Shown here: positions 1 to 64,000 of the stretch, piece by piece
How positions within the stretch are numbered: the first letter of the stretch is position 1
How the letters are laid out: the number at the start of each line of letters is the position of its first letter
Assembly: GCA_016937995.1 (NCBI GenBank)
Contig: JAFGVM010000037.1
Location: forward strand, 1 to 64,000
Direction: 5' to 3'
From: Candidatus Delongbacteria bacterium
Lineage (GTDB): Bacteria > UBA4055
DNA length: 64,000 nt
Translations under genes and position numbers: made by a program
Notes under the pieces: model-generated
What the model was told of the DNA's origin: nothing
Database searches by the model: none
Seen by the model: only the letters and a program-made list of their open reading frames with translations

Positions 1-143
1 AAATCCGGAAGTGATAAAATGAAGAAATATTTACTACCGCGTAACACTTGGTTACTTCTCAGGGGACAAATGTCACTAATGTAAATAGTGACATGAAGTC
101 AACTAGAAAATTTTTTTTAAGAATGAACAGACACAGATACAGA

Positions 144-1142
144 TTAGAGCTCCAACTCTAAAGTATCTTTAAAGGGAAAAGACAGCGAAAAACATGCTCC
201 GCCGAGATGTGATATCTTTATCGCAATTTCGGCGTCATGCTGCTGGGCGCATATTTTTAACGAGAGTAACCCTAAACCGTTACCATCAGTTTTTGATGTA
301 TAAAAAGGTTCGAGTATCTTTTCTTTGAGGTTGTCATCTATTCCGGGACCATTATCGTGGACTTCGAGAACAACCTTATCATCAGCTTTAGCAAGCCGAA
401 TTAATATATTCCCTGCCTCGTTTGTCGCTTCGGCAGCGTTAAGCATCAGATTCATAATAGTTCTTCCCAAGAGAACGGAGTTTACATTCAATGTCAGATC
501 GGATTGAATTTCCGTCTGAATTGTGCATTTTTTCAATTTTTTGTGAATTTTAGAGAAATTTATAATTTCCTCAACAACTGAAGATATATCTTGCAGTTCT
601 TTACCACCGGGAATATAATTTTTTCCCGCGTCCATCAATCTTTGGACAAGATCGATCAGTTTTTCTGATGCGGTTGAGATCTGTTCAAGATGTTCTATGT
701 TCCTTTTATCTGACTTCACATTCAAACTTAACAGAGATGTATTTCCCACAATAATAGACATCAGATTATTAATATCATGACAAACGGATAATGAGAATTT
801 CCCAGCCATCACAAGCCTCTCTGCCAAAATTATGCTCTTATTTTGAGAAATGATAGTATTATCCCGTATTTCGACCTTTTTTAATAACACATAAACGCAG
901 AAAAATAATATCGTTGTTGTGATAAGAACATACAATAACCCCTTTACTAGTTCGATCATAGCAAGATCTTCTACAGAACTGGAGAATAATAAAGCTATCC
1001 TGCCTGAAAACCAGATATATGCTGACACGAATACCATATACAGGATCGTTATGAATATTGAAAATCTGACAGGGTTAAGATTTGATCTCTCATCTATTCC
1101 CGTTCGATAGATAGAGTTCTTCAGGATATTGCTTGTCTTCAT
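144..1142 (-). CDS. Membrane sensor histidine kinase (2 TM, HisKA, HATPase)
   Basis: H-box VCHDINN, N-box NLMLNAAEA, G1 DNGPGI, F/G2 EPFYTSK..GNGLGL, two N-terminal hydrophobic helices. Confidence 0.9.
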   Translation of the reverse strand: MKTSNILKNSIYRTGIDERSNLNPVRFSIFITILYMVFVSAYIWFSGRIALLFSSSVEDLAMIELVKGLLYVLITTTILFFCVYVLLKKVEIRDNTIISQNKSIILAERLVMAGKFSLSVCHDINNLMSIIVGNTSLLSLNVKSDKRNIEHLEQISTASEKLIDLVQRLMDAGKNYIPGGKELQDISSVVEEIINFSKIHKKLKKCTIQTEIQSDLTLNVNSVLLGRTIMNLMLNAAEATNEAGNILIRLAKADDKVVLEVHDNGPGIDDNLKEKILEPFYTSKTDGNGLGLLSLKICAQQHDAEIAIKISHLGGACFSLSFPFKDTLELEL

Positions 1143-1220
1143 GTCAATTCCTTAATTTTATATCACAAAATGTTTATAACTCTTATTGATAATTAATAAT
1201 TAACGCCTCTAATGTCAATA

Positions 1221-1252
1221 AAAAAGGGAGCAGATTTTCTGCTCCCCTTTTT
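1221..1252. terminator. Intrinsic terminator (GGGAGCAG/CTGCTCCC stem with A and T tails)
   Basis: aaaaagggagcagattttctgctccccttttt lies just downstream of the small minus-strand ORF 1282-1446. Confidence 0.7.
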
Positions 1253-1281
1253 CTCTCTCCTCTCTTAACATAAAATATTTG

Positions 1282-1446
1282 CTAAAAGAATTTTTCAAGC
1301 TGCCTTACTACGGCAAAATTGAAATCTTGTACAACATTATTCTGAAAATTCTCCGCCTTAGTTTTTTCATCATCCGAAGATCTAAAAATAATATCTATTA
1401 TCTCCGTCTTTATTTCTAATTCGTTGATTTTCAGTTTTCTTTTCAA
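1282..1446 (-). CDS. Unannotated 54-aa small protein MKRKLKINELEIKTEIIDIIFRSSDDEKTKAENFQNNVVQDFNFAVVRQLEKFF
   Basis: AGGAG RBS before a TTG start, open frame to TAG, own promoter upstream and terminator downstream. Confidence 0.65.
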   Translation of the reverse strand: MKRKLKINELEIKTEIIDIIFRSSDDEKTKAENFQNNVVQDFNFAVVRQLEKFF

Positions 1447-1478
1447 TTTTATCACTCCTGTTTATCGCTTACATCAGT

Positions 1479-1521
1479 AATATAAACTATTGACCAGCAA
1501 AAAACTGTGTTGTATATCACA
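1479..1521 (-). promoter_or_regulatory. Class II CRP/FNR-type promoter (TGTGA-N6-ACACA centred about -41.5, -10 TATATT)
   Basis: Plus strand TGTGT-TGTATA-TCACA at 1506-1521; minus-strand TATATT at 1484-1479. Confidence 0.5.
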
Positions 1522-1531
1522 TTCAAGAAAT

Positions 1532-1575
1532 AAGTCAGATGTCAGAAGTCAGATGTCAGAAGTTAGAAGTTAGAA
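1532..1575. repeat. Heptamer tandem repeat AG(A/T)GT(C/T)A-type
   Basis: aagtcagatgtcagaagtcagatgtcagaagttagaagttagaa. Confidence 0.8.
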
Positions 1576-1636
1576 ACTGACAGGTAAAATTCTCTTACTT
1601 TATCATTGATTTCGGTAATTTATGAAAAAAGTTTTT

Positions 1637-3034
1637 TTACAGACCGGCAATTTTAATGATCTTTTTAGCAAGATCAGTATTATCATAGTAGCCGTTGAAT
1701 TCCTGATTTCCATTACCAATGGCAAAGACAGGAACCGGATAAGCTGTATGTGCAAAAGTCGGCCAGCTTATTCCGGCTTTCGTATTAAGAACCTGTATTG
1801 CAGTCATAGTAAACGGATCATAACCACCATATCTCTTATACGATTCATAGTCACCATAAGCGGATTTTCCAGTCATTGTATAATTAAATGCATTCTTCAA
1901 CTGATCATTTTCATAATCTATAAGCTCAAATTCAGGATTTAACTCCTTATCTCCCAAGCCAAAATAAAATTTGATACTATCCATAGCCATTTCATAGTTA
2001 ACTTTCTTTTCTTTTTTCCATGAAGCGACCTTATCTGAGAAAAAATCCTGTGATAACTTCTGATAATTCAATAATTTGTATGAACTTTGATATCCTGTAA
2101 GAGCATTACCCATTGCCAAACCACCTGTTTCGTGATCTGCAGTTACAATTATCAGAGTTTCCTCCGGATGCAGTTTATAAAATCTTACTGCTTCAGCGAT
2201 AGATCTATCAAATTCGATAAGGTCCTGCACCATTGATGCTCCGTCATTTCCATGTGATGCCCAGTCAATACGACCTCCTTCTACCATCATAAAAAAACCT
2301 TTGTCATTGGTCAGATGGTCGATCCCGAATTTTGTGAACTCAGAAAGTGAAATATGGTCCTCCGGTCTATCAATTTCATAATAAAGAGACTGGCTATAGT
2401 CTGTAGTATGATTGTATGCCCAGATCTTCTCTGTTCCATTGCTTGAAAGCTCATCTCTTTTCGTTATGATCTTATATCCGGCTGAAACCATTTTCTCTTT
2501 GACATCACCGGGTCCGTACTTCTCACCAACCCCTTTTGCAAAACCACCACCGAAATAATCAAAATTACTTGATGCCATTTGAACTGCTATGTCATAATAT
2601 TCACTCCTGTTCTTCTGATGGGCATAAAAACTTGCAGGTGTAGCGTGATCGATACTTACGCTCGTCACGATTCCGACCTTCATTCCTTTTTGTTTTGCCA
2701 TTTCAGCCATAGTAGGAATGCTTCGGGTATGTGAACTGTCCTGACTGATGGTTCCACAGGATGTTTTTTCTCCGGTAGCAAGAGCAGTGCCTGCAGCTGC
2801 AGAGTCTGTAATATATCTGTCCTGAGCAAAAGTCGATATTGCACCGTTTGTAGGGAATTGAAGCATGGTCAACCTGTGATCAGTTACAGCATCAGTCAGT
2901 GCGACATGTGATAATCCCATTCCATCACCTATGAAAAGGAAAATATATTTAGGGGTATTCTTCGTCTGTTTTACACTACAACTGTTGTAAACCATTAATG
3001 TAAGGAATAATATCAAAGTGATGATCTTTTTCAA
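1637..3034 (-). CDS. phoA: Alkaline phosphatase (lipoprotein)
   Basis: FIGDGMG, catalytic TDSAAAGTALATG, HATPA, VEGGRIDWASHGND, TADHETGG motifs. Confidence 0.93.
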   Translation of the reverse strand: MKKIITLILFLTLMVYNSCSVKQTKNTPKYIFLFIGDGMGLSHVALTDAVTDHRLTMLQFPTNGAISTFAQDRYITDSAAAGTALATGEKTSCGTISQDSSHTRSIPTMAEMAKQKGMKVGIVTSVSIDHATPASFYAHQKNRSEYYDIAVQMASSNFDYFGGGFAKGVGEKYGPGDVKEKMVSAGYKIITKRDELSSNGTEKIWAYNHTTDYSQSLYYEIDRPEDHISLSEFTKFGIDHLTNDKGFFMMVEGGRIDWASHGNDGASMVQDLIEFDRSIAEAVRFYKLHPEETLIIVTADHETGGLAMGNALTGYQSSYKLLNYQKLSQDFFSDKVASWKKEKKVNYEMAMDSIKFYFGLGDKELNPEFELIDYENDQLKNAFNYTMTGKSAYGDYESYKRYGGYDPFTMTAIQVLNTKAGISWPTFAHTAYPVPVFAIGNGNQEFNGYYDNTDLAKKIIKIAGL

Positions 3035-3174
3035 AGTACTCTCCGTTTATCTTAATTTCTACTGACTGAAATATATCTCATGAACTGATAAAATCCTATA
3101 CTGGTTTTTATCTTATCTGAAAAAAAATATAATTCCCTGTTACAAATTCAAGTTAGATGATTTATATTGTGAAC

Positions 3175-4230
3175 ATGGCAAAAACAAGCACTAATATTGA
3201 TCCTTCTAAACATACGATCTACTTATTAACAGGAGAAGATCGGTATTCTATTGAACAAAAAGTCGTTGAAATAATATCTCACTATATGGATGAAGATCTC
3301 AAAGACTTCAACTTCAATCATTTCAATGAGGAAAATGTTTCTCCTGAGAGTATCAGTCTCGCTCTATTTTCTCTACCTGTTATGGCTGATAAAAGGGTCG
3401 TTTACATTTCTGATATTGACAAGGCAAATTCTGAGGTGACCGACCTGCTTCTAAAGTTCCTGCAAAAAAACATAGATACAACTATCCTGATCCTTACCGG
3501 TGTTAAACCTGACAAGAGAAAAGTATTTTTTAAAGAAATTACCAAGAATCCAAATAGTTTTTCTCAGGAATTCAAACAGAAGAATGAAAAAGAGATAATG
3601 CAATGGATGAGCAATTATATTTCTTCCAAAGGAATGAAGATCAGTCATAAAGGGCTCATGCTTCTCTCAATAAGCATTTCTGCACAATTGTCAAATATCG
3701 CTTCTGAGATCGATAAACTTATCGAATATACATCCGGATCCGAGATCACTGAGGACACTATTGAGGATGTTCTGGGTATTTCTAAGGAATTCAACATATT
3801 TAAATTACAGACAAGTGTAGTTGAAAAAAAACTTTCTGTAGCTTTGAACATCTGTGATAATATTATTCGTTCAAAGAGTTCTAATAAAATGGACCCTATC
3901 GGAATAAATCTATTTCTTTCAAGAATATTCATCTCGGCTTTTGAGATCAGCTATGTTGCATTAACCAACAGGATATCCATTGATTCGGCAGCTAAAAAAC
4001 AGGGATATAATAATCCATGGAGAGATGCAGATACAATTACATGTGCTAAAAATTATAAAGCTGCTGAACTTATTAGAATACTGAGATATCTCCTGGAATG
4101 CGATATCAAACTTAAATCAAGTTATCAGGATCCAAAAACAGCTGTTTTTGTTCTTCTTGAAAAAGTGATTAAACATGGTGAAGATAAAGAATGTGAATAT
4201 TTGGAATATTTTGATACTCTGAGAGCATAA
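3175..4230 (+). CDS. holA: DNA polymerase III delta subunit
   Basis: IYLLTGED..., DFNFNHF, SLPVMADKRVV, ASEIDKL, FNIFKL, CDIKLKS pattern; ATG at 3175 preferred over 3157. Confidence 0.85.
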   Translation: MAKTSTNIDPSKHTIYLLTGEDRYSIEQKVVEIISHYMDEDLKDFNFNHFNEENVSPESISLALFSLPVMADKRVVYISDIDKANSEVTDLLLKFLQKNIDTTILILTGVKPDKRKVFFKEITKNPNSFSQEFKQKNEKEIMQWMSNYISSKGMKISHKGLMLLSISISAQLSNIASEIDKLIEYTSGSEITEDTIEDVLGISKEFNIFKLQTSVVEKKLSVALNICDNIIRSKSSNKMDPIGINLFLSRIFISAFEISYVALTNRISIDSAAKKQGYNNPWRDADTITCAKNYKAAELIRILRYLLECDIKLKSSYQDPKTAVFVLLEKVIKHGEDKECEYLEYFDTLRA

Positions 4231-4231
4231 T

Positions 4232-4612
4232 CTATTGATCAAATTTCCCTTCGATGATGAACTTACCGGTATCAGTAACCGTTAAGCTCCTAAAAACACT
4301 AATACCCTTTAAAACCATCATGCTAAGGGTATCGTCCTGAAAATTTGTCAGCTTCATGTAAAAAGAGTCTGCCTCGGTCACATTCATTACAAGTGAATCA
4401 GAAATATATTTATCTGTCAAGGAGTCAATACTTAAGGTCCCGTAAGTACTGTTCACATAGAATTCCAATGAATACAGTGATAAAGAATCAGCTTCAACAG
4501 CATAATATATCTTGAAAGTATCAGATGTTTCCCCTGAGTAATCAGAATCACAGGATATGTAGGTAAAGGATATCAACATCAGTAAGACTAAAGTAGCGTA
4601 TTTCATTTTCAA
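4232..4612 (-). CDS. Hypothetical lipoprotein
   Basis: Signal peptide ending YISC; GGAG RBS. Confidence 0.6.
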   Translation of the reverse strand: MKMKYATLVLLMLISFTYISCDSDYSGETSDTFKIYYAVEADSLSLYSLEFYVNSTYGTLSIDSLTDKYISDSLVMNVTEADSFYMKLTNFQDDTLSMMVLKGISVFRSLTVTDTGKFIIEGKFDQ

Positions 4613-4729
4613 CTCCTTTTAGTTTTGTCAAAAACAATATAACAATAAAAACAAATTCATCAAAATTATATTTGCATTATTAATGTAAAGTAAGTTATTT
4701 TACTCAGTACAAAATAATTGAGTGGTTAT

Positions 4730-5179
4730 ATGAAATGTCCAAAATGTTCCAAGTCAGAAAATAAAGTCATCGATTCAAGGATCGTAAGAGATGATACAGC
4801 GATACGTAGAAGAAGAGAATGTACCGAATGCGGCAATAGATTTACGACCTATGAATATATTGAGAAAGCTGAGGTCCTTGTTGAAAAAAATAACGGAACG
4901 ATAGAGGAATATGACAGACAGAAAATAAAAAAGGGTATTTCCCTTGCATGTATGAAAAGGCATATAACTCCTGAACAAATTGACAACATGGTAGATGATA
5001 TATACAATTCGATAACAAGTAATTATTCAGGAAATATTAAATCAGCTGTGATCGGTGAACTTGTAATAGAGAAACTGAAAGAAACTGATGAGGTCGCCTA
5101 CATTCGCTTCGCTTCAGTTTATCGTAAATTCAAAGATGTGAAGGAGTTCATGAAAGAACTGCAAAATATCATAAAATGA
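4730..5179 (+). CDS. nrdR: Transcriptional repressor NrdR
   Basis: MKCPKC..KVIDSR..IRRRRECTECGNRFTTYE, ATP cone, DEVAYIRFASVY. Confidence 0.97.
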   Translation: MKCPKCSKSENKVIDSRIVRDDTAIRRRRECTECGNRFTTYEYIEKAEVLVEKNNGTIEEYDRQKIKKGISLACMKRHITPEQIDNMVDDIYNSITSNYSGNIKSAVIGELVIEKLKETDEVAYIRFASVYRKFKDVKEFMKELQNIIK

Positions 5180-5883
5180 TCCCACCGGGATATAACATCT
5201 TAAAACGTAGATATCAACTACGAACCCACTCTAATATTATGAAAACTTTCTTTAAAAACATCTTATCCTCTTTGTCTTCCTTTTTATTTCCGGCATCTTG
5301 CCTTATATGTGAAGAGTATCTGCATGATGAACTTTTTGTATGCAGATCCTGCCTATCGAATTTAAAACTTCACAAGAATACTGAACCGGAATATATCGCA
5401 GTTTTTCAATATGATGATAAAATAAAAAAATTGATATTTGAACTTAAATACAATTCTAAACCGGAGATCGGTGAAATATTAGGTAAAGAGGCTGCAAAAC
5501 ATATTTCAGATCTTTTCCAGAACAGTAATTCTATATTATTTCCTGTTCCTTTACATAAAAAAAGGATCAAAAAAAGAGGATATAACCAGAGTCTTTATAT
5601 AGCAAAAGGATTCTCGCAGACCCTTAAATTACCGATATATGAAGATATGATAGTGAGAAGTAAAAATAATGTTTCCCAGACTACAGTTAAAAGTTCGAAC
5701 AGAAAAAGTAATGTCAGTGGTATATTTAGGATCAATACATCATCGATTGATAAAAATATTTTATTTATTGTTGTGGACGATCTGATCACAACACAGGCAA
5801 CGACAAAAGAGATATATAGAATTTTAAAAGAGAACGGGTATAACAATTACTTCGGACTGTGTATAGCTACATCGGGCAGCTAG
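5176..5883 (+). CDS. comF: ComF family protein (double zinc ribbon plus PRTase)
   Basis: FPASCLIC..CRSC, PVPLHKKR..RGYNQS, VVDDLITTQAT; real start may be 5239. Confidence 0.85.
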   Translation: MIPPGYNILKRRYQLRTHSNIMKTFFKNILSSLSSFLFPASCLICEEYLHDELFVCRSCLSNLKLHKNTEPEYIAVFQYDDKIKKLIFELKYNSKPEIGEILGKEAAKHISDLFQNSNSILFPVPLHKKRIKKRGYNQSLYIAKGFSQTLKLPIYEDMIVRSKNNVSQTTVKSSNRKSNVSGIFRINTSSIDKNILFIVVDDLITTQATTKEIYRILKENGYNNYFGLCIATSGS

Positions 5884-7361
5884 AACCTATAAGAATATCT
5901 CACGTGGACCATTGATCCTGAAAAACCTTTATCCCCGGGTATCCCGATAGTGAATTGAACCTCGTTCGAACTTTTTACATAAGAAAGTATTACTCCATAA
6001 CCGTATTTTACTGAAAGATCATTTAGTTTTTTTATTTTACCCTGATCAGAATTATAACCTGCGATATCCAAAAATGAACCGAAAGCAAGATCACTTAGAG
6101 GAGAATAAATCACCTCAATTTCAGAGATCAGTTTTATATCAGTTAAAAAACTTTCGTCACTGTATCCTCTTAATCCGTATACACCACCGAATACGATCTT
6201 ATTGAAATTATCAATCTTATCCGAGCTTAAGATCTGCTCATACACACTGTTACTTATAATATATATACCATTGAAATTATTAAATACCTTTTTGAACTTC
6301 AATTCAACTTCAACAGCTGAATAGGTAGAATCGTTCTCTATAAATTCTGTATTCACACTGCTGAAACCTGCAGATATTGAATATCCCCCATATCTTGGGA
6401 TTATCATTTCATCATACAATGTCGAGTATTCAAGTCCACCTTTATAGGTATTAGTAACCACATCTGAAATTATCTCGGTATTTGCTGAATCGGGATAAAT
6501 ATTTTCATGATTGTAGCTGACAACTATATCTGTCTCGGGATCAATGCTCCAGTCAGAGTATATCTCATAATTCCTTCTAAGAAAAAGCAGATTTTTATTT
6601 TCCTGCTCAAAAGTAATTCTATTGGAGACCGGTAAAGAAAAAGTGAATGGTTCACGATACATAAAATGAAATTTTTCATTATTGTTTGCTTTCTTTGTCC
6701 ATTCGATACCGGCTTTTCTATTTGTGCCCAATATGTTATCTGCTGTAAACTGACCACTACCGTAAAATTCAGAACTTTCATCCGAATTATTTACTCCGCC
6801 AATGAACATTCCTTTGAAATATTTTTTTTCTTTTAAAACTATTTTTAATCCCGTTTTATTATTTTTACTCACTAAAGAATATTCCGGCTTCGAGTAGAAC
6901 AACCTAGTTTTATACAGATAATTTATTGCATTTTTAACTTCATTTTCATTGAACTTTGAATTCAGTATCAATCTTGATTCTTTGATCAGGTAATTTGCAT
7001 CACAGATATTGTTACCGTCAAATTCGATAAAGGATATCCTGACATACTCACCTGAATTTATTTCTAATTCACAAACTGTATTTCCATCATACTCCTTAAC
7101 ATCTTTGATCTTTACTTCACACAAAGGGAACCCTGATCTTGAATAATGATCAAGAATCCTTTGTATTGTTGTTTCTATATTTTCCTTGTCGGTATAATTA
7201 CTCCTATTTGACAGCTCAACCTGCTCTAGAACAGTATTGAGAGGAAAATACATTTTCCCGGTGAATTTATAGCTTATTGACGTTGAATAAATAGTATTTG
7301 ATAAAATAAATAAGAGTAAAACTACAAAAAATTGCGATTTAAAGATAAATTTAATTCTCAA
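5880..7361 (-). CDS. BamA/TamA (Omp85) family outer-membrane protein with POTRA domain
   Basis: Signal peptide, POTRA-like IEFDGN, NILGTNR, GGVYGLRGYS, C-terminal YSYRF. Confidence 0.7.
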   Translation of the reverse strand: MRIKFIFKSQFFVVLLLFILSNTIYSTSISYKFTGKMYFPLNTVLEQVELSNRSNYTDKENIETTIQRILDHYSRSGFPLCEVKIKDVKEYDGNTVCELEINSGEYVRISFIEFDGNNICDANYLIKESRLILNSKFNENEVKNAINYLYKTRLFYSKPEYSLVSKNNKTGLKIVLKEKKYFKGMFIGGVNNSDESSEFYGSGQFTADNILGTNRKAGIEWTKKANNNEKFHFMYREPFTFSLPVSNRITFEQENKNLLFLRRNYEIYSDWSIDPETDIVVSYNHENIYPDSANTEIISDVVTNTYKGGLEYSTLYDEMIIPRYGGYSISAGFSSVNTEFIENDSTYSAVEVELKFKKVFNNFNGIYIISNSVYEQILSSDKIDNFNKIVFGGVYGLRGYSDESFLTDIKLISEIEVIYSPLSDLAFGSFLDIAGYNSDQGKIKKLNDLSVKYGYGVILSYVKSSNEVQFTIGIPGDKGFSGSMVHVRYSYRF

Positions 7362-7365
7362 TTTT

Positions 7366-8442
7366 TTAGTTCTCCATTATTAATTTGATGATATTTCCTA
7401 TATCATTTACTTTCTGCTTTGGTATTTCATCATATTTTTGCGCTTCATGAATATCAGTCTTTAAATTAAGGTCTTTCTGTGTCACATAATGAAATAATTT
7501 ATTTTTTTTGTAATATCTTGCCAAATATTCCTGCTCTGTCTGACCCGGTGTTGGAATAAATAATGCTTTTTTGCCCATTGCTGCTATTTCCATTACTGTT
7601 GAGTATCCCGGTCTTGATATTATCATTCCGGCACCTTTTATCATCCCGGAAATTTTATTTCTTGGTAAATGTGAGTAGTATTCAATATCATTATTCGACT
7701 CATAACTGTTTATTTCTGTTTTACCGAGTATAACTGTTTTTTTACCTTCGATATGTTTTATCTGTTCACTTATTATTTTCTCAAAGTTTGTTCTCTGTGG
7801 TTCAGGACCTGATATCAAAACTAAATAATCTGAAGATAAGCTTTCACAGTTCATTGTATCGGACAACAAACCGATATATTCAAGTTTTGATCTGTCGATC
7901 AGTGAAAATTCATGTGACAATTCTCCTGAAAAATTCGGTTCACCTTCAAGATCAGGGATAAGGATCTTCTTGAATTTACTAAAATAGAATTTATTGAAAT
8001 ACTCTGATAAAAATTCAAACCATTTTAATACTGCAGGCAGCTTAAATTTTAACTGATGTGTAATCAAATAAGAAGGAATCCCTTTTGAATATACTCCGTA
8101 CCTGTTATCTGAAATTATTATATCAATATTTTTTTCTTTAACTAATCTGTCTGTGAATGAGTTTTCTTTCCATAGACCCAACAATATTTTTGGTAATTGA
8201 AAGGCTAAGGACAGGAATAAAAAATTTGCATTATTAACATATTTTATAGAATAGTCAGGATAATCAATTACTTCTATCTCAGGAAATTCCGACTTCAATA
8301 ACATTAATGATCTGCCTGTGGAAAGAATGACAACCTCATTGTTCTTTATCAATTCCCTTATTATCGGTAATGATCTTGTAGAGTGCCCAAGACCCCAATT
8401 TAATACAGCATATAGTATTTTTTTTCTCAAATCTTTCCCCAT
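7366..8442 (-). CDS. GT-B glycosyltransferase (GT28-like)
   Basis: LNWGLGHSTR, ISRPGYSTVME, IPTPGQTEQEYLA. Confidence 0.85.
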   Translation of the reverse strand: MGKDLRKKILYAVLNWGLGHSTRSLPIIRELIKNNEVVILSTGRSLMLLKSEFPEIEVIDYPDYSIKYVNNANFLFLSLAFQLPKILLGLWKENSFTDRLVKEKNIDIIISDNRYGVYSKGIPSYLITHQLKFKLPAVLKWFEFLSEYFNKFYFSKFKKILIPDLEGEPNFSGELSHEFSLIDRSKLEYIGLLSDTMNCESLSSDYLVLISGPEPQRTNFEKIISEQIKHIEGKKTVILGKTEINSYESNNDIEYYSHLPRNKISGMIKGAGMIISRPGYSTVMEIAAMGKKALFIPTPGQTEQEYLARYYKKNKLFHYVTQKDLNLKTDIHEAQKYDEIPKQKVNDIGNIIKLIMEN

Positions 8443-8477
8443 GAATTAGTCCTGTACATGAAATTACAAAAATAAAC

Positions 8478-8506
8478 TTGACTTCACAAACTAAAAATCT
8501 TATATT
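8478..8506 (+). promoter_or_regulatory. sigma70 promoter of the tRNA
   Basis: TTGACT-N17-TATATT, 12 nt upstream of the tRNA. Confidence 0.75.
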
Positions 8507-8518
8507 TGGAACTCATAT

Positions 8519-8592
<74 letters not shown>

Positions 8593-8597
8593 CAAAG

Positions 8598-8628
8598 AAA
8601 AAAAAGAGACATGAATGTCTCTTTTTTT
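8598..8628. terminator. Bidirectional intrinsic terminator
   Basis: A8-GAGACA-TGAA-TGTCTC-T7 between the convergent tRNA and YgiQ-like gene. Confidence 0.75.
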
Positions 8629-8646
8629 ACCCTTACTTATTGCTTA

Positions 8647-10416
8647 TCACTTATTTTTCAGTATCTTATTTATATCTTTTTTTCTGTCAAGCTCATGAAG
8701 TATCCTGTGAACAGTTTTAAAATTTGAACTGCTCTTGTAATTATACAAAGCCACCATATTTTTCTTCTCACTGATCTTTTTGTTGACTTCTACTTCACCC
8801 CGTTCAAAAGGATCTTTACCAGTGAAATAATGGCATGCTGAAATTGTCATTGGCAACGGCAGAAATGGAGTGATCTGATTAATTGAAAGATCAAATTTTA
8901 TCAGTTCAAGAACATTATCTACAGTATCGTTATAATTCTCTCCAGGATGTCCTGCGAGTACATTGACCTTTAGTTCATGCTTCTTAGAATACTCTCCCAC
9001 CCGTTTTAAAAAGCTTTCAATGAACTCAACAGTTGCCTCATACTTCTGCTGTCCGGTCAAGTCATTGATCCTATCTTTTGAATTGAACAAATTCACTATA
9101 CCGTAAGTATTAACTCTTTTCATAACATACTCTTTGAAAGCATCATTGTCGCTGAGTAATAAAGCTACATCCACATCAGATGCATAAAAATTATTTCTTA
9201 TATTTTTCAGAATATCAACTTCCTTCGATATTTCGATCATTGAATTAGTACCTTTTGAAAGGTTTGAACATACCGTCGGTATTATACATGATAGTCTGTC
9301 ACATTTTTTACATTTTGATTCTGATCTTAAGCTTATTCCAAAGTAATTTGATCTTATACCGTAAAAATTGTTTACCATCTTATTAAAAACCTTGGTATTA
9401 GTGAAATAAATTATGTTACGTAAAATTGAACTTTTGGATCTGGATGAAATAAATCTTCCCTGAGTAAATATGTCCTGTGTGTAAGATAAACTGTTAATAG
9501 TTCCCCTGTGCGTGGGTATCTGATCTTTCATCCTGTTATATGCGGGAATATCCTCTTTATATTTTGGATGAGGTTTTAAAGTAAAACTTGTACTGTAAAT
9601 TGAGTCGATATCATTAGTTTCTAGAGGATATCCTGGTCTGTTGATTACAAGATAACGGTTCAGAACCCGTTGAACCAGTATTTCTGAATTATACGGGTTT
9701 TGATTTGAATGCAGTATTTTTTCGTGCTCAATGAATACGTCTTTATTTTTTTCAACTTCAAGAAATTCAGGAAGCATTCTGAATTTCTTTTTTTGAGGTG
9801 GTTCGTTAGAAATATATGCGATGCCGTCAAGAGAATGTAAATTTTTAAATTCTTTAGAGATCTTTATCTGGTCTGCTAAACTAACAAGATTATATTCCAT
9901 ATTTCCGTACAATAAGACATCTGCTTTTGAGTCAAAAAGTACTGGTTTTCTGATCTTGTCAGACCAAAAATCGTAATGGGCAGCCATTCTGCCTGCAGCC
10001 TCAACTCCTCCTACCACTATTTTTGAGTTCTTGTACATTTCCTTGATCTTGTTACAGTATCTTATCAATGCTCTGTCAGGCCTATTTATCTTTTTATTCC
10101 CGGGTAAATACTGATCTGATGTCTTAAGTTTCATATAAGGTGTATAATTGGATACCATTGAATCTTCTTCACCTGTTATTACCAGAAAAAACAATCTCGG
10201 TTTACCAAGTATTTTCCAATCCTCATCCTCATTAACCCTGGGCATATCGAGAACAGCGACTTTATAACCGTTCTTATCTAGAAATTTCCCGCAGACCGCT
10301 ACAGAAAAATTTGGATGATCAACATAAGCATCTCCTGTCACTATGATAATATCAGCCTGTTTCCATCCCAGCTTTTTAAATTCATTCGAATTATTCGGTA
10401 AAAATCCTTTTAACAT
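8647..10416 (-). CDS. YgiQ-family radical SAM-like protein lacking the CxxxCxxC motif
   Basis: IIIVTGDAYVDHPNF, DSMVSNYT, RPDRALIRYC, GGVEA..AHYDFWSDKIR, DSKADVLLYG; HRGTINSLSYT sits where HRGCxxxCxFC is expected. Confidence 0.8.
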   Translation of the reverse strand: MLKGFLPNNSNEFKKLGWKQADIIIVTGDAYVDHPNFSVAVCGKFLDKNGYKVAVLDMPRVNEDEDWKILGKPRLFFLVITGEEDSMVSNYTPYMKLKTSDQYLPGNKKINRPDRALIRYCNKIKEMYKNSKIVVGGVEAAGRMAAHYDFWSDKIRKPVLFDSKADVLLYGNMEYNLVSLADQIKISKEFKNLHSLDGIAYISNEPPQKKKFRMLPEFLEVEKNKDVFIEHEKILHSNQNPYNSEILVQRVLNRYLVINRPGYPLETNDIDSIYSTSFTLKPHPKYKEDIPAYNRMKDQIPTHRGTINSLSYTQDIFTQGRFISSRSKSSILRNIIYFTNTKVFNKMVNNFYGIRSNYFGISLRSESKCKKCDRLSCIIPTVCSNLSKGTNSMIEISKEVDILKNIRNNFYASDVDVALLLSDNDAFKEYVMKRVNTYGIVNLFNSKDRINDLTGQQKYEATVEFIESFLKRVGEYSKKHELKVNVLAGHPGENYNDTVDNVLELIKFDLSINQITPFLPLPMTISACHYFTGKDPFERGEVEVNKKISEKKNMVALYNYKSSSNFKTVHRILHELDRKKDINKILKNK

Positions 10417-10577
10417 TTTTTATCTCTTAAATTATTATAGAACATCCTTATAAAGCTATGCTTATTTAATCTTTTATACAATAAAAAAGTTCTCACACAA
10501 ATATTTTGCTTTATTACCCAACATTTCTTATTTTTTAGCAGAATGATAATAATATTAAACAAGCCGGGAGTATTGCT

Positions 10578-11933
10578 TTGTTGAGATTAATATACAACGC
10601 ATTTATCATACCTGTTCTTTACGTCTTTACTATTTTAGCAGCTGTCTTTAGTAAAAAAATTTACAAATCTCTGCAAGTGAGAGAAAATATCCTTAAAACT
10701 TTGACTAAGAAAAAGATAAGGCTTAATCCTTACAAAAGAACAGTACTATTTCATTGTTCTTCCATGGGTGAATACAAACAAATATTGCCAATAGTGAACA
10801 ACCTAAGACAAAGTTCAGTTGATTATAATATTGTACTTTCTCTGTTCTCGCCTTCGGTTTATGAAAATATCAACAGAGAAAACGAACTGTTTGATATTAT
10901 TACCTACATCCCATTCGACTTTTTTATGCAGACCCGAAATTTCATTAATATAATCAACCCTCAGCTTGTTATAATTTCCAAGCATGATGTTTGGCCCAAT
11001 TTCATATGGGAACTTGCACAAAAAGATATATCAATCTATCTTGTAAATGCTCTCTTTGCCGATGATACAAAAATGGACAAATGGTACATTAGATTCTTCT
11101 TCAGGTCAATATTTTCAAAATTATCCGGGATCATAACCATCAATGAAAAGCACAGGCAAAGATTTTTAAATATTTTTCCATATCCCGAAAAACTTTATAT
11201 CAGTGGAGATTCCAGGTTTGATACCGTTATCTTTGAAGCGGAGAACTCAGCCGGTATCGATCTGCTGAACAGGATTGAAACGAATGAACATGTTTTTGTA
11301 GCAGGAAGTACCTGGCCTGTTGCTGAAACCATCATAATCGAAACATGGAATAAGATCAAAAATAAATATCCTGATGCTTTCCTGATAATAGTTCCCCATG
11401 AAGTTGATAACGAACACATTTATAAAATTGAAACCATATGCCAGGAAAATAATCTTAAAAGCATTGTTTACACTGAATTGACAACAAGCGAAGATATACT
11501 GAAATACGACTGTATGATAGTGGATGTTATAGGGATATTATCAAAAGTTTACCGTTATGCGAATGTCGCTTATGTTGGTGGAGGTTTTTCTAAAAGTGGA
11601 CTGCATTCAGTAATCGAACCGGCGGTTTTTGGAATTCCGGTTGTTTTCGGTCCTAATCTTGATAAATCACCTGAAGCTCAGGAAATGAAGTACATGGATT
11701 GCGGGAATGATTTCAGCAGTTCCAGTGAACTTTATAAATCAATTGATACTTTATGGTCGGACAGAGACCTTTATCGGAAAATATGTGAATTGAGTACTGA
11801 ATTCATTAATAATCATAAAGGTGCGACAGATAGGATCGTGGACGTTATAACAGGGAATATTACCAAAAATGAGCTGGAAAAAGTAAAATCACTGACTGAA
11901 GAGGAAATTGAAGAATTGAGCAGATTCCAATAA
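10578..11933 (+). CDS. waaA: 3-deoxy-D-manno-octulosonic acid transferase
   Basis: FHCSSMGE, YIPFD, GDSRFD, VAGSTWP, IVPHE, AYVGGGF..HSVIEPA. Confidence 0.9.
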   Translation: MLRLIYNAFIIPVLYVFTILAAVFSKKIYKSLQVRENILKTLTKKKIRLNPYKRTVLFHCSSMGEYKQILPIVNNLRQSSVDYNIVLSLFSPSVYENINRENELFDIITYIPFDFFMQTRNFINIINPQLVIISKHDVWPNFIWELAQKDISIYLVNALFADDTKMDKWYIRFFFRSIFSKLSGIITINEKHRQRFLNIFPYPEKLYISGDSRFDTVIFEAENSAGIDLLNRIETNEHVFVAGSTWPVAETIIIETWNKIKNKYPDAFLIIVPHEVDNEHIYKIETICQENNLKSIVYTELTTSEDILKYDCMIVDVIGILSKVYRYANVAYVGGGFSKSGLHSVIEPAVFGIPVVFGPNLDKSPEAQEMKYMDCGNDFSSSSELYKSIDTLWSDRDLYRKICELSTEFINNHKGATDRIVDVITGNITKNELEKVKSLTEEEIEELSRFQ

Positions 11934-11944
11934 AGGATCCAATA

Positions 11945-13123
11945 ATGAAGTTAAAAGAGATACTGAACACCAGATATGAATTGATAATAAAATTCATCTT
12001 TATAGTTTTTTTCTTTGTTTTGTTCTCGTTTATTTTTGGTTATTACTGGCTTACAATGAAAGATCATAGTCAGAGAACATCATCGTTGGTAAAAAATTCT
12101 TTACAGGAATATTTTAAATTACTTGAGAATACCGATCAGGTAACCGATGAAAATACTGCATATATTCTGAAATTACTCAGTCAGTCCGGAACAAGTATTA
12201 TAATCCTGAACGAGAAAGAGATACCGATAGTCTGGTATAACCTCCCTTATGAAGGTGATCCCGAAAGGTCACTTGAAGTAATAAAAAAATATAACGAAAA
12301 ACCACTGATCTACGGTAATGCTTATCAAAAAAGGATCATTTATTTTTTACCGGGTGATCTAATGTTCAAAATGAGGCATTATCCGATATTTCTGATCGGA
12401 TCAATCCTGTTAGTAGCTATATTGACCGCTTTGTTTTACAGGTTTATGAAATTCAATGAAAAACAATCCATATGGATTGCAATGTCAAAGGAAACAGCAC
12501 ACCAGCTGGGAACTCCGATAACTTCATTGAACGGCTGGAAAGATTATCTTGTCGAGCTTTCAAAGGATAATGAAGACCTCATTCCTGTTCACGAAGGTAT
12601 CTCTGATGATCTGACACGGATAAATATGGTTGTTAACCGGTTCTCAAAAATATCATCGGACAAAGAACTCAAAATGTGTGATCTGAAACCGCTGATAGAA
12701 GAGACAGTAAATTATATTTCTGCAAGAATTCCAAGCGGGGGATCAAAATTTAATATAGAAATGGATCTTTCTGCTACTTCCAATATTTACATTAACAAAC
12801 TGCTTTTTGTATGGACGATAGAAAATTTGATCAAAAATTCTATTGAAGCTATCCCCCATAACATTGACGGAAAGATAAAAATAAAACTCTTTGAAGAGAA
12901 AAATGTTCTCGTAGTTGAGGTCTGTGACAACGGACACGGAATATCTATCTCAGATAAAAGCAATATTTTCAAGACAGGTTTTACTACAAAGAACAGAGGA
13001 TGGGGTCTTGGTCTGTCACTGGCAAAAAAAGTAATTGAGCAATATCACAACGGAAAACTATTTGTAAAATCAACTTCTGCAAAAGGATCAACAATAAGAA
13101 TCGAATTGAATAAGTACGTATAA
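11945..13123 (+). CDS. Sensor histidine kinase
   Basis: MSKETAHQLGTP H-box, ENLIKNSIEA, DNGHGI, GFTTKNRGWGLGL. Confidence 0.9.
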   Translation: MKLKEILNTRYELIIKFIFIVFFFVLFSFIFGYYWLTMKDHSQRTSSLVKNSLQEYFKLLENTDQVTDENTAYILKLLSQSGTSIIILNEKEIPIVWYNLPYEGDPERSLEVIKKYNEKPLIYGNAYQKRIIYFLPGDLMFKMRHYPIFLIGSILLVAILTALFYRFMKFNEKQSIWIAMSKETAHQLGTPITSLNGWKDYLVELSKDNEDLIPVHEGISDDLTRINMVVNRFSKISSDKELKMCDLKPLIEETVNYISARIPSGGSKFNIEMDLSATSNIYINKLLFVWTIENLIKNSIEAIPHNIDGKIKIKLFEEKNVLVVEVCDNGHGISISDKSNIFKTGFTTKNRGWGLGLSLAKKVIEQYHNGKLFVKSTSAKGSTIRIELNKYV

Positions 13124-13143
13124 CAAAATTACAGGGTCTATAA

Positions 13144-15498
13144 ATGCTAAGGAACATAAACGTAAACCATGATATTTCAAATTTAAAAACAGGATTAATG
13201 CTAAAGGTAGTCCCTTGTAAAGATAAGATCCCGATCCCGGGAAATATCATTTCATTGAACATTGATTCACATCATCTTACAAATATTCTTGAAGATGCTG
13301 AACTGACTGACTCACTTATTATCCTGATAGGCAAGAAAAATAAACTTGCTTCTGATCATACAAGCGAATCATACTTTACAGTCGGTTCTGTTGGAAAAGT
13401 AATGCAGGTCGTAAAAATACCAGGTATGGGAACAAAGGCTGTTGTAAGACCTGTCAAAAGAGCAAAGATCATCGAATTTGTAATGTCCAACGAAACATTA
13501 TACGGCAGGATCGATCCTATTGAAATTAAACCTGAGCTCAGTAGACTGACTTTAGCAACTCTAAGAATAATCAGGAATCTGTTCAAACAATATCTGGAGC
13601 TGAATCCGCAGATAGATGACAATGCTATTAATCTGGATGGTGATAACGAACATTCTGTTTATATAGATACGATCCTTGACATTCTTAATATCAGCTATAA
13701 CAGAAAACAGAAACTTCTTGAAATAACCGACTTTTCAGTGTTGATCGATGAGATACATATGCTTCTGATAAATGAAATAGAGTTCTCTAAGCTTGAAAAA
13801 AAGATCGAAGCAGAAGTGACAAAAAAAACTATAAAGGACCAGAAAGAATACTTTCTTAAAGAAAAATTGCGCGGATTAAGTTCTGAACTCGGTACAGATT
13901 CGGTTGAGATCGGAGAGGTCAGTAAAATTTATGAGCTTCAGAAGGAAAATAAATTATCAAAATTAGCTGAAGAAAAAGCTATTCATGAAATTGAAAAACT
14001 GAAGAAAATACACTCTATGTCACCTGAGTACGGACTGATCAGAGATTATCTGGAGCTAATTGCATCTTTACCATGGAAAAAGAAAAGCAGGATCAATATT
14101 GATATTGAAAAAGCAGAGGCTATACTTGAAGAAGATCATTACGGACTAAAAAAACCTAAAGAAAGGATAATTGAATACCTTTCTATTCTGAAATTGGTCA
14201 AGAAGCTGAAAAGTCCCATTTTATGCCTTGTGGGACCTCCGGGAACGGGTAAGACCTCTCTGGGTAAATCAATTGCAAGATCACTTGGAAGAAAATATAT
14301 ACGTATGGCTCTGGGTGGAGTGCATGATGAAGCAGAGATCAGAGGCCATAGAAAGACCTATATCGGAGCTATGCCGGGAAAGATCATTCAGTCTATCCGC
14401 CGTGCAGGTGTTAATAATCCTCTGTTCCTTTTAGACGAGATCGATAAAGTATCTTCTGATTTCAGAGGAGACCCTTCTTCAGCTTTACTTGAGGTACTTG
14501 ATCCTGAGCAGAACCATTCCTTCAGAGATAATTATCTTGATGTTGAGTTCGATCTTAGCAATGTACTTTTCATAGCCACAGCAAATGATCAGTCAAGGAT
14601 ACCTGCCCCGCTACTTGACAGAATGGAAATTATAAGACTTGACGGATACCTTGATATTGAAAAATATAACATTGCAAAAAATTTCCTTATACCGGAGCAG
14701 ATAAAAGTTAACGGGTTGAACGAAAAAAATATATGTTTCAGTGATAACTGTATTTACAGGATCATATCCGAATATACTATGGAGGCCGGAGTAAGAGAAC
14801 TTGAAAGAAAAATTGCAAAGATCTGTCGTAAAGCAGCAAGAATGACCATTCAGGACAAGAGTACACAGATCCATGTCACTACAAAGAACCTTCATAATTT
14901 TTTAGGGACAGAAGAATATAAAGATTTTTCTCAGACAAAAGGCAAAAAGGTAGGTGAAGTGAACGGTCTTGCCTGGACAATTTCAGGAGGTGCTGTTCTT
15001 AAGGTCGAAGCAAACTTAATGAGTGGAAAAGGTCAGCTGAATCTTACAGGTAAACTGGGTGATGTTATGAAAGAGTCCGCTCAGGCTGCTTTAAGTTATA
15101 TTAAGACCTTTGCTTTAACATACAGTATCGAAAACACGATTTTTACTGAAAATGATATACATTTACATTTCCCTGAAGGTGCTACTCCAAAGGACGGACC
15201 GTCCGCAGGAAGCACTATCGTAATATCATTGCTTAGTGCGATAAAGAATATTCCTGTTGATCAGAGTATCGGTATGACCGGAGAAATAACTATCCATGGA
15301 GAGATCCTTGCGATCGGAGGTTTGAAAACAAAATTAATGGCTGCAAAAAGATCAAAGATATCAACTGTTTTCATTCCAAAACAGAACATTAAAGACCTTG
15401 ATGACATTGATAAACAGATCAAATCAGCTTTAAAAATAATACCTGTCTCTCATATTTCTGAGGTGATAAAATATATTCTTGGAGATCTCGGTAAATGA
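13144..15498 (+). CDS. lon: ATP-dependent Lon protease
   Basis: Walker A GPPGTGKTS, LLDEIDK, catalytic PKDGPSAG and GGLKTK. Confidence 0.96.
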   Translation: MLRNINVNHDISNLKTGLMLKVVPCKDKIPIPGNIISLNIDSHHLTNILEDAELTDSLIILIGKKNKLASDHTSESYFTVGSVGKVMQVVKIPGMGTKAVVRPVKRAKIIEFVMSNETLYGRIDPIEIKPELSRLTLATLRIIRNLFKQYLELNPQIDDNAINLDGDNEHSVYIDTILDILNISYNRKQKLLEITDFSVLIDEIHMLLINEIEFSKLEKKIEAEVTKKTIKDQKEYFLKEKLRGLSSELGTDSVEIGEVSKIYELQKENKLSKLAEEKAIHEIEKLKKIHSMSPEYGLIRDYLELIASLPWKKKSRINIDIEKAEAILEEDHYGLKKPKERIIEYLSILKLVKKLKSPILCLVGPPGTGKTSLGKSIARSLGRKYIRMALGGVHDEAEIRGHRKTYIGAMPGKIIQSIRRAGVNNPLFLLDEIDKVSSDFRGDPSSALLEVLDPEQNHSFRDNYLDVEFDLSNVLFIATANDQSRIPAPLLDRMEIIRLDGYLDIEKYNIAKNFLIPEQIKVNGLNEKNICFSDNCIYRIISEYTMEAGVRELERKIAKICRKAARMTIQDKSTQIHVTTKNLHNFLGTEEYKDFSQTKGKKVGEVNGLAWTISGGAVLKVEANLMSGKGQLNLTGKLGDVMKESAQAALSYIKTFALTYSIENTIFTENDIHLHFPEGATPKDGPSAGSTIVISLLSAIKNIPVDQSIGMTGEITIHGEILAIGGLKTKLMAAKRSKISTVFIPKQNIKDLDDIDKQIKSALKIIPVSHISEVIKYILGDLGK

Positions 15499-16172
15499 GC
15501 GAAAACTATAAAGTAATAAATGAAAATGATTCATACAACCGGAATGAATTTAAAATCAGATCATCTGATTTCATAACAAGCGCTTCTGACAGGTCAGGTT
15601 TTATCATTGATGAAAAAGAACAGCTTGTATTTGCAGGCCGTTCCAATGCAGGTAAATCTTCACTGATAAACTCCCTGCTGAACAGAAAAAAACTTGCTAA
15701 GACAAGTAATACTCCCGGAAAGACCAGATTAGTCAATTACTTTCTTATCAATGAAAATTTTTATTTCGTAGACCTTCCCGGTTACGGTTATGCATCAGTA
15801 CCCAAGACTGAAAGAGAAAAATGGAGAAAATTAACTGAGTCGTTCTTTGAAGGTAATAATAAACTTAGACTGGCTTTTTCAATAGTTGATATCAGGCATA
15901 TACCAACAGAAAATGATATGATGCTTATTGAAACCTTTGATTTTTTCAGAATACCTCAGATAGTGATCCTTAGTAAAAAAGACAAGCTTTCGAATAATAA
16001 AGTATTCGTTCAGTTGAGGATGTTCAAGAAGTTATTAGCGGATAAAAATTCGATCATAGATATTATTCCTTACAGCTCAGTGAACCACTTCAACAGGGAA
16101 AAAGTTATAAAGATCATGGGTGATCACCTTACCAACCTAGAACTTGAGGAATATGATGATAGAGATAAATAG
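15495..16172 (+). CDS. engB: Ribosome biogenesis GTPase YihA/YsxC
   Basis: GRSNAGKSSLIN, TSNTPGKT, DLPGYGYA; follows lon. Confidence 0.93.
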   Translation: MSENYKVINENDSYNRNEFKIRSSDFITSASDRSGFIIDEKEQLVFAGRSNAGKSSLINSLLNRKKLAKTSNTPGKTRLVNYFLINENFYFVDLPGYGYASVPKTEREKWRKLTESFFEGNNKLRLAFSIVDIRHIPTENDMMLIETFDFFRIPQIVILSKKDKLSNNKVFVQLRMFKKLLADKNSIIDIIPYSSVNHFNREKVIKIMGDHLTNLELEEYDDRDK

Positions 16173-16338
16173 AAACCTTTGCGATAGATGCGGGACATGT
16201 GTAGCAGTTTGCGAGACTGATTGTATAACTGTTTATGAAGCCTACATTGAAATTGATGATGACAAGTGTATCAGTTGTAAAAAATGTGTCTGGATATGCC
16301 CTATGGATGCCTTAAATCTAGTCATGAAGGAGAAATAG
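16153..16338 (+). CDS. 2[4Fe-4S] ferredoxin
   Basis: CDRCGTCVAVC and CISCKKCVWICP; GAGGA RBS. Confidence 0.88.
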   Translation: MMIEINRNLCDRCGTCVAVCETDCITVYEAYIEIDDDKCISCKKCVWICPMDALNLVMKEK

Positions 16339-17136
16339 TTGAAACAGTTTATACTTCGGATCTTAAGAAAGCTTGGACTTTTAGAACAGGCTGATCATGT
16401 TAATTTTATCCTCAGTTATTTTTCATACTTTTCAAAGAACAGCAGATTTAAAAAACTCAATCCTGATATTTTACTTCCACCCCATTATATGCTTTTTGAA
16501 TCATTTGGAAAAATGGATTACACTTCTTACTACAAAAAAGGCAAAGAAAGTGCTGTTGATATTCTTGACCTTCTGAAAAAACATCATTCACTTGAAAATA
16601 TCGATCTGCTTGAATGGGGTTGCGGTCCGGTAAGAATATTAAGGCATATCCCTGAAATTCTATCCGGAAAAAATGCAAATATATTCGGATCAGATTATAA
16701 TCCTGAGACGATCAAATGGGATAAGAACTCATTTGTTAATATCAGCTTCTCTCAGAATGAACTACTCCCCCCTCTTGAATATGATGATAATTTTTTCGAT
16801 ATTGTTTATTGTATCTCTGTTTTTACGCATTTGGATGAAGTGACAGAATTGAAATGGTTCAATGAAATTATCAGAGTTTTAAAACCTGGTGGTGTTTTTC
16901 TTTTGTCTATTCACGGTGAATCAAGCAAAGACAGGCTCAGTGATGATGAGAAAAAGATCTTTGATGAAAAAGGATGTGTGATCAGAAGTAATGTTACCGA
17001 AGGTAAAAGAAGTTTTACTTCCTATAATTCAGAGAAATTCATGCGAGAAAAAATACTCAAAGATGTTGAGATCCTTGAGTTCATTCCAGGCAAGAAAAAT
17101 GAGCAGGATATCTGGATCGTTAGGAAGTCAGTCTAA
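16339..17136 (+). CDS. Class I SAM-dependent methyltransferase
   Basis: LLEWGCGPVR, FDIVYCISVFTHL, RVLKPGG. Confidence 0.87.
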   Translation: MKQFILRILRKLGLLEQADHVNFILSYFSYFSKNSRFKKLNPDILLPPHYMLFESFGKMDYTSYYKKGKESAVDILDLLKKHHSLENIDLLEWGCGPVRILRHIPEILSGKNANIFGSDYNPETIKWDKNSFVNISFSQNELLPPLEYDDNFFDIVYCISVFTHLDEVTELKWFNEIIRVLKPGGVFLLSIHGESSKDRLSDDEKKIFDEKGCVIRSNVTEGKRSFTSYNSEKFMREKILKDVEILEFIPGKKNEQDIWIVRKSV

Positions 17137-17226
17137 GTTATTCGAAATCTAAGATCTAATAAAAAAAGTCTTACATTTCAATCAACTCAATGTGACTTTT
17201 TTTCTCATAACCCATAACCCACAACT

Positions 17227-17874
17227 ATGAAAACAATGTTTTCAAAATACAAAGCAATCATCTTCGATATGGACGGTCTTCTTCTCGATACAGAAAAGAT
17301 CTGCTGGGAATGTTTTAGATCAGCCTGTAAGCAGTTCAACTATGATCCTGATTTCAATATCTATAAACGAATTATCGGAAGAAGTGCTACCGAAGGTAAT
17401 AAGATACTCTCTGAAGCTCTCAAAGATTTTATACCTTACGAAACAGTAAATCCTATCTGGAATAAGCTTTATCACGATGCAATAGAGAATAATCCTATAC
17501 CTTTGAAAAAAGGAGTCAGAGAATTCCTTGAGCATGTTTCTAAACTTGAACTTAAGTTGGCTGTAGCAACATCGACTGGCTATGATCTTGCTGTAAAGAA
17601 ACTCAAAAACACTGACCTGTATAAATATTTTGAAGTAGTTGTAGCAGGTGACCAGGTAACGAATTCTAAACCTGATCCTGAGATATATCTAACTGTAGCT
17701 GATAAACTTGGTGTTGATCCTAAAGATTGCCTTGCTTTTGAAGATTCTGACAATGGAACTTTAGCTGCTCATGCTGCCGGAATGACAGTCATTCAAATTC
17801 CTGATATGATAGAAGTAAGTGATGAAGTGAAAGCACTTGGGCATCGGATCGTGGGGAGCTTTGAGGAAGTGTAG
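17227..17874 (+). CDS. HAD-superfamily phosphatase (beta-PGM-like)
   Basis: IFDMDGLLLDTE, KPDPEIY, FEDSDNG. Confidence 0.9.
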   Translation: MKTMFSKYKAIIFDMDGLLLDTEKICWECFRSACKQFNYDPDFNIYKRIIGRSATEGNKILSEALKDFIPYETVNPIWNKLYHDAIENNPIPLKKGVREFLEHVSKLELKLAVATSTGYDLAVKKLKNTDLYKYFEVVVAGDQVTNSKPDPEIYLTVADKLGVDPKDCLAFEDSDNGTLAAHAAGMTVIQIPDMIEVSDEVKALGHRIVGSFEEV

Positions 17875-17875
17875 G

Positions 17876-18655
17876 TTATTTATTCAGCCCGTATTCTGGT
17901 TGTTTCGTTAGCGTTGATTTTTCACATTTGAAATTAAAGTTAAATTTCTTTAAAATATCATTGATAGCATCCTCTAAATATGATGGAGAATGTGGTGAAA
18001 TATAAATCAAATCTACAAGTTCATTTATATTTGCAGGTAAATATAAGCCTGTTTCATCTATAGGTCTATCATTATTTAAATGACGAACCCAATGAATTAT
18101 TCTGACTTCATTTTCAAGATTGTATTCTCTTTTTTTGAAACATGCAGGTGATATAAATTCAGTAATATCCGGATGTTCTGTTTTATAATCAATATATTTA
18201 ACTTTACAAATTCTTTGAAACTTTAGTAAATTATTTACAGTATCTTCGCCTTTCGCACAAAAATTCTCGGGGTATTGAGATTTAATTAATTTGATATTAG
18301 ATTTAATAGCTAAAGAACCATTTTTTGAACCATATCTATTCCAAAGCGTTTCAGATTCAACATCTGAAGCAAACCAACAATTTACATATAAATATTGTGA
18401 ATTATTCTCAAAATGGTTTATATCTTCTTCATTTATTTTGATTCTAGATTCTTTCATATAATGTTCAATGCTGCCTTTAGTAAAAGTTCCTTCATGATTA
18501 TCATTGAATCTATCTATTCTTGAAAAAAATAAAGCATTTCTTGTTATAATTGATAAAAATTTTGACACATCCATGTATTTCCATAATACTAGATTATCAT
18601 CTAATACTTCATTATAATGATATGTCGATTGATTATTTTGCATAACAATCTCCAA
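17876..18655 (-). CDS. DUF2971-like protein
   Basis: LWKYMDVSKF, DNHEG, YVNCW...ESETLWNRY, KVKYIDY, FKKREYNLENEVR; more AT-rich than neighbours. Confidence 0.65.
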   Translation of the reverse strand: MEIVMQNNQSTYHYNEVLDDNLVLWKYMDVSKFLSIITRNALFFSRIDRFNDNHEGTFTKGSIEHYMKESRIKINEEDINHFENNSQYLYVNCWFASDVESETLWNRYGSKNGSLAIKSNIKLIKSQYPENFCAKGEDTVNNLLKFQRICKVKYIDYKTEHPDITEFISPACFKKREYNLENEVRIIHWVRHLNNDRPIDETGLYLPANINELVDLIYISPHSPSYLEDAINDILKKFNFNFKCEKSTLTKQPEYGLNK

Positions 18656-18709
18656 TTTATAACATTTTCTACTTATCTAAAAAACAATTCCGTGTGATCC
18701 TTCCAAACC

Positions 18710-20878
18710 CTACCGATCAATCCCCATATGATGAAGAATGAATGAGTAAGTATTAGCTATCTCACGATACAGATCATATTTCCCTGAATACCCGCTGTGA
18801 CCAGTCATTCCAATATTCAAAAGCACTTTCGTTGCTGCTGTATTGTTTTCCCTAATCTTTGAGACCCATTTAAGCTGTTCCCAATAGTTAACTCTAGGGT
18901 CGTAAAAACCTGCCCTGACGAAGATCTCAGGATATGGCTGCTTAACTATGTTATAATACGGATCATATGAAAGCATATATTCAAAATCTTCTTTCACCCC
19001 TGGATTACCCCATTCATCATATTCAGCCACAACCGCTGTCAAAGTCGGGTCAGACATAGTATTTATCAGATCAACAAATGGAACATCAAGAACAGCAGCT
19101 TTACAGATATCCGGTCTTTCGTTAAGTACTGCTCCAACAAGAAGACCTCCTGCACTCGCTCCGGTGATAACAAGCTTCTCAGAAGATGTATAACCTTTTT
19201 CAATAAGGTATTCAGCACAGGAGATAAAGTCTTTAAATGTGTTTTTCTTATTTTTCAGCATTCCTTCTTTATGCCACTTCTTACCTTTTTCAAGCCCTCC
19301 CCTAACATGAGCTATCGCGTAGATAACACCTCTGTCTAGAAGACTGATCCTTGGTATCGAAAAATCCTGATCAAAGAACGATCCGTAAGCTCCATAACCA
19401 TCGAGAAGCATGGGGTTACTAACGTCATTTTTTAACAAGGATTTTTTATAAACAAGTGATATCGGGATCTTTTTATTATCATGAGATAGTGCATAGATCA
19501 TTTCAGTATTATATTCTGCCTTGTCGTAACCACCGACGACTTTCTCCTGCTTGACCAACTCCTTTTCTCCCGCATTCATATCATAATCCACAACCGAAAT
19601 AGGTGTTATCGGTGACTCATACATAAATCGAAGCTTTTCTGTATTGTATTCCGGATTTTCACCGAGATATACATTATAGCAGTTGTCATCAAACTTTATT
19701 TCTTTACTGCTCAAAGAAAGATAGTCGATTATATTGATCACCTTCTTCCCATCCTTTATCTCACTCAAAACCATGTATTTATCAAATATCTCGAAATCTT
19801 CAATATAAGTATCTTCACTGTGCTCTACATACTCCTTCCATTCACTTCTATGCGGAGATGTGTCCTTTGTTTTCATTATCTTGAAATTATATGCCTGATC
19901 GGCATTAGTATGGATTAGGAAATCAGTCCCCTGGTGTTCAACATAATACTCCACTCCTTCTTCCCTCTCAGATATCAGTTCGAAGGTTCCGATAGGATCT
20001 GTGCTATCAAGATAATACATCTCTGACGTAACGTTGTTAGCCGTTCCAATAAGAATAAATTTTTTATCTTTAGTTTTTTGGATCCATACAAAATAAGATT
20101 CGTCAGTTTCGAGGTAAATGTTTATATCATTGTCCTTATTGGTTCCGACAATATGCATGAATACACTATTGGTCCTGTTGGATTTGTCAACAAGCGTGTA
20201 AAAAAATGTGTCGTCTGATTCTGCCCAGACAACTTCACCGACATTTTCGATCACTTCACCAAAGTGCTTCCCTGTCTGAAGATTTTTCACATACAATGTA
20301 TAGTTTTCATCACCGGTATTATCAACAGAATATGCCAGATATCGATGGTCGGGACTGATACAGTACTCACCAAGCTCAAAATAATCGTTACTTTTAGCGA
20401 TCTCATTAAGATCGAGGATCACCTCTTCTTCAGCATTCAGATCTTTGTATTTTCTGCATTGAATTGGATACTGCCCTTCTTTTATATTTCTTGAGTAATA
20501 ATAATAATCACCGTCTTTTACAGGAACTGACATATCTGTAAAATCTACCCTTGAGATAATTTCTTTAAGAATTTCATTCTCTAATTCAATCATAGACGAC
20601 ATGCTGGCCATAGAATATTCATTCTCAGCTCTTATTTGGTCCATGACTGTTTTGTCTTTTCTTGAATCATCCCTCATCCAGCTATAATCATCATAGAGTT
20701 CAGTACCGTGAAATTTACTCATTTTTCTAATTTTTACAGGTACAGGAACTATGACCTCCCCGGAATACTTATCGTTCTCGCGATTTTCACGTAGCTGACG
20801 TTCCCGTTTAGGTTCCTGCCCCATAGTACTGGATATAAACACCAACAGACCTATAATAAATATGGATTTTATTTTCAT
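18710..20878 (-). CDS. ptrB: Oligopeptidase B (S9A), signal peptide
   Basis: DDYSWMRD, GYGAYG, HVRGG, nucleophile GASAGGLL, DPRV, GH. Confidence 0.92.
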   Translation of the reverse strand: MKIKSIFIIGLLVFISSTMGQEPKRERQLRENRENDKYSGEVIVPVPVKIRKMSKFHGTELYDDYSWMRDDSRKDKTVMDQIRAENEYSMASMSSMIELENEILKEIISRVDFTDMSVPVKDGDYYYYSRNIKEGQYPIQCRKYKDLNAEEEVILDLNEIAKSNDYFELGEYCISPDHRYLAYSVDNTGDENYTLYVKNLQTGKHFGEVIENVGEVVWAESDDTFFYTLVDKSNRTNSVFMHIVGTNKDNDINIYLETDESYFVWIQKTKDKKFILIGTANNVTSEMYYLDSTDPIGTFELISEREEGVEYYVEHQGTDFLIHTNADQAYNFKIMKTKDTSPHRSEWKEYVEHSEDTYIEDFEIFDKYMVLSEIKDGKKVINIIDYLSLSSKEIKFDDNCYNVYLGENPEYNTEKLRFMYESPITPISVVDYDMNAGEKELVKQEKVVGGYDKAEYNTEMIYALSHDNKKIPISLVYKKSLLKNDVSNPMLLDGYGAYGSFFDQDFSIPRISLLDRGVIYAIAHVRGGLEKGKKWHKEGMLKNKKNTFKDFISCAEYLIEKGYTSSEKLVITGASAGGLLVGAVLNERPDICKAAVLDVPFVDLINTMSDPTLTAVVAEYDEWGNPGVKEDFEYMLSYDPYYNIVKQPYPEIFVRAGFYDPRVNYWEQLKWVSKIRENNTAATKVLLNIGMTGHSGYSGKYDLYREIANTYSFILHHMGIDR

Positions 20879-20963
20879 AGTATATTACTCCCGAATGTAT
20901 TTTCATACAAAATAAAGAATACATTGATCTTTTTCAACATTAATTATGATATAGTATTCACAC

Positions 20964-20992
20964 TTGCCTAAACCAAAATTATTTTGTATAAT
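20964..20992 (+). promoter_or_regulatory. sigma70 promoter of the long rsgA leader
   Basis: TTGCCT-N17-TATAAT. Confidence 0.7.
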
Positions 20993-21036
20993 ACTAACTG
21001 ACAACAAAACAACTAAAACCAAAAATTGGAGGAATT

Positions 21037-21078
21037 ATGACTGAGATATATTTAAAAACTACGGATTTGAGATTGTAG
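21037..21078 (+). CDS. Putative leader peptide 1 MTEIYLKTTDLRL
   Basis: GGAGG RBS; 3' half can pair with 21146-21166. Confidence 0.55.
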   Translation: MTEIYLKTTDLRL

Positions 21079-21418
21079 CGTAAGTTAGAATAACCGTTTA
21101 CATATAAGAATAATCTCTCATACGATATGATCCGTTCGGATCGGTCTACAAATTCAATTCCGCAGTATTTCCCCTAAATATTTATGTCAGAAGTAAGATA
21201 TCAGAAGTTAGAAGTCTGATTTAGTTTGTCTTTCTAAACTTGATTCTCCCGATAAATCGGATTCAAATAAATAAGTCTTAGACTTCAATTAACTCAGTCT
21301 GACTTACACCTCTGACTTCTAATTTTTAACTTCTGACTTTAAAATCTCACAGAGATCCCATCGCTCATCTCTTTAAACATGGCAGCGATACGTACTAACT
21401 AAACAATAGGAGGTGCAT

Positions 21419-21454
21419 ATGAATAACTTAATCGAAGGAAGTTGCATTAGTTAG
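21419..21454 (+). CDS. Putative leader peptide 2 MNNLIEGSCIS
   Basis: AGGAGGT RBS; followed by 12-bp hairpin TTGAGAGGGAAG/CTTCCCTCTCAA. Confidence 0.55.
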   Translation: MNNLIEGSCIS

Positions 21455-21529
21455 CAGCTTCTACGTTGAGAGGGAAGCTGGTAACTTCCCTCTCAATAAT
21501 TGTGCGAGAAAATAGAAAGTGATGTATTC

Positions 21530-21709
21530 CGTAGGGGAAGGTCTCCGCACCTTCCCGTAAACGGAAAACAAGATTGCCACTCCCGATAAATCGGGATCGC
21601 AATGACAGAATGTAAGCGCTAAACATCTTGAGCCCACTACGATAGAAGAGAGACGCTCGTGTAGAGCGTCTATACGGGAATCCGTAAAGACGCCCAACCT
21701 GGGCGTCTC
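21530..21709. repeat. Cluster of REP-like palindromes (GTAG family and GATTGCCAC..TCGCAATGAC family)
   Basis: gtaggggaaggtctccgcaccttcccg; agattgccac-tcccgataaatcggga-tcgcaatgac; agacgctcgtgtagagcgtct; gtaaagacgcccaacctgggcgtctc. Confidence 0.7.
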
Positions 21710-21737
21710 ATAACTTACATAAACAACGGAGGCAACG

Positions 21738-21782
21738 ATGATTGTAACAAACAAAGAACAAAGACGAACAAGGAGCGTATAG
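21738..21782 (+). CDS. Putative leader peptide 3 MIVTNKEQRRTRSV
   Basis: GGAGG RBS; 3' end pairs with an anti-SD segment that also matches the rsgA RBS. Confidence 0.6.
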   Translation: MIVTNKEQRRTRSV

Positions 21783-21894
21783 CTATAATTCAAATATACG
21801 TCTCCTTTGTTGTACAGACACATCACCATGTGTCTCTGAGTCACAATGTGTTGTGACTCTACGAATACAATCAAAAAACGGAGACAAAATTATA

Positions 21895-23028
21895 ATGACA
21901 ACATTAGAACAATACGGCTGGAATGAATTCTTTGAAAACAACTTTCAAAAATATAAAGAATTAAACTATGAACCGGCCAGAGTAACAAAAGAAAGTATAA
22001 ACCAGTATTGGTTAATGACAGAGTCAGGTGAAGTTAAAGCAAAACTGTCGACTAAATTCTTCATGGATACATTCGGGAAGGAACAACTACCTGTCGTAGG
22101 TGACTGGGTGGCTGTTCAGAAGCCTGTGGAAGCTGAGGAATATTTTATAGAAGCTGTTCTACCGAGAAAAACAAGACTGATACGAAAAGGTAAAGATACC
22201 TACGGGAGGAATTTCGTCAAAGCAGGTGATGGTGGTATCAGGATCATTTCCAGCAATATAGATACTGTATTCTATGTGGCATCACTTGATCATAGAGATT
22301 TCAATATTACCAAGATAGAACGATATCTCGTAATGCTCTATGAAAGCGGTGCTCAACCTGTACTGATATTGAATAAGAAGGATATCTGTCCTGAGTATGA
22401 AGAATATATTGAAAAGGTGAAGAACATAGCCGGTGAACTTCCGGTTCTTGCAGTAAGTGCAATTAACTATGATGGATTCGAGGAATTATTCGATTACCTT
22501 GAGGAAGGTAAGACCGTAGCATTCATAGGATCATCCGGAGTTGGTAAATCTTCTATAGTGAATGTATTAATGGGTGAAGATGTAATGTATGTAAGTAATA
22601 TCCGTGAATCTGATAAAAGAGGAAAGCATACAACTACTCATAGAGAAATGATACTTTTCCCTGAAGGTGGCATTCTTATTGATAATCCTGGGATCAGAGA
22701 TCTGAAACCCGTAGCATCTCAGGAAGCATTGGAATCTACTTTTGAAGATATCGTTGAACTTGAAACAATGTGTAAATTTTCAAACTGTACACACAAAAAC
22801 GAACCTGATTGTGCAATAAAAGAAGCACTGGAAAGTGATGAACTTTCAGCGAAGAGATATGAAAACTACCTGAATTTGAAACGAGAAGCTCAATTCTTTG
22901 AAAAACGTGCTGCACAGAGAGAAGAAATTTTGAAAAAAGCTGCTGAACGGGAACAAAAAGGTGGCAAGAAAACAAAGAAACACATGCGTGGCAAAAAGAA
23001 CCGTGACAAATATGTCTATGAACACTGA
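21895..23028 (+). CDS. rsgA: Ribosome small subunit-dependent GTPase A (long paralogue type)
   Basis: LPVVGDWV, LILNKKD, GSSGVGKSSIVN, GKHTTT, IDNPGIR, CKFSNCTHKNEPDCAI; ATG at 21895 after GGAGA. Confidence 0.93.
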   Translation: MTTLEQYGWNEFFENNFQKYKELNYEPARVTKESINQYWLMTESGEVKAKLSTKFFMDTFGKEQLPVVGDWVAVQKPVEAEEYFIEAVLPRKTRLIRKGKDTYGRNFVKAGDGGIRIISSNIDTVFYVASLDHRDFNITKIERYLVMLYESGAQPVLILNKKDICPEYEEYIEKVKNIAGELPVLAVSAINYDGFEELFDYLEEGKTVAFIGSSGVGKSSIVNVLMGEDVMYVSNIRESDKRGKHTTTHREMILFPEGGILIDNPGIRDLKPVASQEALESTFEDIVELETMCKFSNCTHKNEPDCAIKEALESDELSAKRYENYLNLKREAQFFEKRAAQREEILKKAAEREQKGGKKTKKHMRGKKNRDKYVYEH

Positions 23029-23031
23029 TAT

Positions 23032-23222
23032 CGTAAAGACGCCCAACTCGGGCGTCTCTACAACACAGAATGATCAATTTTCAAGGATTCCAGAACCCGC
23101 CTGGATCCCCGTGTCAAGCACGAGGATGACAACGTAATCAGCAGGTCACATTGAGCGGAGTCGAAATGTAGGACCTGTTGATTATGAAAAGTCTTACACT
23201 TCGGCTCCGCTCAGTGTGACTT
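23032..23222. repeat. Cluster of REP-like palindromes
   Basis: gtaaagacgcccaactcgggcgtctctac; ggatccccgtgtcaagcacgaggatgac; inverted pair gtcacattgagcggagtcgaaatgt / acacttcggctccgctcagtgtgac. Confidence 0.7.
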
Positions 23223-23338
23223 TTCATAACTTTCCCCTTTCCCCTTATCCCTACGTTTTTCAATTCTCAATTTTCAATTATCAATTATCAATTAATTTCC
23301 TTATATTTCGAACTTTCCTTAATAAAACAGGAAGTACC

Positions 23339-24709
23339 ATGAATGTATTGATAGCCGGTGGTGGTGAAGTTGGTTATATAATTGCGGAAAGATTGATCAC
23401 GGAAGGGCACAATGTAACGATCATTGAAAGAGATGAAGACAGGGTTGCAACTCTGAACAATGAACTGGATGCTTATGTTGTACATGGAAGCGGGATATAT
23501 GTAAAACGATTAAAACAGGCTAAAATTGAAAAAACAGACTTGTTCTTAGCTTTAACAAATGATGATAATAAAAACATAATATCCTGCTCTCTGGCAAAGA
23601 AATTAACTAACGGACATGCAACTACTATTGCTAAAGTAGAAAATTATATCTATTATTTTTCCGATGACAGAATTTCACCAAAGTACTATGGTATAGATGA
23701 AACTATAGCTTCAACAAGACTTACAATTGACAAACTGCAAGACCTGATCAAAGAACCTGATGCTATTGAAAATATGTACTTTTATGATGATAAAATTCAG
23801 ATAATCGGTGTGAACATCCCAAGAGATTTTTCTCTATCCGGTAAAACCTTTCGGGAAATTGCGATAGAACACCCTGAATGGCAAAAGTCAAAAGTTATCG
23901 CAATCAAGTATGATGAGGGCGTAATGATTCCTACAGGAAATGATACAATTCAACCCGGTGATAAGCTTTACATTATAGGTACAAATGAAATTTTACAGGA
24001 TCTATTGACTCAATATTTTACTTCAAATAAAAAAATAAATGATATTGTGATTTTTGGCGGGAACAGGATCGGAAAGGAATTTGCCCAACTTCAAGCAGCT
24101 AAGGGTAGAAAAGTCACTATCTTTGATGATGACATAAAAGTATGTAAACAACTATCTGAAGAGTTGGAAAACATCCTGATCGTTCATGCTTCAGGAACTA
24201 ATCAAAAAGCTCTTGAAGAAATTAACATGAAAAATGCCTGTGTAGTTTGTGTATCAAATGATGATGAATATAATATTATCTCAGCAGTTTTAGCAAAACA
24301 GAATGGGGCCACAAAAGCAATTTGTAATATCAGGAATCTATCTATAAGTAAGATCGTTAATCAAATATCCGACATTGATTCAGTTTTCTCACCTGAAGAA
24401 TTAACATTGGCAGAAGTACTTAAATATTGCAGAAAGGGAAATATAGTATCGATCACACATATGCCTAACATCAATGCTGAGACTATACAAGCTCAAATAT
24501 CTGAAAAAATATCTATTATAAACAAACCTTTGAAAGAAGTCAAATTTCCAAAAGGTATGATAATAGGAGCTATAATTCGTAATGGTGAAATAATAATACC
24601 AAATGGTAATGATTCAATTAAATTAAATGATATCGTAATAGCTTTCGTTTTACCTGCAGCAAAAAGCTATGCAGAGGATATATTCGCAAAAAATTTGAGC
24701 AAGAGGTAA
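23339..24709 (+). CDS. trkA: Trk potassium uptake NAD-binding subunit
   Basis: MNVLIAGGGEVG and a second RCK IVIFGGNRIG; C-terminal IIIPNGNDSI. Confidence 0.92.
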   Translation: MNVLIAGGGEVGYIIAERLITEGHNVTIIERDEDRVATLNNELDAYVVHGSGIYVKRLKQAKIEKTDLFLALTNDDNKNIISCSLAKKLTNGHATTIAKVENYIYYFSDDRISPKYYGIDETIASTRLTIDKLQDLIKEPDAIENMYFYDDKIQIIGVNIPRDFSLSGKTFREIAIEHPEWQKSKVIAIKYDEGVMIPTGNDTIQPGDKLYIIGTNEILQDLLTQYFTSNKKINDIVIFGGNRIGKEFAQLQAAKGRKVTIFDDDIKVCKQLSEELENILIVHASGTNQKALEEINMKNACVVCVSNDDEYNIISAVLAKQNGATKAICNIRNLSISKIVNQISDIDSVFSPEELTLAEVLKYCRKGNIVSITHMPNINAETIQAQISEKISIINKPLKEVKFPKGMIIGAIIRNGEIIIPNGNDSIKLNDIVIAFVLPAAKSYAEDIFAKNLSKR

Positions 24710-24712
24710 TAT

Positions 24713-26227
24713 TTGAACTGGAAAGCGATCCTTAAAATACAAGGTTTACTTTTAGTAATACTGTCTGTTTCTATGCTTTTCCCAATTGCATTTTCTATTT
24801 ATTACGGATCTTCAGATTTTATAGAACTTTTTTCAGGAATGGCTATAACACTTGTTTCAGGTATTATACTTTCAGTATCTTTCAACTCAAATAAACCCTT
24901 AAAACCTAGAGAGGGTTTTATTATAGTAGCTACAGGTTGGATCATAGCATCCGTTTTTGGAGCTCTTCCCTTTTATTTTCATGAGGCTTTTAACGGGAAT
25001 TTTATAGACTGTGTTTTTGAAACAATGTCTGGATTAACAACAACCGGATCATCTATTTTAGTCGATATTGAAATTCTTCCAAAAGGGTTGTTGTTTTGGA
25101 GAAGTTTTACTCATTGGCTAGGCGGGATGGGAATTATTTTATTGGTTGTAGCGATATTACCTATTCTAGGATTTAATTCTACCAATCTTTACAAAGCTGA
25201 AGTTTCAGGACCTACAAAAGATAGAATAAGCCCAAAGATAAAAGATACTGCAAAAATACTATGGTATATTTATTTCGGTATGACTATCCTACTAACTGCA
25301 CTGCTGATGATCGGTGGAATGGACCTGTTCAATGCACTTTGCCACACTTTTGGAACTTTAGGTACAGGCGGTTTATCGACACTAAACAAATCTGTCGGTG
25401 GATTTAATAATTTATATTTTGAAGTAGTCATTATTATTTTTATGTACTTATCCGGTATGAATTTTTTTCTTCATTACAGTTTGATCAAGGGTAAATTTAC
25501 AGATATATTTTCAAATAGAGAATGGAGATTTTATACGATTTTACTTATCGGATCTACCTTTTTAATATCGCTGAATATTCATTACTACAATTATTCAGCA
25601 GAAATCTTAAATAATAATTCGATACTTTTGTTATACAAAGAAAGTTATGGATTATGTTTAAGACATTCATTCTTTCAAACTATTTCATTGGGAACTTGCA
25701 CCGGTTATACAACCACTAATTTTGATCTATGGCCAAGTTTTTCAAAAATACTTCTCATATCATTGATGTTTATTGGTGGGAGTGCAGGCTCGACTTCAGG
25801 AGGTATTAAACAGATCAGAATAATTATTTTAATAAAATTTGTAATTGTCGAGATAAAAAGATTAATTTACCCTAAAGCTTATTTTTCGGTCAAGGTTGGA
25901 AATCAAGTATATCAAGATCCGGTTTTAAAAAATGTCATCGCATATTTTATAGTTTTTTTATTAGCGTTTGCATCAGTTACTTTAATTCTTACTTTCAGAG
26001 GCTACGATATTGTTACTTCATTTTCTGCTTCTATAGCTACTTTATCAGGAGTTGGACCTGGCTTGGCACGAGTAGGTGCAATAGGAAGTTTTGCGTTTTT
26101 TGATAATTTCTCTAAATTAGTGCTCATATTCAATATGTTAATAGGCAGACTTGAAATTTATTCTGTGCTGATATTGTTTTATACATTGTTTTATCCGGAA
26201 AGATTATTCGTGAAAATGAAAAGGTAA
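24713..26227 (+). CDS. trkH: Trk potassium uptake membrane subunit
   Basis: FETMSGLTTTG, WRSFTHWLGGMG, GGSAGSTSGGIK, GRLEI. Confidence 0.95.
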   Translation: MNWKAILKIQGLLLVILSVSMLFPIAFSIYYGSSDFIELFSGMAITLVSGIILSVSFNSNKPLKPREGFIIVATGWIIASVFGALPFYFHEAFNGNFIDCVFETMSGLTTTGSSILVDIEILPKGLLFWRSFTHWLGGMGIILLVVAILPILGFNSTNLYKAEVSGPTKDRISPKIKDTAKILWYIYFGMTILLTALLMIGGMDLFNALCHTFGTLGTGGLSTLNKSVGGFNNLYFEVVIIIFMYLSGMNFFLHYSLIKGKFTDIFSNREWRFYTILLIGSTFLISLNIHYYNYSAEILNNNSILLLYKESYGLCLRHSFFQTISLGTCTGYTTTNFDLWPSFSKILLISLMFIGGSAGSTSGGIKQIRIIILIKFVIVEIKRLIYPKAYFSVKVGNQVYQDPVLKNVIAYFIVFLLAFASVTLILTFRGYDIVTSFSASIATLSGVGPGLARVGAIGSFAFFDNFSKLVLIFNMLIGRLEIYSVLILFYTLFYPERLFVKMKR

Positions 26228-26229
26228 TT

Positions 26230-26430
26230 TCAATAATCAATCGGATTGTTCCTTATATATTGCCTGATATTATATAATTCTTTTTCATTTCTGATTATTC
26301 TGTCATGGAACGACCGTTGCCATTTGAAATTAATATTTTTGTTTGTTTGATTAATATTTTTGGTTACATAATGTTTGAATGATCGGATGAATTCTGTTAA
26401 ACCATGTAAATTATTAACCCTCCCCTACGG
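26230..26430 (-). pseudogene. C-terminal fragment of a REP-associated tyrosine transposase (RAYT, IS200-like)
   Basis: Start-less frame reads LTEFIRSFKHYVTKNINQ..FKWQRSFHDRIIRNEKELYNIRQYIRNNPIDY*; the N-terminal HUH half is absent. Confidence 0.75.
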
Positions 26431-26530
26431 ATACGGAAAAAATAATTTTTAAAAAAAAGGTGCTCGTACGAGCACTCAAACTTAATCACTAAAAAAATAT
26501 AAATATATATATGAAAAGGTTTTTTTAAGG

Positions 26531-27121
26531 CTACATGAATAGCTCATGATACTCTGTATTCTTATTGTTCAATAGAGCAAATAAATAATTGTCATCAAAT
26601 TTCTGATTTACAAAGTTATAGGAATAATCTTTTAACAAAGCTTCCTGAAAGAATCCGAAATTCCGTACCAGCTGCACTGAAAGATCAGCCTGGGGATTCA
26701 CAATAGACTCAATTCTGTGTAGCTTCATTTTATTAAACCCGAATTCAATTACCGGTGGAAATATCTCTGTCAAATATCCCTGATCCCAGTATTCTCTTTT
26801 TAAAGAATGCCTGATCCCGCACCTGTAAAACCTTCTGAACCAGCATGTATAATTTATCAGACCTATCATTTTATTATTTTCCTTTAAAGCTATGACCCAG
26901 GCAAATCCAAGCTTTTTATCAAATAAAGCTTTTAACTGCTGTAATGTCTTATTTGCTTCTATTATATCTTTCATAATGTCAAGGCCGAAGCATTTTACAT
27001 TATCCTTGTCTGAAAAAAGTTCATGTAGATTTCCCAGGTCAGACTGTTTAATTTGTCTCAATATGCATCTGTCCGTTTCAAATTCCGGGAATCTTTCAAA
27101 TAAATGATCAAAGCACTTCAT
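26531..27121 (-). CDS. RimJ/RimL-family GNAT acetyltransferase
   Basis: FPEFETDRCILRQ, EYWDQGYLTE, FGFNKMKLHRIE, GFFQEALLKD. Confidence 0.85.
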   Translation of the reverse strand: MKCFDHLFERFPEFETDRCILRQIKQSDLGNLHELFSDKDNVKCFGLDIMKDIIEANKTLQQLKALFDKKLGFAWVIALKENNKMIGLINYTCWFRRFYRCGIRHSLKREYWDQGYLTEIFPPVIEFGFNKMKLHRIESIVNPQADLSVQLVRNFGFFQEALLKDYSYNFVNQKFDDNYLFALLNNKNTEYHELFM

Positions 27122-27141
27122 AATTAACCTCTTAATAAATT

Positions 27142-28305
27142 TTATATATAATATTCAAATTTTCTAATTTTTATTTCATCATTGTTATCTATTATGTATA
27201 AATGATCTCCAAGAAATCTGATCGTCATGTTTATACCAAGATCAGTTTCTGTTTTAAACATATCAAGCATTATACTATTTATAAAAACACCATTTTCAAA
27301 TATATCAAAATACAGATCCTTATCATCATCCGTATGTTCTCTTGCGCTCAAAACCCATAATCTACCGAATTTATCTTCCCAAAGTCCATGAACAGCTTTT
27401 CTATAATGAACTTCCGACTTATTTTCTGATATTGTATCATCATTTCTGACAGTTATCTGCCTATTAAGTTTTTGGAGCTCCTGTTCTGTCATTTTAATTT
27501 TTCTATAATGTTTTGATATATCATATTGATCTTTGCCTGAATAGTCATAAACTTTAATTTTATAGTTATCTTCACTAATATCAGCTATATATATATTATT
27601 TTCTGACACTGAATATATCTGCATAAAATCCATCGGGTTAAGTTTGGGTTCTGCAGGATTAAATTCCATCTTTATAAATGTAAGGTCATTAATTTTGTTC
27701 ATTTCAGGATCAAATTTAGAGATCGAGCTTTTCAAGAATACTCTACCTTCTTCTACATCTGCGGTCAGGTCAGTTCCAACCATAAAATTATTTTTGTTTG
27801 ACGGCAAAATAAATTCTGGAGTTCTGTTCCCACATTGTTTACTGTCAATAAAATTACCATCTATATCAAATTTAATTATCTTAAATGTCGACGGATCAGA
27901 TATATATACAATGTCATTTAAAATTACTAAATTCTTTGCCTGTCCATATTCACCCGGACCTGTACCGACATTTCCGAAACTTGTAATGAATTTCCCGTCT
28001 TTGTCGAATTTTTTGATTTTCTGACTGTTATTGTCAACAATGTAAATATTATTTTTGCTGTCTATTGACAAATTTTCAGTTGAGTAGAAAGAACTAAGAG
28101 AATTATCTGACCCATTTTCACCTTTTATTGTAAGAACTTCATTGAATTTGTAATTAAAATCTTTGTTTGCAGGTTCCATTTTATTAATGAAATTTTTTAT
28201 ACCGTTAATTTCTTTTACAGTATAATTTAACTTCTTCTCTTCTTTGTTACTGCAACTAACCAATAATAGTAGTGCGATCATTGTTAATAGTAGATTGTGT
28301 TTCAT
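27142..28305 (-). CDS. 6-bladed beta-propeller (NHL-like) lipoprotein
   Basis: Lipobox LLVSC, IDSKNNIYIVD, FGNVGTGPGEY; ATG at 28305 after GGAG. Confidence 0.75.
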   Translation of the reverse strand: MKHNLLLTMIALLLLVSCSNKEEKKLNYTVKEINGIKNFINKMEPANKDFNYKFNEVLTIKGENGSDNSLSSFYSTENLSIDSKNNIYIVDNNSQKIKKFDKDGKFITSFGNVGTGPGEYGQAKNLVILNDIVYISDPSTFKIIKFDIDGNFIDSKQCGNRTPEFILPSNKNNFMVGTDLTADVEEGRVFLKSSISKFDPEMNKINDLTFIKMEFNPAEPKLNPMDFMQIYSVSENNIYIADISEDNYKIKVYDYSGKDQYDISKHYRKIKMTEQELQKLNRQITVRNDDTISENKSEVHYRKAVHGLWEDKFGRLWVLSAREHTDDDKDLYFDIFENGVFINSIMLDMFKTETDLGINMTIRFLGDHLYIIDNNDEIKIRKFEYYI

Positions 28306-28615
28306 TTTACTCCCTCTCCAGGTTTTTATTTTTTGACACACAATTTTGAATAAAGTTGTCATATAATTTATCAGACAATTTAAATTTAGACACAAACATT
28401 AAATATTTTAATATATTTTCTACCAAATGTTAATTTTATTGATCAAAATGTATTATATCTTCGCGAATTGTTCTGACTCACAGATAATGAAATTTAAAAT
28501 TTCAATTTTATATCTTTTAAACTCTTGATTTTGAATTCTTTTTTATATAGATTATTTCAAAGACTTAAATAATAACTAAATATCAGAACGTATTTTTAAT
28601 TAATAAGGAGTTCGT

Positions 28616-29161
28616 ATGAAAAAACAGAGTATGATCATTGTTATTATCCTTTTCATGAGCACTTTTCTTTATTCGCTTGATTTAAAAAGTAAAGAATATG
28701 ATCTAGGATTTATGGTAGGACTGTGGATGGGAGGAGATGTTAATATTGAAGGCTATTCTGCAGATAAAGATGGGTGTTTACTGATAAGAGGGTTCGCTGA
28801 TGCTTACCTGATCCCCAAATTAGCAATGGGGGCTTATTTCAATTTCTCACCAGCAACGATCGAAACTGAAGATATTACTGTATTCGAATTTGGAGGTTCT
28901 ATCAAACCACGCTTTCTCATTAGAGAAGATCTCGCAATAAAACCAGGTTTGAACATCGGTTACAGAACTGCAAGCGGTGATGAACCTGAAATAGAGATGG
29001 ATGGATTTGCACTAAATCTCAGTATTGAAGTACAAAAAGCTATGGAAACTATGATCCTTAGTTTCGAGGGAGGTTTTTTATCACAACCTGCTGGAGGAAA
29101 CGAGTGGGTTGAAATTAGCTGGGCACCGATCATGTATCTTGGAGCAGGATTAACTTTCTAA
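28616..29161 (+). CDS. Small outer-membrane beta-barrel protein
   Basis: Signal peptide, alternating beta strands, C-terminal YLGAGLTF. Confidence 0.65.
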   Translation: MKKQSMIIVIILFMSTFLYSLDLKSKEYDLGFMVGLWMGGDVNIEGYSADKDGCLLIRGFADAYLIPKLAMGAYFNFSPATIETEDITVFEFGGSIKPRFLIREDLAIKPGLNIGYRTASGDEPEIEMDGFALNLSIEVQKAMETMILSFEGGFLSQPAGGNEWVEISWAPIMYLGAGLTF

Positions 29162-29190
29162 AAAAAAACGATCTTACGATCGCTTTTTTT
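29159..29190. terminator. Bidirectional terminator
   Basis: A-run CGATC-TTAC-GATCG T-run between convergent genes. Confidence 0.6.
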
Positions 29191-30159
29191 CTATGGAAGA
29201 CGCTCTTCCAACGACTTTACATAGACCCTATACCTGCTGTTGACACCTGACGAGTTTGCTATAGTAAAAAGTCCAAAACCATTTTCAACATTAGAATAAA
29301 TATCATTCCCTCCATGAGCTCCGCTGGCCTGAAATTCTCTCATAACATTATCAGTTGCAGAGAATACTATAGTATGCAGACCCTCATGGTAAAACTGCCT
29401 CCAGTATAAAGTAAGATCAAGTATATTATAATCAACAAGGTCTTCCCCATACTTTTTCTTGCTTTTAAACATTTTTGTATAAAGTTCATATTCATCCCAA
29501 TAAACTTTTGTGGTATCTTCCAACCAGAAATTCTGATCAGATTTTAATGTATCATCCGGAACTATCATAAATGAAGCCAATCTATCTTCTTCTAATAAAA
29601 TTTCGGGATCGAAATTGCATTTCAACATCTCATTATCGAAAATACTCTCCCCTCTCCTATATAATAATGTATCTATAACAGTAGGAGCTTGATCTATAGA
29701 AAGAATTGGCAATGAGGTCTCAGGATTAGTGGCAAATATATTGGTCAAAGGCGGAGGACAAACGGTCTGTGCTGAAACAGATATAAAACCGCTATGATAT
29801 GCTTCCAGTTTATACTCGAAGCCAGGTTTAAATCCTCCTGAAAATATCATTCTGTCCAAATAATAAACTCCGGGAGTATCTTCAAACTCCTGAAGTGTTC
29901 CGACCTCTGTAAATAATAGAGAGTCCGGTGCTTTTTCATAAAGTTCAACTGTAGCTCCAGTTATGCCAAGATTATCCATAGTGACCGATTCATTTACAGT
30001 TGCTGTTCTTGAAAGATATAGTTCTGAAATAGTTGAATCTGCCTGAGCAAACAAGTACATGACCATTGTTTCATCATATTCAGTCGATTCTCCATTCTCA
30101 CAGGAAATAAAAGTGAGTAGTAATATTATTGATAAAAGTGTTATAATTGTTTTTTTCAT
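29191..30159 (-). CDS. DUF4249-like lipoprotein partner of the TonB receptor
   Basis: Lipobox FISC, ITGATVEL, C-terminal YSNVENGFGLF; directly downstream of the TBDR. Confidence 0.6.
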   Translation of the reverse strand: MKKTIITLLSIILLLTFISCENGESTEYDETMVMYLFAQADSTISELYLSRTATVNESVTMDNLGITGATVELYEKAPDSLLFTEVGTLQEFEDTPGVYYLDRMIFSGGFKPGFEYKLEAYHSGFISVSAQTVCPPPLTNIFATNPETSLPILSIDQAPTVIDTLLYRRGESIFDNEMLKCNFDPEILLEEDRLASFMIVPDDTLKSDQNFWLEDTTKVYWDEYELYTKMFKSKKKYGEDLVDYNILDLTLYWRQFYHEGLHTIVFSATDNVMREFQASGAHGGNDIYSNVENGFGLFTIANSSGVNSRYRVYVKSLEERLP

Positions 30160-30188
30160 AGTTGTTCTCTTTTTCTTCTCTTCTTTTA

Positions 30189-30276
30189 TGTCATGCTGAT
30201 CCCGATTTATCGGGACAATATCTATCTTTTTATCTTTTTTTGACCCTGTCCCGATGAATCGGGATCAGGGTGACGA
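30189..30276. repeat. Two REP-like elements, each carrying a nested TCCCGATNNATCGGGA palindrome
   Basis: gtcatgctga-tcccgatttatcggga and gaccctg-tcccgatgaatcggga-tcagggtgacgaa. Confidence 0.7.
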
Positions 30277-30302
30277 ACCATTCCTTTGACCCTATACCCT
30301 AA

Positions 30303-32546
30303 TTAAAACGAATAACTCAGCCTTATCGATGGTAATCTAGGCAGCATCGGGAATACAGACCGTTCTATTACATTCGTAGCCTCATTCTCTTTATAAATAT
30401 AAGACTGTACATTCTCTCTGTCTGTCAAATTGAGAATACTTAAATTCAGCAACAGTTTTCTGTCGTTTTTAAAGAACCATATGTAATTTCCTGAAATATC
30501 CAATCTGAAATAATCGGGATATCTCTGAGCATTATAATCCCCTTTTATCGCATTTATCGTCTCTTCACCGTTTGCCTGGATCTCAGTATAATAACCTATG
30601 TTCTCTGTGAAAGGTTTTCCTGAAGTATATGTCATTGTAGTCCCAAAACTCATATTCTTATTTACATGATAGTTTACCGTAGTTTTAAAACTGTGCGGAA
30701 CATCCCAGTAGGCATCAAAAGTATTCTCATCTTCTTTACTGTCATCGATAGTCTTTTCAACCTTTCCGTAAGTATATGACATGTTTCCATTGAACTTACC
30801 GACCTGCTTTTCGATCATAAATTCGATACCGTATGCCTGTGCGTTGCTGTTAACAAAGAAACTGTCGACAATCATTTCCTCAATTGCATCATCCATAGTT
30901 GCTCTGTCCTCTTTCCAGTTCTGAAGATTCTGCATGTACTTGTAATAACCTTCTATTGTGAACTTAAGATCCTGTCCAAATATTTTCTCAGTAAGTTCCC
31001 ATCCTAGCGACAAATTATCACAAATTGCAGGTTCTACAGAATCATCTATTACGAACCAGTTATCAACAAAGGATAAACTCTGCTCTTCCGATTGTACTGT
31101 AAAAAGATACTGGTAATATCTTCCTCCGCTTAATGTAAGCGAATTATTTACATCGAGCATATATTTCAGGCTTAATCTTGGAGAGATCAGGAATTTATGA
31201 TCATTCATCAGATCATCATTATAATTTAACCTGATACCTGGTTTTAGAGTAAATACTGAATTCCAGGTATTTGAAGATTCTAAGAAAAGAGATGTTATAT
31301 AGCTTTTTGAATCAATATCCATAAGAACATTGTCAACTACTATCTGTTTAAATGTTGTACCGAATTTCTGTATTTCAAATCCTGCTTTGATCTTGTTGTT
31401 ATTGGTTATAAAATATTCGTAAGTGTTTTTAAAAGATATATCCTGTACTTCATTAACATAGGAGAACGCATCGAAACTTTCCATATCTATATTAAATTGC
31501 GAATAGGAGAGTTTGAATACAGAGAATATTTTTGGAGAGAAAATATGTCTCCACCTGAGTGCATAGGTATCATTTCCCCATCCCAGGTTCATGTTAAAAG
31601 CATCAAATGCCAGATCGTCTGAGCCCATATAAGTGCTGAAAATAACTCTGTCATCTGTTCCGAAGTCCTGATAGATCTGCCCCTGACCATCCCAGAAATA
31701 ATAAGTCGGGTATTCATCACCAAGCATATTTAAGATCGGGTCGATATGGCTTCTTCTGGCAGCCAACAAAAATCCTCCACTGAAAACAGGACCTGTAACC
31801 ACCGCTTCACTTGCAAATAAGGACAATGACAGATTTCCTTCAAATTTCTCTCTGTTACCGTCCCTGCTGCGAATATCTAGTACTGCACCTAATCTGCCGC
31901 CATATTCAGCAGGATACGCTGATTTGATCAGTTTTGAGTCTCTGAGAGCGTCTGTAATAAATGTTGAGAAAACTCCGAACAGATGAGAAGGGTTGTATAC
32001 CGGTATTTCATCGTACAATATCAGATTATGATCGTTATTGCCACCTCGAACATACAGTCCAGTGGAGTAATCTGAAACAGAGACAACTCCGGGTAAAGTT
32101 TGTATAGACCTGAAAAGGTCCGGCTGAATAAAAGTTGTGGAAGTTTTTATCTCTCTGGGTTTTAACTTAAGCTGACCGCTTCGGATATTCATTACTTCAT
32201 CCGCAGCTTCATCAGCCTCGACTTCGACCTGAATAGCATCTATCTCTATTTCAACTGGTTTTAATTTGATCTCTTTCTTTAATGACTGATACTGAAGAAT
32301 GGTTATCTCCTCTGAAAATGATGAATATCCCATGAACTTGACCAGCAGTGTAAATTTTCCACTTGGGATATTCGATATGACAAAATAACCGTTATTGTTT
32401 GTCGCTGAACCCAGTTTTGTACCATCTATATAAACATTTACATCACTGATAGCTTCACCGTCAGATGCATCTCTGACAAAACCCGATATCGTAGCTGAAT
32501 AAATTATAGATAATATTGCAAGTAATATAAATAAGGTATATTTCAA
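30303..32546 (-). CDS. TonB-dependent receptor (carboxypeptidase-regulatory-like N-domain, plug, barrel)
   Basis: TISGFVRDA, DLFRSIQTLPGV, LYVRGG, YPAEYGGRLG, C-terminal YSF. Confidence 0.9.
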   Translation of the reverse strand: MKYTLFILLAILSIIYSATISGFVRDASDGEAISDVNVYIDGTKLGSATNNNGYFVISNIPSGKFTLLVKFMGYSSFSEEITILQYQSLKKEIKLKPVEIEIDAIQVEVEADEAADEVMNIRSGQLKLKPREIKTSTTFIQPDLFRSIQTLPGVVSVSDYSTGLYVRGGNNDHNLILYDEIPVYNPSHLFGVFSTFITDALRDSKLIKSAYPAEYGGRLGAVLDIRSRDGNREKFEGNLSLSLFASEAVVTGPVFSGGFLLAARRSHIDPILNMLGDEYPTYYFWDGQGQIYQDFGTDDRVIFSTYMGSDDLAFDAFNMNLGWGNDTYALRWRHIFSPKIFSVFKLSYSQFNIDMESFDAFSYVNEVQDISFKNTYEYFITNNNKIKAGFEIQKFGTTFKQIVVDNVLMDIDSKSYITSLFLESSNTWNSVFTLKPGIRLNYNDDLMNDHKFLISPRLSLKYMLDVNNSLTLSGGRYYQYLFTVQSEEQSLSFVDNWFVIDDSVEPAICDNLSLGWELTEKIFGQDLKFTIEGYYKYMQNLQNWKEDRATMDDAIEEMIVDSFFVNSNAQAYGIEFMIEKQVGKFNGNMSYTYGKVEKTIDDSKEDENTFDAYWDVPHSFKTTVNYHVNKNMSFGTTMTYTSGKPFTENIGYYTEIQANGEETINAIKGDYNAQRYPDYFRLDISGNYIWFFKNDRKLLLNLSILNLTDRENVQSYIYKENEATNVIERSVFPMLPRLPSIRLSYSF

Positions 32547-32657
32547 TTAATTTCCTTTATTTTATTGTCAACCTGAACTTGGCTTGTCCCGATTTGTCGG
32601 GAATTCAGGATCTTTTTTATGATTTGGATATAGTATAGGAACGCAATCCTGCGTTCC

Positions 32658-35600
32658 TTACATATCATACCCTTTTTCAACCCGAATTTCTAATGCTTCG
32701 TTCAATGTTATACCTTTTTTTCTTTTCATTTTACAAGTAAGACTGTCTATTAACGAATAAACTACAGGAAGAACCAAAAGAGTAAGGATCGTCGCGAATG
32801 CCAGTCCAAATGAAATACTCACTGCCATAGGTTTCCACATTTTAACAGATTCCGAGGTCGATATGATCATTGGAACAAGTCCAAAAATAGTTGTAATTGT
32901 AGTCAAAATGATTGGTCTGAGTCTGGTCTTTCCCGCATTGATAAGACTATTCCATCTATCTGTTCCTTTGTCTCTTTCCTTATTAATAAAATCAACAAAT
33001 ACAATAGAATCGTTAACAACAATTCCGGCAAGTGCCACCACTGCTATCATGGATAATATAGAGAAAGGAGTTGCAGTACTTATAAGGCCTATAATTACCC
33101 CTATGAAAGCAAATGGTATAGTTATCATGACTATTAGAGGCTGAATATAAGATTTGAATTGCGTTCCCAATATCATATATATAAGTATAATTGCTATTAA
33201 AAATGCTACATAAAGTGATTTAAAACTCTTTGATCTCTCATCACTTACTCCGCCGACCTCGATCTTATATCCGGGATTTTCCTTTTCAAAATTTTCAAGA
33301 ACTCCTGTAATATTCTTTACTTTACTGCCGAACAGTATTTCATTTACTTCACTTGGAGTTCTCATTGCTTTCTTACCGTTCTTATTATACGCTCCTGTGG
33401 CAGCTGTAATTGATACTGTCCTGTTACCGTCCCTGTGTGAAATTCTTGAAATCGTATTGGATATCTCAAATTTAGCTATATCATTCAAAATTATCTTTTT
33501 TCCGGTTCTGGTAGATATTTTCATATTCTCTATCTGATCAATAGTGCTCAGACTGTTTTCAGACAATTTCAATCTGATATTAAATTTATCTGATCTCTCA
33601 TTAAGTTCAGATATCACTTTACCTGTTGAAGCAGTTCTGATTATACCAGCTAGTTCAGCTACAGACAACCCGTAAATGGCCAGTTTTTCATAATAAGGAT
33701 ATATTTTCAATTCCTTCTTACCAACATCAAGATCGTCATCTATATCGTCAACACCTTCAATATCAGCCAGTAATGATTTGATATTCTCGGAATGATCTTT
33801 TAATTTCTTCATATCATCACCAAGTATTCTCAATTCTACATCCTCACCTGTCGGTGGTCCACTTCTTCCGGTGGATATTTTATAGCTGACTATTTCAGGT
33901 ACTTTATTCATGAATTTTCTTACATCACCCATCATTGTGTTAACATCAATTGTCAAGCTGTCAGCATCAATCAGGTCTACTCTCAACTCGATCATGTTAG
34001 TTCCTTCGTTCCAGAAAGATCTGTCAGACTGCTGACCAACATTTGAATTCAATGACTGAAAATTTTCCTGATAAGGTAAAGACATTATGAAATTTTCAAG
34101 GATTGTAGTAAGTGAATCTGTTTTCTCTAGATATGTACCGGCAAAAGTTTCAGCTTTTATAGTTAATGTTGTTGGAGCTGATTTCGGAAAAAATTCAAAT
34201 TTCACATAACCTTTGACAACTGCTGTAAATGATATTATCAATGCAATAGTCACTGTTGAGATCACAAGCGATCTACGTTTCAAAAAACCTACAAGAAGGT
34301 TACCGTAATTATTGACCAGTTTTTTGTAAAAATGTCCCTCAGATTTAGATTTATCATGTGGTTTGGAAAAATCTGCAAGGTGGGATGGTAATATGAAAAG
34401 TGCTTCGAATAATGATGCAAATAATGCAAGTGAAACAACTTTTGGAAATACTCCGAGAAATTTTCCCATATTGCCCTCCATCATGAGTAATGGAAGAAAA
34501 GCAGCGATAGTTGTCATCACAGCAGCGATTACAGGCCACATTACCTCCTGAGATCCTTTTATCGCAGCTTCTTTAGGAGTCATCCCGTCCTCAATATTCC
34601 TGTGAACATTCTCTATTACAACTATTGCATCATCCACTACCATACCGAGGACCAGAACAAGCGCAAAAAGACTCAAGTTGTTTATTGTTATTCCAAAATA
34701 CTTCATCAACCAGAAGGTCATCATAAATGAAAAAGGGATCCCCATTGCTGCAAATATTGCATTTCTCCATCCAATGAAGACCAATAAAACTATAAAAACA
34801 AGAACTATGCCGAATAGCGCGGAATATGAAAGAGTGGAAATATTACTTTTTACAGCTATAGATTCATCATTCACGATCCTGGCTCTAATGTCATTATAAT
34901 TCTCTGGTACGGTCTTAAGATATTTCTTTATGTTAGAAATTATATCAAGAATGTTACCATCTGTATTTTGGTATAGATAAAGATTTATGCTCTCCTTGCC
35001 GTCAAGTCTTGTTTTTATATTTACATCTTCATATGTATCAACAACCTGGGCAATATCTCTGATCCTGATAATGTTTCCGTTCTCAAAAGTCTTAAGAATT
35101 ACATATTTGATCTCATCAACAGTATTAAATTCGCCCATGGTCCTTATAAGAACTTCTGACTTGCCTGCAACAATACTGCCACCAGGAAGGTTTAAATTCT
35201 TAGCTACGACAGCATTCTCAATATCTGAGAATGAAATATTAAAATATTCCATTTTTGTCTTATCAGGCTCAATCCTGATCTCTCTGTTCTTCGCACCTTT
35301 AAGCTCGACTTTTGATACATACTGGATCTTCGCAAGATCATCTTTAAGGTTCTCTGCTATTCTCTTTAGACCATCCGGAGTATATGTTGCTCCCTCTATT
35401 GCAACCGTACAAATAGATTTAAGGTCTTTAATACTGATATTCTGCATATAAGGATCACTTGCGTCTTGTGGTAAGGATCTTAATTTGTCAAGTTCCCTTG
35501 ATACGTCTGTCCACGCTTTATCAATATTTGCAGTTGTTGTAAGGTTAAGATTAATGACAGCTCTGCCCTCGTAGGCTGTTGATGTTATATAATCTATATC

Positions 35601-35825
35601 GGTAATATCAGCTAGCTCATCCTCGATCTCTGAAATGATAAGTTTCTCAATCTCTTCAGGTGCAACACCCGGATAATTCACTGTAATCATGAATCTGCCC
35701 CATTCTATCTGAGGCATGGATTCCTTAGGTATATTTATGGTAGTATATATTCCCAGTATGAAAATGATTATCATTGTCATATTAACAAGAACGGGATTAT
35801 TTACTGAAAACTTAGGTAAATTCAT
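32658..35825 (-). CDS. RND efflux permease subunit (paralogue 1)
   Basis: VNYPGVAPEEIE, GMVVDDAIVVIEN, RLRPIILTTITT. Confidence 0.95.
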   Translation of the reverse strand: MNLPKFSVNNPVLVNMTMIIIFILGIYTTINIPKESMPQIEWGRFMITVNYPGVAPEEIEKLIISEIEDELADITDIDYITSTAYEGRAVINLNLTTTANIDKAWTDVSRELDKLRSLPQDASDPYMQNISIKDLKSICTVAIEGATYTPDGLKRIAENLKDDLAKIQYVSKVELKGAKNREIRIEPDKTKMEYFNISFSDIENAVVAKNLNLPGGSIVAGKSEVLIRTMGEFNTVDEIKYVILKTFENGNIIRIRDIAQVVDTYEDVNIKTRLDGKESINLYLYQNTDGNILDIISNIKKYLKTVPENYNDIRARIVNDESIAVKSNISTLSYSALFGIVLVFIVLLVFIGWRNAIFAAMGIPFSFMMTFWLMKYFGITINNLSLFALVLVLGMVVDDAIVVIENVHRNIEDGMTPKEAAIKGSQEVMWPVIAAVMTTIAAFLPLLMMEGNMGKFLGVFPKVVSLALFASLFEALFILPSHLADFSKPHDKSKSEGHFYKKLVNNYGNLLVGFLKRRSLVISTVTIALIISFTAVVKGYVKFEFFPKSAPTTLTIKAETFAGTYLEKTDSLTTILENFIMSLPYQENFQSLNSNVGQQSDRSFWNEGTNMIELRVDLIDADSLTIDVNTMMGDVRKFMNKVPEIVSYKISTGRSGPPTGEDVELRILGDDMKKLKDHSENIKSLLADIEGVDDIDDDLDVGKKELKIYPYYEKLAIYGLSVAELAGIIRTASTGKVISELNERSDKFNIRLKLSENSLSTIDQIENMKISTRTGKKIILNDIAKFEISNTISRISHRDGNRTVSITAATGAYNKNGKKAMRTPSEVNEILFGSKVKNITGVLENFEKENPGYKIEVGGVSDERSKSFKSLYVAFLIAIILIYMILGTQFKSYIQPLIVMITIPFAFIGVIIGLISTATPFSILSMIAVVALAGIVVNDSIVFVDFINKERDKGTDRWNSLINAGKTRLRPIILTTITTIFGLVPMIISTSESVKMWKPMAVSISFGLAFATILTLLVLPVVYSLIDSLTCKMKRKKGITLNEALEIRVEKGYDM

Positions 35826-35829
35826 AATA

Positions 35830-36915
35830 TTATTTCCCGTATATTTTAACTATAGTTCCGTTCGATAAAGCTTCTGTACCCGACACAACGATCTTTTCGC
35901 CCGGCTCAAGACCACTCAGGATAACAACACTGTTCCCGTATTTTTTTCCGATAGTAACTTGTCTTTTATTTGCAATATTCTCACTGTTGACTGTATAAAC
36001 AAAGTATTTCCCATACTCTTCAATTACATTATCAAAGTCTGTATATATCAAATTTTCAAGTTTTTCAGCAACTATTTTACCCTCAACTATCATACCGGGC
36101 AAAAGGTACTGGTCCTGATTTTCTATCTCAACCTCTACAGGATAAGTTCCCGAAGCATCAGGTTTTTTGCCGATACCTTTCACTTTACCTTCAACTTTTT
36201 TTTCAGAACCGTTGTGCTTTACAAATACTGAATTCCCGTTCTTTATACTTACTATATCATTCTCGGAAACTCCTGTTTTGATCAATAATCTTTCACAGTT
36301 AACTATTGAGGCGACAGGCTGTCCCATTCCGACAAATTGCCCCTCTTTAATATTCAACTGAGTTATTGAACCGTTTACAGGAGAAGTAAATTTTGAATTG
36401 TCGTAATTTAATTTAGCCTTTTCAACGTTTGCTTTTGCACCTTCATAAACAGCTTCAGACTTTTTAAGAGCACTTTGATCATTTGTTAACTCATACTTGG
36501 ATACCTGTCCGTTCTTAAATAGTTTCTCAGTAGTTTCCAATTTGATCTTTGCGGCATCCAGCGTTGCTTCGGCAGACTTCATATCAGCTTTTGCCTGATC
36601 GTAGCTGATCTTGTAATTCTGTGCATCAAGAGTGGCGATCGCTTCGCCTTTTTTCACAAAATCACCAAGCTTCTTTTCTATTGTTCTTACCTTGCCAGAA
36701 ACTTCACTATAATAAACTATATCAGTAATACCTTCGAGTTTACCTGTGATATCAGCAAATAACTGCAGATCATTGCTCTTTACATTCTCAACTTTTACAA
36801 CAGTTATTTGAGCTTCGGGTTTAGCTTTTTTCTGTTGCTGTCCTGAATTATCATTTGAGCATGAACTTAGAACCAGTATCATGATCATTGCTGCTGTTGT
36901 TAATAATTTCTTCAT
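35830..36915 (-). CDS. RND periplasmic adaptor (MFP) lipoprotein
   Basis: Lipobox LSSC, SEVSGKV..GDFVKKGE, TSPVNG, SGLEPGEKIVVSG. Confidence 0.92.
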   Translation of the reverse strand: MKKLLTTAAMIMILVLSSCSNDNSGQQQKKAKPEAQITVVKVENVKSNDLQLFADITGKLEGITDIVYYSEVSGKVRTIEKKLGDFVKKGEAIATLDAQNYKISYDQAKADMKSAEATLDAAKIKLETTEKLFKNGQVSKYELTNDQSALKKSEAVYEGAKANVEKAKLNYDNSKFTSPVNGSITQLNIKEGQFVGMGQPVASIVNCERLLIKTGVSENDIVSIKNGNSVFVKHNGSEKKVEGKVKGIGKKPDASGTYPVEVEIENQDQYLLPGMIVEGKIVAEKLENLIYTDFDNVIEEYGKYFVYTVNSENIANKRQVTIGKKYGNSVVILSGLEPGEKIVVSGTEALSNGTIVKIYGK

Positions 36916-36949
36916 TTTATATTCCTAGTTTTAAATTTCTCTGTTATTT

Positions 36950-37015
36950 GTCATCCTCGTGCTCGACACGGGGATCCACTCTTTTATGGATATCCGGATC
37001 AAGTCCGAATATGAC
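36950..37015. repeat. REP-like palindrome pair (GTCAT..GGATCC / GGAT..TCAAG..ATGAC family)
   Basis: gtcatcctcgtgctcgacacggggatcc and ggatatccggatcaagtccgaatatgac; relatives near 23103, 48248, 56868 and 62795. Confidence 0.7.
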
Positions 37016-37027
37016 GTCCATGTTTAA

Positions 37028-38365
37028 TCAGAATAATTCCACCAATTCTTTTTCATCACTAATTCCAAGCACTTTCATCAATTCAGATTTTGTCTTTAGT
37101 ATAGAATAGTATGATGATACCTGATTGTATTTCGCCTGAACAAGTGATAATCTTGCAGTATTAAGTTCATCTTCAGTAGATATACCGGATTTTGCTCTTT
37201 CCTCAACATTGAAATAAGTTTCTTCTGCAAGTTCAACTGCTAAGATCGAACTGTATAACTGCTTTGAGCCTGAGATCAGCGAATAAAGTGATGAATTTAT
37301 CATTGTTGCAAGGTTATCCAGCATCTGCATCTCGGTGATCTCCATTTTTTTTAATTCTATCTTACTTTTCTCAACGACGATGTAGTTATCATAAAACGGT
37401 AATATAGGCATCGAAGCAGACAGAACCAGACTCCCGTTATTATTATATTCATCATCTAAGTTTGACTTTGACCATTCTGTTGAATAAGAAAGATTCACAG
37501 AAGGCAGGAAATTACCTTTAGTCATCTTAATTGACTTTTCATTTATCATTTTAGTTAAATGAATGTTTTTCAGATCATTATTATTCTTCAGTGCTATATC
37601 TTTTAAAATATTTGCCTTATCATTTATTTTTGATAAATTAACATCCTTCAATTTATCTATGAAACCCTGATAAGTCGCTAATTCTATTTTTTCAAGATCA
37701 AAATCATTAAGACCTGTTAAATTTGTAAAACTTATCTTAGCAAGCTCATACCCTCTTTCCGAGTTAACTACATTCACTTCGCTGGAAGCCCTTGCTGAAG
37801 AACTTTTTAAAAAATCTGCTCTGGAAGTTAAACCTGACTCGAATTTTATCTTTGCGCTTTCTTCATTTCTCTTAGATAATTCCAGTGATTCTTTTGATAT
37901 ATCGAACAATTCCTTCATTTCTAGAACATTTATATATTGTGCTTCAACATCAGAAAGTAAGCTTATCATTTCAGCTGAAAGTTTATTTCTACTTATAGAC
38001 TCGGAATCTTTGCTTATCTGGTATCCATAATATTTTTTACCTCCCAGAAATAATGGTTGAGATATTTGAATGCCGAAAGCCGTTCTGTCCTCCTGAGTAA
38101 AATTCACTGAGGACATAGTTAAAGGATTAAAAGAACTACCTTCAACTTCAGGAACATACATCATATATGAAGATGAAAGGTTCGCTGTCGGGAAAAATCC
38201 CGCAAATGCACTTTTAGTTGAAAGCTCACTTGAAATAACGTTCTGCTTTGTAATAGCATAGTTATAATTTTTTTCAAGGGCCGATTCCTGTGCCTGATTA
38301 AGATCGATCTTTGCAGAACTTGCAACAGTGATAATTGTAACTAACATGATGAATACTTTTTTCAT
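37028..38365 (-). CDS. TolC-family outer-membrane efflux protein
   Basis: Signal peptide, AGFFPTANLSS, ISQPLFLGG, GNFLPSVNLS, coiled-coil repeats; upstream of MFP and RND. Confidence 0.88.
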   Translation of the reverse strand: MKKVFIMLVTIITVASSAKIDLNQAQESALEKNYNYAITKQNVISSELSTKSAFAGFFPTANLSSSYMMYVPEVEGSSFNPLTMSSVNFTQEDRTAFGIQISQPLFLGGKKYYGYQISKDSESISRNKLSAEMISLLSDVEAQYINVLEMKELFDISKESLELSKRNEESAKIKFESGLTSRADFLKSSSARASSEVNVVNSERGYELAKISFTNLTGLNDFDLEKIELATYQGFIDKLKDVNLSKINDKANILKDIALKNNNDLKNIHLTKMINEKSIKMTKGNFLPSVNLSYSTEWSKSNLDDEYNNNGSLVLSASMPILPFYDNYIVVEKSKIELKKMEITEMQMLDNLATMINSSLYSLISGSKQLYSSILAVELAEETYFNVEERAKSGISTEDELNTARLSLVQAKYNQVSSYYSILKTKSELMKVLGISDEKELVELF

Positions 38366-38433
38366 ATTTATCTCCATTTTTGTAATATCTAGTCAGAATT
38401 TAAACTATGAGTGTATAAAATATTCGATTTAAT

Positions 38434-38450
38434 TGTAAAAAATTGTAAAA
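38434..38450. promoter_or_regulatory. GTAAA-N5-GTAAA (CpxR-type) box upstream of the tolC operon
   Basis: TGTAAAAAATTGTAAAA, identical to 40985-41001. Confidence 0.55.
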
Positions 38451-38474
38451 AATACTTAACTTTTAAAAAAATTG

Positions 38475-38639
38475 TTAAAAAACAGCGGCAGTTCTGTCTT
38501 TTTCTTTATCAGTGCTGATTGTAAGCATTCCGGACGTTTTGTTAATGACCAGAATATTCAGATCTTCATAAAGAATAGTAAGTCCTCTGGGCTGATATCG
38601 GCTGGGTGGTTGTTTAAATGTCTTTGGATCTGATGTCAT
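38475..38639 (-). pseudogene. N-terminal fragment of an RluA-family pseudouridine synthase
   Basis: MTSDPKTFKQPPSRYQPRGLTILYEDLNILVINKTSGMLTISTDKEKDRTAAVF*; stops before the catalytic HRLD motif. Confidence 0.7.
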
Positions 38640-38737
38640 GTGGAAAAACCTCTTCCTTATCTTCCCGCTTCCTGCAAAATATATTAAAACCGTTTTAGGA
38701 ACGCATTCCTGCGTTCCCTACTGTTTATTATCAATCG

Positions 38738-40405
38738 CTACAACAAACTCTTAAATCTCGGTCTTTTTGGTGTTATATCACCCAGTCTTGCTTTCTTATT
38801 CGCTTCATAATCCTCGAAATTTCCTTCAAAGAACACGACCTGTCCATCATCCTCAAAAGACAAGATATGAGTCGCTAAACGGTCTATAAACCACCTGTCG
38901 TGAGAAATAACTAATACACAACCGGAGAAATTTTCGATCCCTTCTTCAAGTGCCCGCAATGTATTAACATCGATATCATTTGTAGGCTCATCAAGAAGGA
39001 TCACATTTCCACCTTCTTTTAAAGTTATCGCAAGATGAAGTCTGTTCCTTTCTCCACCGGATATCATAGCTATTGTTTTCTGCTGATCTGTTCCTGCAAA
39101 ATTAAATTTATTCAAATAAGCTCTGGCATTTATATCACTATTACCTATAGTTAATATCTCCGCACCCTGACTGATCGTTTCATAGATCGTTTTATCAGGA
39201 ATAAGATCCTTATGTGATTGGTCAACATAAGCAAATTTTACAGTTGCACCAATGTTAATTGTTCCACTATCAGGCTTTTCTTCTCCCATCAGCATTCTGA
39301 AAAGAGTGGTTTTACCGACCCCGTTAGGACCAATGATACCTACGATCGCATTCTTTGGGATCTTCATAGATAAATTATCAATAAGGGCTCTGTTCTCGAA
39401 GCCTTTCTTTAAATTTTCGATCTCGATCACAGAATCACCAAGTCTTGGACCTGAAGGAATAAAAAGTTCAAGTTTCGCTTCCTGTTCCTTTGCTTCAACA
39501 CTGCTGAGTTCTTTATATGCGTTAAGTCTTGCCTTACCTTTTGCGTGACGTGCCTTGGATGATAACTTTGTCCATTCAAGCTCTCTTTTTAGGATCTTCT
39601 GTCTTTTTGATTCTGTTTTCTCCTCATTCGCCAAACGGTTGGATTTCTGCTCCAGCCATGAACTGTAGTTACCTTTCCATGGAATCCCATCTCCCCTGTC
39701 AAGCTCAAGTATCCAGCCTGCAACATTATCGAGGAAATATCTGTCGTGGGTCACAGCTATGACTGTTCCAGGATAATTTTTCAGAAATTGCTCAAGCCAG
39801 TAAACACTTTCGGCATCAAGATGGTTCGTAGGCTCATCAAGCAGAAGAATATCAGGCTTGCTCAGAAGTAATCTGCACAATGCAACTCTTCTTCTTTCTC
39901 CACCTGAAAGAATTGATATCTTTGTATCATCAGAAGGACATCTTAAAGCTTCCATGGCCAGATCAAGAGTATGATCAATATCCCAGGCATCAAGATGATC
40001 CATCTGTTCAAGAAGCTCACCCTGCTTATCAATAGCTTTCATCATTTCATCGTCATCCAGAGGTTCAGCCAGCTTTGCAGAGATCTCGTCATAAGCTTTT
40101 ACCACTTCATAGATATGAGACAAACCTTCCTGAACGATCTCTTTAACGGTCTTACTCTCATCAAGCATAGGTTCCTGAGGTAGATAACCGATCTTGTAAC
40201 CTTTGTCGAAAGTTACTTTCCCGTCATATTCAGTATCAAGACCTGCAATGATCTTCAAGAGACTTGATTTACCTGATCCGTTAAGACCGAGAACTCCGAT
40301 CTTTGCACCATAATAGAATGAAAGCCATATGTTATTTAGCACTTTCTTATTTGTATATATCTTGCTGATGCCTTCCATTGAAAATATTATTTTGTTATCT
40401 GCCAT
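38738..40405 (-). CDS. ettA: ABC-F translational throttle protein EttA
   Basis: SFYYGAKIGVLGLNGSGKS, LSGGERRRVALCRLLL, GIPWKGNYSSWLEQK, second NBD SGGERNR; 555 aa. Confidence 0.95.
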   Translation of the reverse strand: MADNKIIFSMEGISKIYTNKKVLNNIWLSFYYGAKIGVLGLNGSGKSSLLKIIAGLDTEYDGKVTFDKGYKIGYLPQEPMLDESKTVKEIVQEGLSHIYEVVKAYDEISAKLAEPLDDDEMMKAIDKQGELLEQMDHLDAWDIDHTLDLAMEALRCPSDDTKISILSGGERRRVALCRLLLSKPDILLLDEPTNHLDAESVYWLEQFLKNYPGTVIAVTHDRYFLDNVAGWILELDRGDGIPWKGNYSSWLEQKSNRLANEEKTESKRQKILKRELEWTKLSSKARHAKGKARLNAYKELSSVEAKEQEAKLELFIPSGPRLGDSVIEIENLKKGFENRALIDNLSMKIPKNAIVGIIGPNGVGKTTLFRMLMGEEKPDSGTINIGATVKFAYVDQSHKDLIPDKTIYETISQGAEILTIGNSDINARAYLNKFNFAGTDQQKTIAMISGGERNRLHLAITLKEGGNVILLDEPTNDIDVNTLRALEEGIENFSGCVLVISHDRWFIDRLATHILSFEDDGQVVFFEGNFEDYEANKKARLGDITPKRPRFKSLL

Positions 40406-40509
40406 TATTTATTTTCCTTATTCATTTATTAAAATTTCAGTTAAATATGCGAATATCATATGCTTTATTCAATACAATTATTATGATATAATTTGCTACT
40501 CAGATATTT

Positions 40510-40571
40510 GAAGTTAGAAGTCAGAGGTTAGAAGTCAGAAGTTAGAAGTTAGAAATTAGAAATTAGAGGTT
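40510..40571. repeat. Heptamer tandem repeat AGAAGTT/AGAAGTC
   Basis: About 8 consecutive degenerate copies. Confidence 0.8.
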
Positions 40572-40984
40572 GCTTGTTAATACGCGCTTTTCCAGACTGA
40601 TATATCCTACAAATTATCATCCCCGTGAGAAAACCGGCAATCCAACACTCACGGGGAAACCTACTATACAGCAATGAACCCGCAGAAACCAAGGGGAATA
40701 AAATTTGGATTGCCTTGATTTTTTTTGTTTTCCATATCCATCGGGATATCAAGACAAAAAGATAAAAACCCGTCCGTTTGTAAAATTAATAGGTCAACCC
40801 TCTGGGATTAAAAAGCTAGACCCTGAAATAAATTCAGGGTGACGAATCCAGGCGTTTGGGAAAAAAGCCCTGCTGTTTTGTAGTTAGAAGTAAGAAATAA
40901 TTACTTCTTCCCCATTTCAATAAACAAACTTATCACTTATCACTTATCACTTAGTGTCTTTGTGAGAGATATATTCTTTTCTTC

Positions 40985-41011
40985 TGTAAAAAATTGTAAA
41001 ATTAATGTAAA
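40985..41011 (+). promoter_or_regulatory. GTAAA direct repeats (OmpR/CpxR-type box) upstream of the response regulator
   Basis: GTAAA-AAATT-GTAAA-ATTAAT-GTAAA. Confidence 0.55.
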
Positions 41012-41076
41012 TTTACAAGGAAATATAGGTAACATGTATTACTTTACATTTATATAATTGCAAATCTGAGGCTGAT

Positions 41077-41781
41077 ATGAATATCAAAGCATTAGTGATA
41101 GATGATGATAAAGAACTTCAAAATTTACTGCACCAGTATTTTTTAACATATGCAATTGATACATTTGAACATCTCAACGGTTTGAATGTACCTGAAAAGA
41201 TCGAGGATCTAAAACCGGATATCGTAATACTGGATTATATGCTTCCTGGGAAAGAAGGATTCGAGGTCCTGAAAGAAATAAGGAATACCGGTAATAATAT
41301 ACCTGTTATTATGCTTACTGCCCGTGGGGATGAAATGGATAAAATATTAGGACTTGAACTCGGAGCTGATGATTATATTTCTAAACCTTTCAACCCCAGA
41401 GAGATCGTAGCAAGGATCAAAGCTGTTCTAAGAAGAAATAATACTACTGAGGCCAAAGACAGTGCTTCAGATGACATAATAGTTGACGGTATCAGTCTGG
41501 AACAGTCAACTTACCGTTTGATCAAAAATGATAAACATGAGGAACTGTCACTTACAGAATTTAAAATCCTTAAAGTTTTAATGACAAGACCGGGAATGAT
41601 ATTTTCCAGAGATGAACTTATGAATTACGCAAGAGGAAGGGATGCTGCAGCTTTTGACAGAAGTATTGATATGCATATAAGTAAGCTTAGAAATAAACTT
41701 GTTTCTATCGGAGACGATAAGGACAGGATCAAGACCAGCTGGGGATCAGGCTATATGTTCAAAAAGAAGGTAACCCAATGA
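41077..41781 (+). CDS. OmpR/CpxR-family response regulator
   Basis: VIDDD, ILDYMLPG, LTARGDEMDKILGLELGADDYISKPF, FDRSIDMHISKLR. Confidence 0.93.
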   Translation: MNIKALVIDDDKELQNLLHQYFLTYAIDTFEHLNGLNVPEKIEDLKPDIVILDYMLPGKEGFEVLKEIRNTGNNIPVIMLTARGDEMDKILGLELGADDYISKPFNPREIVARIKAVLRRNNTTEAKDSASDDIIVDGISLEQSTYRLIKNDKHEELSLTEFKILKVLMTRPGMIFSRDELMNYARGRDAAAFDRSIDMHISKLRNKLVSIGDDKDRIKTSWGSGYMFKKKVTQ

Positions 41782-43133
41782 AACCAAAAAAGATCACGAT
41801 CAAATTGATTATTGCATTCTTTTTCTTAATGCTGTTCACACATTTATCAATCTTTCTTATAATGCGTACCTCGAAGATCGAACAGGCAAAAAAAGATCAT
41901 GAATATTATAAACAGATAAGTTTATTTGCATTTAAAGAACTTATCGAGACACGATTTAAGCCTTATGATCTGAATGAAATAAATGACAATAAATATTATA
42001 AGGATATTCTGAATGATGTATCGTTGATACACAACCTGAATGTTGTTATTACAGATGATAAAAATAATATCCTTCTGTTTCCTGATTGTGAAAAATCTTT
42101 AGAAAAATTCAACAGGCTCCTGAAAGAACAAAAAGACGATATAGAAAAACTCCGCGATCCGTTCCCGATAAAGATACCATTTACCACTAGTAAGAATGAG
42201 AATGGATATATTTACCTTTTCCACGAATATGACACCTCATCCTCAGATACATTGTTTAACTTACTTCTGAGTGGACTCTTTGTGTTAAATCTGATACTTC
42301 TGATATTTATTTCAAGAAGATTAACAAGACCTCTTGATAAGTTCGATAAAGCTATCAAAGCTATCTCGGAAGGAGACTTTTCTTCGAGGATCGAGATCAA
42401 CGGTCATGATGAATTCAAACAGCTTGCAGATACTATAAATACACTCGCCTGCAGGATAAAACAAACCATTGTAGACCAGAAAGAAACTTCCGCAAATATT
42501 TCCCATGAATTAAGATCACCTTTGACCCGAATAAGAGTTGCTCTTCAAATATTAAAAGATACAACATCTGAAAAATGCAGTGAGAATTTACACTATTTCG
42601 AATCTATTGACAAAGAAATAGAAAGTATGGACCTTCTTATTGACGGAATCATGAAATACTACAGGATAGATAATGACAGTTCTCAGGCACTTGAGAATAT
42701 TGATATAATTGATATGCTGAAAAATGAACTCAACAAACAATCAAATCATTTCGATCTTCTAAATATTAACTCAGTGAACAAAATTGATATTGAAAGCTTC
42801 AAAGTAAAAATTTTGCCTTCTATCAGATCCGCTTTTGAGAATATCATTTCCAATGCATCAAAATATACGACCAAAGATGGAAATTTCACTGTAACAGCCA
42901 TAAAAGAGAATAATGTGCTTAAAATTACTTTTGAGAACTCAATAGAAAAAGCATCTGATATAGATTTAGAAAAGATCTATCAACCATTTTATAGAGGAAA
43001 TAATAAGGACGATGTAAAAGGCAGTGGAATGGGTTTAACTATCGCTAAGAAGATAGCAGCCTCTAATAATTGTGATCTGTCGGTGGATGTTAGCGGAAAT
43101 GTATTCAGTGTTTTACTGGTGGTAAAGAGTTAG
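41778..43133 (+). CDS. HAMP-containing sensor histidine kinase (CpxA-like)
   Basis: 2 TM, HAMP, ANISHELRSPLTRIR, ENIISNASKY, QPFYRG, GSGMGL. Confidence 0.92.
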   Translation: MKPKKITIKLIIAFFFLMLFTHLSIFLIMRTSKIEQAKKDHEYYKQISLFAFKELIETRFKPYDLNEINDNKYYKDILNDVSLIHNLNVVITDDKNNILLFPDCEKSLEKFNRLLKEQKDDIEKLRDPFPIKIPFTTSKNENGYIYLFHEYDTSSSDTLFNLLLSGLFVLNLILLIFISRRLTRPLDKFDKAIKAISEGDFSSRIEINGHDEFKQLADTINTLACRIKQTIVDQKETSANISHELRSPLTRIRVALQILKDTTSEKCSENLHYFESIDKEIESMDLLIDGIMKYYRIDNDSSQALENIDIIDMLKNELNKQSNHFDLLNINSVNKIDIESFKVKILPSIRSAFENIISNASKYTTKDGNFTVTAIKENNVLKITFENSIEKASDIDLEKIYQPFYRGNNKDDVKGSGMGLTIAKKIAASNNCDLSVDVSGNVFSVLLVVKS

Positions 43134-43213
43134 AAAATCTATTTTGTGATCTTAATTAATCTTGCATTTACGGAATCTTAGGGGACGAAAATAAATCGTC
43201 CCCTGATTATGTT

Positions 43214-46200
43214 TTAGATATCTGATGATATATCTTCTTTTATCGCTTCTTCGAAGGTGATATGCGACTTGAAACGCGTAAACCCTATCCTGCCGAAGAA
43301 CGAATCAACCAGTGAATAAATAACCGGTATGACAACAAGTGTCAGAACAGTGGCAAAAGCCAGACCGAAAACAATACTTACAGCCATAGGTTTCCAATCC
43401 TTTGTAGCACTCGAAGTTGATAATATCATGGGCATTAAACCAAAGATAGTAGTAACAGTGGTCAATATAATAGGTCTTAATCTTGTCATACCTGCTTCTA
43501 TCAGTGAATTCCACCTGTCCTTACCTTCATCTCTGAGAACATTTACAAAATCAACAAGGATCAAAGAATCATTTACGACAATTCCTGCCAAAGCCAGTAC
43601 TGCTATCAAAGAATTCAAAGAGAAAGGTAATCGTGTAACCAGCAATCCTACAATAACACCGATAAAAGAAAATGGTATCGTAAGCATTACGATCAAAGGC
43701 TGAACATAGGATCTGAACTGAGCAGCTAACACTGAGAATATCAGTAGTACAGCGATCAGGAATGCAATATATAAAGATGAGAAAGATTTTCTCTGCTCCT
43801 CAGCTACACCTCCAGCTTCAACAGCATAACCCGGATAATCACTCATGATATCCTCAAGAAATCCTTTTTTCATAGTAAGTTCATTGCCAAATATATATTC
43901 ATTGACCTCGTTAGGCGATCTTTTTAGTCTCTTACCATCCTGTTCATAAAAAGATACCTCAGCCGATAAAGTGATCGTTCTTTTTTTATTCCAGTGAGAA
44001 ATACCGTTTATTCCCGGTTCAACCTTAAATTCAACAATATCTTTTAAAGGCACAGAGTAACCCCGTGGAGATGCAATTCTCAAGTTCCTGATATCATCTA
44101 TTTCATCTGCCTGATCGGATTTGATCCGAAGTCTGATATCTGTCTCCTGATTCCCTTCAACATACTCCGCGATCTCTGTACCTGTTATACAGGATCTTAT
44201 GAATGAAGCTACATCCATAGCTGTTAAACCGTGAAAAGCCATTTTATCTGGTACCGGGTAAATTTTAAATTCCTCTTTCCCTGCATTATAATTATCTGAG
44301 ATCGCAGTTACTCCCGGCATTTCCTGCAGCTTACTGTTTATATCGTTAGATAATCTTTTCAGAATTACAAAATCATCTCCCTTTATTCTCAACTCCACAT
44401 CCTTCCCAGTAGGAGGTCCAGCCTGCACATTACCGAATTCATAGAATATTACATCCGGTTCATTATCCAGAAAAGTTCTAAGGCTGGCCTTGATCTCCTC
44501 GTTTGAAAATTTCATATCTTCAGGGTCTTCCAGATCTATCCTGAGTTCTGAGAAACTTGTCTTTTGATCTATCCTGTGATTCTTCATCATCTGACCGACC
44601 GTAGTTACTACAGACTGAATATCTTCACTTTCTCTCATCGAACTTATAAAACCCTCTATCTTGTCGGTCATTTCCGCAGTTTTATCCAGCTGAGTTCCGT
44701 TAGGTAATTCAACCCTCAGGACAATGGTCTGCTGATCTTGCGGAGGAAAAAACTGGAACTTTATCAGATCCGAAAATAATACTCCTATCGATAAAAAGAA
44801 TGCAAAAATTACCAGCATTGCTGTTTTAATTCTATTTTTCAATGCTTTCAATAAAAGCTTACGATAATATTTCTTCAAAAAATTAAGGAATTTACCGTCT
44901 TTATTACTGTTCTTAACCTTCTTGCTGTTAAATTCTGCAAGATGTGAAGGAAGGATCACGAGTGCTTCAAAAAGTGAAGCAAGCAAAGCAATACTGACAA
45001 CGATCGGAAAATATCTCATGAACTTACCCATCATTCCCTGCATCAGTATCATTGGTATAAAAGCGAAGGCTGTCGTTAACACAGCTGATATCACAGGCCA
45101 TGTTATCTTCTGAGTACCCAGGATCGCCGCTTCTCTCGCGCTGTAACCGTTCTCCCGGTATCTGTGAACATTCTCAATAACTACGATCGCATCATCGACT
45201 ATCATACCCAAAACAAGCAGTAGGCCGAAAAGTGTGAGATTATTCATGGTAATGTCAAAGTAATCCATCAGAATGAAGGCGAGAAGAAAACTGAAAGGAA
45301 TACCGAAAGCTGCAAGCAAAGCATTTCTCCATCCTATGAAGAACATCAAGGTAAGGAATACAAGCACAACTCCCATGATCGCATTATTAGTCAGCGTATT
45401 CAAGCTCCTTTTAACATTGATAGAACCATCATTACGAAGCTTTATATCAAGACCGTTTATCCGTTCTCTATATTCATCGATCTTGCTTTTAACTACCTTT
45501 ATAACATCTATTATATTTCCATCAGATTTTTTATAAACATACAGGAACACACCGGGTTTCCCGTTCAACCTTGAATAGACGATCTGTTCCTTCAGTGTAT
45601 CTTTTACCGCAGCAACATTTGACAATCTTATTATATTACCGTAGCTGTCAGTTTTAACAGGTGTTTTTTTTATATCTTCAATTGAGGTGTATTCTCCTGT
45701 TGAAGTCACAAGGAATTCAGCCTCTCCCTCTTTGATCCTTCCTCCAGGGAAACTTACATTTCGGCTTCTGACTATCCTTGAGATCTCATCAAGAGTTATA
45801 CCATACTGAGTTAATTTATTCACGTCACAGTCAATACTGATCTCTCTTTCTGATGCACCTGAAATATCCACTTTTGAGATATGATCTATCTCTAGAACCT
45901 CTTCCTGCAGGTTCTCTGCGATCTCTTTCAGGGTCAAAGGTGTGTAATTACCTGAAAGACTTATTGTACATATTGGATTGATCTCTCTCATGTTCAATTT
46001 AATTACTATAGGGTCCAGTGCATCTTCAGGCAGATCTCTTACTTTATCCAGCTCTGTGTTCACATCACTCCATGCCTGGTCAATATCTGCATCAGGTTCC
46101 ATGCGAATAACTATTACTGCCTTACCTTCTGTAGCTTCTGATTGAATAAAGTCTATATTCTGAACATCATATATTTCTTTCTCGATCTTATCAATTATAA

Positions 46201-46384
46201 GATTCTCGATCTGATCCGGAGTGACACCCGGATAAATTACAACTATAACGAACGAGCCGAAATCAACTGCGGGCATTTCCTCTTTCGGAATTGTATTTGC
46301 AACATATATACCTAAAATAAATACGATAACAACTATCATATTTACTAAAACTGAATTTTTAACTGAAAATGAAGCCAAAGACAT
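43214..46384 (-). CDS. RND efflux permease subunit (paralogue 2)
   Basis: IYPGVTPDQIE, GMIVDDAIVVIENVHR, RLRPIILTTVTT. Confidence 0.95.
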   Translation of the reverse strand: MSLASFSVKNSVLVNMIVVIVFILGIYVANTIPKEEMPAVDFGSFVIVVIYPGVTPDQIENLIIDKIEKEIYDVQNIDFIQSEATEGKAVIVIRMEPDADIDQAWSDVNTELDKVRDLPEDALDPIVIKLNMREINPICTISLSGNYTPLTLKEIAENLQEEVLEIDHISKVDISGASEREISIDCDVNKLTQYGITLDEISRIVRSRNVSFPGGRIKEGEAEFLVTSTGEYTSIEDIKKTPVKTDSYGNIIRLSNVAAVKDTLKEQIVYSRLNGKPGVFLYVYKKSDGNIIDVIKVVKSKIDEYRERINGLDIKLRNDGSINVKRSLNTLTNNAIMGVVLVFLTLMFFIGWRNALLAAFGIPFSFLLAFILMDYFDITMNNLTLFGLLLVLGMIVDDAIVVIENVHRYRENGYSAREAAILGTQKITWPVISAVLTTAFAFIPMILMQGMMGKFMRYFPIVVSIALLASLFEALVILPSHLAEFNSKKVKNSNKDGKFLNFLKKYYRKLLLKALKNRIKTAMLVIFAFFLSIGVLFSDLIKFQFFPPQDQQTIVLRVELPNGTQLDKTAEMTDKIEGFISSMRESEDIQSVVTTVGQMMKNHRIDQKTSFSELRIDLEDPEDMKFSNEEIKASLRTFLDNEPDVIFYEFGNVQAGPPTGKDVELRIKGDDFVILKRLSNDINSKLQEMPGVTAISDNYNAGKEEFKIYPVPDKMAFHGLTAMDVASFIRSCITGTEIAEYVEGNQETDIRLRIKSDQADEIDDIRNLRIASPRGYSVPLKDIVEFKVEPGINGISHWNKKRTITLSAEVSFYEQDGKRLKRSPNEVNEYIFGNELTMKKGFLEDIMSDYPGYAVEAGGVAEEQRKSFSSLYIAFLIAVLLIFSVLAAQFRSYVQPLIVMLTIPFSFIGVIVGLLVTRLPFSLNSLIAVLALAGIVVNDSLILVDFVNVLRDEGKDRWNSLIEAGMTRLRPIILTTVTTIFGLMPMILSTSSATKDWKPMAVSIVFGLAFATVLTLVVIPVIYSLVDSFFGRIGFTRFKSHITFEEAIKEDISSDI

Positions 46385-46399
46385 TTATTTTCTCTCTTT

Positions 46400-47470
46400 T
46401 TACTTAATCTTTACCTGTATACCATCCTTTAACCTGTCTAAACCGCTCGTGATAAGTATATCACCCTTTTTTAATCCGGCTGTAACTATATAATTCGCTT
46501 TCTGCTTTTTTCCGAGTTTAACTACTGTTCTTTTTGCTTTTGAATCTACAACTATATAAACAATATGCTCATCAAGCTCTTTGATAAGGTCATCTGTGGA
46601 GATTATTACAGCATCGTTTATTTGGCAGCACAAGATCTTACATTCAATTACCATACCTGGAAATATTTTGGAATCAGGATTATCAAATATTATTTCGACA
46701 GGATAATTTGAGGAATTGGCCAAAGGTTTCATTCCAATACCCAGGACTGATCCTTTTAAAGGCTCAGATAAGCTGTTATGATAAATACTTGCTTCCTGTC
46801 CTTTGAAAAGTTTTGTTATATCTGTTTCACTGACACCTGTCTTGATCTTCAGTTTTTTTGTATTCACGATATTACAGATAGGCTTACCTGCAAACAAATT
46901 CTCCCCCACTTTCAGGTAAATATTGGTGATCGTACCTGAAACTGGAGATAGCATTCTTGTATTATCGTAAGCTTTCTGAGCCTGTTCAAGAGATGCTTTT
47001 GCACCTTCAAGGTTTGACTGAGCACCTTTAAGTCCGGACTTGCTTCTCAGATACTCTATCTCTGATATATGTTTTTCATTATATAATTTCTCTGAAGATC
47101 TATTTTCAACTACAGCTGCATCATAACTTGACTCAGCACCAAGAACACCAGCTTTGGCCTGTTTTAATCTGATCGCGTAATCTTTATTATCTATTACTCC
47201 GATCTCCTCACCTTTTTCGACCCATTCACCGATATTTTTATTCACTTTGATAACTTTACCGGCTACCTCGGAAGTGACCTCCACATCAGTTATACCCTCA
47301 GGTCTTGCAGTAATATCAATATATTCTCTAAATATCTCTTGATCGATCGTTTTGACAGCAACAGTAACAGGATTATTCTCTTCAATATTAGAAATTTTAT
47401 CCTCTTTCTTTGTGCATGACGATACTGCTAATATTACTAGAATTAAACATAAACTGACAATATTCCTCAT
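46400..47470 (-). CDS. RND periplasmic adaptor (MFP) lipoprotein
   Basis: Lipobox VSSC, SEVAGKV..GEWVEKGE, LSPVSG, AGLKKGD. Confidence 0.92.
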   Translation of the reverse strand: MRNIVSLCLILVILAVSSCTKKEDKISNIEENNPVTVAVKTIDQEIFREYIDITARPEGITDVEVTSEVAGKVIKVNKNIGEWVEKGEEIGVIDNKDYAIRLKQAKAGVLGAESSYDAAVVENRSSEKLYNEKHISEIEYLRSKSGLKGAQSNLEGAKASLEQAQKAYDNTRMLSPVSGTITNIYLKVGENLFAGKPICNIVNTKKLKIKTGVSETDITKLFKGQEASIYHNSLSEPLKGSVLGIGMKPLANSSNYPVEIIFDNPDSKIFPGMVIECKILCCQINDAVIISTDDLIKELDEHIVYIVVDSKAKRTVVKLGKKQKANYIVTAGLKKGDILITSGLDRLKDGIQVKIK

Positions 47471-47802
47471 AAATTCCCTCTCGCATGTGCGTTCTTCTAA
47501 ATTAATGTTTAGTCAAATATAAGGCATAAATATACACGTGGGTATTATAAAAAACATATTTTTAAATTTTTTGTTTGTTACCTAAGGGGCGAACCCTTGT
47601 GGTCGCCCTTTATAATTAAAATAAAAAATTTAAAAAGGCATGTACAGGACAAGCCCCAACGGTAACATTTTAAAAATATGAAAATAAATTTCAAAAATAA
47701 TAGCAAAAGGTCACTATTTGACCGGGTGAGTTCATTATATTACCATTGAGCGAGTTAACTAAGCATAAATTAAAACCTAAAATAAAAAAAAGGAGAACCA
47801 TC

Positions 47803-48234
47803 ATGGAAAACTCAAACACACAGAACGCGATCTTCACCACTAACTTCAAAGCTGGACAGAGAATGTTCTATCTTGACATGCGTGAAGCAAAGAACAACAG
47901 TAAGTATCTGAAGATCACTGAAAGAAAATTTACAGAAGATGGTGATTTTGAAAATCACGGCATCATGATCTTTGAACAGGATTTTGAAAAACTCAGCAAA
48001 GCGATCAGTGAAGCAATGTCAAAAGTTGATTTCAAAGAAGTTGCAAAAAAAGAAAGTAAAAAGACCGGCAGTGAATTTCCTAACCAGGGTCTTAAATGGT
48101 CAGAAGAGGATGAAGTAAAGCTTGAAAAACTTTTCAAAAAAGGTAATTCAATAGAAGCCATGATGAAGGTCTTCGGAAGAAGTGAAAAAGGCATTACTTC
48201 TCGTCTCGAAAAACTCGAACTCATAGAAGCATAG
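47803..48234 (+). CDS. PUR-like (DUF3276) nucleic-acid-binding protein with a C-terminal helical domain
   Basis: AGQRMFYLDMREAKNNSKYLKITE..IMIFEQDF plus PNQGLKWSEEDEVKL..FGRSEKGITSRL; AGGAG RBS. Confidence 0.7.
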   Translation: MENSNTQNAIFTTNFKAGQRMFYLDMREAKNNSKYLKITERKFTEDGDFENHGIMIFEQDFEKLSKAISEAMSKVDFKEVAKKESKKTGSEFPNQGLKWSEEDEVKLEKLFKKGNSIEAMMKVFGRSEKGITSRLEKLELIEA

Positions 48235-48297
48235 GATAGATACCTATGGATTCCCGGGTCAAGCCCGAGAATGACATATTATATTCAGCTTATATGA

Positions 48298-48326
48298 AAA
48301 AAAAAACGGGCTAATGCCCGTTTTTT
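48298..48326. terminator. Bidirectional terminator
   Basis: A-run CGGGC-TAAT-GCCCG T-run. Confidence 0.75.
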
Positions 48327-48414
48327 ATTTCTTCTTGTGTCTGTTCTTTCTCAATCTCTTCTTTCTCTTGTGAGTGTTGATCTTATGTCTCTTTCTTTTC
48401 TTACCACTTGGCAT
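48325..48414 (-). CDS. Small basic ribosomal protein bS22/mS38-like (AURKAIP1/COX24 domain), 29 aa
   Basis: MPSGKKRKRHKINTHKRKKRLRKNRHKKK with GGAGG RBS, directly after the HU gene. Confidence 0.85.
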   Translation of the reverse strand: MPSGKKRKRHKINTHKRKKRLRKNRHKKK

Positions 48415-48431
48415 GATCGCCTCCGATTATG

Positions 48432-48743
48432 TTATTTTTTTGAATTTTTATTTACAGAATCTTTCAAACTTTTCACCGGTCTGAATACGGGTACGTTCTT
48501 CTCAGGAATTTCAAGTTTCTCTCTGCCTTTTGGTTTATAAGCAATTCTTGCAGCTCTTTGGACTACTTTGAATGTTCCGAAACCTCTCAGCTCTACAATA
48601 TTATCATCTTTAAGGCTGTCCTTCAAAACTTCCAGCATGTTGTTTATAACACTGCCTGTTTCTTTGTAAGAAAGCCCCGTTATCTCGTGAACTTTTTTGA
48701 TGATGTCAAACTTCGTCACTTTGTTTTCGTTATTTTTTCCCAC
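48432..48743 (-). CDS. HU/IHF family DNA-binding protein
   Basis: VTKFDII, VELRGFGTF, RAARIAYKP, PVFRPVKSLKD. Confidence 0.92.
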   Translation of the reverse strand: MGKNNENKVTKFDIIKKVHEITGLSYKETGSVINNMLEVLKDSLKDDNIVELRGFGTFKVVQRAARIAYKPKGREKLEIPEKNVPVFRPVKSLKDSVNKNSKK

Positions 48744-48823
48744 TTCGTTTTCTCCTATGGTTTAATTATTTATGCTTAATTTAATTATTTTCACTTCTAA
48801 CTTTTCACTTCTAACTTTTAACT

Positions 48824-50371
48824 TTAAAGGTATATAACCAGATTCTGCCCCGGTTTAATAATATTTCTGTTGTCTATCTTGTTCCATGCCTTTAATTTAT
48901 TATGATTAACTTTAAATTTTCTTGAAATACCCCAAACACTATCACCGCTTTTTACTCTGTAATTAACTTTTTTGCGACCATTAAGATAATATTTCTCATC
49001 ATCGTAGTATGATAAATATTTATTGTTAAAGTCCGTGAACCACTTTTCACTCGTAGGAGGTTTTATAACTTTAATTATATCACCGGCAGAAATGTCCCTG
49101 CTGTTGTTCAGATCTTTGATCCCCTGTTTTTTCACATTGAGATCATTTGCGATCTTATCATAAGTATCATCTTCCTTTACAGTATAAACATCAACCGAAT
49201 AAATATCACTTTTTTCCAACTTGTTGAATTTTTCTCTGAACCCCATTTTTGACATAACAGGTATTACTACCGGGTAATTCTTTGCATAAGGAGGTAAACA
49301 CCATTGTCTGAGCTGAGGGTTGTTCTTCTTGATCTCTTCGTAAGTAATATTTGCAAGATCGGCTATTATCTTTAAATTTACACAGCTGTCTAATTGTACA
49401 GTGTCATATAATGCTTTTTCTGACTTGTATTTAAATCCGTATTTTTCAGGTTCTTTTCCGATCTTGATCAAAGCTCTAAGTTTTGGAACGTACTCCCTGG
49501 TTTGTTTAGGAAGAGTTGTCAATTGCCAGAAATTGTTTGTCTTATGTTTTTTTACTCTTTTACTAACACCACCTTCACCACAGTTATAGGCTGCCAGTAC
49601 AAGATTCCAGTCTTCAAATCTTTTGTAGAGAACTTTGTAAAATTTTGCGGCTGCAATAGTGGATTTTATGACATCTTTCCTTTCATCTTCCCACCAGTTA
49701 ATGTTCAGACCAAAATTCTTTGCCGTAGATGGGATGAACTGCCATAATCCTGCAGCTTTAGCGTAAGAATGTGAGAATGGAACATATCCTGATTCCGCCA
49801 TCGGAACATATGCTAATTCTTCAGGAAGTCCAAAAGCTGTAAATACTTTCTTCACATCATCAACATATCTTGCTGCTCTGTGTAAATAAGTTTGAGCTGT
49901 TTTTCTTCTCTTTCCATTATAAATTTCAAGAAAATATTTTACGAGATTAAGTTCTTTGTCAGGAAAAGGTGCATATTCGATTTTTTCATCGCTAACAAGA
50001 TCAAGATCGATCTTGTCCAGATGAAATACCTTTTCCTCATTTGAATCATAGTCAATGTTCTCGACTATACATTTAAGGTTGTTGTAGTGGTCAAATATTT
50101 CTGTTTTTATGGAATTAAATTCTTGGGATGTTTCGGTATGTGCAGCTTCAACTGAATCGATGTATGCTATAATAGAATCATAAAAATATAATGAACCTTC
50201 AAAATTATTCTCTCTGACCAGCTTGTTTGCATGAACGCTCAATGATTCAAGATAGGCGATATCTTTCTCGAAAACATTGTCGCAAAACAGAGAAGCCTCT
50301 GACATAAGTATTGTCAGGATCAAAGTATTTATTACATTTTTATTCATTCTGCTATAGTGCCTCCCTGGCAT
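48824..50371 (-). CDS. mltD: MltD-type lytic transglycosylase with LysM domains
   Basis: LPEELAYVPMAESG, AAGLWQFIPSTA, LAAYNCGEG, LysM YRVKSGDSVWGIS. Confidence 0.88.
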   Translation of the reverse strand: MPGRHYSRMNKNVINTLILTILMSEASLFCDNVFEKDIAYLESLSVHANKLVRENNFEGSLYFYDSIIAYIDSVEAAHTETSQEFNSIKTEIFDHYNNLKCIVENIDYDSNEEKVFHLDKIDLDLVSDEKIEYAPFPDKELNLVKYFLEIYNGKRRKTAQTYLHRAARYVDDVKKVFTAFGLPEELAYVPMAESGYVPFSHSYAKAAGLWQFIPSTAKNFGLNINWWEDERKDVIKSTIAAAKFYKVLYKRFEDWNLVLAAYNCGEGGVSKRVKKHKTNNFWQLTTLPKQTREYVPKLRALIKIGKEPEKYGFKYKSEKALYDTVQLDSCVNLKIIADLANITYEEIKKNNPQLRQWCLPPYAKNYPVVIPVMSKMGFREKFNKLEKSDIYSVDVYTVKEDDTYDKIANDLNVKKQGIKDLNNSRDISAGDIIKVIKPPTSEKWFTDFNNKYLSYYDDEKYYLNGRKKVNYRVKSGDSVWGISRKFKVNHNKLKAWNKIDNRNIIKPGQNLVIYL

Positions 50372-50468
50372 CGCAGTATTATTAAACTGTGTATCTATTT
50401 TACAAGATCGAATAACTTTTCTTTATCATTCCTGGATCTCAATAATTAAAAATCTCAAGAATGCTGTT

Positions 50469-51842
50469 CTACAAACTGTCTTCTATTTCTTTCAGTTTTA
50501 ACTGAATGAGCTGCATTATCTCATCAAGTCTTTCCTGTGTCTGGGCTTCATATCTCTGTACTAAAGCAGGTTGTGTATTTGATGCTCTAAGAAGTCCGAA
50601 ACCATCATCAAAGATAACCCTTACTCCATCAACATCATTTACTTTATATCCTGCATTCTTAAAATATTCTACCGCTTTTTTAACTATCTCAAATTTCTTA
50701 TTGTCATCACTATCTAATCTTATTTCAGGAGTCATAATAGTTTTAGGAACATCTTTCAATAATTCAGAGATCGAACTTCCGGTAGTTGACATAATTTCAA
50801 GCAACCTTAAAGAAGCATAAAGTGCATCATCATGTCCAAAAAATCTGTCTTTGAAGAAAATGTGCCCACTTACCTCTCCACCTAATTCTGCATTTTCTTC
50901 TTTCATCTTAGCTTTGATCAGTGAATGACCTGCTTTCCACATAATTGCTCTTCCGCCAAGCTCTTCAATACCGTCATACATAGTCTGAGAACATTTAACT
51001 TCACCTATAATAGTTGCGCCGGGTTTTCTTGAAAGAATCTCTTTTGCAAAGATAAGCATAAGATGATCACCAAAAAGCATCTTACCTGTTTCACTTACGA
51101 TACCAATTCTGTCAGCATCACCGTCATAACCTATACCAAGATCAGCTTTTTCTTCCTCAACTTTAGCTATAAGATCGACCATATTCTTAGGAACAGTAGG
51201 ATCCGGATGATGATTCGGGAACGTTCCATCAGGCTTTGTATAAAGTTCAATAACTTCCATTCCGAAATGCCTGAATATCTCAGCTGCGACCTCTCCACCT
51301 GTACCATTCCCACCATCAACTACGACCTTTAGCTTTTTTTCGCCCATATTGATATTTTCTTTCATATAACCGAGATAATCTTCCTTAACTGAAATGGTAT
51401 CAAGTTTACCTTGTGCTCTGTCTGGTGGTTTTGCATAAAATTTATTTTCAAGAATGATATTTTTAAGAACTTGTATCTCTTGACCGAAAATAGAAGCAAA
51501 CTTTGTTGACATCTTCAGTCCATTCATATCTGAAGGATTGTGAGAACCTGTTATCATAACACTTGCATCAGCTTCAAGTTTATACTGAGCAAAATATAGC
51601 AATGGAGTTGTACATTGACCGATAGAAGTAATATTGATACCCAGTTCTATCATTGCTTTTGAAAAAGTACTAAACATATAATCAGCTGAAAGCCTTGCAT
51701 CAAAACCGATCACACAGTTATTAAGACCTTTTTCTGCCAGATATGTAGCTAATGCCCTACCGATATTAGTTACAATCTCAGGAGTAAAATCAGCCTCAAC
51801 TACTCCTCTAATGTCATATTCTCTAAATATATTTTCGTTCAC
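50469..51842 (-). CDS. Phosphomannomutase/phosphoglucomutase (AlgC-type)
   Basis: IFREYDIRG, ITGSHNP, DGDADR, GGEVSGH, LLRASNTQP. Confidence 0.95.
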   Translation of the reverse strand: MNENIFREYDIRGVVEADFTPEIVTNIGRALATYLAEKGLNNCVIGFDARLSADYMFSTFSKAMIELGINITSIGQCTTPLLYFAQYKLEADASVMITGSHNPSDMNGLKMSTKFASIFGQEIQVLKNIILENKFYAKPPDRAQGKLDTISVKEDYLGYMKENINMGEKKLKVVVDGGNGTGGEVAAEIFRHFGMEVIELYTKPDGTFPNHHPDPTVPKNMVDLIAKVEEEKADLGIGYDGDADRIGIVSETGKMLFGDHLMLIFAKEILSRKPGATIIGEVKCSQTMYDGIEELGGRAIMWKAGHSLIKAKMKEENAELGGEVSGHIFFKDRFFGHDDALYASLRLLEIMSTTGSSISELLKDVPKTIMTPEIRLDSDDNKKFEIVKKAVEYFKNAGYKVNDVDGVRVIFDDGFGLLRASNTQPALVQRYEAQTQERLDEIMQLIQLKLKEIEDSL

Positions 51843-51981
51843 AACTTATCTCCTTATGTTTTACACTCGCCTAAGATACGAAATGATTAACTGATACACA
51901 ACTGAAAAATACGTTTTTTATTAAAAGATTATATTCTCTCACAAAGGGCACTAAGACATGGAGAGTGTTTGTCAGATATGA

Positions 51982-52749
51982 CTATGCACTAGAAAGAGTT
52001 AAAGATTTTGTGATAGGATCTAGGGGAACTTTTGGAGTAGATGTATCACTACGGATTAATCTGTTAATAAATTTATTTTGAAGTTTTTTATACTCATAAT
52101 ATGTTTTTTCATATTCATCAATCTTTTCTATGTTTTTATAAAAATTTTTCAGATTAAGAATTCCTACTTTCCTTAATCTACCAATTTTAACAGCATATTT
52201 CCTGATGTATTTATATCTATCATTCTCAGGAAAAGTAATTCTAAATTTGTTTTTTTTAATCGCCCAAGCGATTAGCCTTTGTAAAAATTCCCTATCATCG
52301 TCTTTAACGTTGAAGAAATCACCTATTGATTGGTAAATGCCTTTAGCTCCATGAGCCCTATCACCATAAATGTAATTGCCAGTTTTTATGTAACTTTCAT
52401 GGGATATAAAATATGGAATTAAGAACTTATTAATATAATCTGCAATACTTGTTGAATTGCTTAATTGTAGTAATAAATCAAAATGTGTGGCAACACATAG
52501 TGCTTTATTACTTAATTTATGTTCATTTCTAACTTTATTTTCAGTTTCATATACTATTGGAGGTACCGTTGGGTAAGTTTTTGCAAATATTATCTTTAGC
52601 TTTGGAGCAGAATTTACAACAATATCTTCGTATCTAGCTTTAATAATAAATCTACCTTTTATCTCAAGATAATCACCTTTATCCACTATTTTCATCTCAG
52701 GATAGATCTGTTGAATATATTTGATACTTTTACATATTATTTCCCCCAT
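51982..52749 (-). CDS. CBASS-associated E2 (ubiquitin-conjugating-like) protein
   Basis: LKIIFAKTYPTVPPIVYET..HKLSNKALCV (E2-fold His/Cys), FLIPYF..YIYGDRAHGAKGI; start overlaps the CD-NTase 3' end. Confidence 0.72.
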   Translation of the reverse strand: MGEIICKSIKYIQQIYPEMKIVDKGDYLEIKGRFIIKARYEDIVVNSAPKLKIIFAKTYPTVPPIVYETENKVRNEHKLSNKALCVATHFDLLLQLSNSTSIADYINKFLIPYFISHESYIKTGNYIYGDRAHGAKGIYQSIGDFFNVKDDDREFLQRLIAWAIKKNKFRITFPENDRYKYIRKYAVKIGRLRKVGILNLKNFYKNIEKIDEYEKTYYEYKKLQNKFINRLIRSDTSTPKVPLDPITKSLTLSSA

Positions 52750-53669
52750 AGTTTTGCACCTGTTGTGTACTCTTTTATTTCTTCTTGCTCCTGTTCTTTC
52801 TTTAATGGGAAACATTCTCCAAATAGCTCTCTAAATACAAGAGAAGCTCGATTACCACTATTATTATTTAGAGCTGTATTAATATCATCTAAAAAATCTT
52901 CTAGGTTTGAAATTCTTTTACTTTTCTGATAATCGGACAAATCTTTCCACAAATCCTCATATGGTGATACCGGTTTAGAAATACTGTTCTCAGATTTCAA
53001 TGTATTAATAATTTTATACAGAGTGTTATATAGTGATTTGTCGTCTCTATCTTCATTCGGAACAAAGCAGTTAATACCTAAAATAGTTAATTCAATGCTA
53101 GTAAAATCAATATCTAAATAATCACGCCATGATTTTAAGTATCTAATAATCCTTGAATTTTGTTCATTGAATCTATTTTTGTAAAACCAATCCTTAAACT
53201 CTTTTGAATCACTATTAATCCATGAATTATCATTTGTCCTAGCCAAATATGCTTTTCCATCCTTTATAATATAAACCGGGATATCTAAATGATAGTATTT
53301 TCTATAATAAACTCTAACACAGCTTGTTTTACTTTCACAACCATCCTGAGTATGTCCTACTAATGACTTTAAAATATCCTGATGGATTTCATTAGGTTTA
53401 GGCCAAGAATCTGAGTCCTCATCAACATGTCTTAAATATAATCCATCGTCAATATCAACTTCAATATCTTCTTTAGGATTCAAAGCGGTATTAATTACAA
53501 ATGAACCTTGGGATTTAAACAGAGGAATATTAATTTTCAACTCATCTTTAAAATATGTTCTTATTTTATCCCTTACAGCATTTCGACTTTTTAAAATTTT
53601 TTCTTTTTTGGTTTTTGTAAGCTTAATCTTCTTGTTGAAATCACAAAATTCTTTATGAAAGTTTAACAT
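52737..53669 (-). CDS. CD-NTase (cGAS/DncV-like SMODS nucleotidyltransferase)
   Basis: SQGSFVINT, DIDDG, KTSCVRVYY..HLDIPVY, IRYLKSWRD, C-terminal tail ..GAKLWGK; GGAGG RBS. Confidence 0.9.
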   Translation of the reverse strand: MLNFHKEFCDFNKKIKLTKTKKEKILKSRNAVRDKIRTYFKDELKINIPLFKSQGSFVINTALNPKEDIEVDIDDGLYLRHVDEDSDSWPKPNEIHQDILKSLVGHTQDGCESKTSCVRVYYRKYYHLDIPVYIIKDGKAYLARTNDNSWINSDSKEFKDWFYKNRFNEQNSRIIRYLKSWRDYLDIDFTSIELTILGINCFVPNEDRDDKSLYNTLYKIINTLKSENSISKPVSPYEDLWKDLSDYQKSKRISNLEDFLDDINTALNNNSGNRASLVFRELFGECFPLKKEQEQEEIKEYTTGAKLWGK

Positions 53670-53677
53670 TTTACCTC

Positions 53678-54268
53678 CTAATATGTACCTTTTAATTTTT
53701 TACCTACAAATTTAGTTTCAATGGTTCCTTTTGTAGGTTCTTCTCTATTACTAAAATAATATCCTTTTAAATCGTTTTTTCCAATTGAGCAGTTTAATAC
53801 ACAAAAACCTTTATGCTCATTAATAGTATTTGAATTTTCAATCCCATCATTTTTATAAGCAAAACTAATCTCTATAGATCCGTCAGGTTTCATTATTAAA
53901 TGTTCATTGATACTTTCAGAACATGATATCAATTCATTATCATAGCTAAATTGTCTTATATATACGTAACTTGATGTTTGGGAAATTTCTATTATAATAT
54001 GAATTTCTTTACCACCGTTGTAGTTTGATTTTAATGTCCCTTCATACCTTCCAGAAACATCTTTAATATTTAATAGATATGGAAAATATTTCCATAATTT
54101 TTTATCGTATGCGATCAATACAAAGGAAATAAAAGCTATAGCTGATACAGAAGGTATCCAGTTAAACGTTTCAGGAATTAATGATACAATAATCGAGTGT
54201 ATAGCTATCAACGCAACAATAAAAAATATTAAAGTATTAACTTTATAGTATTTAAATGACAATTTCAT
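53678..54268 (-). CDS. Cap15-like CBASS effector (2 TM plus beta-barrel, S-2TMbeta)
   Basis: Two TM helices, then DVSGRYEGTLKS, IIEISQT, YKN, HKG, LKGYYFSNR..TKGTI. Confidence 0.85.
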   Translation of the reverse strand: MKLSFKYYKVNTLIFFIVALIAIHSIIVSLIPETFNWIPSVSAIAFISFVLIAYDKKLWKYFPYLLNIKDVSGRYEGTLKSNYNGGKEIHIIIEISQTSSYVYIRQFSYDNELISCSESINEHLIMKPDGSIEISFAYKNDGIENSNTINEHKGFCVLNCSIGKNDLKGYYFSNREEPTKGTIETKFVGKKLKGTY

Positions 54269-54285
54269 AAATTACCTTTTTGTAT

Positions 54286-54486
54286 TTAACAATGATATTT
54301 TCCCTCAATATAGCGATTGTAAAAAGTTCCTTTTGATCTAGAATTTATAAATCTTTCAAATACTTCTTGCGGAACTCTACAAAAATCATAAGTCCGTCCT
54401 TGTTTAAATGTGATCTTCAATCTCATTATGTCAGGCTCGTAACCAATTTTCCTGATTGCTCTAGATCTAACTGGAATCATTTCCAT
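54286..54486 (-). CDS. KTSC domain protein
   Basis: MIPVRSRAIRKIGYE..LKITFKQGRTYDFCRVPQEVFERFINSRSKGTFYNRYIEGKY. Confidence 0.9.
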   Translation of the reverse strand: MEMIPVRSRAIRKIGYEPDIMRLKITFKQGRTYDFCRVPQEVFERFINSRSKGTFYNRYIEGKYHC

Positions 54487-54487
54487 T

Positions 54488-55084
54488 CTATTTTTTCCCC
54501 ACTATCTTCTCAACCACCTTATAAACCGTACTCCCAGCACTCTTCAACCTCTCCTCAAACGATCCTTTATCCTTATCCTTTGCCCTTTTCACAGCAGCAT
54601 GAATCATTTTATCTGTGATCTGATTTACATCAACACCTTTATCATAATTTGGAAGATATTTCTTAAGCTTCTTTGTACAATCCTTAGAATTCTTAACCCC
54701 TTTCCCATCTTCAAAATGCAGAAGCAACCAATACTCAAACTTAGGATTGCTCAAAGCAAAACCGTAATTCTCTTTCTCCTCTGCCCAATCGTGCAATTGC
54801 TTCAACTGCTTATCAGTCCACTCATCCCTGTCAACAACAAGCCAGGCTTCATCTGTTTCTAAAAGGTTTTCCTCTTTTATATAATCCTTCATTCTCTTTA
54901 AAACACTAAGCGGTGAACTCTTTTTCTTACTTTTAAGACATTTCACTCTGATAATTGAACCTCTATTATCAAAGATCGAGAAATATTCCTGTTCAGTCTT
55001 TTGACCTTCAGTAGAGATGATATAAAGCTTTTTATACCTCCTCGTTCCTGTCTTACGTTTAAACGATCTTCTTTTAGGCGGCAT
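54488..55084 (-). CDS. RloB family protein (AbiLii-like, TOPRIM-like)
   Basis: IISTEGQKTEQEYF, AWLVVDRD, ALSNPKFEYWLLLHF, STVYKVVE; TAATG coupling to the ATPase. Confidence 0.9.
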   Translation of the reverse strand: MPPKRRSFKRKTGTRRYKKLYIISTEGQKTEQEYFSIFDNRGSIIRVKCLKSKKKSSPLSVLKRMKDYIKEENLLETDEAWLVVDRDEWTDKQLKQLHDWAEEKENYGFALSNPKFEYWLLLHFEDGKGVKNSKDCTKKLKKYLPNYDKGVDVNQITDKMIHAAVKRAKDKDKGSFEERLKSAGSTVYKVVEKIVGKK

Positions 55085-56412
55085 TAACAATTACCTTTTT
55101 TATTTTGCAATGTCTTCTTCAAGTTTATCTTAGGAGTACCACCTAATCTGCCCTGCAGATAGCTTTTTCTGATATCCTTATCGTATCTGATCTCTTTATA
55201 TTCAATAAATGAACGTAAACTTGACATACCTTTCTCATCTCTTTCAGCGATCCACATCTCATCTCTGCGAAGCAGTTCCTGATCCATCAAAAGAAGATCA
55301 TGAGTAGTGAACAACAATTGAGAACGGCTATCCTTGCTACAATTACACAAAAACACTTCGATCAGCTGTTTTGTCAAAGTAGTATGTAAACTTCTGTTCA
55401 CTTCATCTATTATATAGACCTTATTATTTTTAGTCATTGACAGATCCAGAAATGCAGGTAAAAGATCAATTACTCTGAGTGATCCATCTGATTCCTGATG
55501 TAATTCAAACTTTTCTTCATCACCATCCGTTTTGGAATGATATGCAACTAACTTTTTTGCCTGCAATTCATTCTTCTCTCTTGAAATAATATATCTTTCG
55601 TTCGTAACCATTGAATGCAAACGAACCGCTGTGTTTTTTGTAACGTCCTCTCTTAGTTTATTCCTAAGATCTTCCGGTAACGGTATATTTTCAAAAGGAA
55701 AACTGATATATTCAATATGTTTTATGCCTGTATCAAGTGTCGCAAGCATATCATTCATTCTTTTAAACAGAGGATTTTTATCGTCAAGAAACTGTTCATA
55801 TTGGCCAAATCGTGTATCCGGTGCAATAAGTACAAGAGTATATTTGAACCAGTTATAAACAGGTGCAAATGTATTAACATTCTGAGAAACACTGTTAGTT
55901 AAAAATAACTGATTCGCTCTTGTACCTTTAAATGCAAATTGCAACAGTCCATCTTTCGTAAGAGGAATATGCATATTAGCTTTATCTTTCTTTCGATGAT
56001 ACAGCATTTTCTCACTGGTACTTGTAATCTGAACCAGTTTTTCTTCAAGTACTTCTTTTTGAGAAACAGAAAAACTAAATTCATATATTTTTTCATCGAT
56101 CAGCATTTCAAGTTTAAATTTTGACGGCTTTTTAATACTTTGTTTATCAAGTCTGAACGGTTCAGTAAGGATCATACTTTCAGGTCTAGTTCCATCAACT
56201 ACAAAATCTTTTATAAAAGATAGTGCCTGAAACAGATTTGTTTTACCTGATGCATTACCGCCATAAATAGAAGCAACAGGTAAAATTCTTGTCTGATATT
56301 TACTTAATTTCGGTACTCTGTCCCCATGTTGTCTTTCCTTGCTCGCTACCATCGAAAATTCAGAAGATTCTTTAAATGACAACCAGTTCTCCACTTTTAA
56401 ACTTATAAGCAT
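55084..56412 (-). CDS. AAA_21/RloA-type ABC-like ATPase (AbiLi-like)
   Basis: [57 protein letters not shown]. Confidence 0.9.
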
Positions 56413-56452
56413 TTTTCCAATCCTTTATGTTATTTTTTCTCCCCCAATTTCA

Positions 56453-56481
56453 AAGATACAATATTATTTTTCTTTTGTCAA
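56453..56481 (-). promoter_or_regulatory. Near-consensus sigma70 promoter of the defence operon
   Basis: TTGACA-N17-TATCTT about 40 nt upstream of the ATPase start; imperfect palindrome at 56486-56507 abuts the -35. Confidence 0.7.
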
Positions 56482-57000
56482 TTGTTTAATGAGATTATTT
56501 CTCTTAATTCATTATTTTTATTCAGTCGCATGCCTATTTTACAATACTTTGCAAGCCATACAGCTTTGCGTTCCTCTTATCATATATTTTTCGAACGGTA
56601 TGAGATCAAGTCTTAGTGAGTTAATCGAAGACTTAGACTTGATTATTTTTACTTACTTTGCACTTAACGTAATTTTGGTTACCTGACGAAAGTGACTTTT
56701 GATTGTTGTGCAAAATACATTTCTTGATATTTGGGTAGACATGGATTTTGAAATGAAAAGTACCGGAAGTCCCAAAATTAGCGTTCGTGCTGCCCTTTTC
56801 TTTCCTCCCGATTTATCGGGATTTTGGGCAAGCAAAAGAAAGCTGAAGACATCATTTAATACTCCTAGATACCCGGATCAAGTCCGAGAATGACATTTAT
56901 CCTAGCGGGATATAACTCCCCTAACCACAGGTTTCAACCTGTGGGATAAAAAAAAGGGCGTAATAAATTACACCCCTACATCAACAATATTTGACCAAAA

Positions 57001-58026
57001 TTACCTTGCAGGTGCAACCAACCCAACTTTCTTATATACCTTCGAAAGTAACTTGTATGCCGAACTCTGTACGTTCGCAGCTCCCTGCTTAAGAATCTGA
57101 TCAAGATATTTTTTATCCTTTAGAAGTTCATCGTGCTTTTCCTTGATAGGTCTGAGAGTCTCAACAACAATTTCAGAAAGGTCTTTCTTAAAATCTCCGT
57201 ATCCAGAATTAACATATTTCTTTTCGATCTCAGAGATCTCTGTATCAGTCAATGTAGAATAAATTGTGAGCAGGTTATTGATCCCGGCTTTTTCAGGATT
57301 ACTTTGATCATATCTGATCTCCATATCTGAATCTGTAACAGCACTTTTGATCTTTTTAGCTGTAATATTAAGATCCTCTGTAAGGATAATAGTTCCTTTA
57401 GGTGATTCAGCGGATTTACTCATTTTATTCTCAGGATGCTGCAGGTCCATTATCCTCGCTCCCTGCTTAGGAATGATAGCTTCCGGAATATTAAAAGTAG
57501 GTGAGTAAGTATAGTTGAATTTTTCAGCAATATCTCTTGACAGTTCAAGATGCTGTTTCTGATCATCTCCGATAGGAATCAGATTTGCATTATATAACAA
57601 TATATCAGCAGCCATTAAGACCGGATAAGCAAAAAGTCCAACATTTATAAATGTTCCTTCCTTTGCAGACTTATCTTTATACTGTGTCATTCTGTTCAAC
57701 TGACCCATTCCGGTCAAAGTGTTCAATATCCAGGTGAGTTCAGTATGTCCTGTAATATGAGACTGAACAAATATATTAGATTTCTCAGGATCCAGACCTA
57801 CAGCAAGATAAAGTGCCAGCATTGAATAAGTTCTTTCCCTCAATTCACTTGGAACCTGAGGAACAGTCAGAGCATGAAGATCAACGATTATATAATTTTT
57901 TGTATAATCCTGATATTTATCCTGCATATTCACAAAATTCTTCATTGCTCCGATATAATTACCCAGAGTCAGATTATTTGTAGGCTGAATACCGCTTAAT
58001 ATTGTTTTCTTTTCTGTATTTTCCAT
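57001..58026 (-). CDS. trpS: Tryptophanyl-tRNA synthetase
   Basis: SGIQPT..TLGNYIGA, YPVLMAADIL, GDDQKQHLE, KMSKS. Confidence 0.97.
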   Translation of the reverse strand: MENTEKKTILSGIQPTNNLTLGNYIGAMKNFVNMQDKYQDYTKNYIIVDLHALTVPQVPSELRERTYSMLALYLAVGLDPEKSNIFVQSHITGHTELTWILNTLTGMGQLNRMTQYKDKSAKEGTFINVGLFAYPVLMAADILLYNANLIPIGDDQKQHLELSRDIAEKFNYTYSPTFNIPEAIIPKQGARIMDLQHPENKMSKSAESPKGTIILTEDLNITAKKIKSAVTDSDMEIRYDQSNPEKAGINNLLTIYSTLTDTEISEIEKKYVNSGYGDFKKDLSEIVVETLRPIKEKHDELLKDKKYLDQILKQGAANVQSSAYKLLSKVYKKVGLVAPAR

Positions 58027-58106
58027 AATGTTGTCTTCTATTTTTTATAACGCTCTGGGCTTATAGTAATAAGCCCCTACTTCTGACTTCTAACTTCTGA
58101 CTTAAC

Positions 58107-58919
58107 CTACGGTATCTCCACAGAGCACGAATTGAAAACCGGTCCATCTACACAGGTCAAGAAATATCCGTCTTCCTTTTTCTTTTTCACAGCACATCCC
58201 TGACAAACACCGATACCGCAAGCCATCGGAGTCTCAAGAGATACCTGACAGTAATGATCCATTTCTGTGCAATAATCAGCTACAGCCTTCATCATTGGAC
58301 CAGGTCCTACTACGTATATATTGTAATCATTTATCTTCTTAAGATTGTTGTTTTTTATCTCAGCTTTTAATATATCAAGCACATTACCTTCAAAACCCAA
58401 TGATCCATCATCTGTGGCAACAAAAAGTTTAATATTCTGGTCCATAAAAAAATCTATATCGAAGAAGCCTGATTTATCCCTGTTCCCCCAAATAAGAGTT
58501 ACCTGATCACCTTTTTCAGTAAAATGCTGCATCAGTTTTTTGATCGGAGCAATACCGATACCACCTGCTAATAATAATTTCTCTTTTCCGTTAACCTTTG
58601 TATTAAAACCATTTCCCAAAGGTCCGAGGACATTTATTTTTTTACCTGCTTTGAGCATATCTTTGAGAATATCAGTACCTCTACCCACTACATCGAATAT
58701 TATCTGAAAATCATCTCCTTTAGTGTATGATACTGCGAACGGTCTTCTGAGAACAGGAACCGATTCATCCTTATTGGTCACCTGAATTGTAATGAATTGT
58801 CCGGGTTTTGTATTTTTTGCAATTTCTTTTGATCTTAAAACTGCTTCAATTACATTGTGTTTCAACTCTTTTACTGAAACCACTTCTGCTTGTACTTCAT
58901 GATATTTTGATTCTGTCAT
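58107..58919 (-). CDS. pyrK: Dihydroorotate dehydrogenase electron transfer subunit
   Basis: PGQF, LRRPFAV, GPLGNGF, AGGIGIAP, MACGIGVCQGC, CVDGPVF. Confidence 0.88.
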   Translation of the reverse strand: MTESKYHEVQAEVVSVKELKHNVIEAVLRSKEIAKNTKPGQFITIQVTNKDESVPVLRRPFAVSYTKGDDFQIIFDVVGRGTDILKDMLKAGKKINVLGPLGNGFNTKVNGKEKLLLAGGIGIAPIKKLMQHFTEKGDQVTLIWGNRDKSGFFDIDFFMDQNIKLFVATDDGSLGFEGNVLDILKAEIKNNNLKKINDYNIYVVGPGPMMKAVADYCTEMDHYCQVSLETPMACGIGVCQGCAVKKKKEDGYFLTCVDGPVFNSCSVEIP

Positions 58920-58944
58920 TTCGTTAAAACCTTATGATTAAAAT

Positions 58945-59940
58945 TTACTGCTTTTTATATTTTTCCAGATTTATACCGATCTTTTCTAATTTATTATCAT
59001 CAGTTCCACAGACCAAAAGACCGCTTATATTATTTTGTATCAGGAACTTTTTACCTGCTTCTTTTCCCATAACAAACACAGCAGTGGCAAAAGCATCACT
59101 TAAATATGCCTTGTCGGTTATTATTGTTACACTCATTAGATCAGAAACACCGTATCCTGTTTTTGGGTCGATTATATGACAATATCTGGTATCATCCTGA
59201 ATAAAGAATTTTTCATAGTCTCCGGAAGTTGCAACTGCACCATTTTTTACGAAAAGTGTATCTATCAAAGCACCCTGAATTCTCGGATGTCTTATACCTA
59301 TAATTTTTTCTGTCAATGAATTCACCAGAAGATCTCCTCCAGCTTCAACAATATAGTCCTTTATACCGTTTTCATTGAGAAAGGCAGCAACAGAATCCAC
59401 TGAATAACCTTTAGCGATTCCTCCAAGGTCCAGACCACAATTCTTATCAGGAAAATATATAGAATCAATATTGTAACTGATCGCATCAAATGATGATGTC
59501 TTAAGCAAATTTATAAGTTTGATCGGATTCGGCAACTTTGGCTCTGACAAATAATTGAAACCCCATAATTTTATTACAGGTCTTAACGCAATATCAAAAT
59601 TTCTGTCAGTGTAGTTATATAGATTATGTGAAATTTTCAATATTTTCTTTAAAGAACCAGGTACTGACACCTTTTGTTTTGATGCCTCATCATTCAATTT
59701 ATACAATGTTGAGTTCTTATCTTCCGGACTCATTTCATTGTTAAAGTATTTCATTATACTTTCAGAACTATCCAATATTTCATTTACTTTCTCCTTATCA
59801 CTTTCATACATACCGTAAGCAGTGATCGTAACATCAGTAGTAAATTCGACAAAAGATCTGCTGATCTTGATCTTTTCTCCTTTGCTGCAAGACATGATAA
59901 AGACCAAAATCAAGATGTATATTATATATCTGATTTTCAT
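58945..59940 (-). CDS. apbE: FAD:protein FMN transferase lipoprotein
   Basis: DLGGIAKGYSVD, VEAGGD, VATSGDYE, HIIDPKTG, DAFATA. Confidence 0.93.
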   Translation of the reverse strand: MKIRYIIYILILVFIMSCSKGEKIKISRSFVEFTTDVTITAYGMYESDKEKVNEILDSSESIMKYFNNEMSPEDKNSTLYKLNDEASKQKVSVPGSLKKILKISHNLYNYTDRNFDIALRPVIKLWGFNYLSEPKLPNPIKLINLLKTSSFDAISYNIDSIYFPDKNCGLDLGGIAKGYSVDSVAAFLNENGIKDYIVEAGGDLLVNSLTEKIIGIRHPRIQGALIDTLFVKNGAVATSGDYEKFFIQDDTRYCHIIDPKTGYGVSDLMSVTIITDKAYLSDAFATAVFVMGKEAGKKFLIQNNISGLLVCGTDDNKLEKIGINLEKYKKQ

Positions 59941-60266
59941 GGCGGGAAGATATCTATATTATAAAATAATAGCAAGAAAAATATTTTGAATAAATGATGA
60001 GAATCTCTCCTGAGTTGTTTTTATCACTGCTCTTATGCATTATCGGGTGAAGTTGTTAGACGTGATGAATCTCGTCTCTAATGGATCCTTGGACATTGGA
60101 TATTCATAGAGGAACGCATTCCTGCATTCGCAACTGTTCACTATCCACTGACCACTAAAAAAACAGTACTTCTGTTTTTTATTTCCCCTTGCCTTAAAAT
60201 AAATATTATATTATCTTCTAATACTATAAATTTAGAGAACTTAATCATAATTTTTGCAGGCAAAAA

Positions 60267-61067
60267 ATGGGAAAAAGAAAGACTGTCAAAGAAATCTTCA
60301 AAATGAAGAAAAATGATCAAAAGATCACAATGCTGACCGCTTATGATTATCAGTTCGCAAAGATCATGGACAGATCAGGTATTGATGTGATACTGGTCGG
60401 AGACTCCCTGGGGATGGTATTTCAGGGACACTCGACAACTATACCTGTAACAGTTGACCAGATGATCTATCACACAAAGATAGTCGTTGATTCAACAGAA
60501 AATGCTTTTATCATAGCTGACATGCCTTTCGGAAGCTATCAGGTTTCAGTAGAAAAAGGAGTTGAGAACGCATGCAGGATCATGAAGGAAACAGGTTGCA
60601 ATGCAGTAAAGATCGAAGGTGGGCAGAGAGTGATTCCACTGGTAGAAAAACTTATACTTGCAGGAATCCCGGTATATGGTCATTTGGGTTTAACTCCCCA
60701 GTCTATCAACAAATTCGGCAGCTACAGACTTAGAGCTCAAAAGGAAAAAGAGGCTTATAAGCTGATTGATGATGCAGTATTACTTGAAAAAGCGGGAGTT
60801 TCAGGGATCATTCTTGAAAAGATACCTTCCATACTTGCAAAAGAAGTTACTGAAAAAGTAAAAGTTCCTACTATCGGAATAGGAGCAGGTCCTGATTGTG
60901 ACGGACAGGTTCTGGTAATAACTGATCTGCTGGGAATAGATGAGGATGTAAATTTCAAATTCGTTAGAAAATATGCGAATTTAAATGATATTATTTCAGG
61001 TTCTGTCAAAAATTTTATCTCTGATGTCAAAGAAAAAAAGTTTCCAACAGAAGAAGAGTCCTATTAA
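60267..61067 (+). CDS. panB: 3-methyl-2-oxobutanoate hydroxymethyltransferase
   Basis: MLTAYD, LVGDSLGM, ADMPFGSY, GHLGLTPQS, IGIGAG. Confidence 0.97.
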   Translation: MGKRKTVKEIFKMKKNDQKITMLTAYDYQFAKIMDRSGIDVILVGDSLGMVFQGHSTTIPVTVDQMIYHTKIVVDSTENAFIIADMPFGSYQVSVEKGVENACRIMKETGCNAVKIEGGQRVIPLVEKLILAGIPVYGHLGLTPQSINKFGSYRLRAQKEKEAYKLIDDAVLLEKAGVSGIILEKIPSILAKEVTEKVKVPTIGIGAGPDCDGQVLVITDLLGIDEDVNFKFVRKYANLNDIISGSVKNFISDVKEKKFPTEEESY

Positions 61068-61082
61068 AAAACCGGAAAACAG

Positions 61083-61925
61083 ATGAAAATTCTTAAGACC
61101 ATATCTGAAGTTAAAGAATACATCAAACCTCTAAAGTTGAAAGATCAAATAATCGGTTTCGTGCCGACTATGGGAGCATTACACGATGGACATATCGCAC
61201 TTGGTGAAGAAGCAAGATATGAATGTGACTGCCTTATCTATTCAATTTTTGTCAATCCTACCCAGTTCGGACCGAATGAGGATCTTGATAAATATCCAAG
61301 GGACCTGGATGGTGATATCGCAAAATTGGAAGCAATTGATGTTGACGCTGTATTTATTCCTGATAGATCAGTGATCTATCCCGAAAATTACAAGACCTAT
61401 GTTAAAGTTGATGAACTTGGTAATATCTTATGCGGTAAAAGCAGAGTTGATCACTTTCAAGGAGTGACCACTGTTGTATCGAAACTCTTTAATATTGTAC
61501 AGTGTGATGAAGCATATTTCGGAAAAAAAGATATACAGCAGTTCATAATACTGAAGAAAATGGTCGAAGATCTTAATATGCCTGTAAAGATGATCTCTGT
61601 GGATACTGTCAGAGAAGATGACGGTCTGGCTAAGAGTAGCAGAAATACTTATCTATCTGCCGATGAAAGAGCTGCCGCACCTGTTCTGTACAGATCTATG
61701 GTCACTGCTAAAAAAAATATCGACCTGTATTTTTCACCCGAAGAGCTTATCGAAGATGTACATACTATGATATCTATGGAACCTCTAGCAAAAATTGAAT
61801 ATATAGAATTGAGAAGATACAACGATCTCTCTGAAGTTGAAGATCTGAGTGAGGAGGGCATTTTACTTATTCTTGCAGTAAGATTCGGGACTACAAGACT
61901 TATTGATAATATGTTACTAAGGTAA
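61083..61925 (+). CDS. panC: Pantoate-beta-alanine ligase
   Basis: FVPTMGALHDGH, SIFVNPTQF, FGKKD, GLAKSSRN, TRLIDN. Confidence 0.97.
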   Translation: MKILKTISEVKEYIKPLKLKDQIIGFVPTMGALHDGHIALGEEARYECDCLIYSIFVNPTQFGPNEDLDKYPRDLDGDIAKLEAIDVDAVFIPDRSVIYPENYKTYVKVDELGNILCGKSRVDHFQGVTTVVSKLFNIVQCDEAYFGKKDIQQFIILKKMVEDLNMPVKMISVDTVREDDGLAKSSRNTYLSADERAAAPVLYRSMVTAKKNIDLYFSPEELIEDVHTMISMEPLAKIEYIELRRYNDLSEVEDLSEEGILLILAVRFGTTRLIDNMLLR

Positions 61926-62008
61926 TGTTAAATTGTAAGGGTGGATTGATATACGCCCCTGCATTCCTTCTCTGGTAGGTATAAAATAATAAAGGAATAA
62001 AACACTAC

Positions 62009-62752
62009 ATGAACAAATTATACACACTTATACTCGCAGCCGGAAAAGGCACAAGAATGAAATCGGATCTGCCGAAGGTCATACATAAGATAGACGGCAA
62101 AGAACTGGTAAAATACGTTATCGAACAGGCTAAAGATGTCGGTTCTGAAGAGATCTGGCTAATAACTGGTCATAAAGGTCATCTTGTTAAAGAAGCAACT
62201 GCCGATGATAATGTTTTTTACGTTGAACAGAAAGAACAGCTTGGTACAGGCCATGCAGTAATGCAGGCTGAAGATAAACTGCAGGGCAAGAACGGTGATG
62301 TACTGATACTATGTGGTGATGTGCCTGTGTTAAAGGGTGAAACCTTAAAAAAATTCAGAGATTTCCATTACTCATCCGGAGCATCCGCAACAGTTATGAC
62401 TACCAGATTTGAAGACCCTTTTGGATATGGAAGGATCATCACAAATAAGGAAGGTGAGATCTTAAAGATAGTTGAACAGAAGGATGCAACTGAAGAGGAA
62501 AAAAAGGTAAAGGAAATAAATTCAGGTGTTTATATCATTGATCTGAAGGATCTTTTCACCTCTCTGGACAGTATTACGTCCGACAATGCGGGAAACGAAT
62601 ATTATCTGACTGATGTTATAGCAATTTTGAAGAATAAAGGCAAAAAAGTATTAACTTATTTGATCAAGGACAATACTGAGATCCTGGGAATAAATACTAT
62701 TGAACAATTGAAAGAGGCAGAAAGTATAATTTTAGCAAGAAAACAGAATTAA
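62009..62752 (+). CDS. GlmU N-terminal (uridyltransferase) domain only
   Basis: ILAAGKGTRMKS.LPKV.H, QLGTGHAV, GYGRII, EINSG, EYYLTD; ends before the left-handed beta-helix. Confidence 0.85.
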   Translation: MNKLYTLILAAGKGTRMKSDLPKVIHKIDGKELVKYVIEQAKDVGSEEIWLITGHKGHLVKEATADDNVFYVEQKEQLGTGHAVMQAEDKLQGKNGDVLILCGDVPVLKGETLKKFRDFHYSSGASATVMTTRFEDPFGYGRIITNKEGEILKIVEQKDATEEEKKVKEINSGVYIIDLKDLFTSLDSITSDNAGNEYYLTDVIAILKNKGKKVLTYLIKDNTEILGINTIEQLKEAESIILARKQN

Positions 62753-62832
62753 TTAACGTTTTAGTAGGGTGTAAAATTTTACACCCGAAATCAAAGATTC
62801 TGGATCAAGTTCAGAATTACGGGAGTAACAAA

Positions 62833-63309
62833 ATGAAAAAAATAATATTTGTGTTAACAATGATCCTGTTCGGATTTACTTTTGCCCAGTTTAAAGCTGA
62901 TGTTGAATCCTTTGATCCTAGAATGAATTTAATAACTCCTTCATCAGGTTCGTTATTTGATATGTCGAAGATATCAGTGGATCATTCATTTTCTATGAAT
63001 TATTCAACTTTCGGAAGTAACTCGACTTTCATCAATGAATATGTTGCAGGAATAAACTACCGTATCTCCGATCCGATGAATCTCAGATTGGAAGTTGGAA
63101 TGTCATATACACCTTATTCCTCATTTACTGTTCCCGGAGAGGAAGATCCTGCACAGATATATTTAAAATCTGCAACTTTTGATTATAGACCCAACAATCA
63201 GTTCCATTTACAGATCGGATACAAAACTTATAGACCGAATGATATATTATTCGAATCTCTGAACAGACCCTTCGGATCAAGTTTTTTATCACCGTCAACC
63301 GATGAATAA
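62833..63309 (+). CDS. Secreted or outer-membrane hypothetical protein
   Basis: Signal peptide, beta-strand-rich, GGGAG RBS. Confidence 0.6.
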   Translation: MKKIIFVLTMILFGFTFAQFKADVESFDPRMNLITPSSGSLFDMSKISVDHSFSMNYSTFGSNSTFINEYVAGINYRISDPMNLRLEVGMSYTPYSSFTVPGEEDPAQIYLKSATFDYRPNNQFHLQIGYKTYRPNDILFESLNRPFGSSFLSPSTDE

Positions 63310-63323
63310 ACCGGAAAAGGACT

Positions 63324-63857
63324 ATGCCAAGGATCAGAAAAACAAAAACACCTGTAACTGAAACAAAAGAGTCTAACTGGCTTCTATATATCATTGTGCT
63401 TCTGTTAATTTTTCAGACCGTTTTCCTTATCTACAAAAATTACGACTTCATTAGGTCCGGCTTTTTATCAAATGATACCGAATATATTTACGAGAATGCA
63501 GGTGTAGATGAGGATAATTCTCAGGCTGATACCAATTCGATCAAAACAACTGATTATTCAGACCTTGACAGACCTGTAAGAGTAAGTATATTGAACGGTT
63601 GCGGAAAATCGGGACTTGCGAGCGAGTGGAAAACCAGGCTCAGAAATATAAAATATGATATCAGAGAAACAGGAAATGCCGATAAGAATTATATCAATTC
63701 TATCATTTTAAGCAGAATTAAAAATATGAAACCGGCATTTGATCTGGCAAAGAAACTGGGTATTACTGACAACAACGTAATACTGCAGATAAATAAAGAT
63801 ATCGTGGATATAGACGTAACACTTATCATTGGAAAAGACTACAAAAACTTAAAATGA
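63324..63857 (+). CDS. LytR C-terminal domain membrane protein
   Basis: One TM, VRVSILNGCGKSGLA, TGNAD, DVTLIIGKDY. Confidence 0.85.
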   Translation: MPRIRKTKTPVTETKESNWLLYIIVLLLIFQTVFLIYKNYDFIRSGFLSNDTEYIYENAGVDEDNSQADTNSIKTTDYSDLDRPVRVSILNGCGKSGLASEWKTRLRNIKYDIRETGNADKNYINSIILSRIKNMKPAFDLAKKLGITDNNVILQINKDIVDIDVTLIIGKDYKNLK

Positions 63858-64000
63858 TAGAAAAATTCCATTCACTGAGAGAAAAATACCCGACTTTTAC
63901 ATTTGAAGGTTTTTCATACTCAAAACTTGATACTGAGCTTGTAATTAAATTCAGCTTTACCCAATCTGACGATATAAAATTCTCCCCTGAAATTATCGTA
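63854..64000 (+). CDS. Partial CDS, possibly MurL-like epimerase N-terminus (runs off the window)
   Basis: ATG overlapping the LytR_C stop; MIEKFHSLREKYPTFTFEGFSY..VIKFSF..FSPEII. Confidence 0.4.
   Translation, partial: MIEKFHSLREKYPTFTFEGFSYSKLDTELVIKFSFTQSDDIKFSPEIIV

Follow-up and report, generated by a model that had tools for sequence, protein, structure and literature searches.

Lactococcus lactis AbiL (AbiLi/AbiLii) and Campylobacter RloA/RloB each consist of an overlapping, co-oriented gene pair encoding an ABC-type ATPase and a RloB/TOPRIM-like partner. The same two-part logic is found in PARIS (AriA/AriB), the target of which is tRNA. A second kind of system, E2-CBASS, exemplified by SmCdnG–SmE2 of Serratia marcescens, comprises a CD-NTase, an effector and an E2 protein, without E1 or JAB. 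In the available excerpts of the literature, AbiL is described as an ABC ATPase plus TOPRIM system classed with PARIS (PMC13064643, PMC11464382), AAA15/21 ABC ATPases are said to pair with varied effectors (PMC11464382) and E2-CBASS is treated as a recognised class present in 616 genomes (PMC12948482). Here we describe a locus in which an AbiL pair and a short CBASS lie on one apparent transcript, found in a 64,000-nucleotide stretch of DNA (hereafter the window) from an uncultured Delongbacteria-like genome. We interpret it, with a probability of about 0.7, as a small defence islet set within the trpS–phosphomannomutase (PMM) gene pair, in which AbiL and an E2-only CBASS, both self-sufficient, are arranged head to tail with a KTSC gene at the seam.

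Layout of the inserted segment

The locus contains six co-oriented genes, all on the minus strand, encoding AbiLi, AbiLii/RloB, KTSC, Cap15, CD-NTase and E2 (ORF list). The junctions in gene order, read from the sequence, are a TAATG overlap, a 1-nt gap, gaps of 17 nt and 8 nt, and a 13-nt overlap. These values are exactly those of the initial annotation, the six gene identities of which were all borne out by Pfam and PADLOC domain calls. It had also placed the cluster between a phosphomannomutase gene and trpS with no integrase; the block is indeed flanked by genes for a PGM/PMM-family protein and for a class I W/Y tRNA synthetase, and no integrase ORF is present within 51843-57000 (ORF list). 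The features are as follows.

57001-58026: trpS, flank of the insert
51843..57000, no strand: inserted segment, whole; trpS and the PMM gene adjoin directly in G010, G005 and G008
56850..56985, minus strand: trpS terminator hairpin, then short hairpin repeats (left edge of the insert); terminator scan
56487..56509, minus strand: conserved element AATTAAGAGAAATAATCTCATTA, containing a GAGA...TCTC inverted repeat, just 5' of the -35; three aligned AbiL upstream regions
56453..56481, minus strand: sigma-70-like promoter (TTGACA-17 nt-TATCTT) serving the AbiL module; promoter scan and conservation
55084..56412, minus strand: AbiLi, ABC-type (AAA_21) ATPase, 442 aa; Pfam AAA_21 3.5e-38, PADLOC AbiLi 6.8e-78
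54488..55084, minus strand: AbiLii/RloB, TOPRIM-like nuclease partner, 198 aa; Pfam RloB 3.1e-37, PADLOC AbiLii 1.3e-24
54286..54486, minus strand: KTSC-domain protein, 66 aa, beginning 1 nt past the rloB stop; Pfam KTSC 1.1e-20
53678..54268, minus strand: Cap15-type CBASS effector; Pfam Cap15_CD_rec 5.8e-13, PADLOC 2TM effector 1.1e-26
52737..53669, minus strand: CD-NTase (cGAS/DncV-like cyclase), 310 aa; PADLOC cyclase PDLC00774 7e-86, Pfam DncV-like NTFase/SMODS 1.4e-18/7.8e-13
51982..52749, minus strand: E2-only Cap2-like protein, 255 aa; 13-nt overlap with the CD-NTase gene; PADLOC E2 4.3e-29
50469-51842: PGM/PMM gene, flank of the insert

The insert is a 5.1-kb block. In all three family relatives with both flanking genes in the stretch examined (G010, G005 and G008), trpS abuts the PMM gene; in G004, only trpS was seen in the stretch examined. 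The window comes from a metagenome-type assembly of 99 contigs and its GC content steps down at the seam, as it might if two loci had been wrongly joined. However, one 19.7-kb contig of run X1 spans 50000-56687, and X2, a second sample from the same study, provides mismatch-free contigs over 54083-55628, 53226-53901 and 51361-52125. The first of these bridges the Cap15–KTSC–RloB–ATPase junctions without a mismatch, so the arrangement is not a chimera; the contigs contradict that explanation, and we regard it as having almost no chance of being correct.

The AbiL pair and its promoter

PADLOC recognises a complete AbiL pair, in agreement with the likeness to AbiL drawn at the outset. The ATG start codon of rloB overlaps the AbiLi stop. 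Among 26 homologues of AbiLi, neither the Walker A motif (GxxxxGKT) nor the Walker B (D336-E337) varies; E26 and D85/D87 of AbiLii/RloB are likewise invariant among 31. The PARIS AriA model also matches AbiLi (5.8e-35, PADLOC), whereas RloB is not AriB and no AriB model matched. By analogy with PARIS, the AbiLi ABC ATPase would act as the infection sensor and would restrain the AbiLii/RloB nuclease until a phage trigger frees it. Unlike AbiL and RloAB, the present pair is followed by four extra genes on the same apparent transcript.

The promoter named by the initial annotation, TTGACA-N17-TATCTT, is present at 56481-56453. The bare consensus does not exceed chance (27 promoter-like sites against 27.6 expected from shuffles). 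The site is, however, conserved in three of three aligned AbiL loci: G002 and L082, a third Delongbacteria AbiL locus, share the -35 TTGAC, the -10 TATNTT and a spacing of 17 nt, while the spacer sequence diverges. The AATTAAGAGAAATAATCTCATTA element upstream of the -35 is a possible operator. The scan for terminators found no minus-strand terminator-like site within the six genes, as the initial annotation had it; the only terminator found was that of trpS, at 56977-56954. The terminator/hairpin region is conserved after trpS in G002, and the short hairpin repeats are dispersed genome-wide, with 41 matches in the window's own genome.

Because the gaps of 1, 17 and 8 nt leave no room for a promoter, the genes behind rloB are most likely read from the AbiL promoter. 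Co-transcription, which had been proposed earlier, is plausible on these grounds (one conserved promoter, no intergenic promoter room and no terminator found), and all six genes probably form one transcript, which may continue past the cargo into the PMM gene. The tight spacing further suggests translational coupling of KTSC to rloB.

Exchange of cargo behind rloB

Two genomes of the same genus (G001 and G002) retain the AbiL pair at 81–88% identity with other cargo behind rloB (AbiLi is 88% identical in G002 and 81% in G001; AbiLii is 82% identical in G002). In G002 the pair lies downstream of trpS and the next gene encodes an M1E1E6-like cassette protein; in G001, AbiLi and AbiLii precede an AAA_13-like ATPase of 719 aa, behind which lies an unrelated KTSC (28% identical). 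DNA homology among five Delongbacteria rloB genes stops within a few codons of the stop. Elsewhere, stand-alone defence genes lie tightly behind rloB, namely Dsr1 (L120) and a ThsB-like TIR (L082), and a co-oriented ORF starts no more than 30 nt from the rloB stop in 13 of 80 AbiL loci. As in defence islands and hotspots, the content of the trpS–PMM gap varies: three genomes of one genus carry differing defence genes there, whereas in three family relatives it is empty. However, the cargo does not form separate transcription units but adjoins a resident AbiL operon, at gaps of 1 to 22 nt, and no integrase was seen in the insert.

Composition and codon use in the window also change at the rloB stop. 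GC content is 0.26–0.29 in the CBASS genes, 0.34–0.37 in AbiL and 0.33–0.37 in five neighbouring host genes; codon-use z-scores are +1.2 to +1.75 for KTSC, Cap15, CD-NTase and E2, and 0 to +0.6 for AbiLi/AbiLii. The KTSC/CBASS cargo looks foreign in origin. By comparison of the loci, the AbiL pair, together with its own promoter, is shown to be the older resident in this genus, and KTSC plus CBASS to be later, AT-richer cargo that starts at the rloB stop codon.

Cap15, CD-NTase and E2 form a complete E2-only set by PADLOC, in keeping with their initial assignment to short type II CBASS, and no E1 or JAB ORF is present in the block (ORF list). Cap15 has the Pfam cyclic-dinucleotide receptor beta-barrel of the beta-barrel membrane effectors and their N-terminal hydrophobic hairpin, seen in hydropathy as two stretches within residues 5-55; no solved structure matches it by sequence. 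Residues G55-S56, D72, D74 and D129 of the CD-NTase are invariant among 36 homologues. The E2 gene starts at an ATG (MGEII...) and has no Pfam match; its product matches eukaryotic UBC enzymes, and the catalytic Cys aligns between them; five E2 relatives encoded at related loci share that Cys. Upon infection, the CD-NTase would make a cyclic nucleotide, which the Cap15 beta-barrel would bind, disrupting the inner membrane; E2 would regulate the cyclase covalently via the cyclase C-terminal tail, as in Serratia E2-CBASS.

The module departs from described E2-CBASS in several respects. Its cyclase is short (310 aa) and distant from SmCdnG (8hsb, 2.3e-8, against 4.1e-63 for 7ljo, the best solved relative), whereas E2-CBASS cyclases are reported, in the available part of PMC12948482, to be longer and 73.65% clade G. 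The C-terminus ends G-A-K-L-W-G-K, inside the family motif G-[AP]-K-P-W. The effector is Cap15, against a patatin (CapV) in the six nearest relatives whose effector gene is whole, and it precedes the cyclase, whereas in more distant relatives Cap15 lies ~2.3 kb downstream. The best non-self homologue of the CD-NTase among 5.8 billion proteins is 61% identical (named matches are to Treponema and Bacteroidales), and the gene was not found in 40 relatives.

The KTSC gene and recurrence of the tandem

KTSC matches PDB 4rgi (1.7e-11) and, in SIR2-HerA, the C-terminal arm of HerA (8wiv residues 633-691, 4.4e-6); here, however, the domain stands alone as a 66-aa protein, and neither HerA nor SIR2 is encoded nearby. 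KTSC is most likely a passenger or accessory brought in with the cargo, and would be a small adaptor that binds oligomers or nucleic acid, of a type common in mobile elements and beside defence ATPases. It might be a third AbiL subunit that docks on the ATPase oligomer as does the HerA arm, which, according to an excerpt of PMC11472057, touches the neighbouring ATPase subunit. The 1-nt gap to rloB would suit such a role, as would the KTSC genes that follow other P-loop ATPases: an AAA_13 ATPase in G001, an SMC-like one in L048 and, with one gene between, an OLD-type one in L043. But both the breakpoint and codon use put KTSC with the cargo, and a search of 80 loci of this AbiL clade, G002 included, with our own HMM (positive controls 3e-40 and 2e-17) found no KTSC. 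We consider this role improbable.

A working CBASS accessory that arrived with the CBASS genes, such as a small DNA-binding regulator or a cyclase/effector adaptor, would be consistent with a breakpoint 5' of KTSC and with its codon-use z of 1.63 (CBASS genes, 1.2–1.75; AbiL, 0–0.6), although this statistic comes from just 63 codons. A relative in L045 (56% identical) lies 125 nt behind a SLATT-SMODS pair, but this is the one CD-NTase among 55 KTSC loci, and KTSC occurs in none of 68 CD-NTase loci. Another relative (P0002) is 82% identical to the KTSC protein, whereas no CD-NTase above 61% identity was found, which, unless the P0002 contig is cut, points to KTSC occurring in the absence of this CBASS. 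A working role in CBASS is rather unlikely.

The six genes could also constitute one integrated, layered system, with AbiL and KTSC as infection sensors or as gates on CD-NTase signalling, as the initial annotation proposed. One conserved promoter, the lack of an internal terminator and gaps of at most 17 nt would fit, as would the varied effector partners of AAA15/21 ABC ATPases noted above (PMC11464382, in part). Moreover, an AbiL pair lies directly beside three of the seven closest E2-CBASS loci, all in spirochaetes (L164, L165 and L166), where the block is retained over ~35–40% protein divergence. In these blocks, however, AbiL and CBASS are divergently transcribed, without KTSC and with a different effector; in L166 the AbiLi gene is split and the CBASS genes are still whole ORFs. 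The L164 block is flanked on both sides by Mutator transposase genes, 100% identical to each other. Among 151 genomes of the sampled spirochaete family, 29 have RloB and 4 have a member of this CD-NTase clade; in two of these four the pair is adjacent. Such adjacency goes beyond random placement, and island clustering and common descent may explain it.

Surveys elsewhere did not recover the RloAB–KTSC–CBASS tandem. Cap15, CD-NTase (this clade) or E2 relatives are absent from the 80 RloB loci, 70 of which offer at least 500 nt downstream of rloB, and RloB is absent from the 55 KTSC loci. The sister genomes exchange cargo at the rloB stop, and both modules are complete by PADLOC models, each with its own presumed sensor. 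Two modules, one AbiL-like and the other a short type II CBASS, were rightly distinguished, but a single layered system is very doubtful, and comparison lends no support to gating of cyclic-nucleotide signalling by an ATPase/RloB/KTSC arm (AbiL occurs without KTSC or this CBASS in 80 of 80 loci, CD-NTase without KTSC in 68 of 68).

Against stacking of separate systems we count the spacing, which is tighter than in a typical island and forces co-expression, the spirochaete adjacency, the KTSC within the G001 cargo behind AbiL, and the 13 of 80 AbiL loci with a co-oriented ORF close to the rloB stop. Shared transcription would be a result of stacking and not of mechanistic dependence. The best reading of the locus is that AbiL and short CBASS, already known anti-phage systems, have been stacked in a variable defence hotspot.

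AbiL and CBASS modules of the block

The block consists of six ORFs lying head to tail on the minus strand, flanked by a PGM/PMM-family mutase gene (PMM) and a class I W/Y tRNA synthetase gene (trpS). The successive junctions, read from the sequence in gene order, are a TAATG overlap, a 1-nt gap, gaps of 17 nt and 8 nt, and a 13-nt overlap. ORF calls agreed with the initial annotation on gene order and junctions in every detail, and PADLOC and Pfam recovered each module that it had named (the AbiL pair, KTSC, Cap15, CD-NTase and E2).

Genes of the block, in order of transcription
55084-56412, minus strand: AbiLi-type ATPase, 442 aa (Pfam AAA_21, 3.5e-38; PADLOC AbiLi, 6.8e-78)
54488-55084, minus strand: RloB/AbiLii, 198 aa (Pfam RloB, 3.1e-37; PADLOC AbiLii, 1.3e-24)
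54286-54486, minus strand: KTSC protein, 66 aa (Pfam KTSC, PF13619, 1.1e-20)
53678-54268, minus strand: Cap15-type protein, 196 aa (Pfam Cap15_CD_rec, 5.8e-13; PADLOC 2TM effector, 1.1e-26)
52737-53669, minus strand: CD-NTase, 310 aa (Pfam DncV-like NTFase/SMODS; PADLOC cyclase, 7e-86)
51982-52749, minus strand: E2 protein, 255 aa (PADLOC E2, 4.3e-29)

The assembly is sound at the block: a 19.7-kb contig of one run spans 50000-56687, and the junctions from Cap15 through KTSC and RloB to the ATPase are bridged by mismatch-free contigs from a second sample of the same study.

The first two genes form an AbiL system, the likeness that had been proposed for AAA_21 plus RloB (PADLOC AbiLi and AbiLii). 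The ATPase is of the AbiLi ABC type, with Walker A and Walker B residues invariant in an alignment with 26 homologues. AbiLii/RloB is adjacent, co-oriented and joined to the ATPase gene by the TAATG overlap; its acidic TOPRIM-like residues are invariant in an alignment that includes the window protein. In excerpts of PMC11464382 and PMC13064643, AbiL is grouped with PARIS among systems that pair an ABC ATPase with a TOPRIM nuclease. By analogy, the AbiL ATPase would sense a phage product and free the nuclease.

The last three genes make up the short type II CBASS that was expected, comprising Cap15, CD-NTase and E2, with no further ORF in the block for E1 or JAB. CD-NTase residues G55, S56, D72, D74 and D129 are invariant in an alignment of 36 homologues that includes the window protein. 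The Cap15 protein has a receptor barrel and a hydrophobic N-terminal hairpin (residues 5-55), and gave no sequence match to solved structures; the E2 protein aligns to UBC domains with its catalytic cysteine in register. E2-only CBASS is a recognised class found in 616 genomes, with cyclases reported as longer and mostly of clade G (excerpts of PMC12948482). The window cyclase is atypical of that class: at 310 aa it is close to PDB 7ljo (4.1e-63), whereas SmCdnG is a remote match (2.3e-8). A family motif, G-[AP]-K-P-W, closes most of the 36 homologues; the window tail G-A-K-L-W-G-K fits it, and we infer that E2 may act at this tail.

Promoter and transcription

The promoter of the initial annotation, TTGACA-17-TATCTT, lies at 56481-56453 ahead of the ATPase gene. 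Its hexamers by themselves mean little, since the promoter scan as a whole was at chance level (27 sites against 27.6 expected). The -35 TTGAC and -10 TATNTT at 17-nt spacing are, however, common to the window, to the same-genus genome G002 and to an AbiL locus of another Delongbacteria (L082) that sits elsewhere in its genome; in all three the spacer sequence differs and a GAGA...TCTC element is kept just upstream. Retention of these features while the spacer varies argues well for a genuine promoter that is part of the AbiL module.

On the strand of the six genes, no terminator-like site was found inside them, in line with the initial annotation. The spacer between E2 and PMM likewise shows no terminator, its fold being no better than that of shuffled sequences (z +0.77), and Rfam gave no match over 51700-57100 at E up to 0.1. 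The anatomy of the block (junctions, promoter and terminator scan) fits one transcript, and the six genes are probably co-transcribed, because an intergenic promoter would not fit into gaps of 1, 17 and 8 nt and no terminator is seen in the spacer after E2. The one metatranscriptome run from the study gave no match to this stretch.

A second promoter-like match, TTGAGA-17-TAGAAT (54485-54513; 10/12, chance level), reaches from the end of rloB into the start of KTSC, and its -10 arises from the rloB/KTSC junction itself. This candidate could start a transcript near the second ATG of the KTSC gene, from which one database copy of the protein (64 aa) is called.

The trpS-PMM insertion site and its seam

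In three genomes of the same family (G005, G008 and G010), the order apbE, pyrK-like, trpS, PMM, SLT/LysM, HU is intact and trpS directly adjoins PMM; in a fourth relative (G004), trpS alone was seen in the stretch compared. Window bases 51843-57000 are thus extra relative to these three genomes. A search of 40 relatives turned up no copy of the window CD-NTase.

The same site carries other cargo in two same-genus genomes. In G002, trpS is followed by an Fe-alcohol dehydrogenase gene, AbiLi (88% identical to that of the window) and AbiLii (82%), and 22 nt past AbiLii by a 119-aa M1E1E6-like 'integron cassette protein', after which the contig ends. A 4.2-kb contig of G001 (L032, 1-4177) carries AbiLi (81%, truncated at the contig end), AbiLii and, 11 nt further on, a 719-aa AAA_13-like ATPase with weak PDC-S06/S46 matches; a KTSC gene lies 31 nt past this ATPase, and its product is 28% identical to the window KTSC and unrelated to it. 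On another G001 contig (L033:196-2473), PMM is preceded by genes for a PDC-S05/ORF6N protein (9.2e-117) and for a 351-aa protein that matched no family significantly, and these genes are further variable cargo of the trpS-PMM hotspot.

Three side observations concern this site. The AAA_13-like ATPase and KTSC of G001 may form a pair. Short hairpin units at 56850-56985, past the trpS terminator, recur 41 times in the window's own genome and are kept after trpS in G002; they look like a REP-like dispersed intergenic family. Finally, since trpS and PMM stand side by side in three relatives, they are probably co-transcribed there; the window insert parts trpS from PMM (50469-51842), whose expression may now require either transcription running on from the defence operon or a promoter in the 139-nt spacer (51843-51981).

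Within the insert, homology and composition split at the same seam, the rloB stop. Window and G002 DNA are near-identical through rloB and the alignment is lost within about four codons of the stop, as it is among five Delongbacteria rloB genes. GC content is 0.34-0.37 for AbiL and 0.33-0.37 for five neighbouring host genes; it is 0.32 in KTSC and lies between 0.26 and 0.29 in the three CBASS genes. Synonymous-codon z-scores against 32 host ORFs are 0.6 for AbiLi and 0.0 for AbiLii, and 1.6 for KTSC (a weak value, from 63 informative codons only), 1.4 for Cap15, 1.75 for CD-NTase and 1.2 for E2. In the simplest history, AbiL would be resident, and KTSC and CBASS would be incoming cargo that starts at the rloB stop.

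Recurrence of the modules and their relationship

The initial annotation had proposed that the six genes act as a single layered AbiL-KTSC-CBASS system. Comparison across genomes speaks against this, as the full set recurs in none of 80 RloB, 68 CD-NTase or 55 KTSC loci.

RloB has 1,738 homologues at E up to 1e-5; a locus scan with one genome per species gave 339 relatives, of which 80 loci were kept (50-82% identity). The ATPase gene is present in 77 of the 80. None contains KTSC (HMM of 99 KTSC sequences; positive controls, window 3e-40 and G001 2e-17), tblastn detected no relative of the window Cap15, CD-NTase or E2 in any of them, and a CD-NTase profile likewise found none of its own kind; at least 500 nt downstream of rloB were available in 70 of these loci and at least 2,500 nt in 50. 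In 29 of 77 loci the first ORF downstream of rloB has the same orientation, and in 13 it also lies no more than 30 nt away. One such close ORF encodes a Dsr1 protein (L120; 1.1e-76). In the Delongbacteria locus L082 (5600-7392), the rloB stop is overlapped by the start of a gene whose 434-aa product matched neither Pfam nor PADLOC models, and a ThsB-like TIR protein truncated by the contig end comes next; together they may represent a TIR-based pair, as yet undescribed, added on to AbiL.

The CD-NTase has 84 homologues (best non-self identity 61%). As a single-protein query it recovered no related locus; the alignment with 36 homologues recovered 68 genome loci. KTSC is in none of the 68 and RloB is in three (L164-L166), all from spirochaetes. 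Of the seven closest loci, six (L161, L163-L166 and L170; 50-56% identity) show the order patatin-type effector, CD-NTase, E2, and in the seventh (L162) the patatin and CD-NTase ORFs are shortened. In L164-L166, that is, three of these seven, an AAA_21 and RloB pair lies directly upstream in divergent orientation, with 100-295 nt between starts. This divergent AbiL beside patatin-CD-NTase-E2 is the sole partial recurrence of the window arrangement. In L164, from a Treponema MAG, AbiL and CBASS (1279-8653) are flanked on either side by a Mutator-family transposase gene, the two copies being 100% identical and in direct orientation, which makes the locus a composite-transposon-like defence cassette.

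All five proteins differ by about 35-40% between L164 and L165/L166, indicating a block that has long been passed on or mobilised as one unit. With only 28-35% identity between the window AbiL proteins and those of L164-L166, the window association must have a separate origin. Among 151 sampled genomes of the spirochaete family, 29 have RloB and four have this CD-NTase clade, two of these four in broken form; the two genomes with an intact CD-NTase are those with the adjacent AbiL-CBASS pairs. These lineages also show signs of decay: AbiLi is split into two ORFs in L166 (2293-3683), and the CD-NTase is split in one genome (G191) and carries stops in another (G096). That AbiL and this E2-CBASS clade are neighbours more than once is the single finding that still speaks for a functional link, and it may equally reflect clustering within defence islands together with common descent.

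The Pfam match of KTSC is full length (profile positions 2-58 of 58); close homologues number only three among 5.8 billion proteins (100, 82 and 61% identity), and more distant ones 2,860. We collected 55 loci (46 metagenome, 5 genome and 4 viral) using the KTSC alignment A4, the wider alignment A8 being too diverse. RloB is in none of them, and a SLATT-SMODS pair is in one (L045), 125 nt upstream of KTSC. The Pfam neighbour scan covered 111 ORFs of 34 loci with a free small KTSC gene and, for the nine genome and viral loci, 21 of 46 neighbouring ORFs; it passed over the 12 metagenome loci in which the ORF that carries KTSC is larger. The neighbours include integrases, an OLD-type nuclease, an SMC-like ATPase, Abi_2, a reverse transcriptase, an Mrr nuclease with a KAP NTPase, a Mu transposase, a CI-type repressor and a terminase, the sort of assortment met in mobile elements and defence islands. 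KTSC follows P-loop ATPase genes in three cases (G001, L048 and, with one gene between, L043). Among solved structures it matches a free KTSC (4rgi, 1.7e-11) and residues 633-691 of the HerA subunit of SIR2-HerA (8wiv, 4.4e-6), which are placed in an 'arm' touching the neighbouring subunit in an excerpt of PMC11472057. Fusion partners (Sel1 repeats; ankyrin with Mrr_N) gave no clear lead, and no link to AbiL or CBASS was found in the KTSC excerpts of PMC7824862 and PMC9503650 or in titles and abstract openings of other KTSC papers. In two metagenome loci, L045 (7001-7404) and L052 (7001-7401), a 68-69-aa ORF with no Pfam match overlaps the KTSC gene by 4 nt, and the two may be a small two-gene cassette.

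Taken together, these comparisons favour a hotspot in which two known systems, each self-sufficient, have been stacked, KTSC probably being a passenger or an accessory of either one; the initial annotation named the modules correctly, and its reading of them as one system is disfavoured. A linked alternative would be that AbiL and this E2-only CBASS clade are co-selected, not neighbours by chance, and have been joined at least twice, in tandem here and as a divergent, transposon-like block in spirochaetes, and that the ABC-ATPase sensor of the tandem arrangement controls when CBASS is expressed or activated, by way of the AbiL promoter and a KTSC adaptor. We consider this unlikely, at roughly one chance in eight.

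Read as stacked systems, the block is a clean example of defence genes piling up: AbiL is resident in the trpS-PMM hotspot, and different cargo is fused at the rloB stop in each of three same-genus genomes. It is useful for the annotation of defence islands and warns that tight spacing is not proof of one machine. If AbiL and E2-CBASS were functionally linked, they would represent a new case of cooperation between an ABC-ATPase sensor and cyclic-nucleotide signalling, and would give the poorly understood KTSC domain a role.
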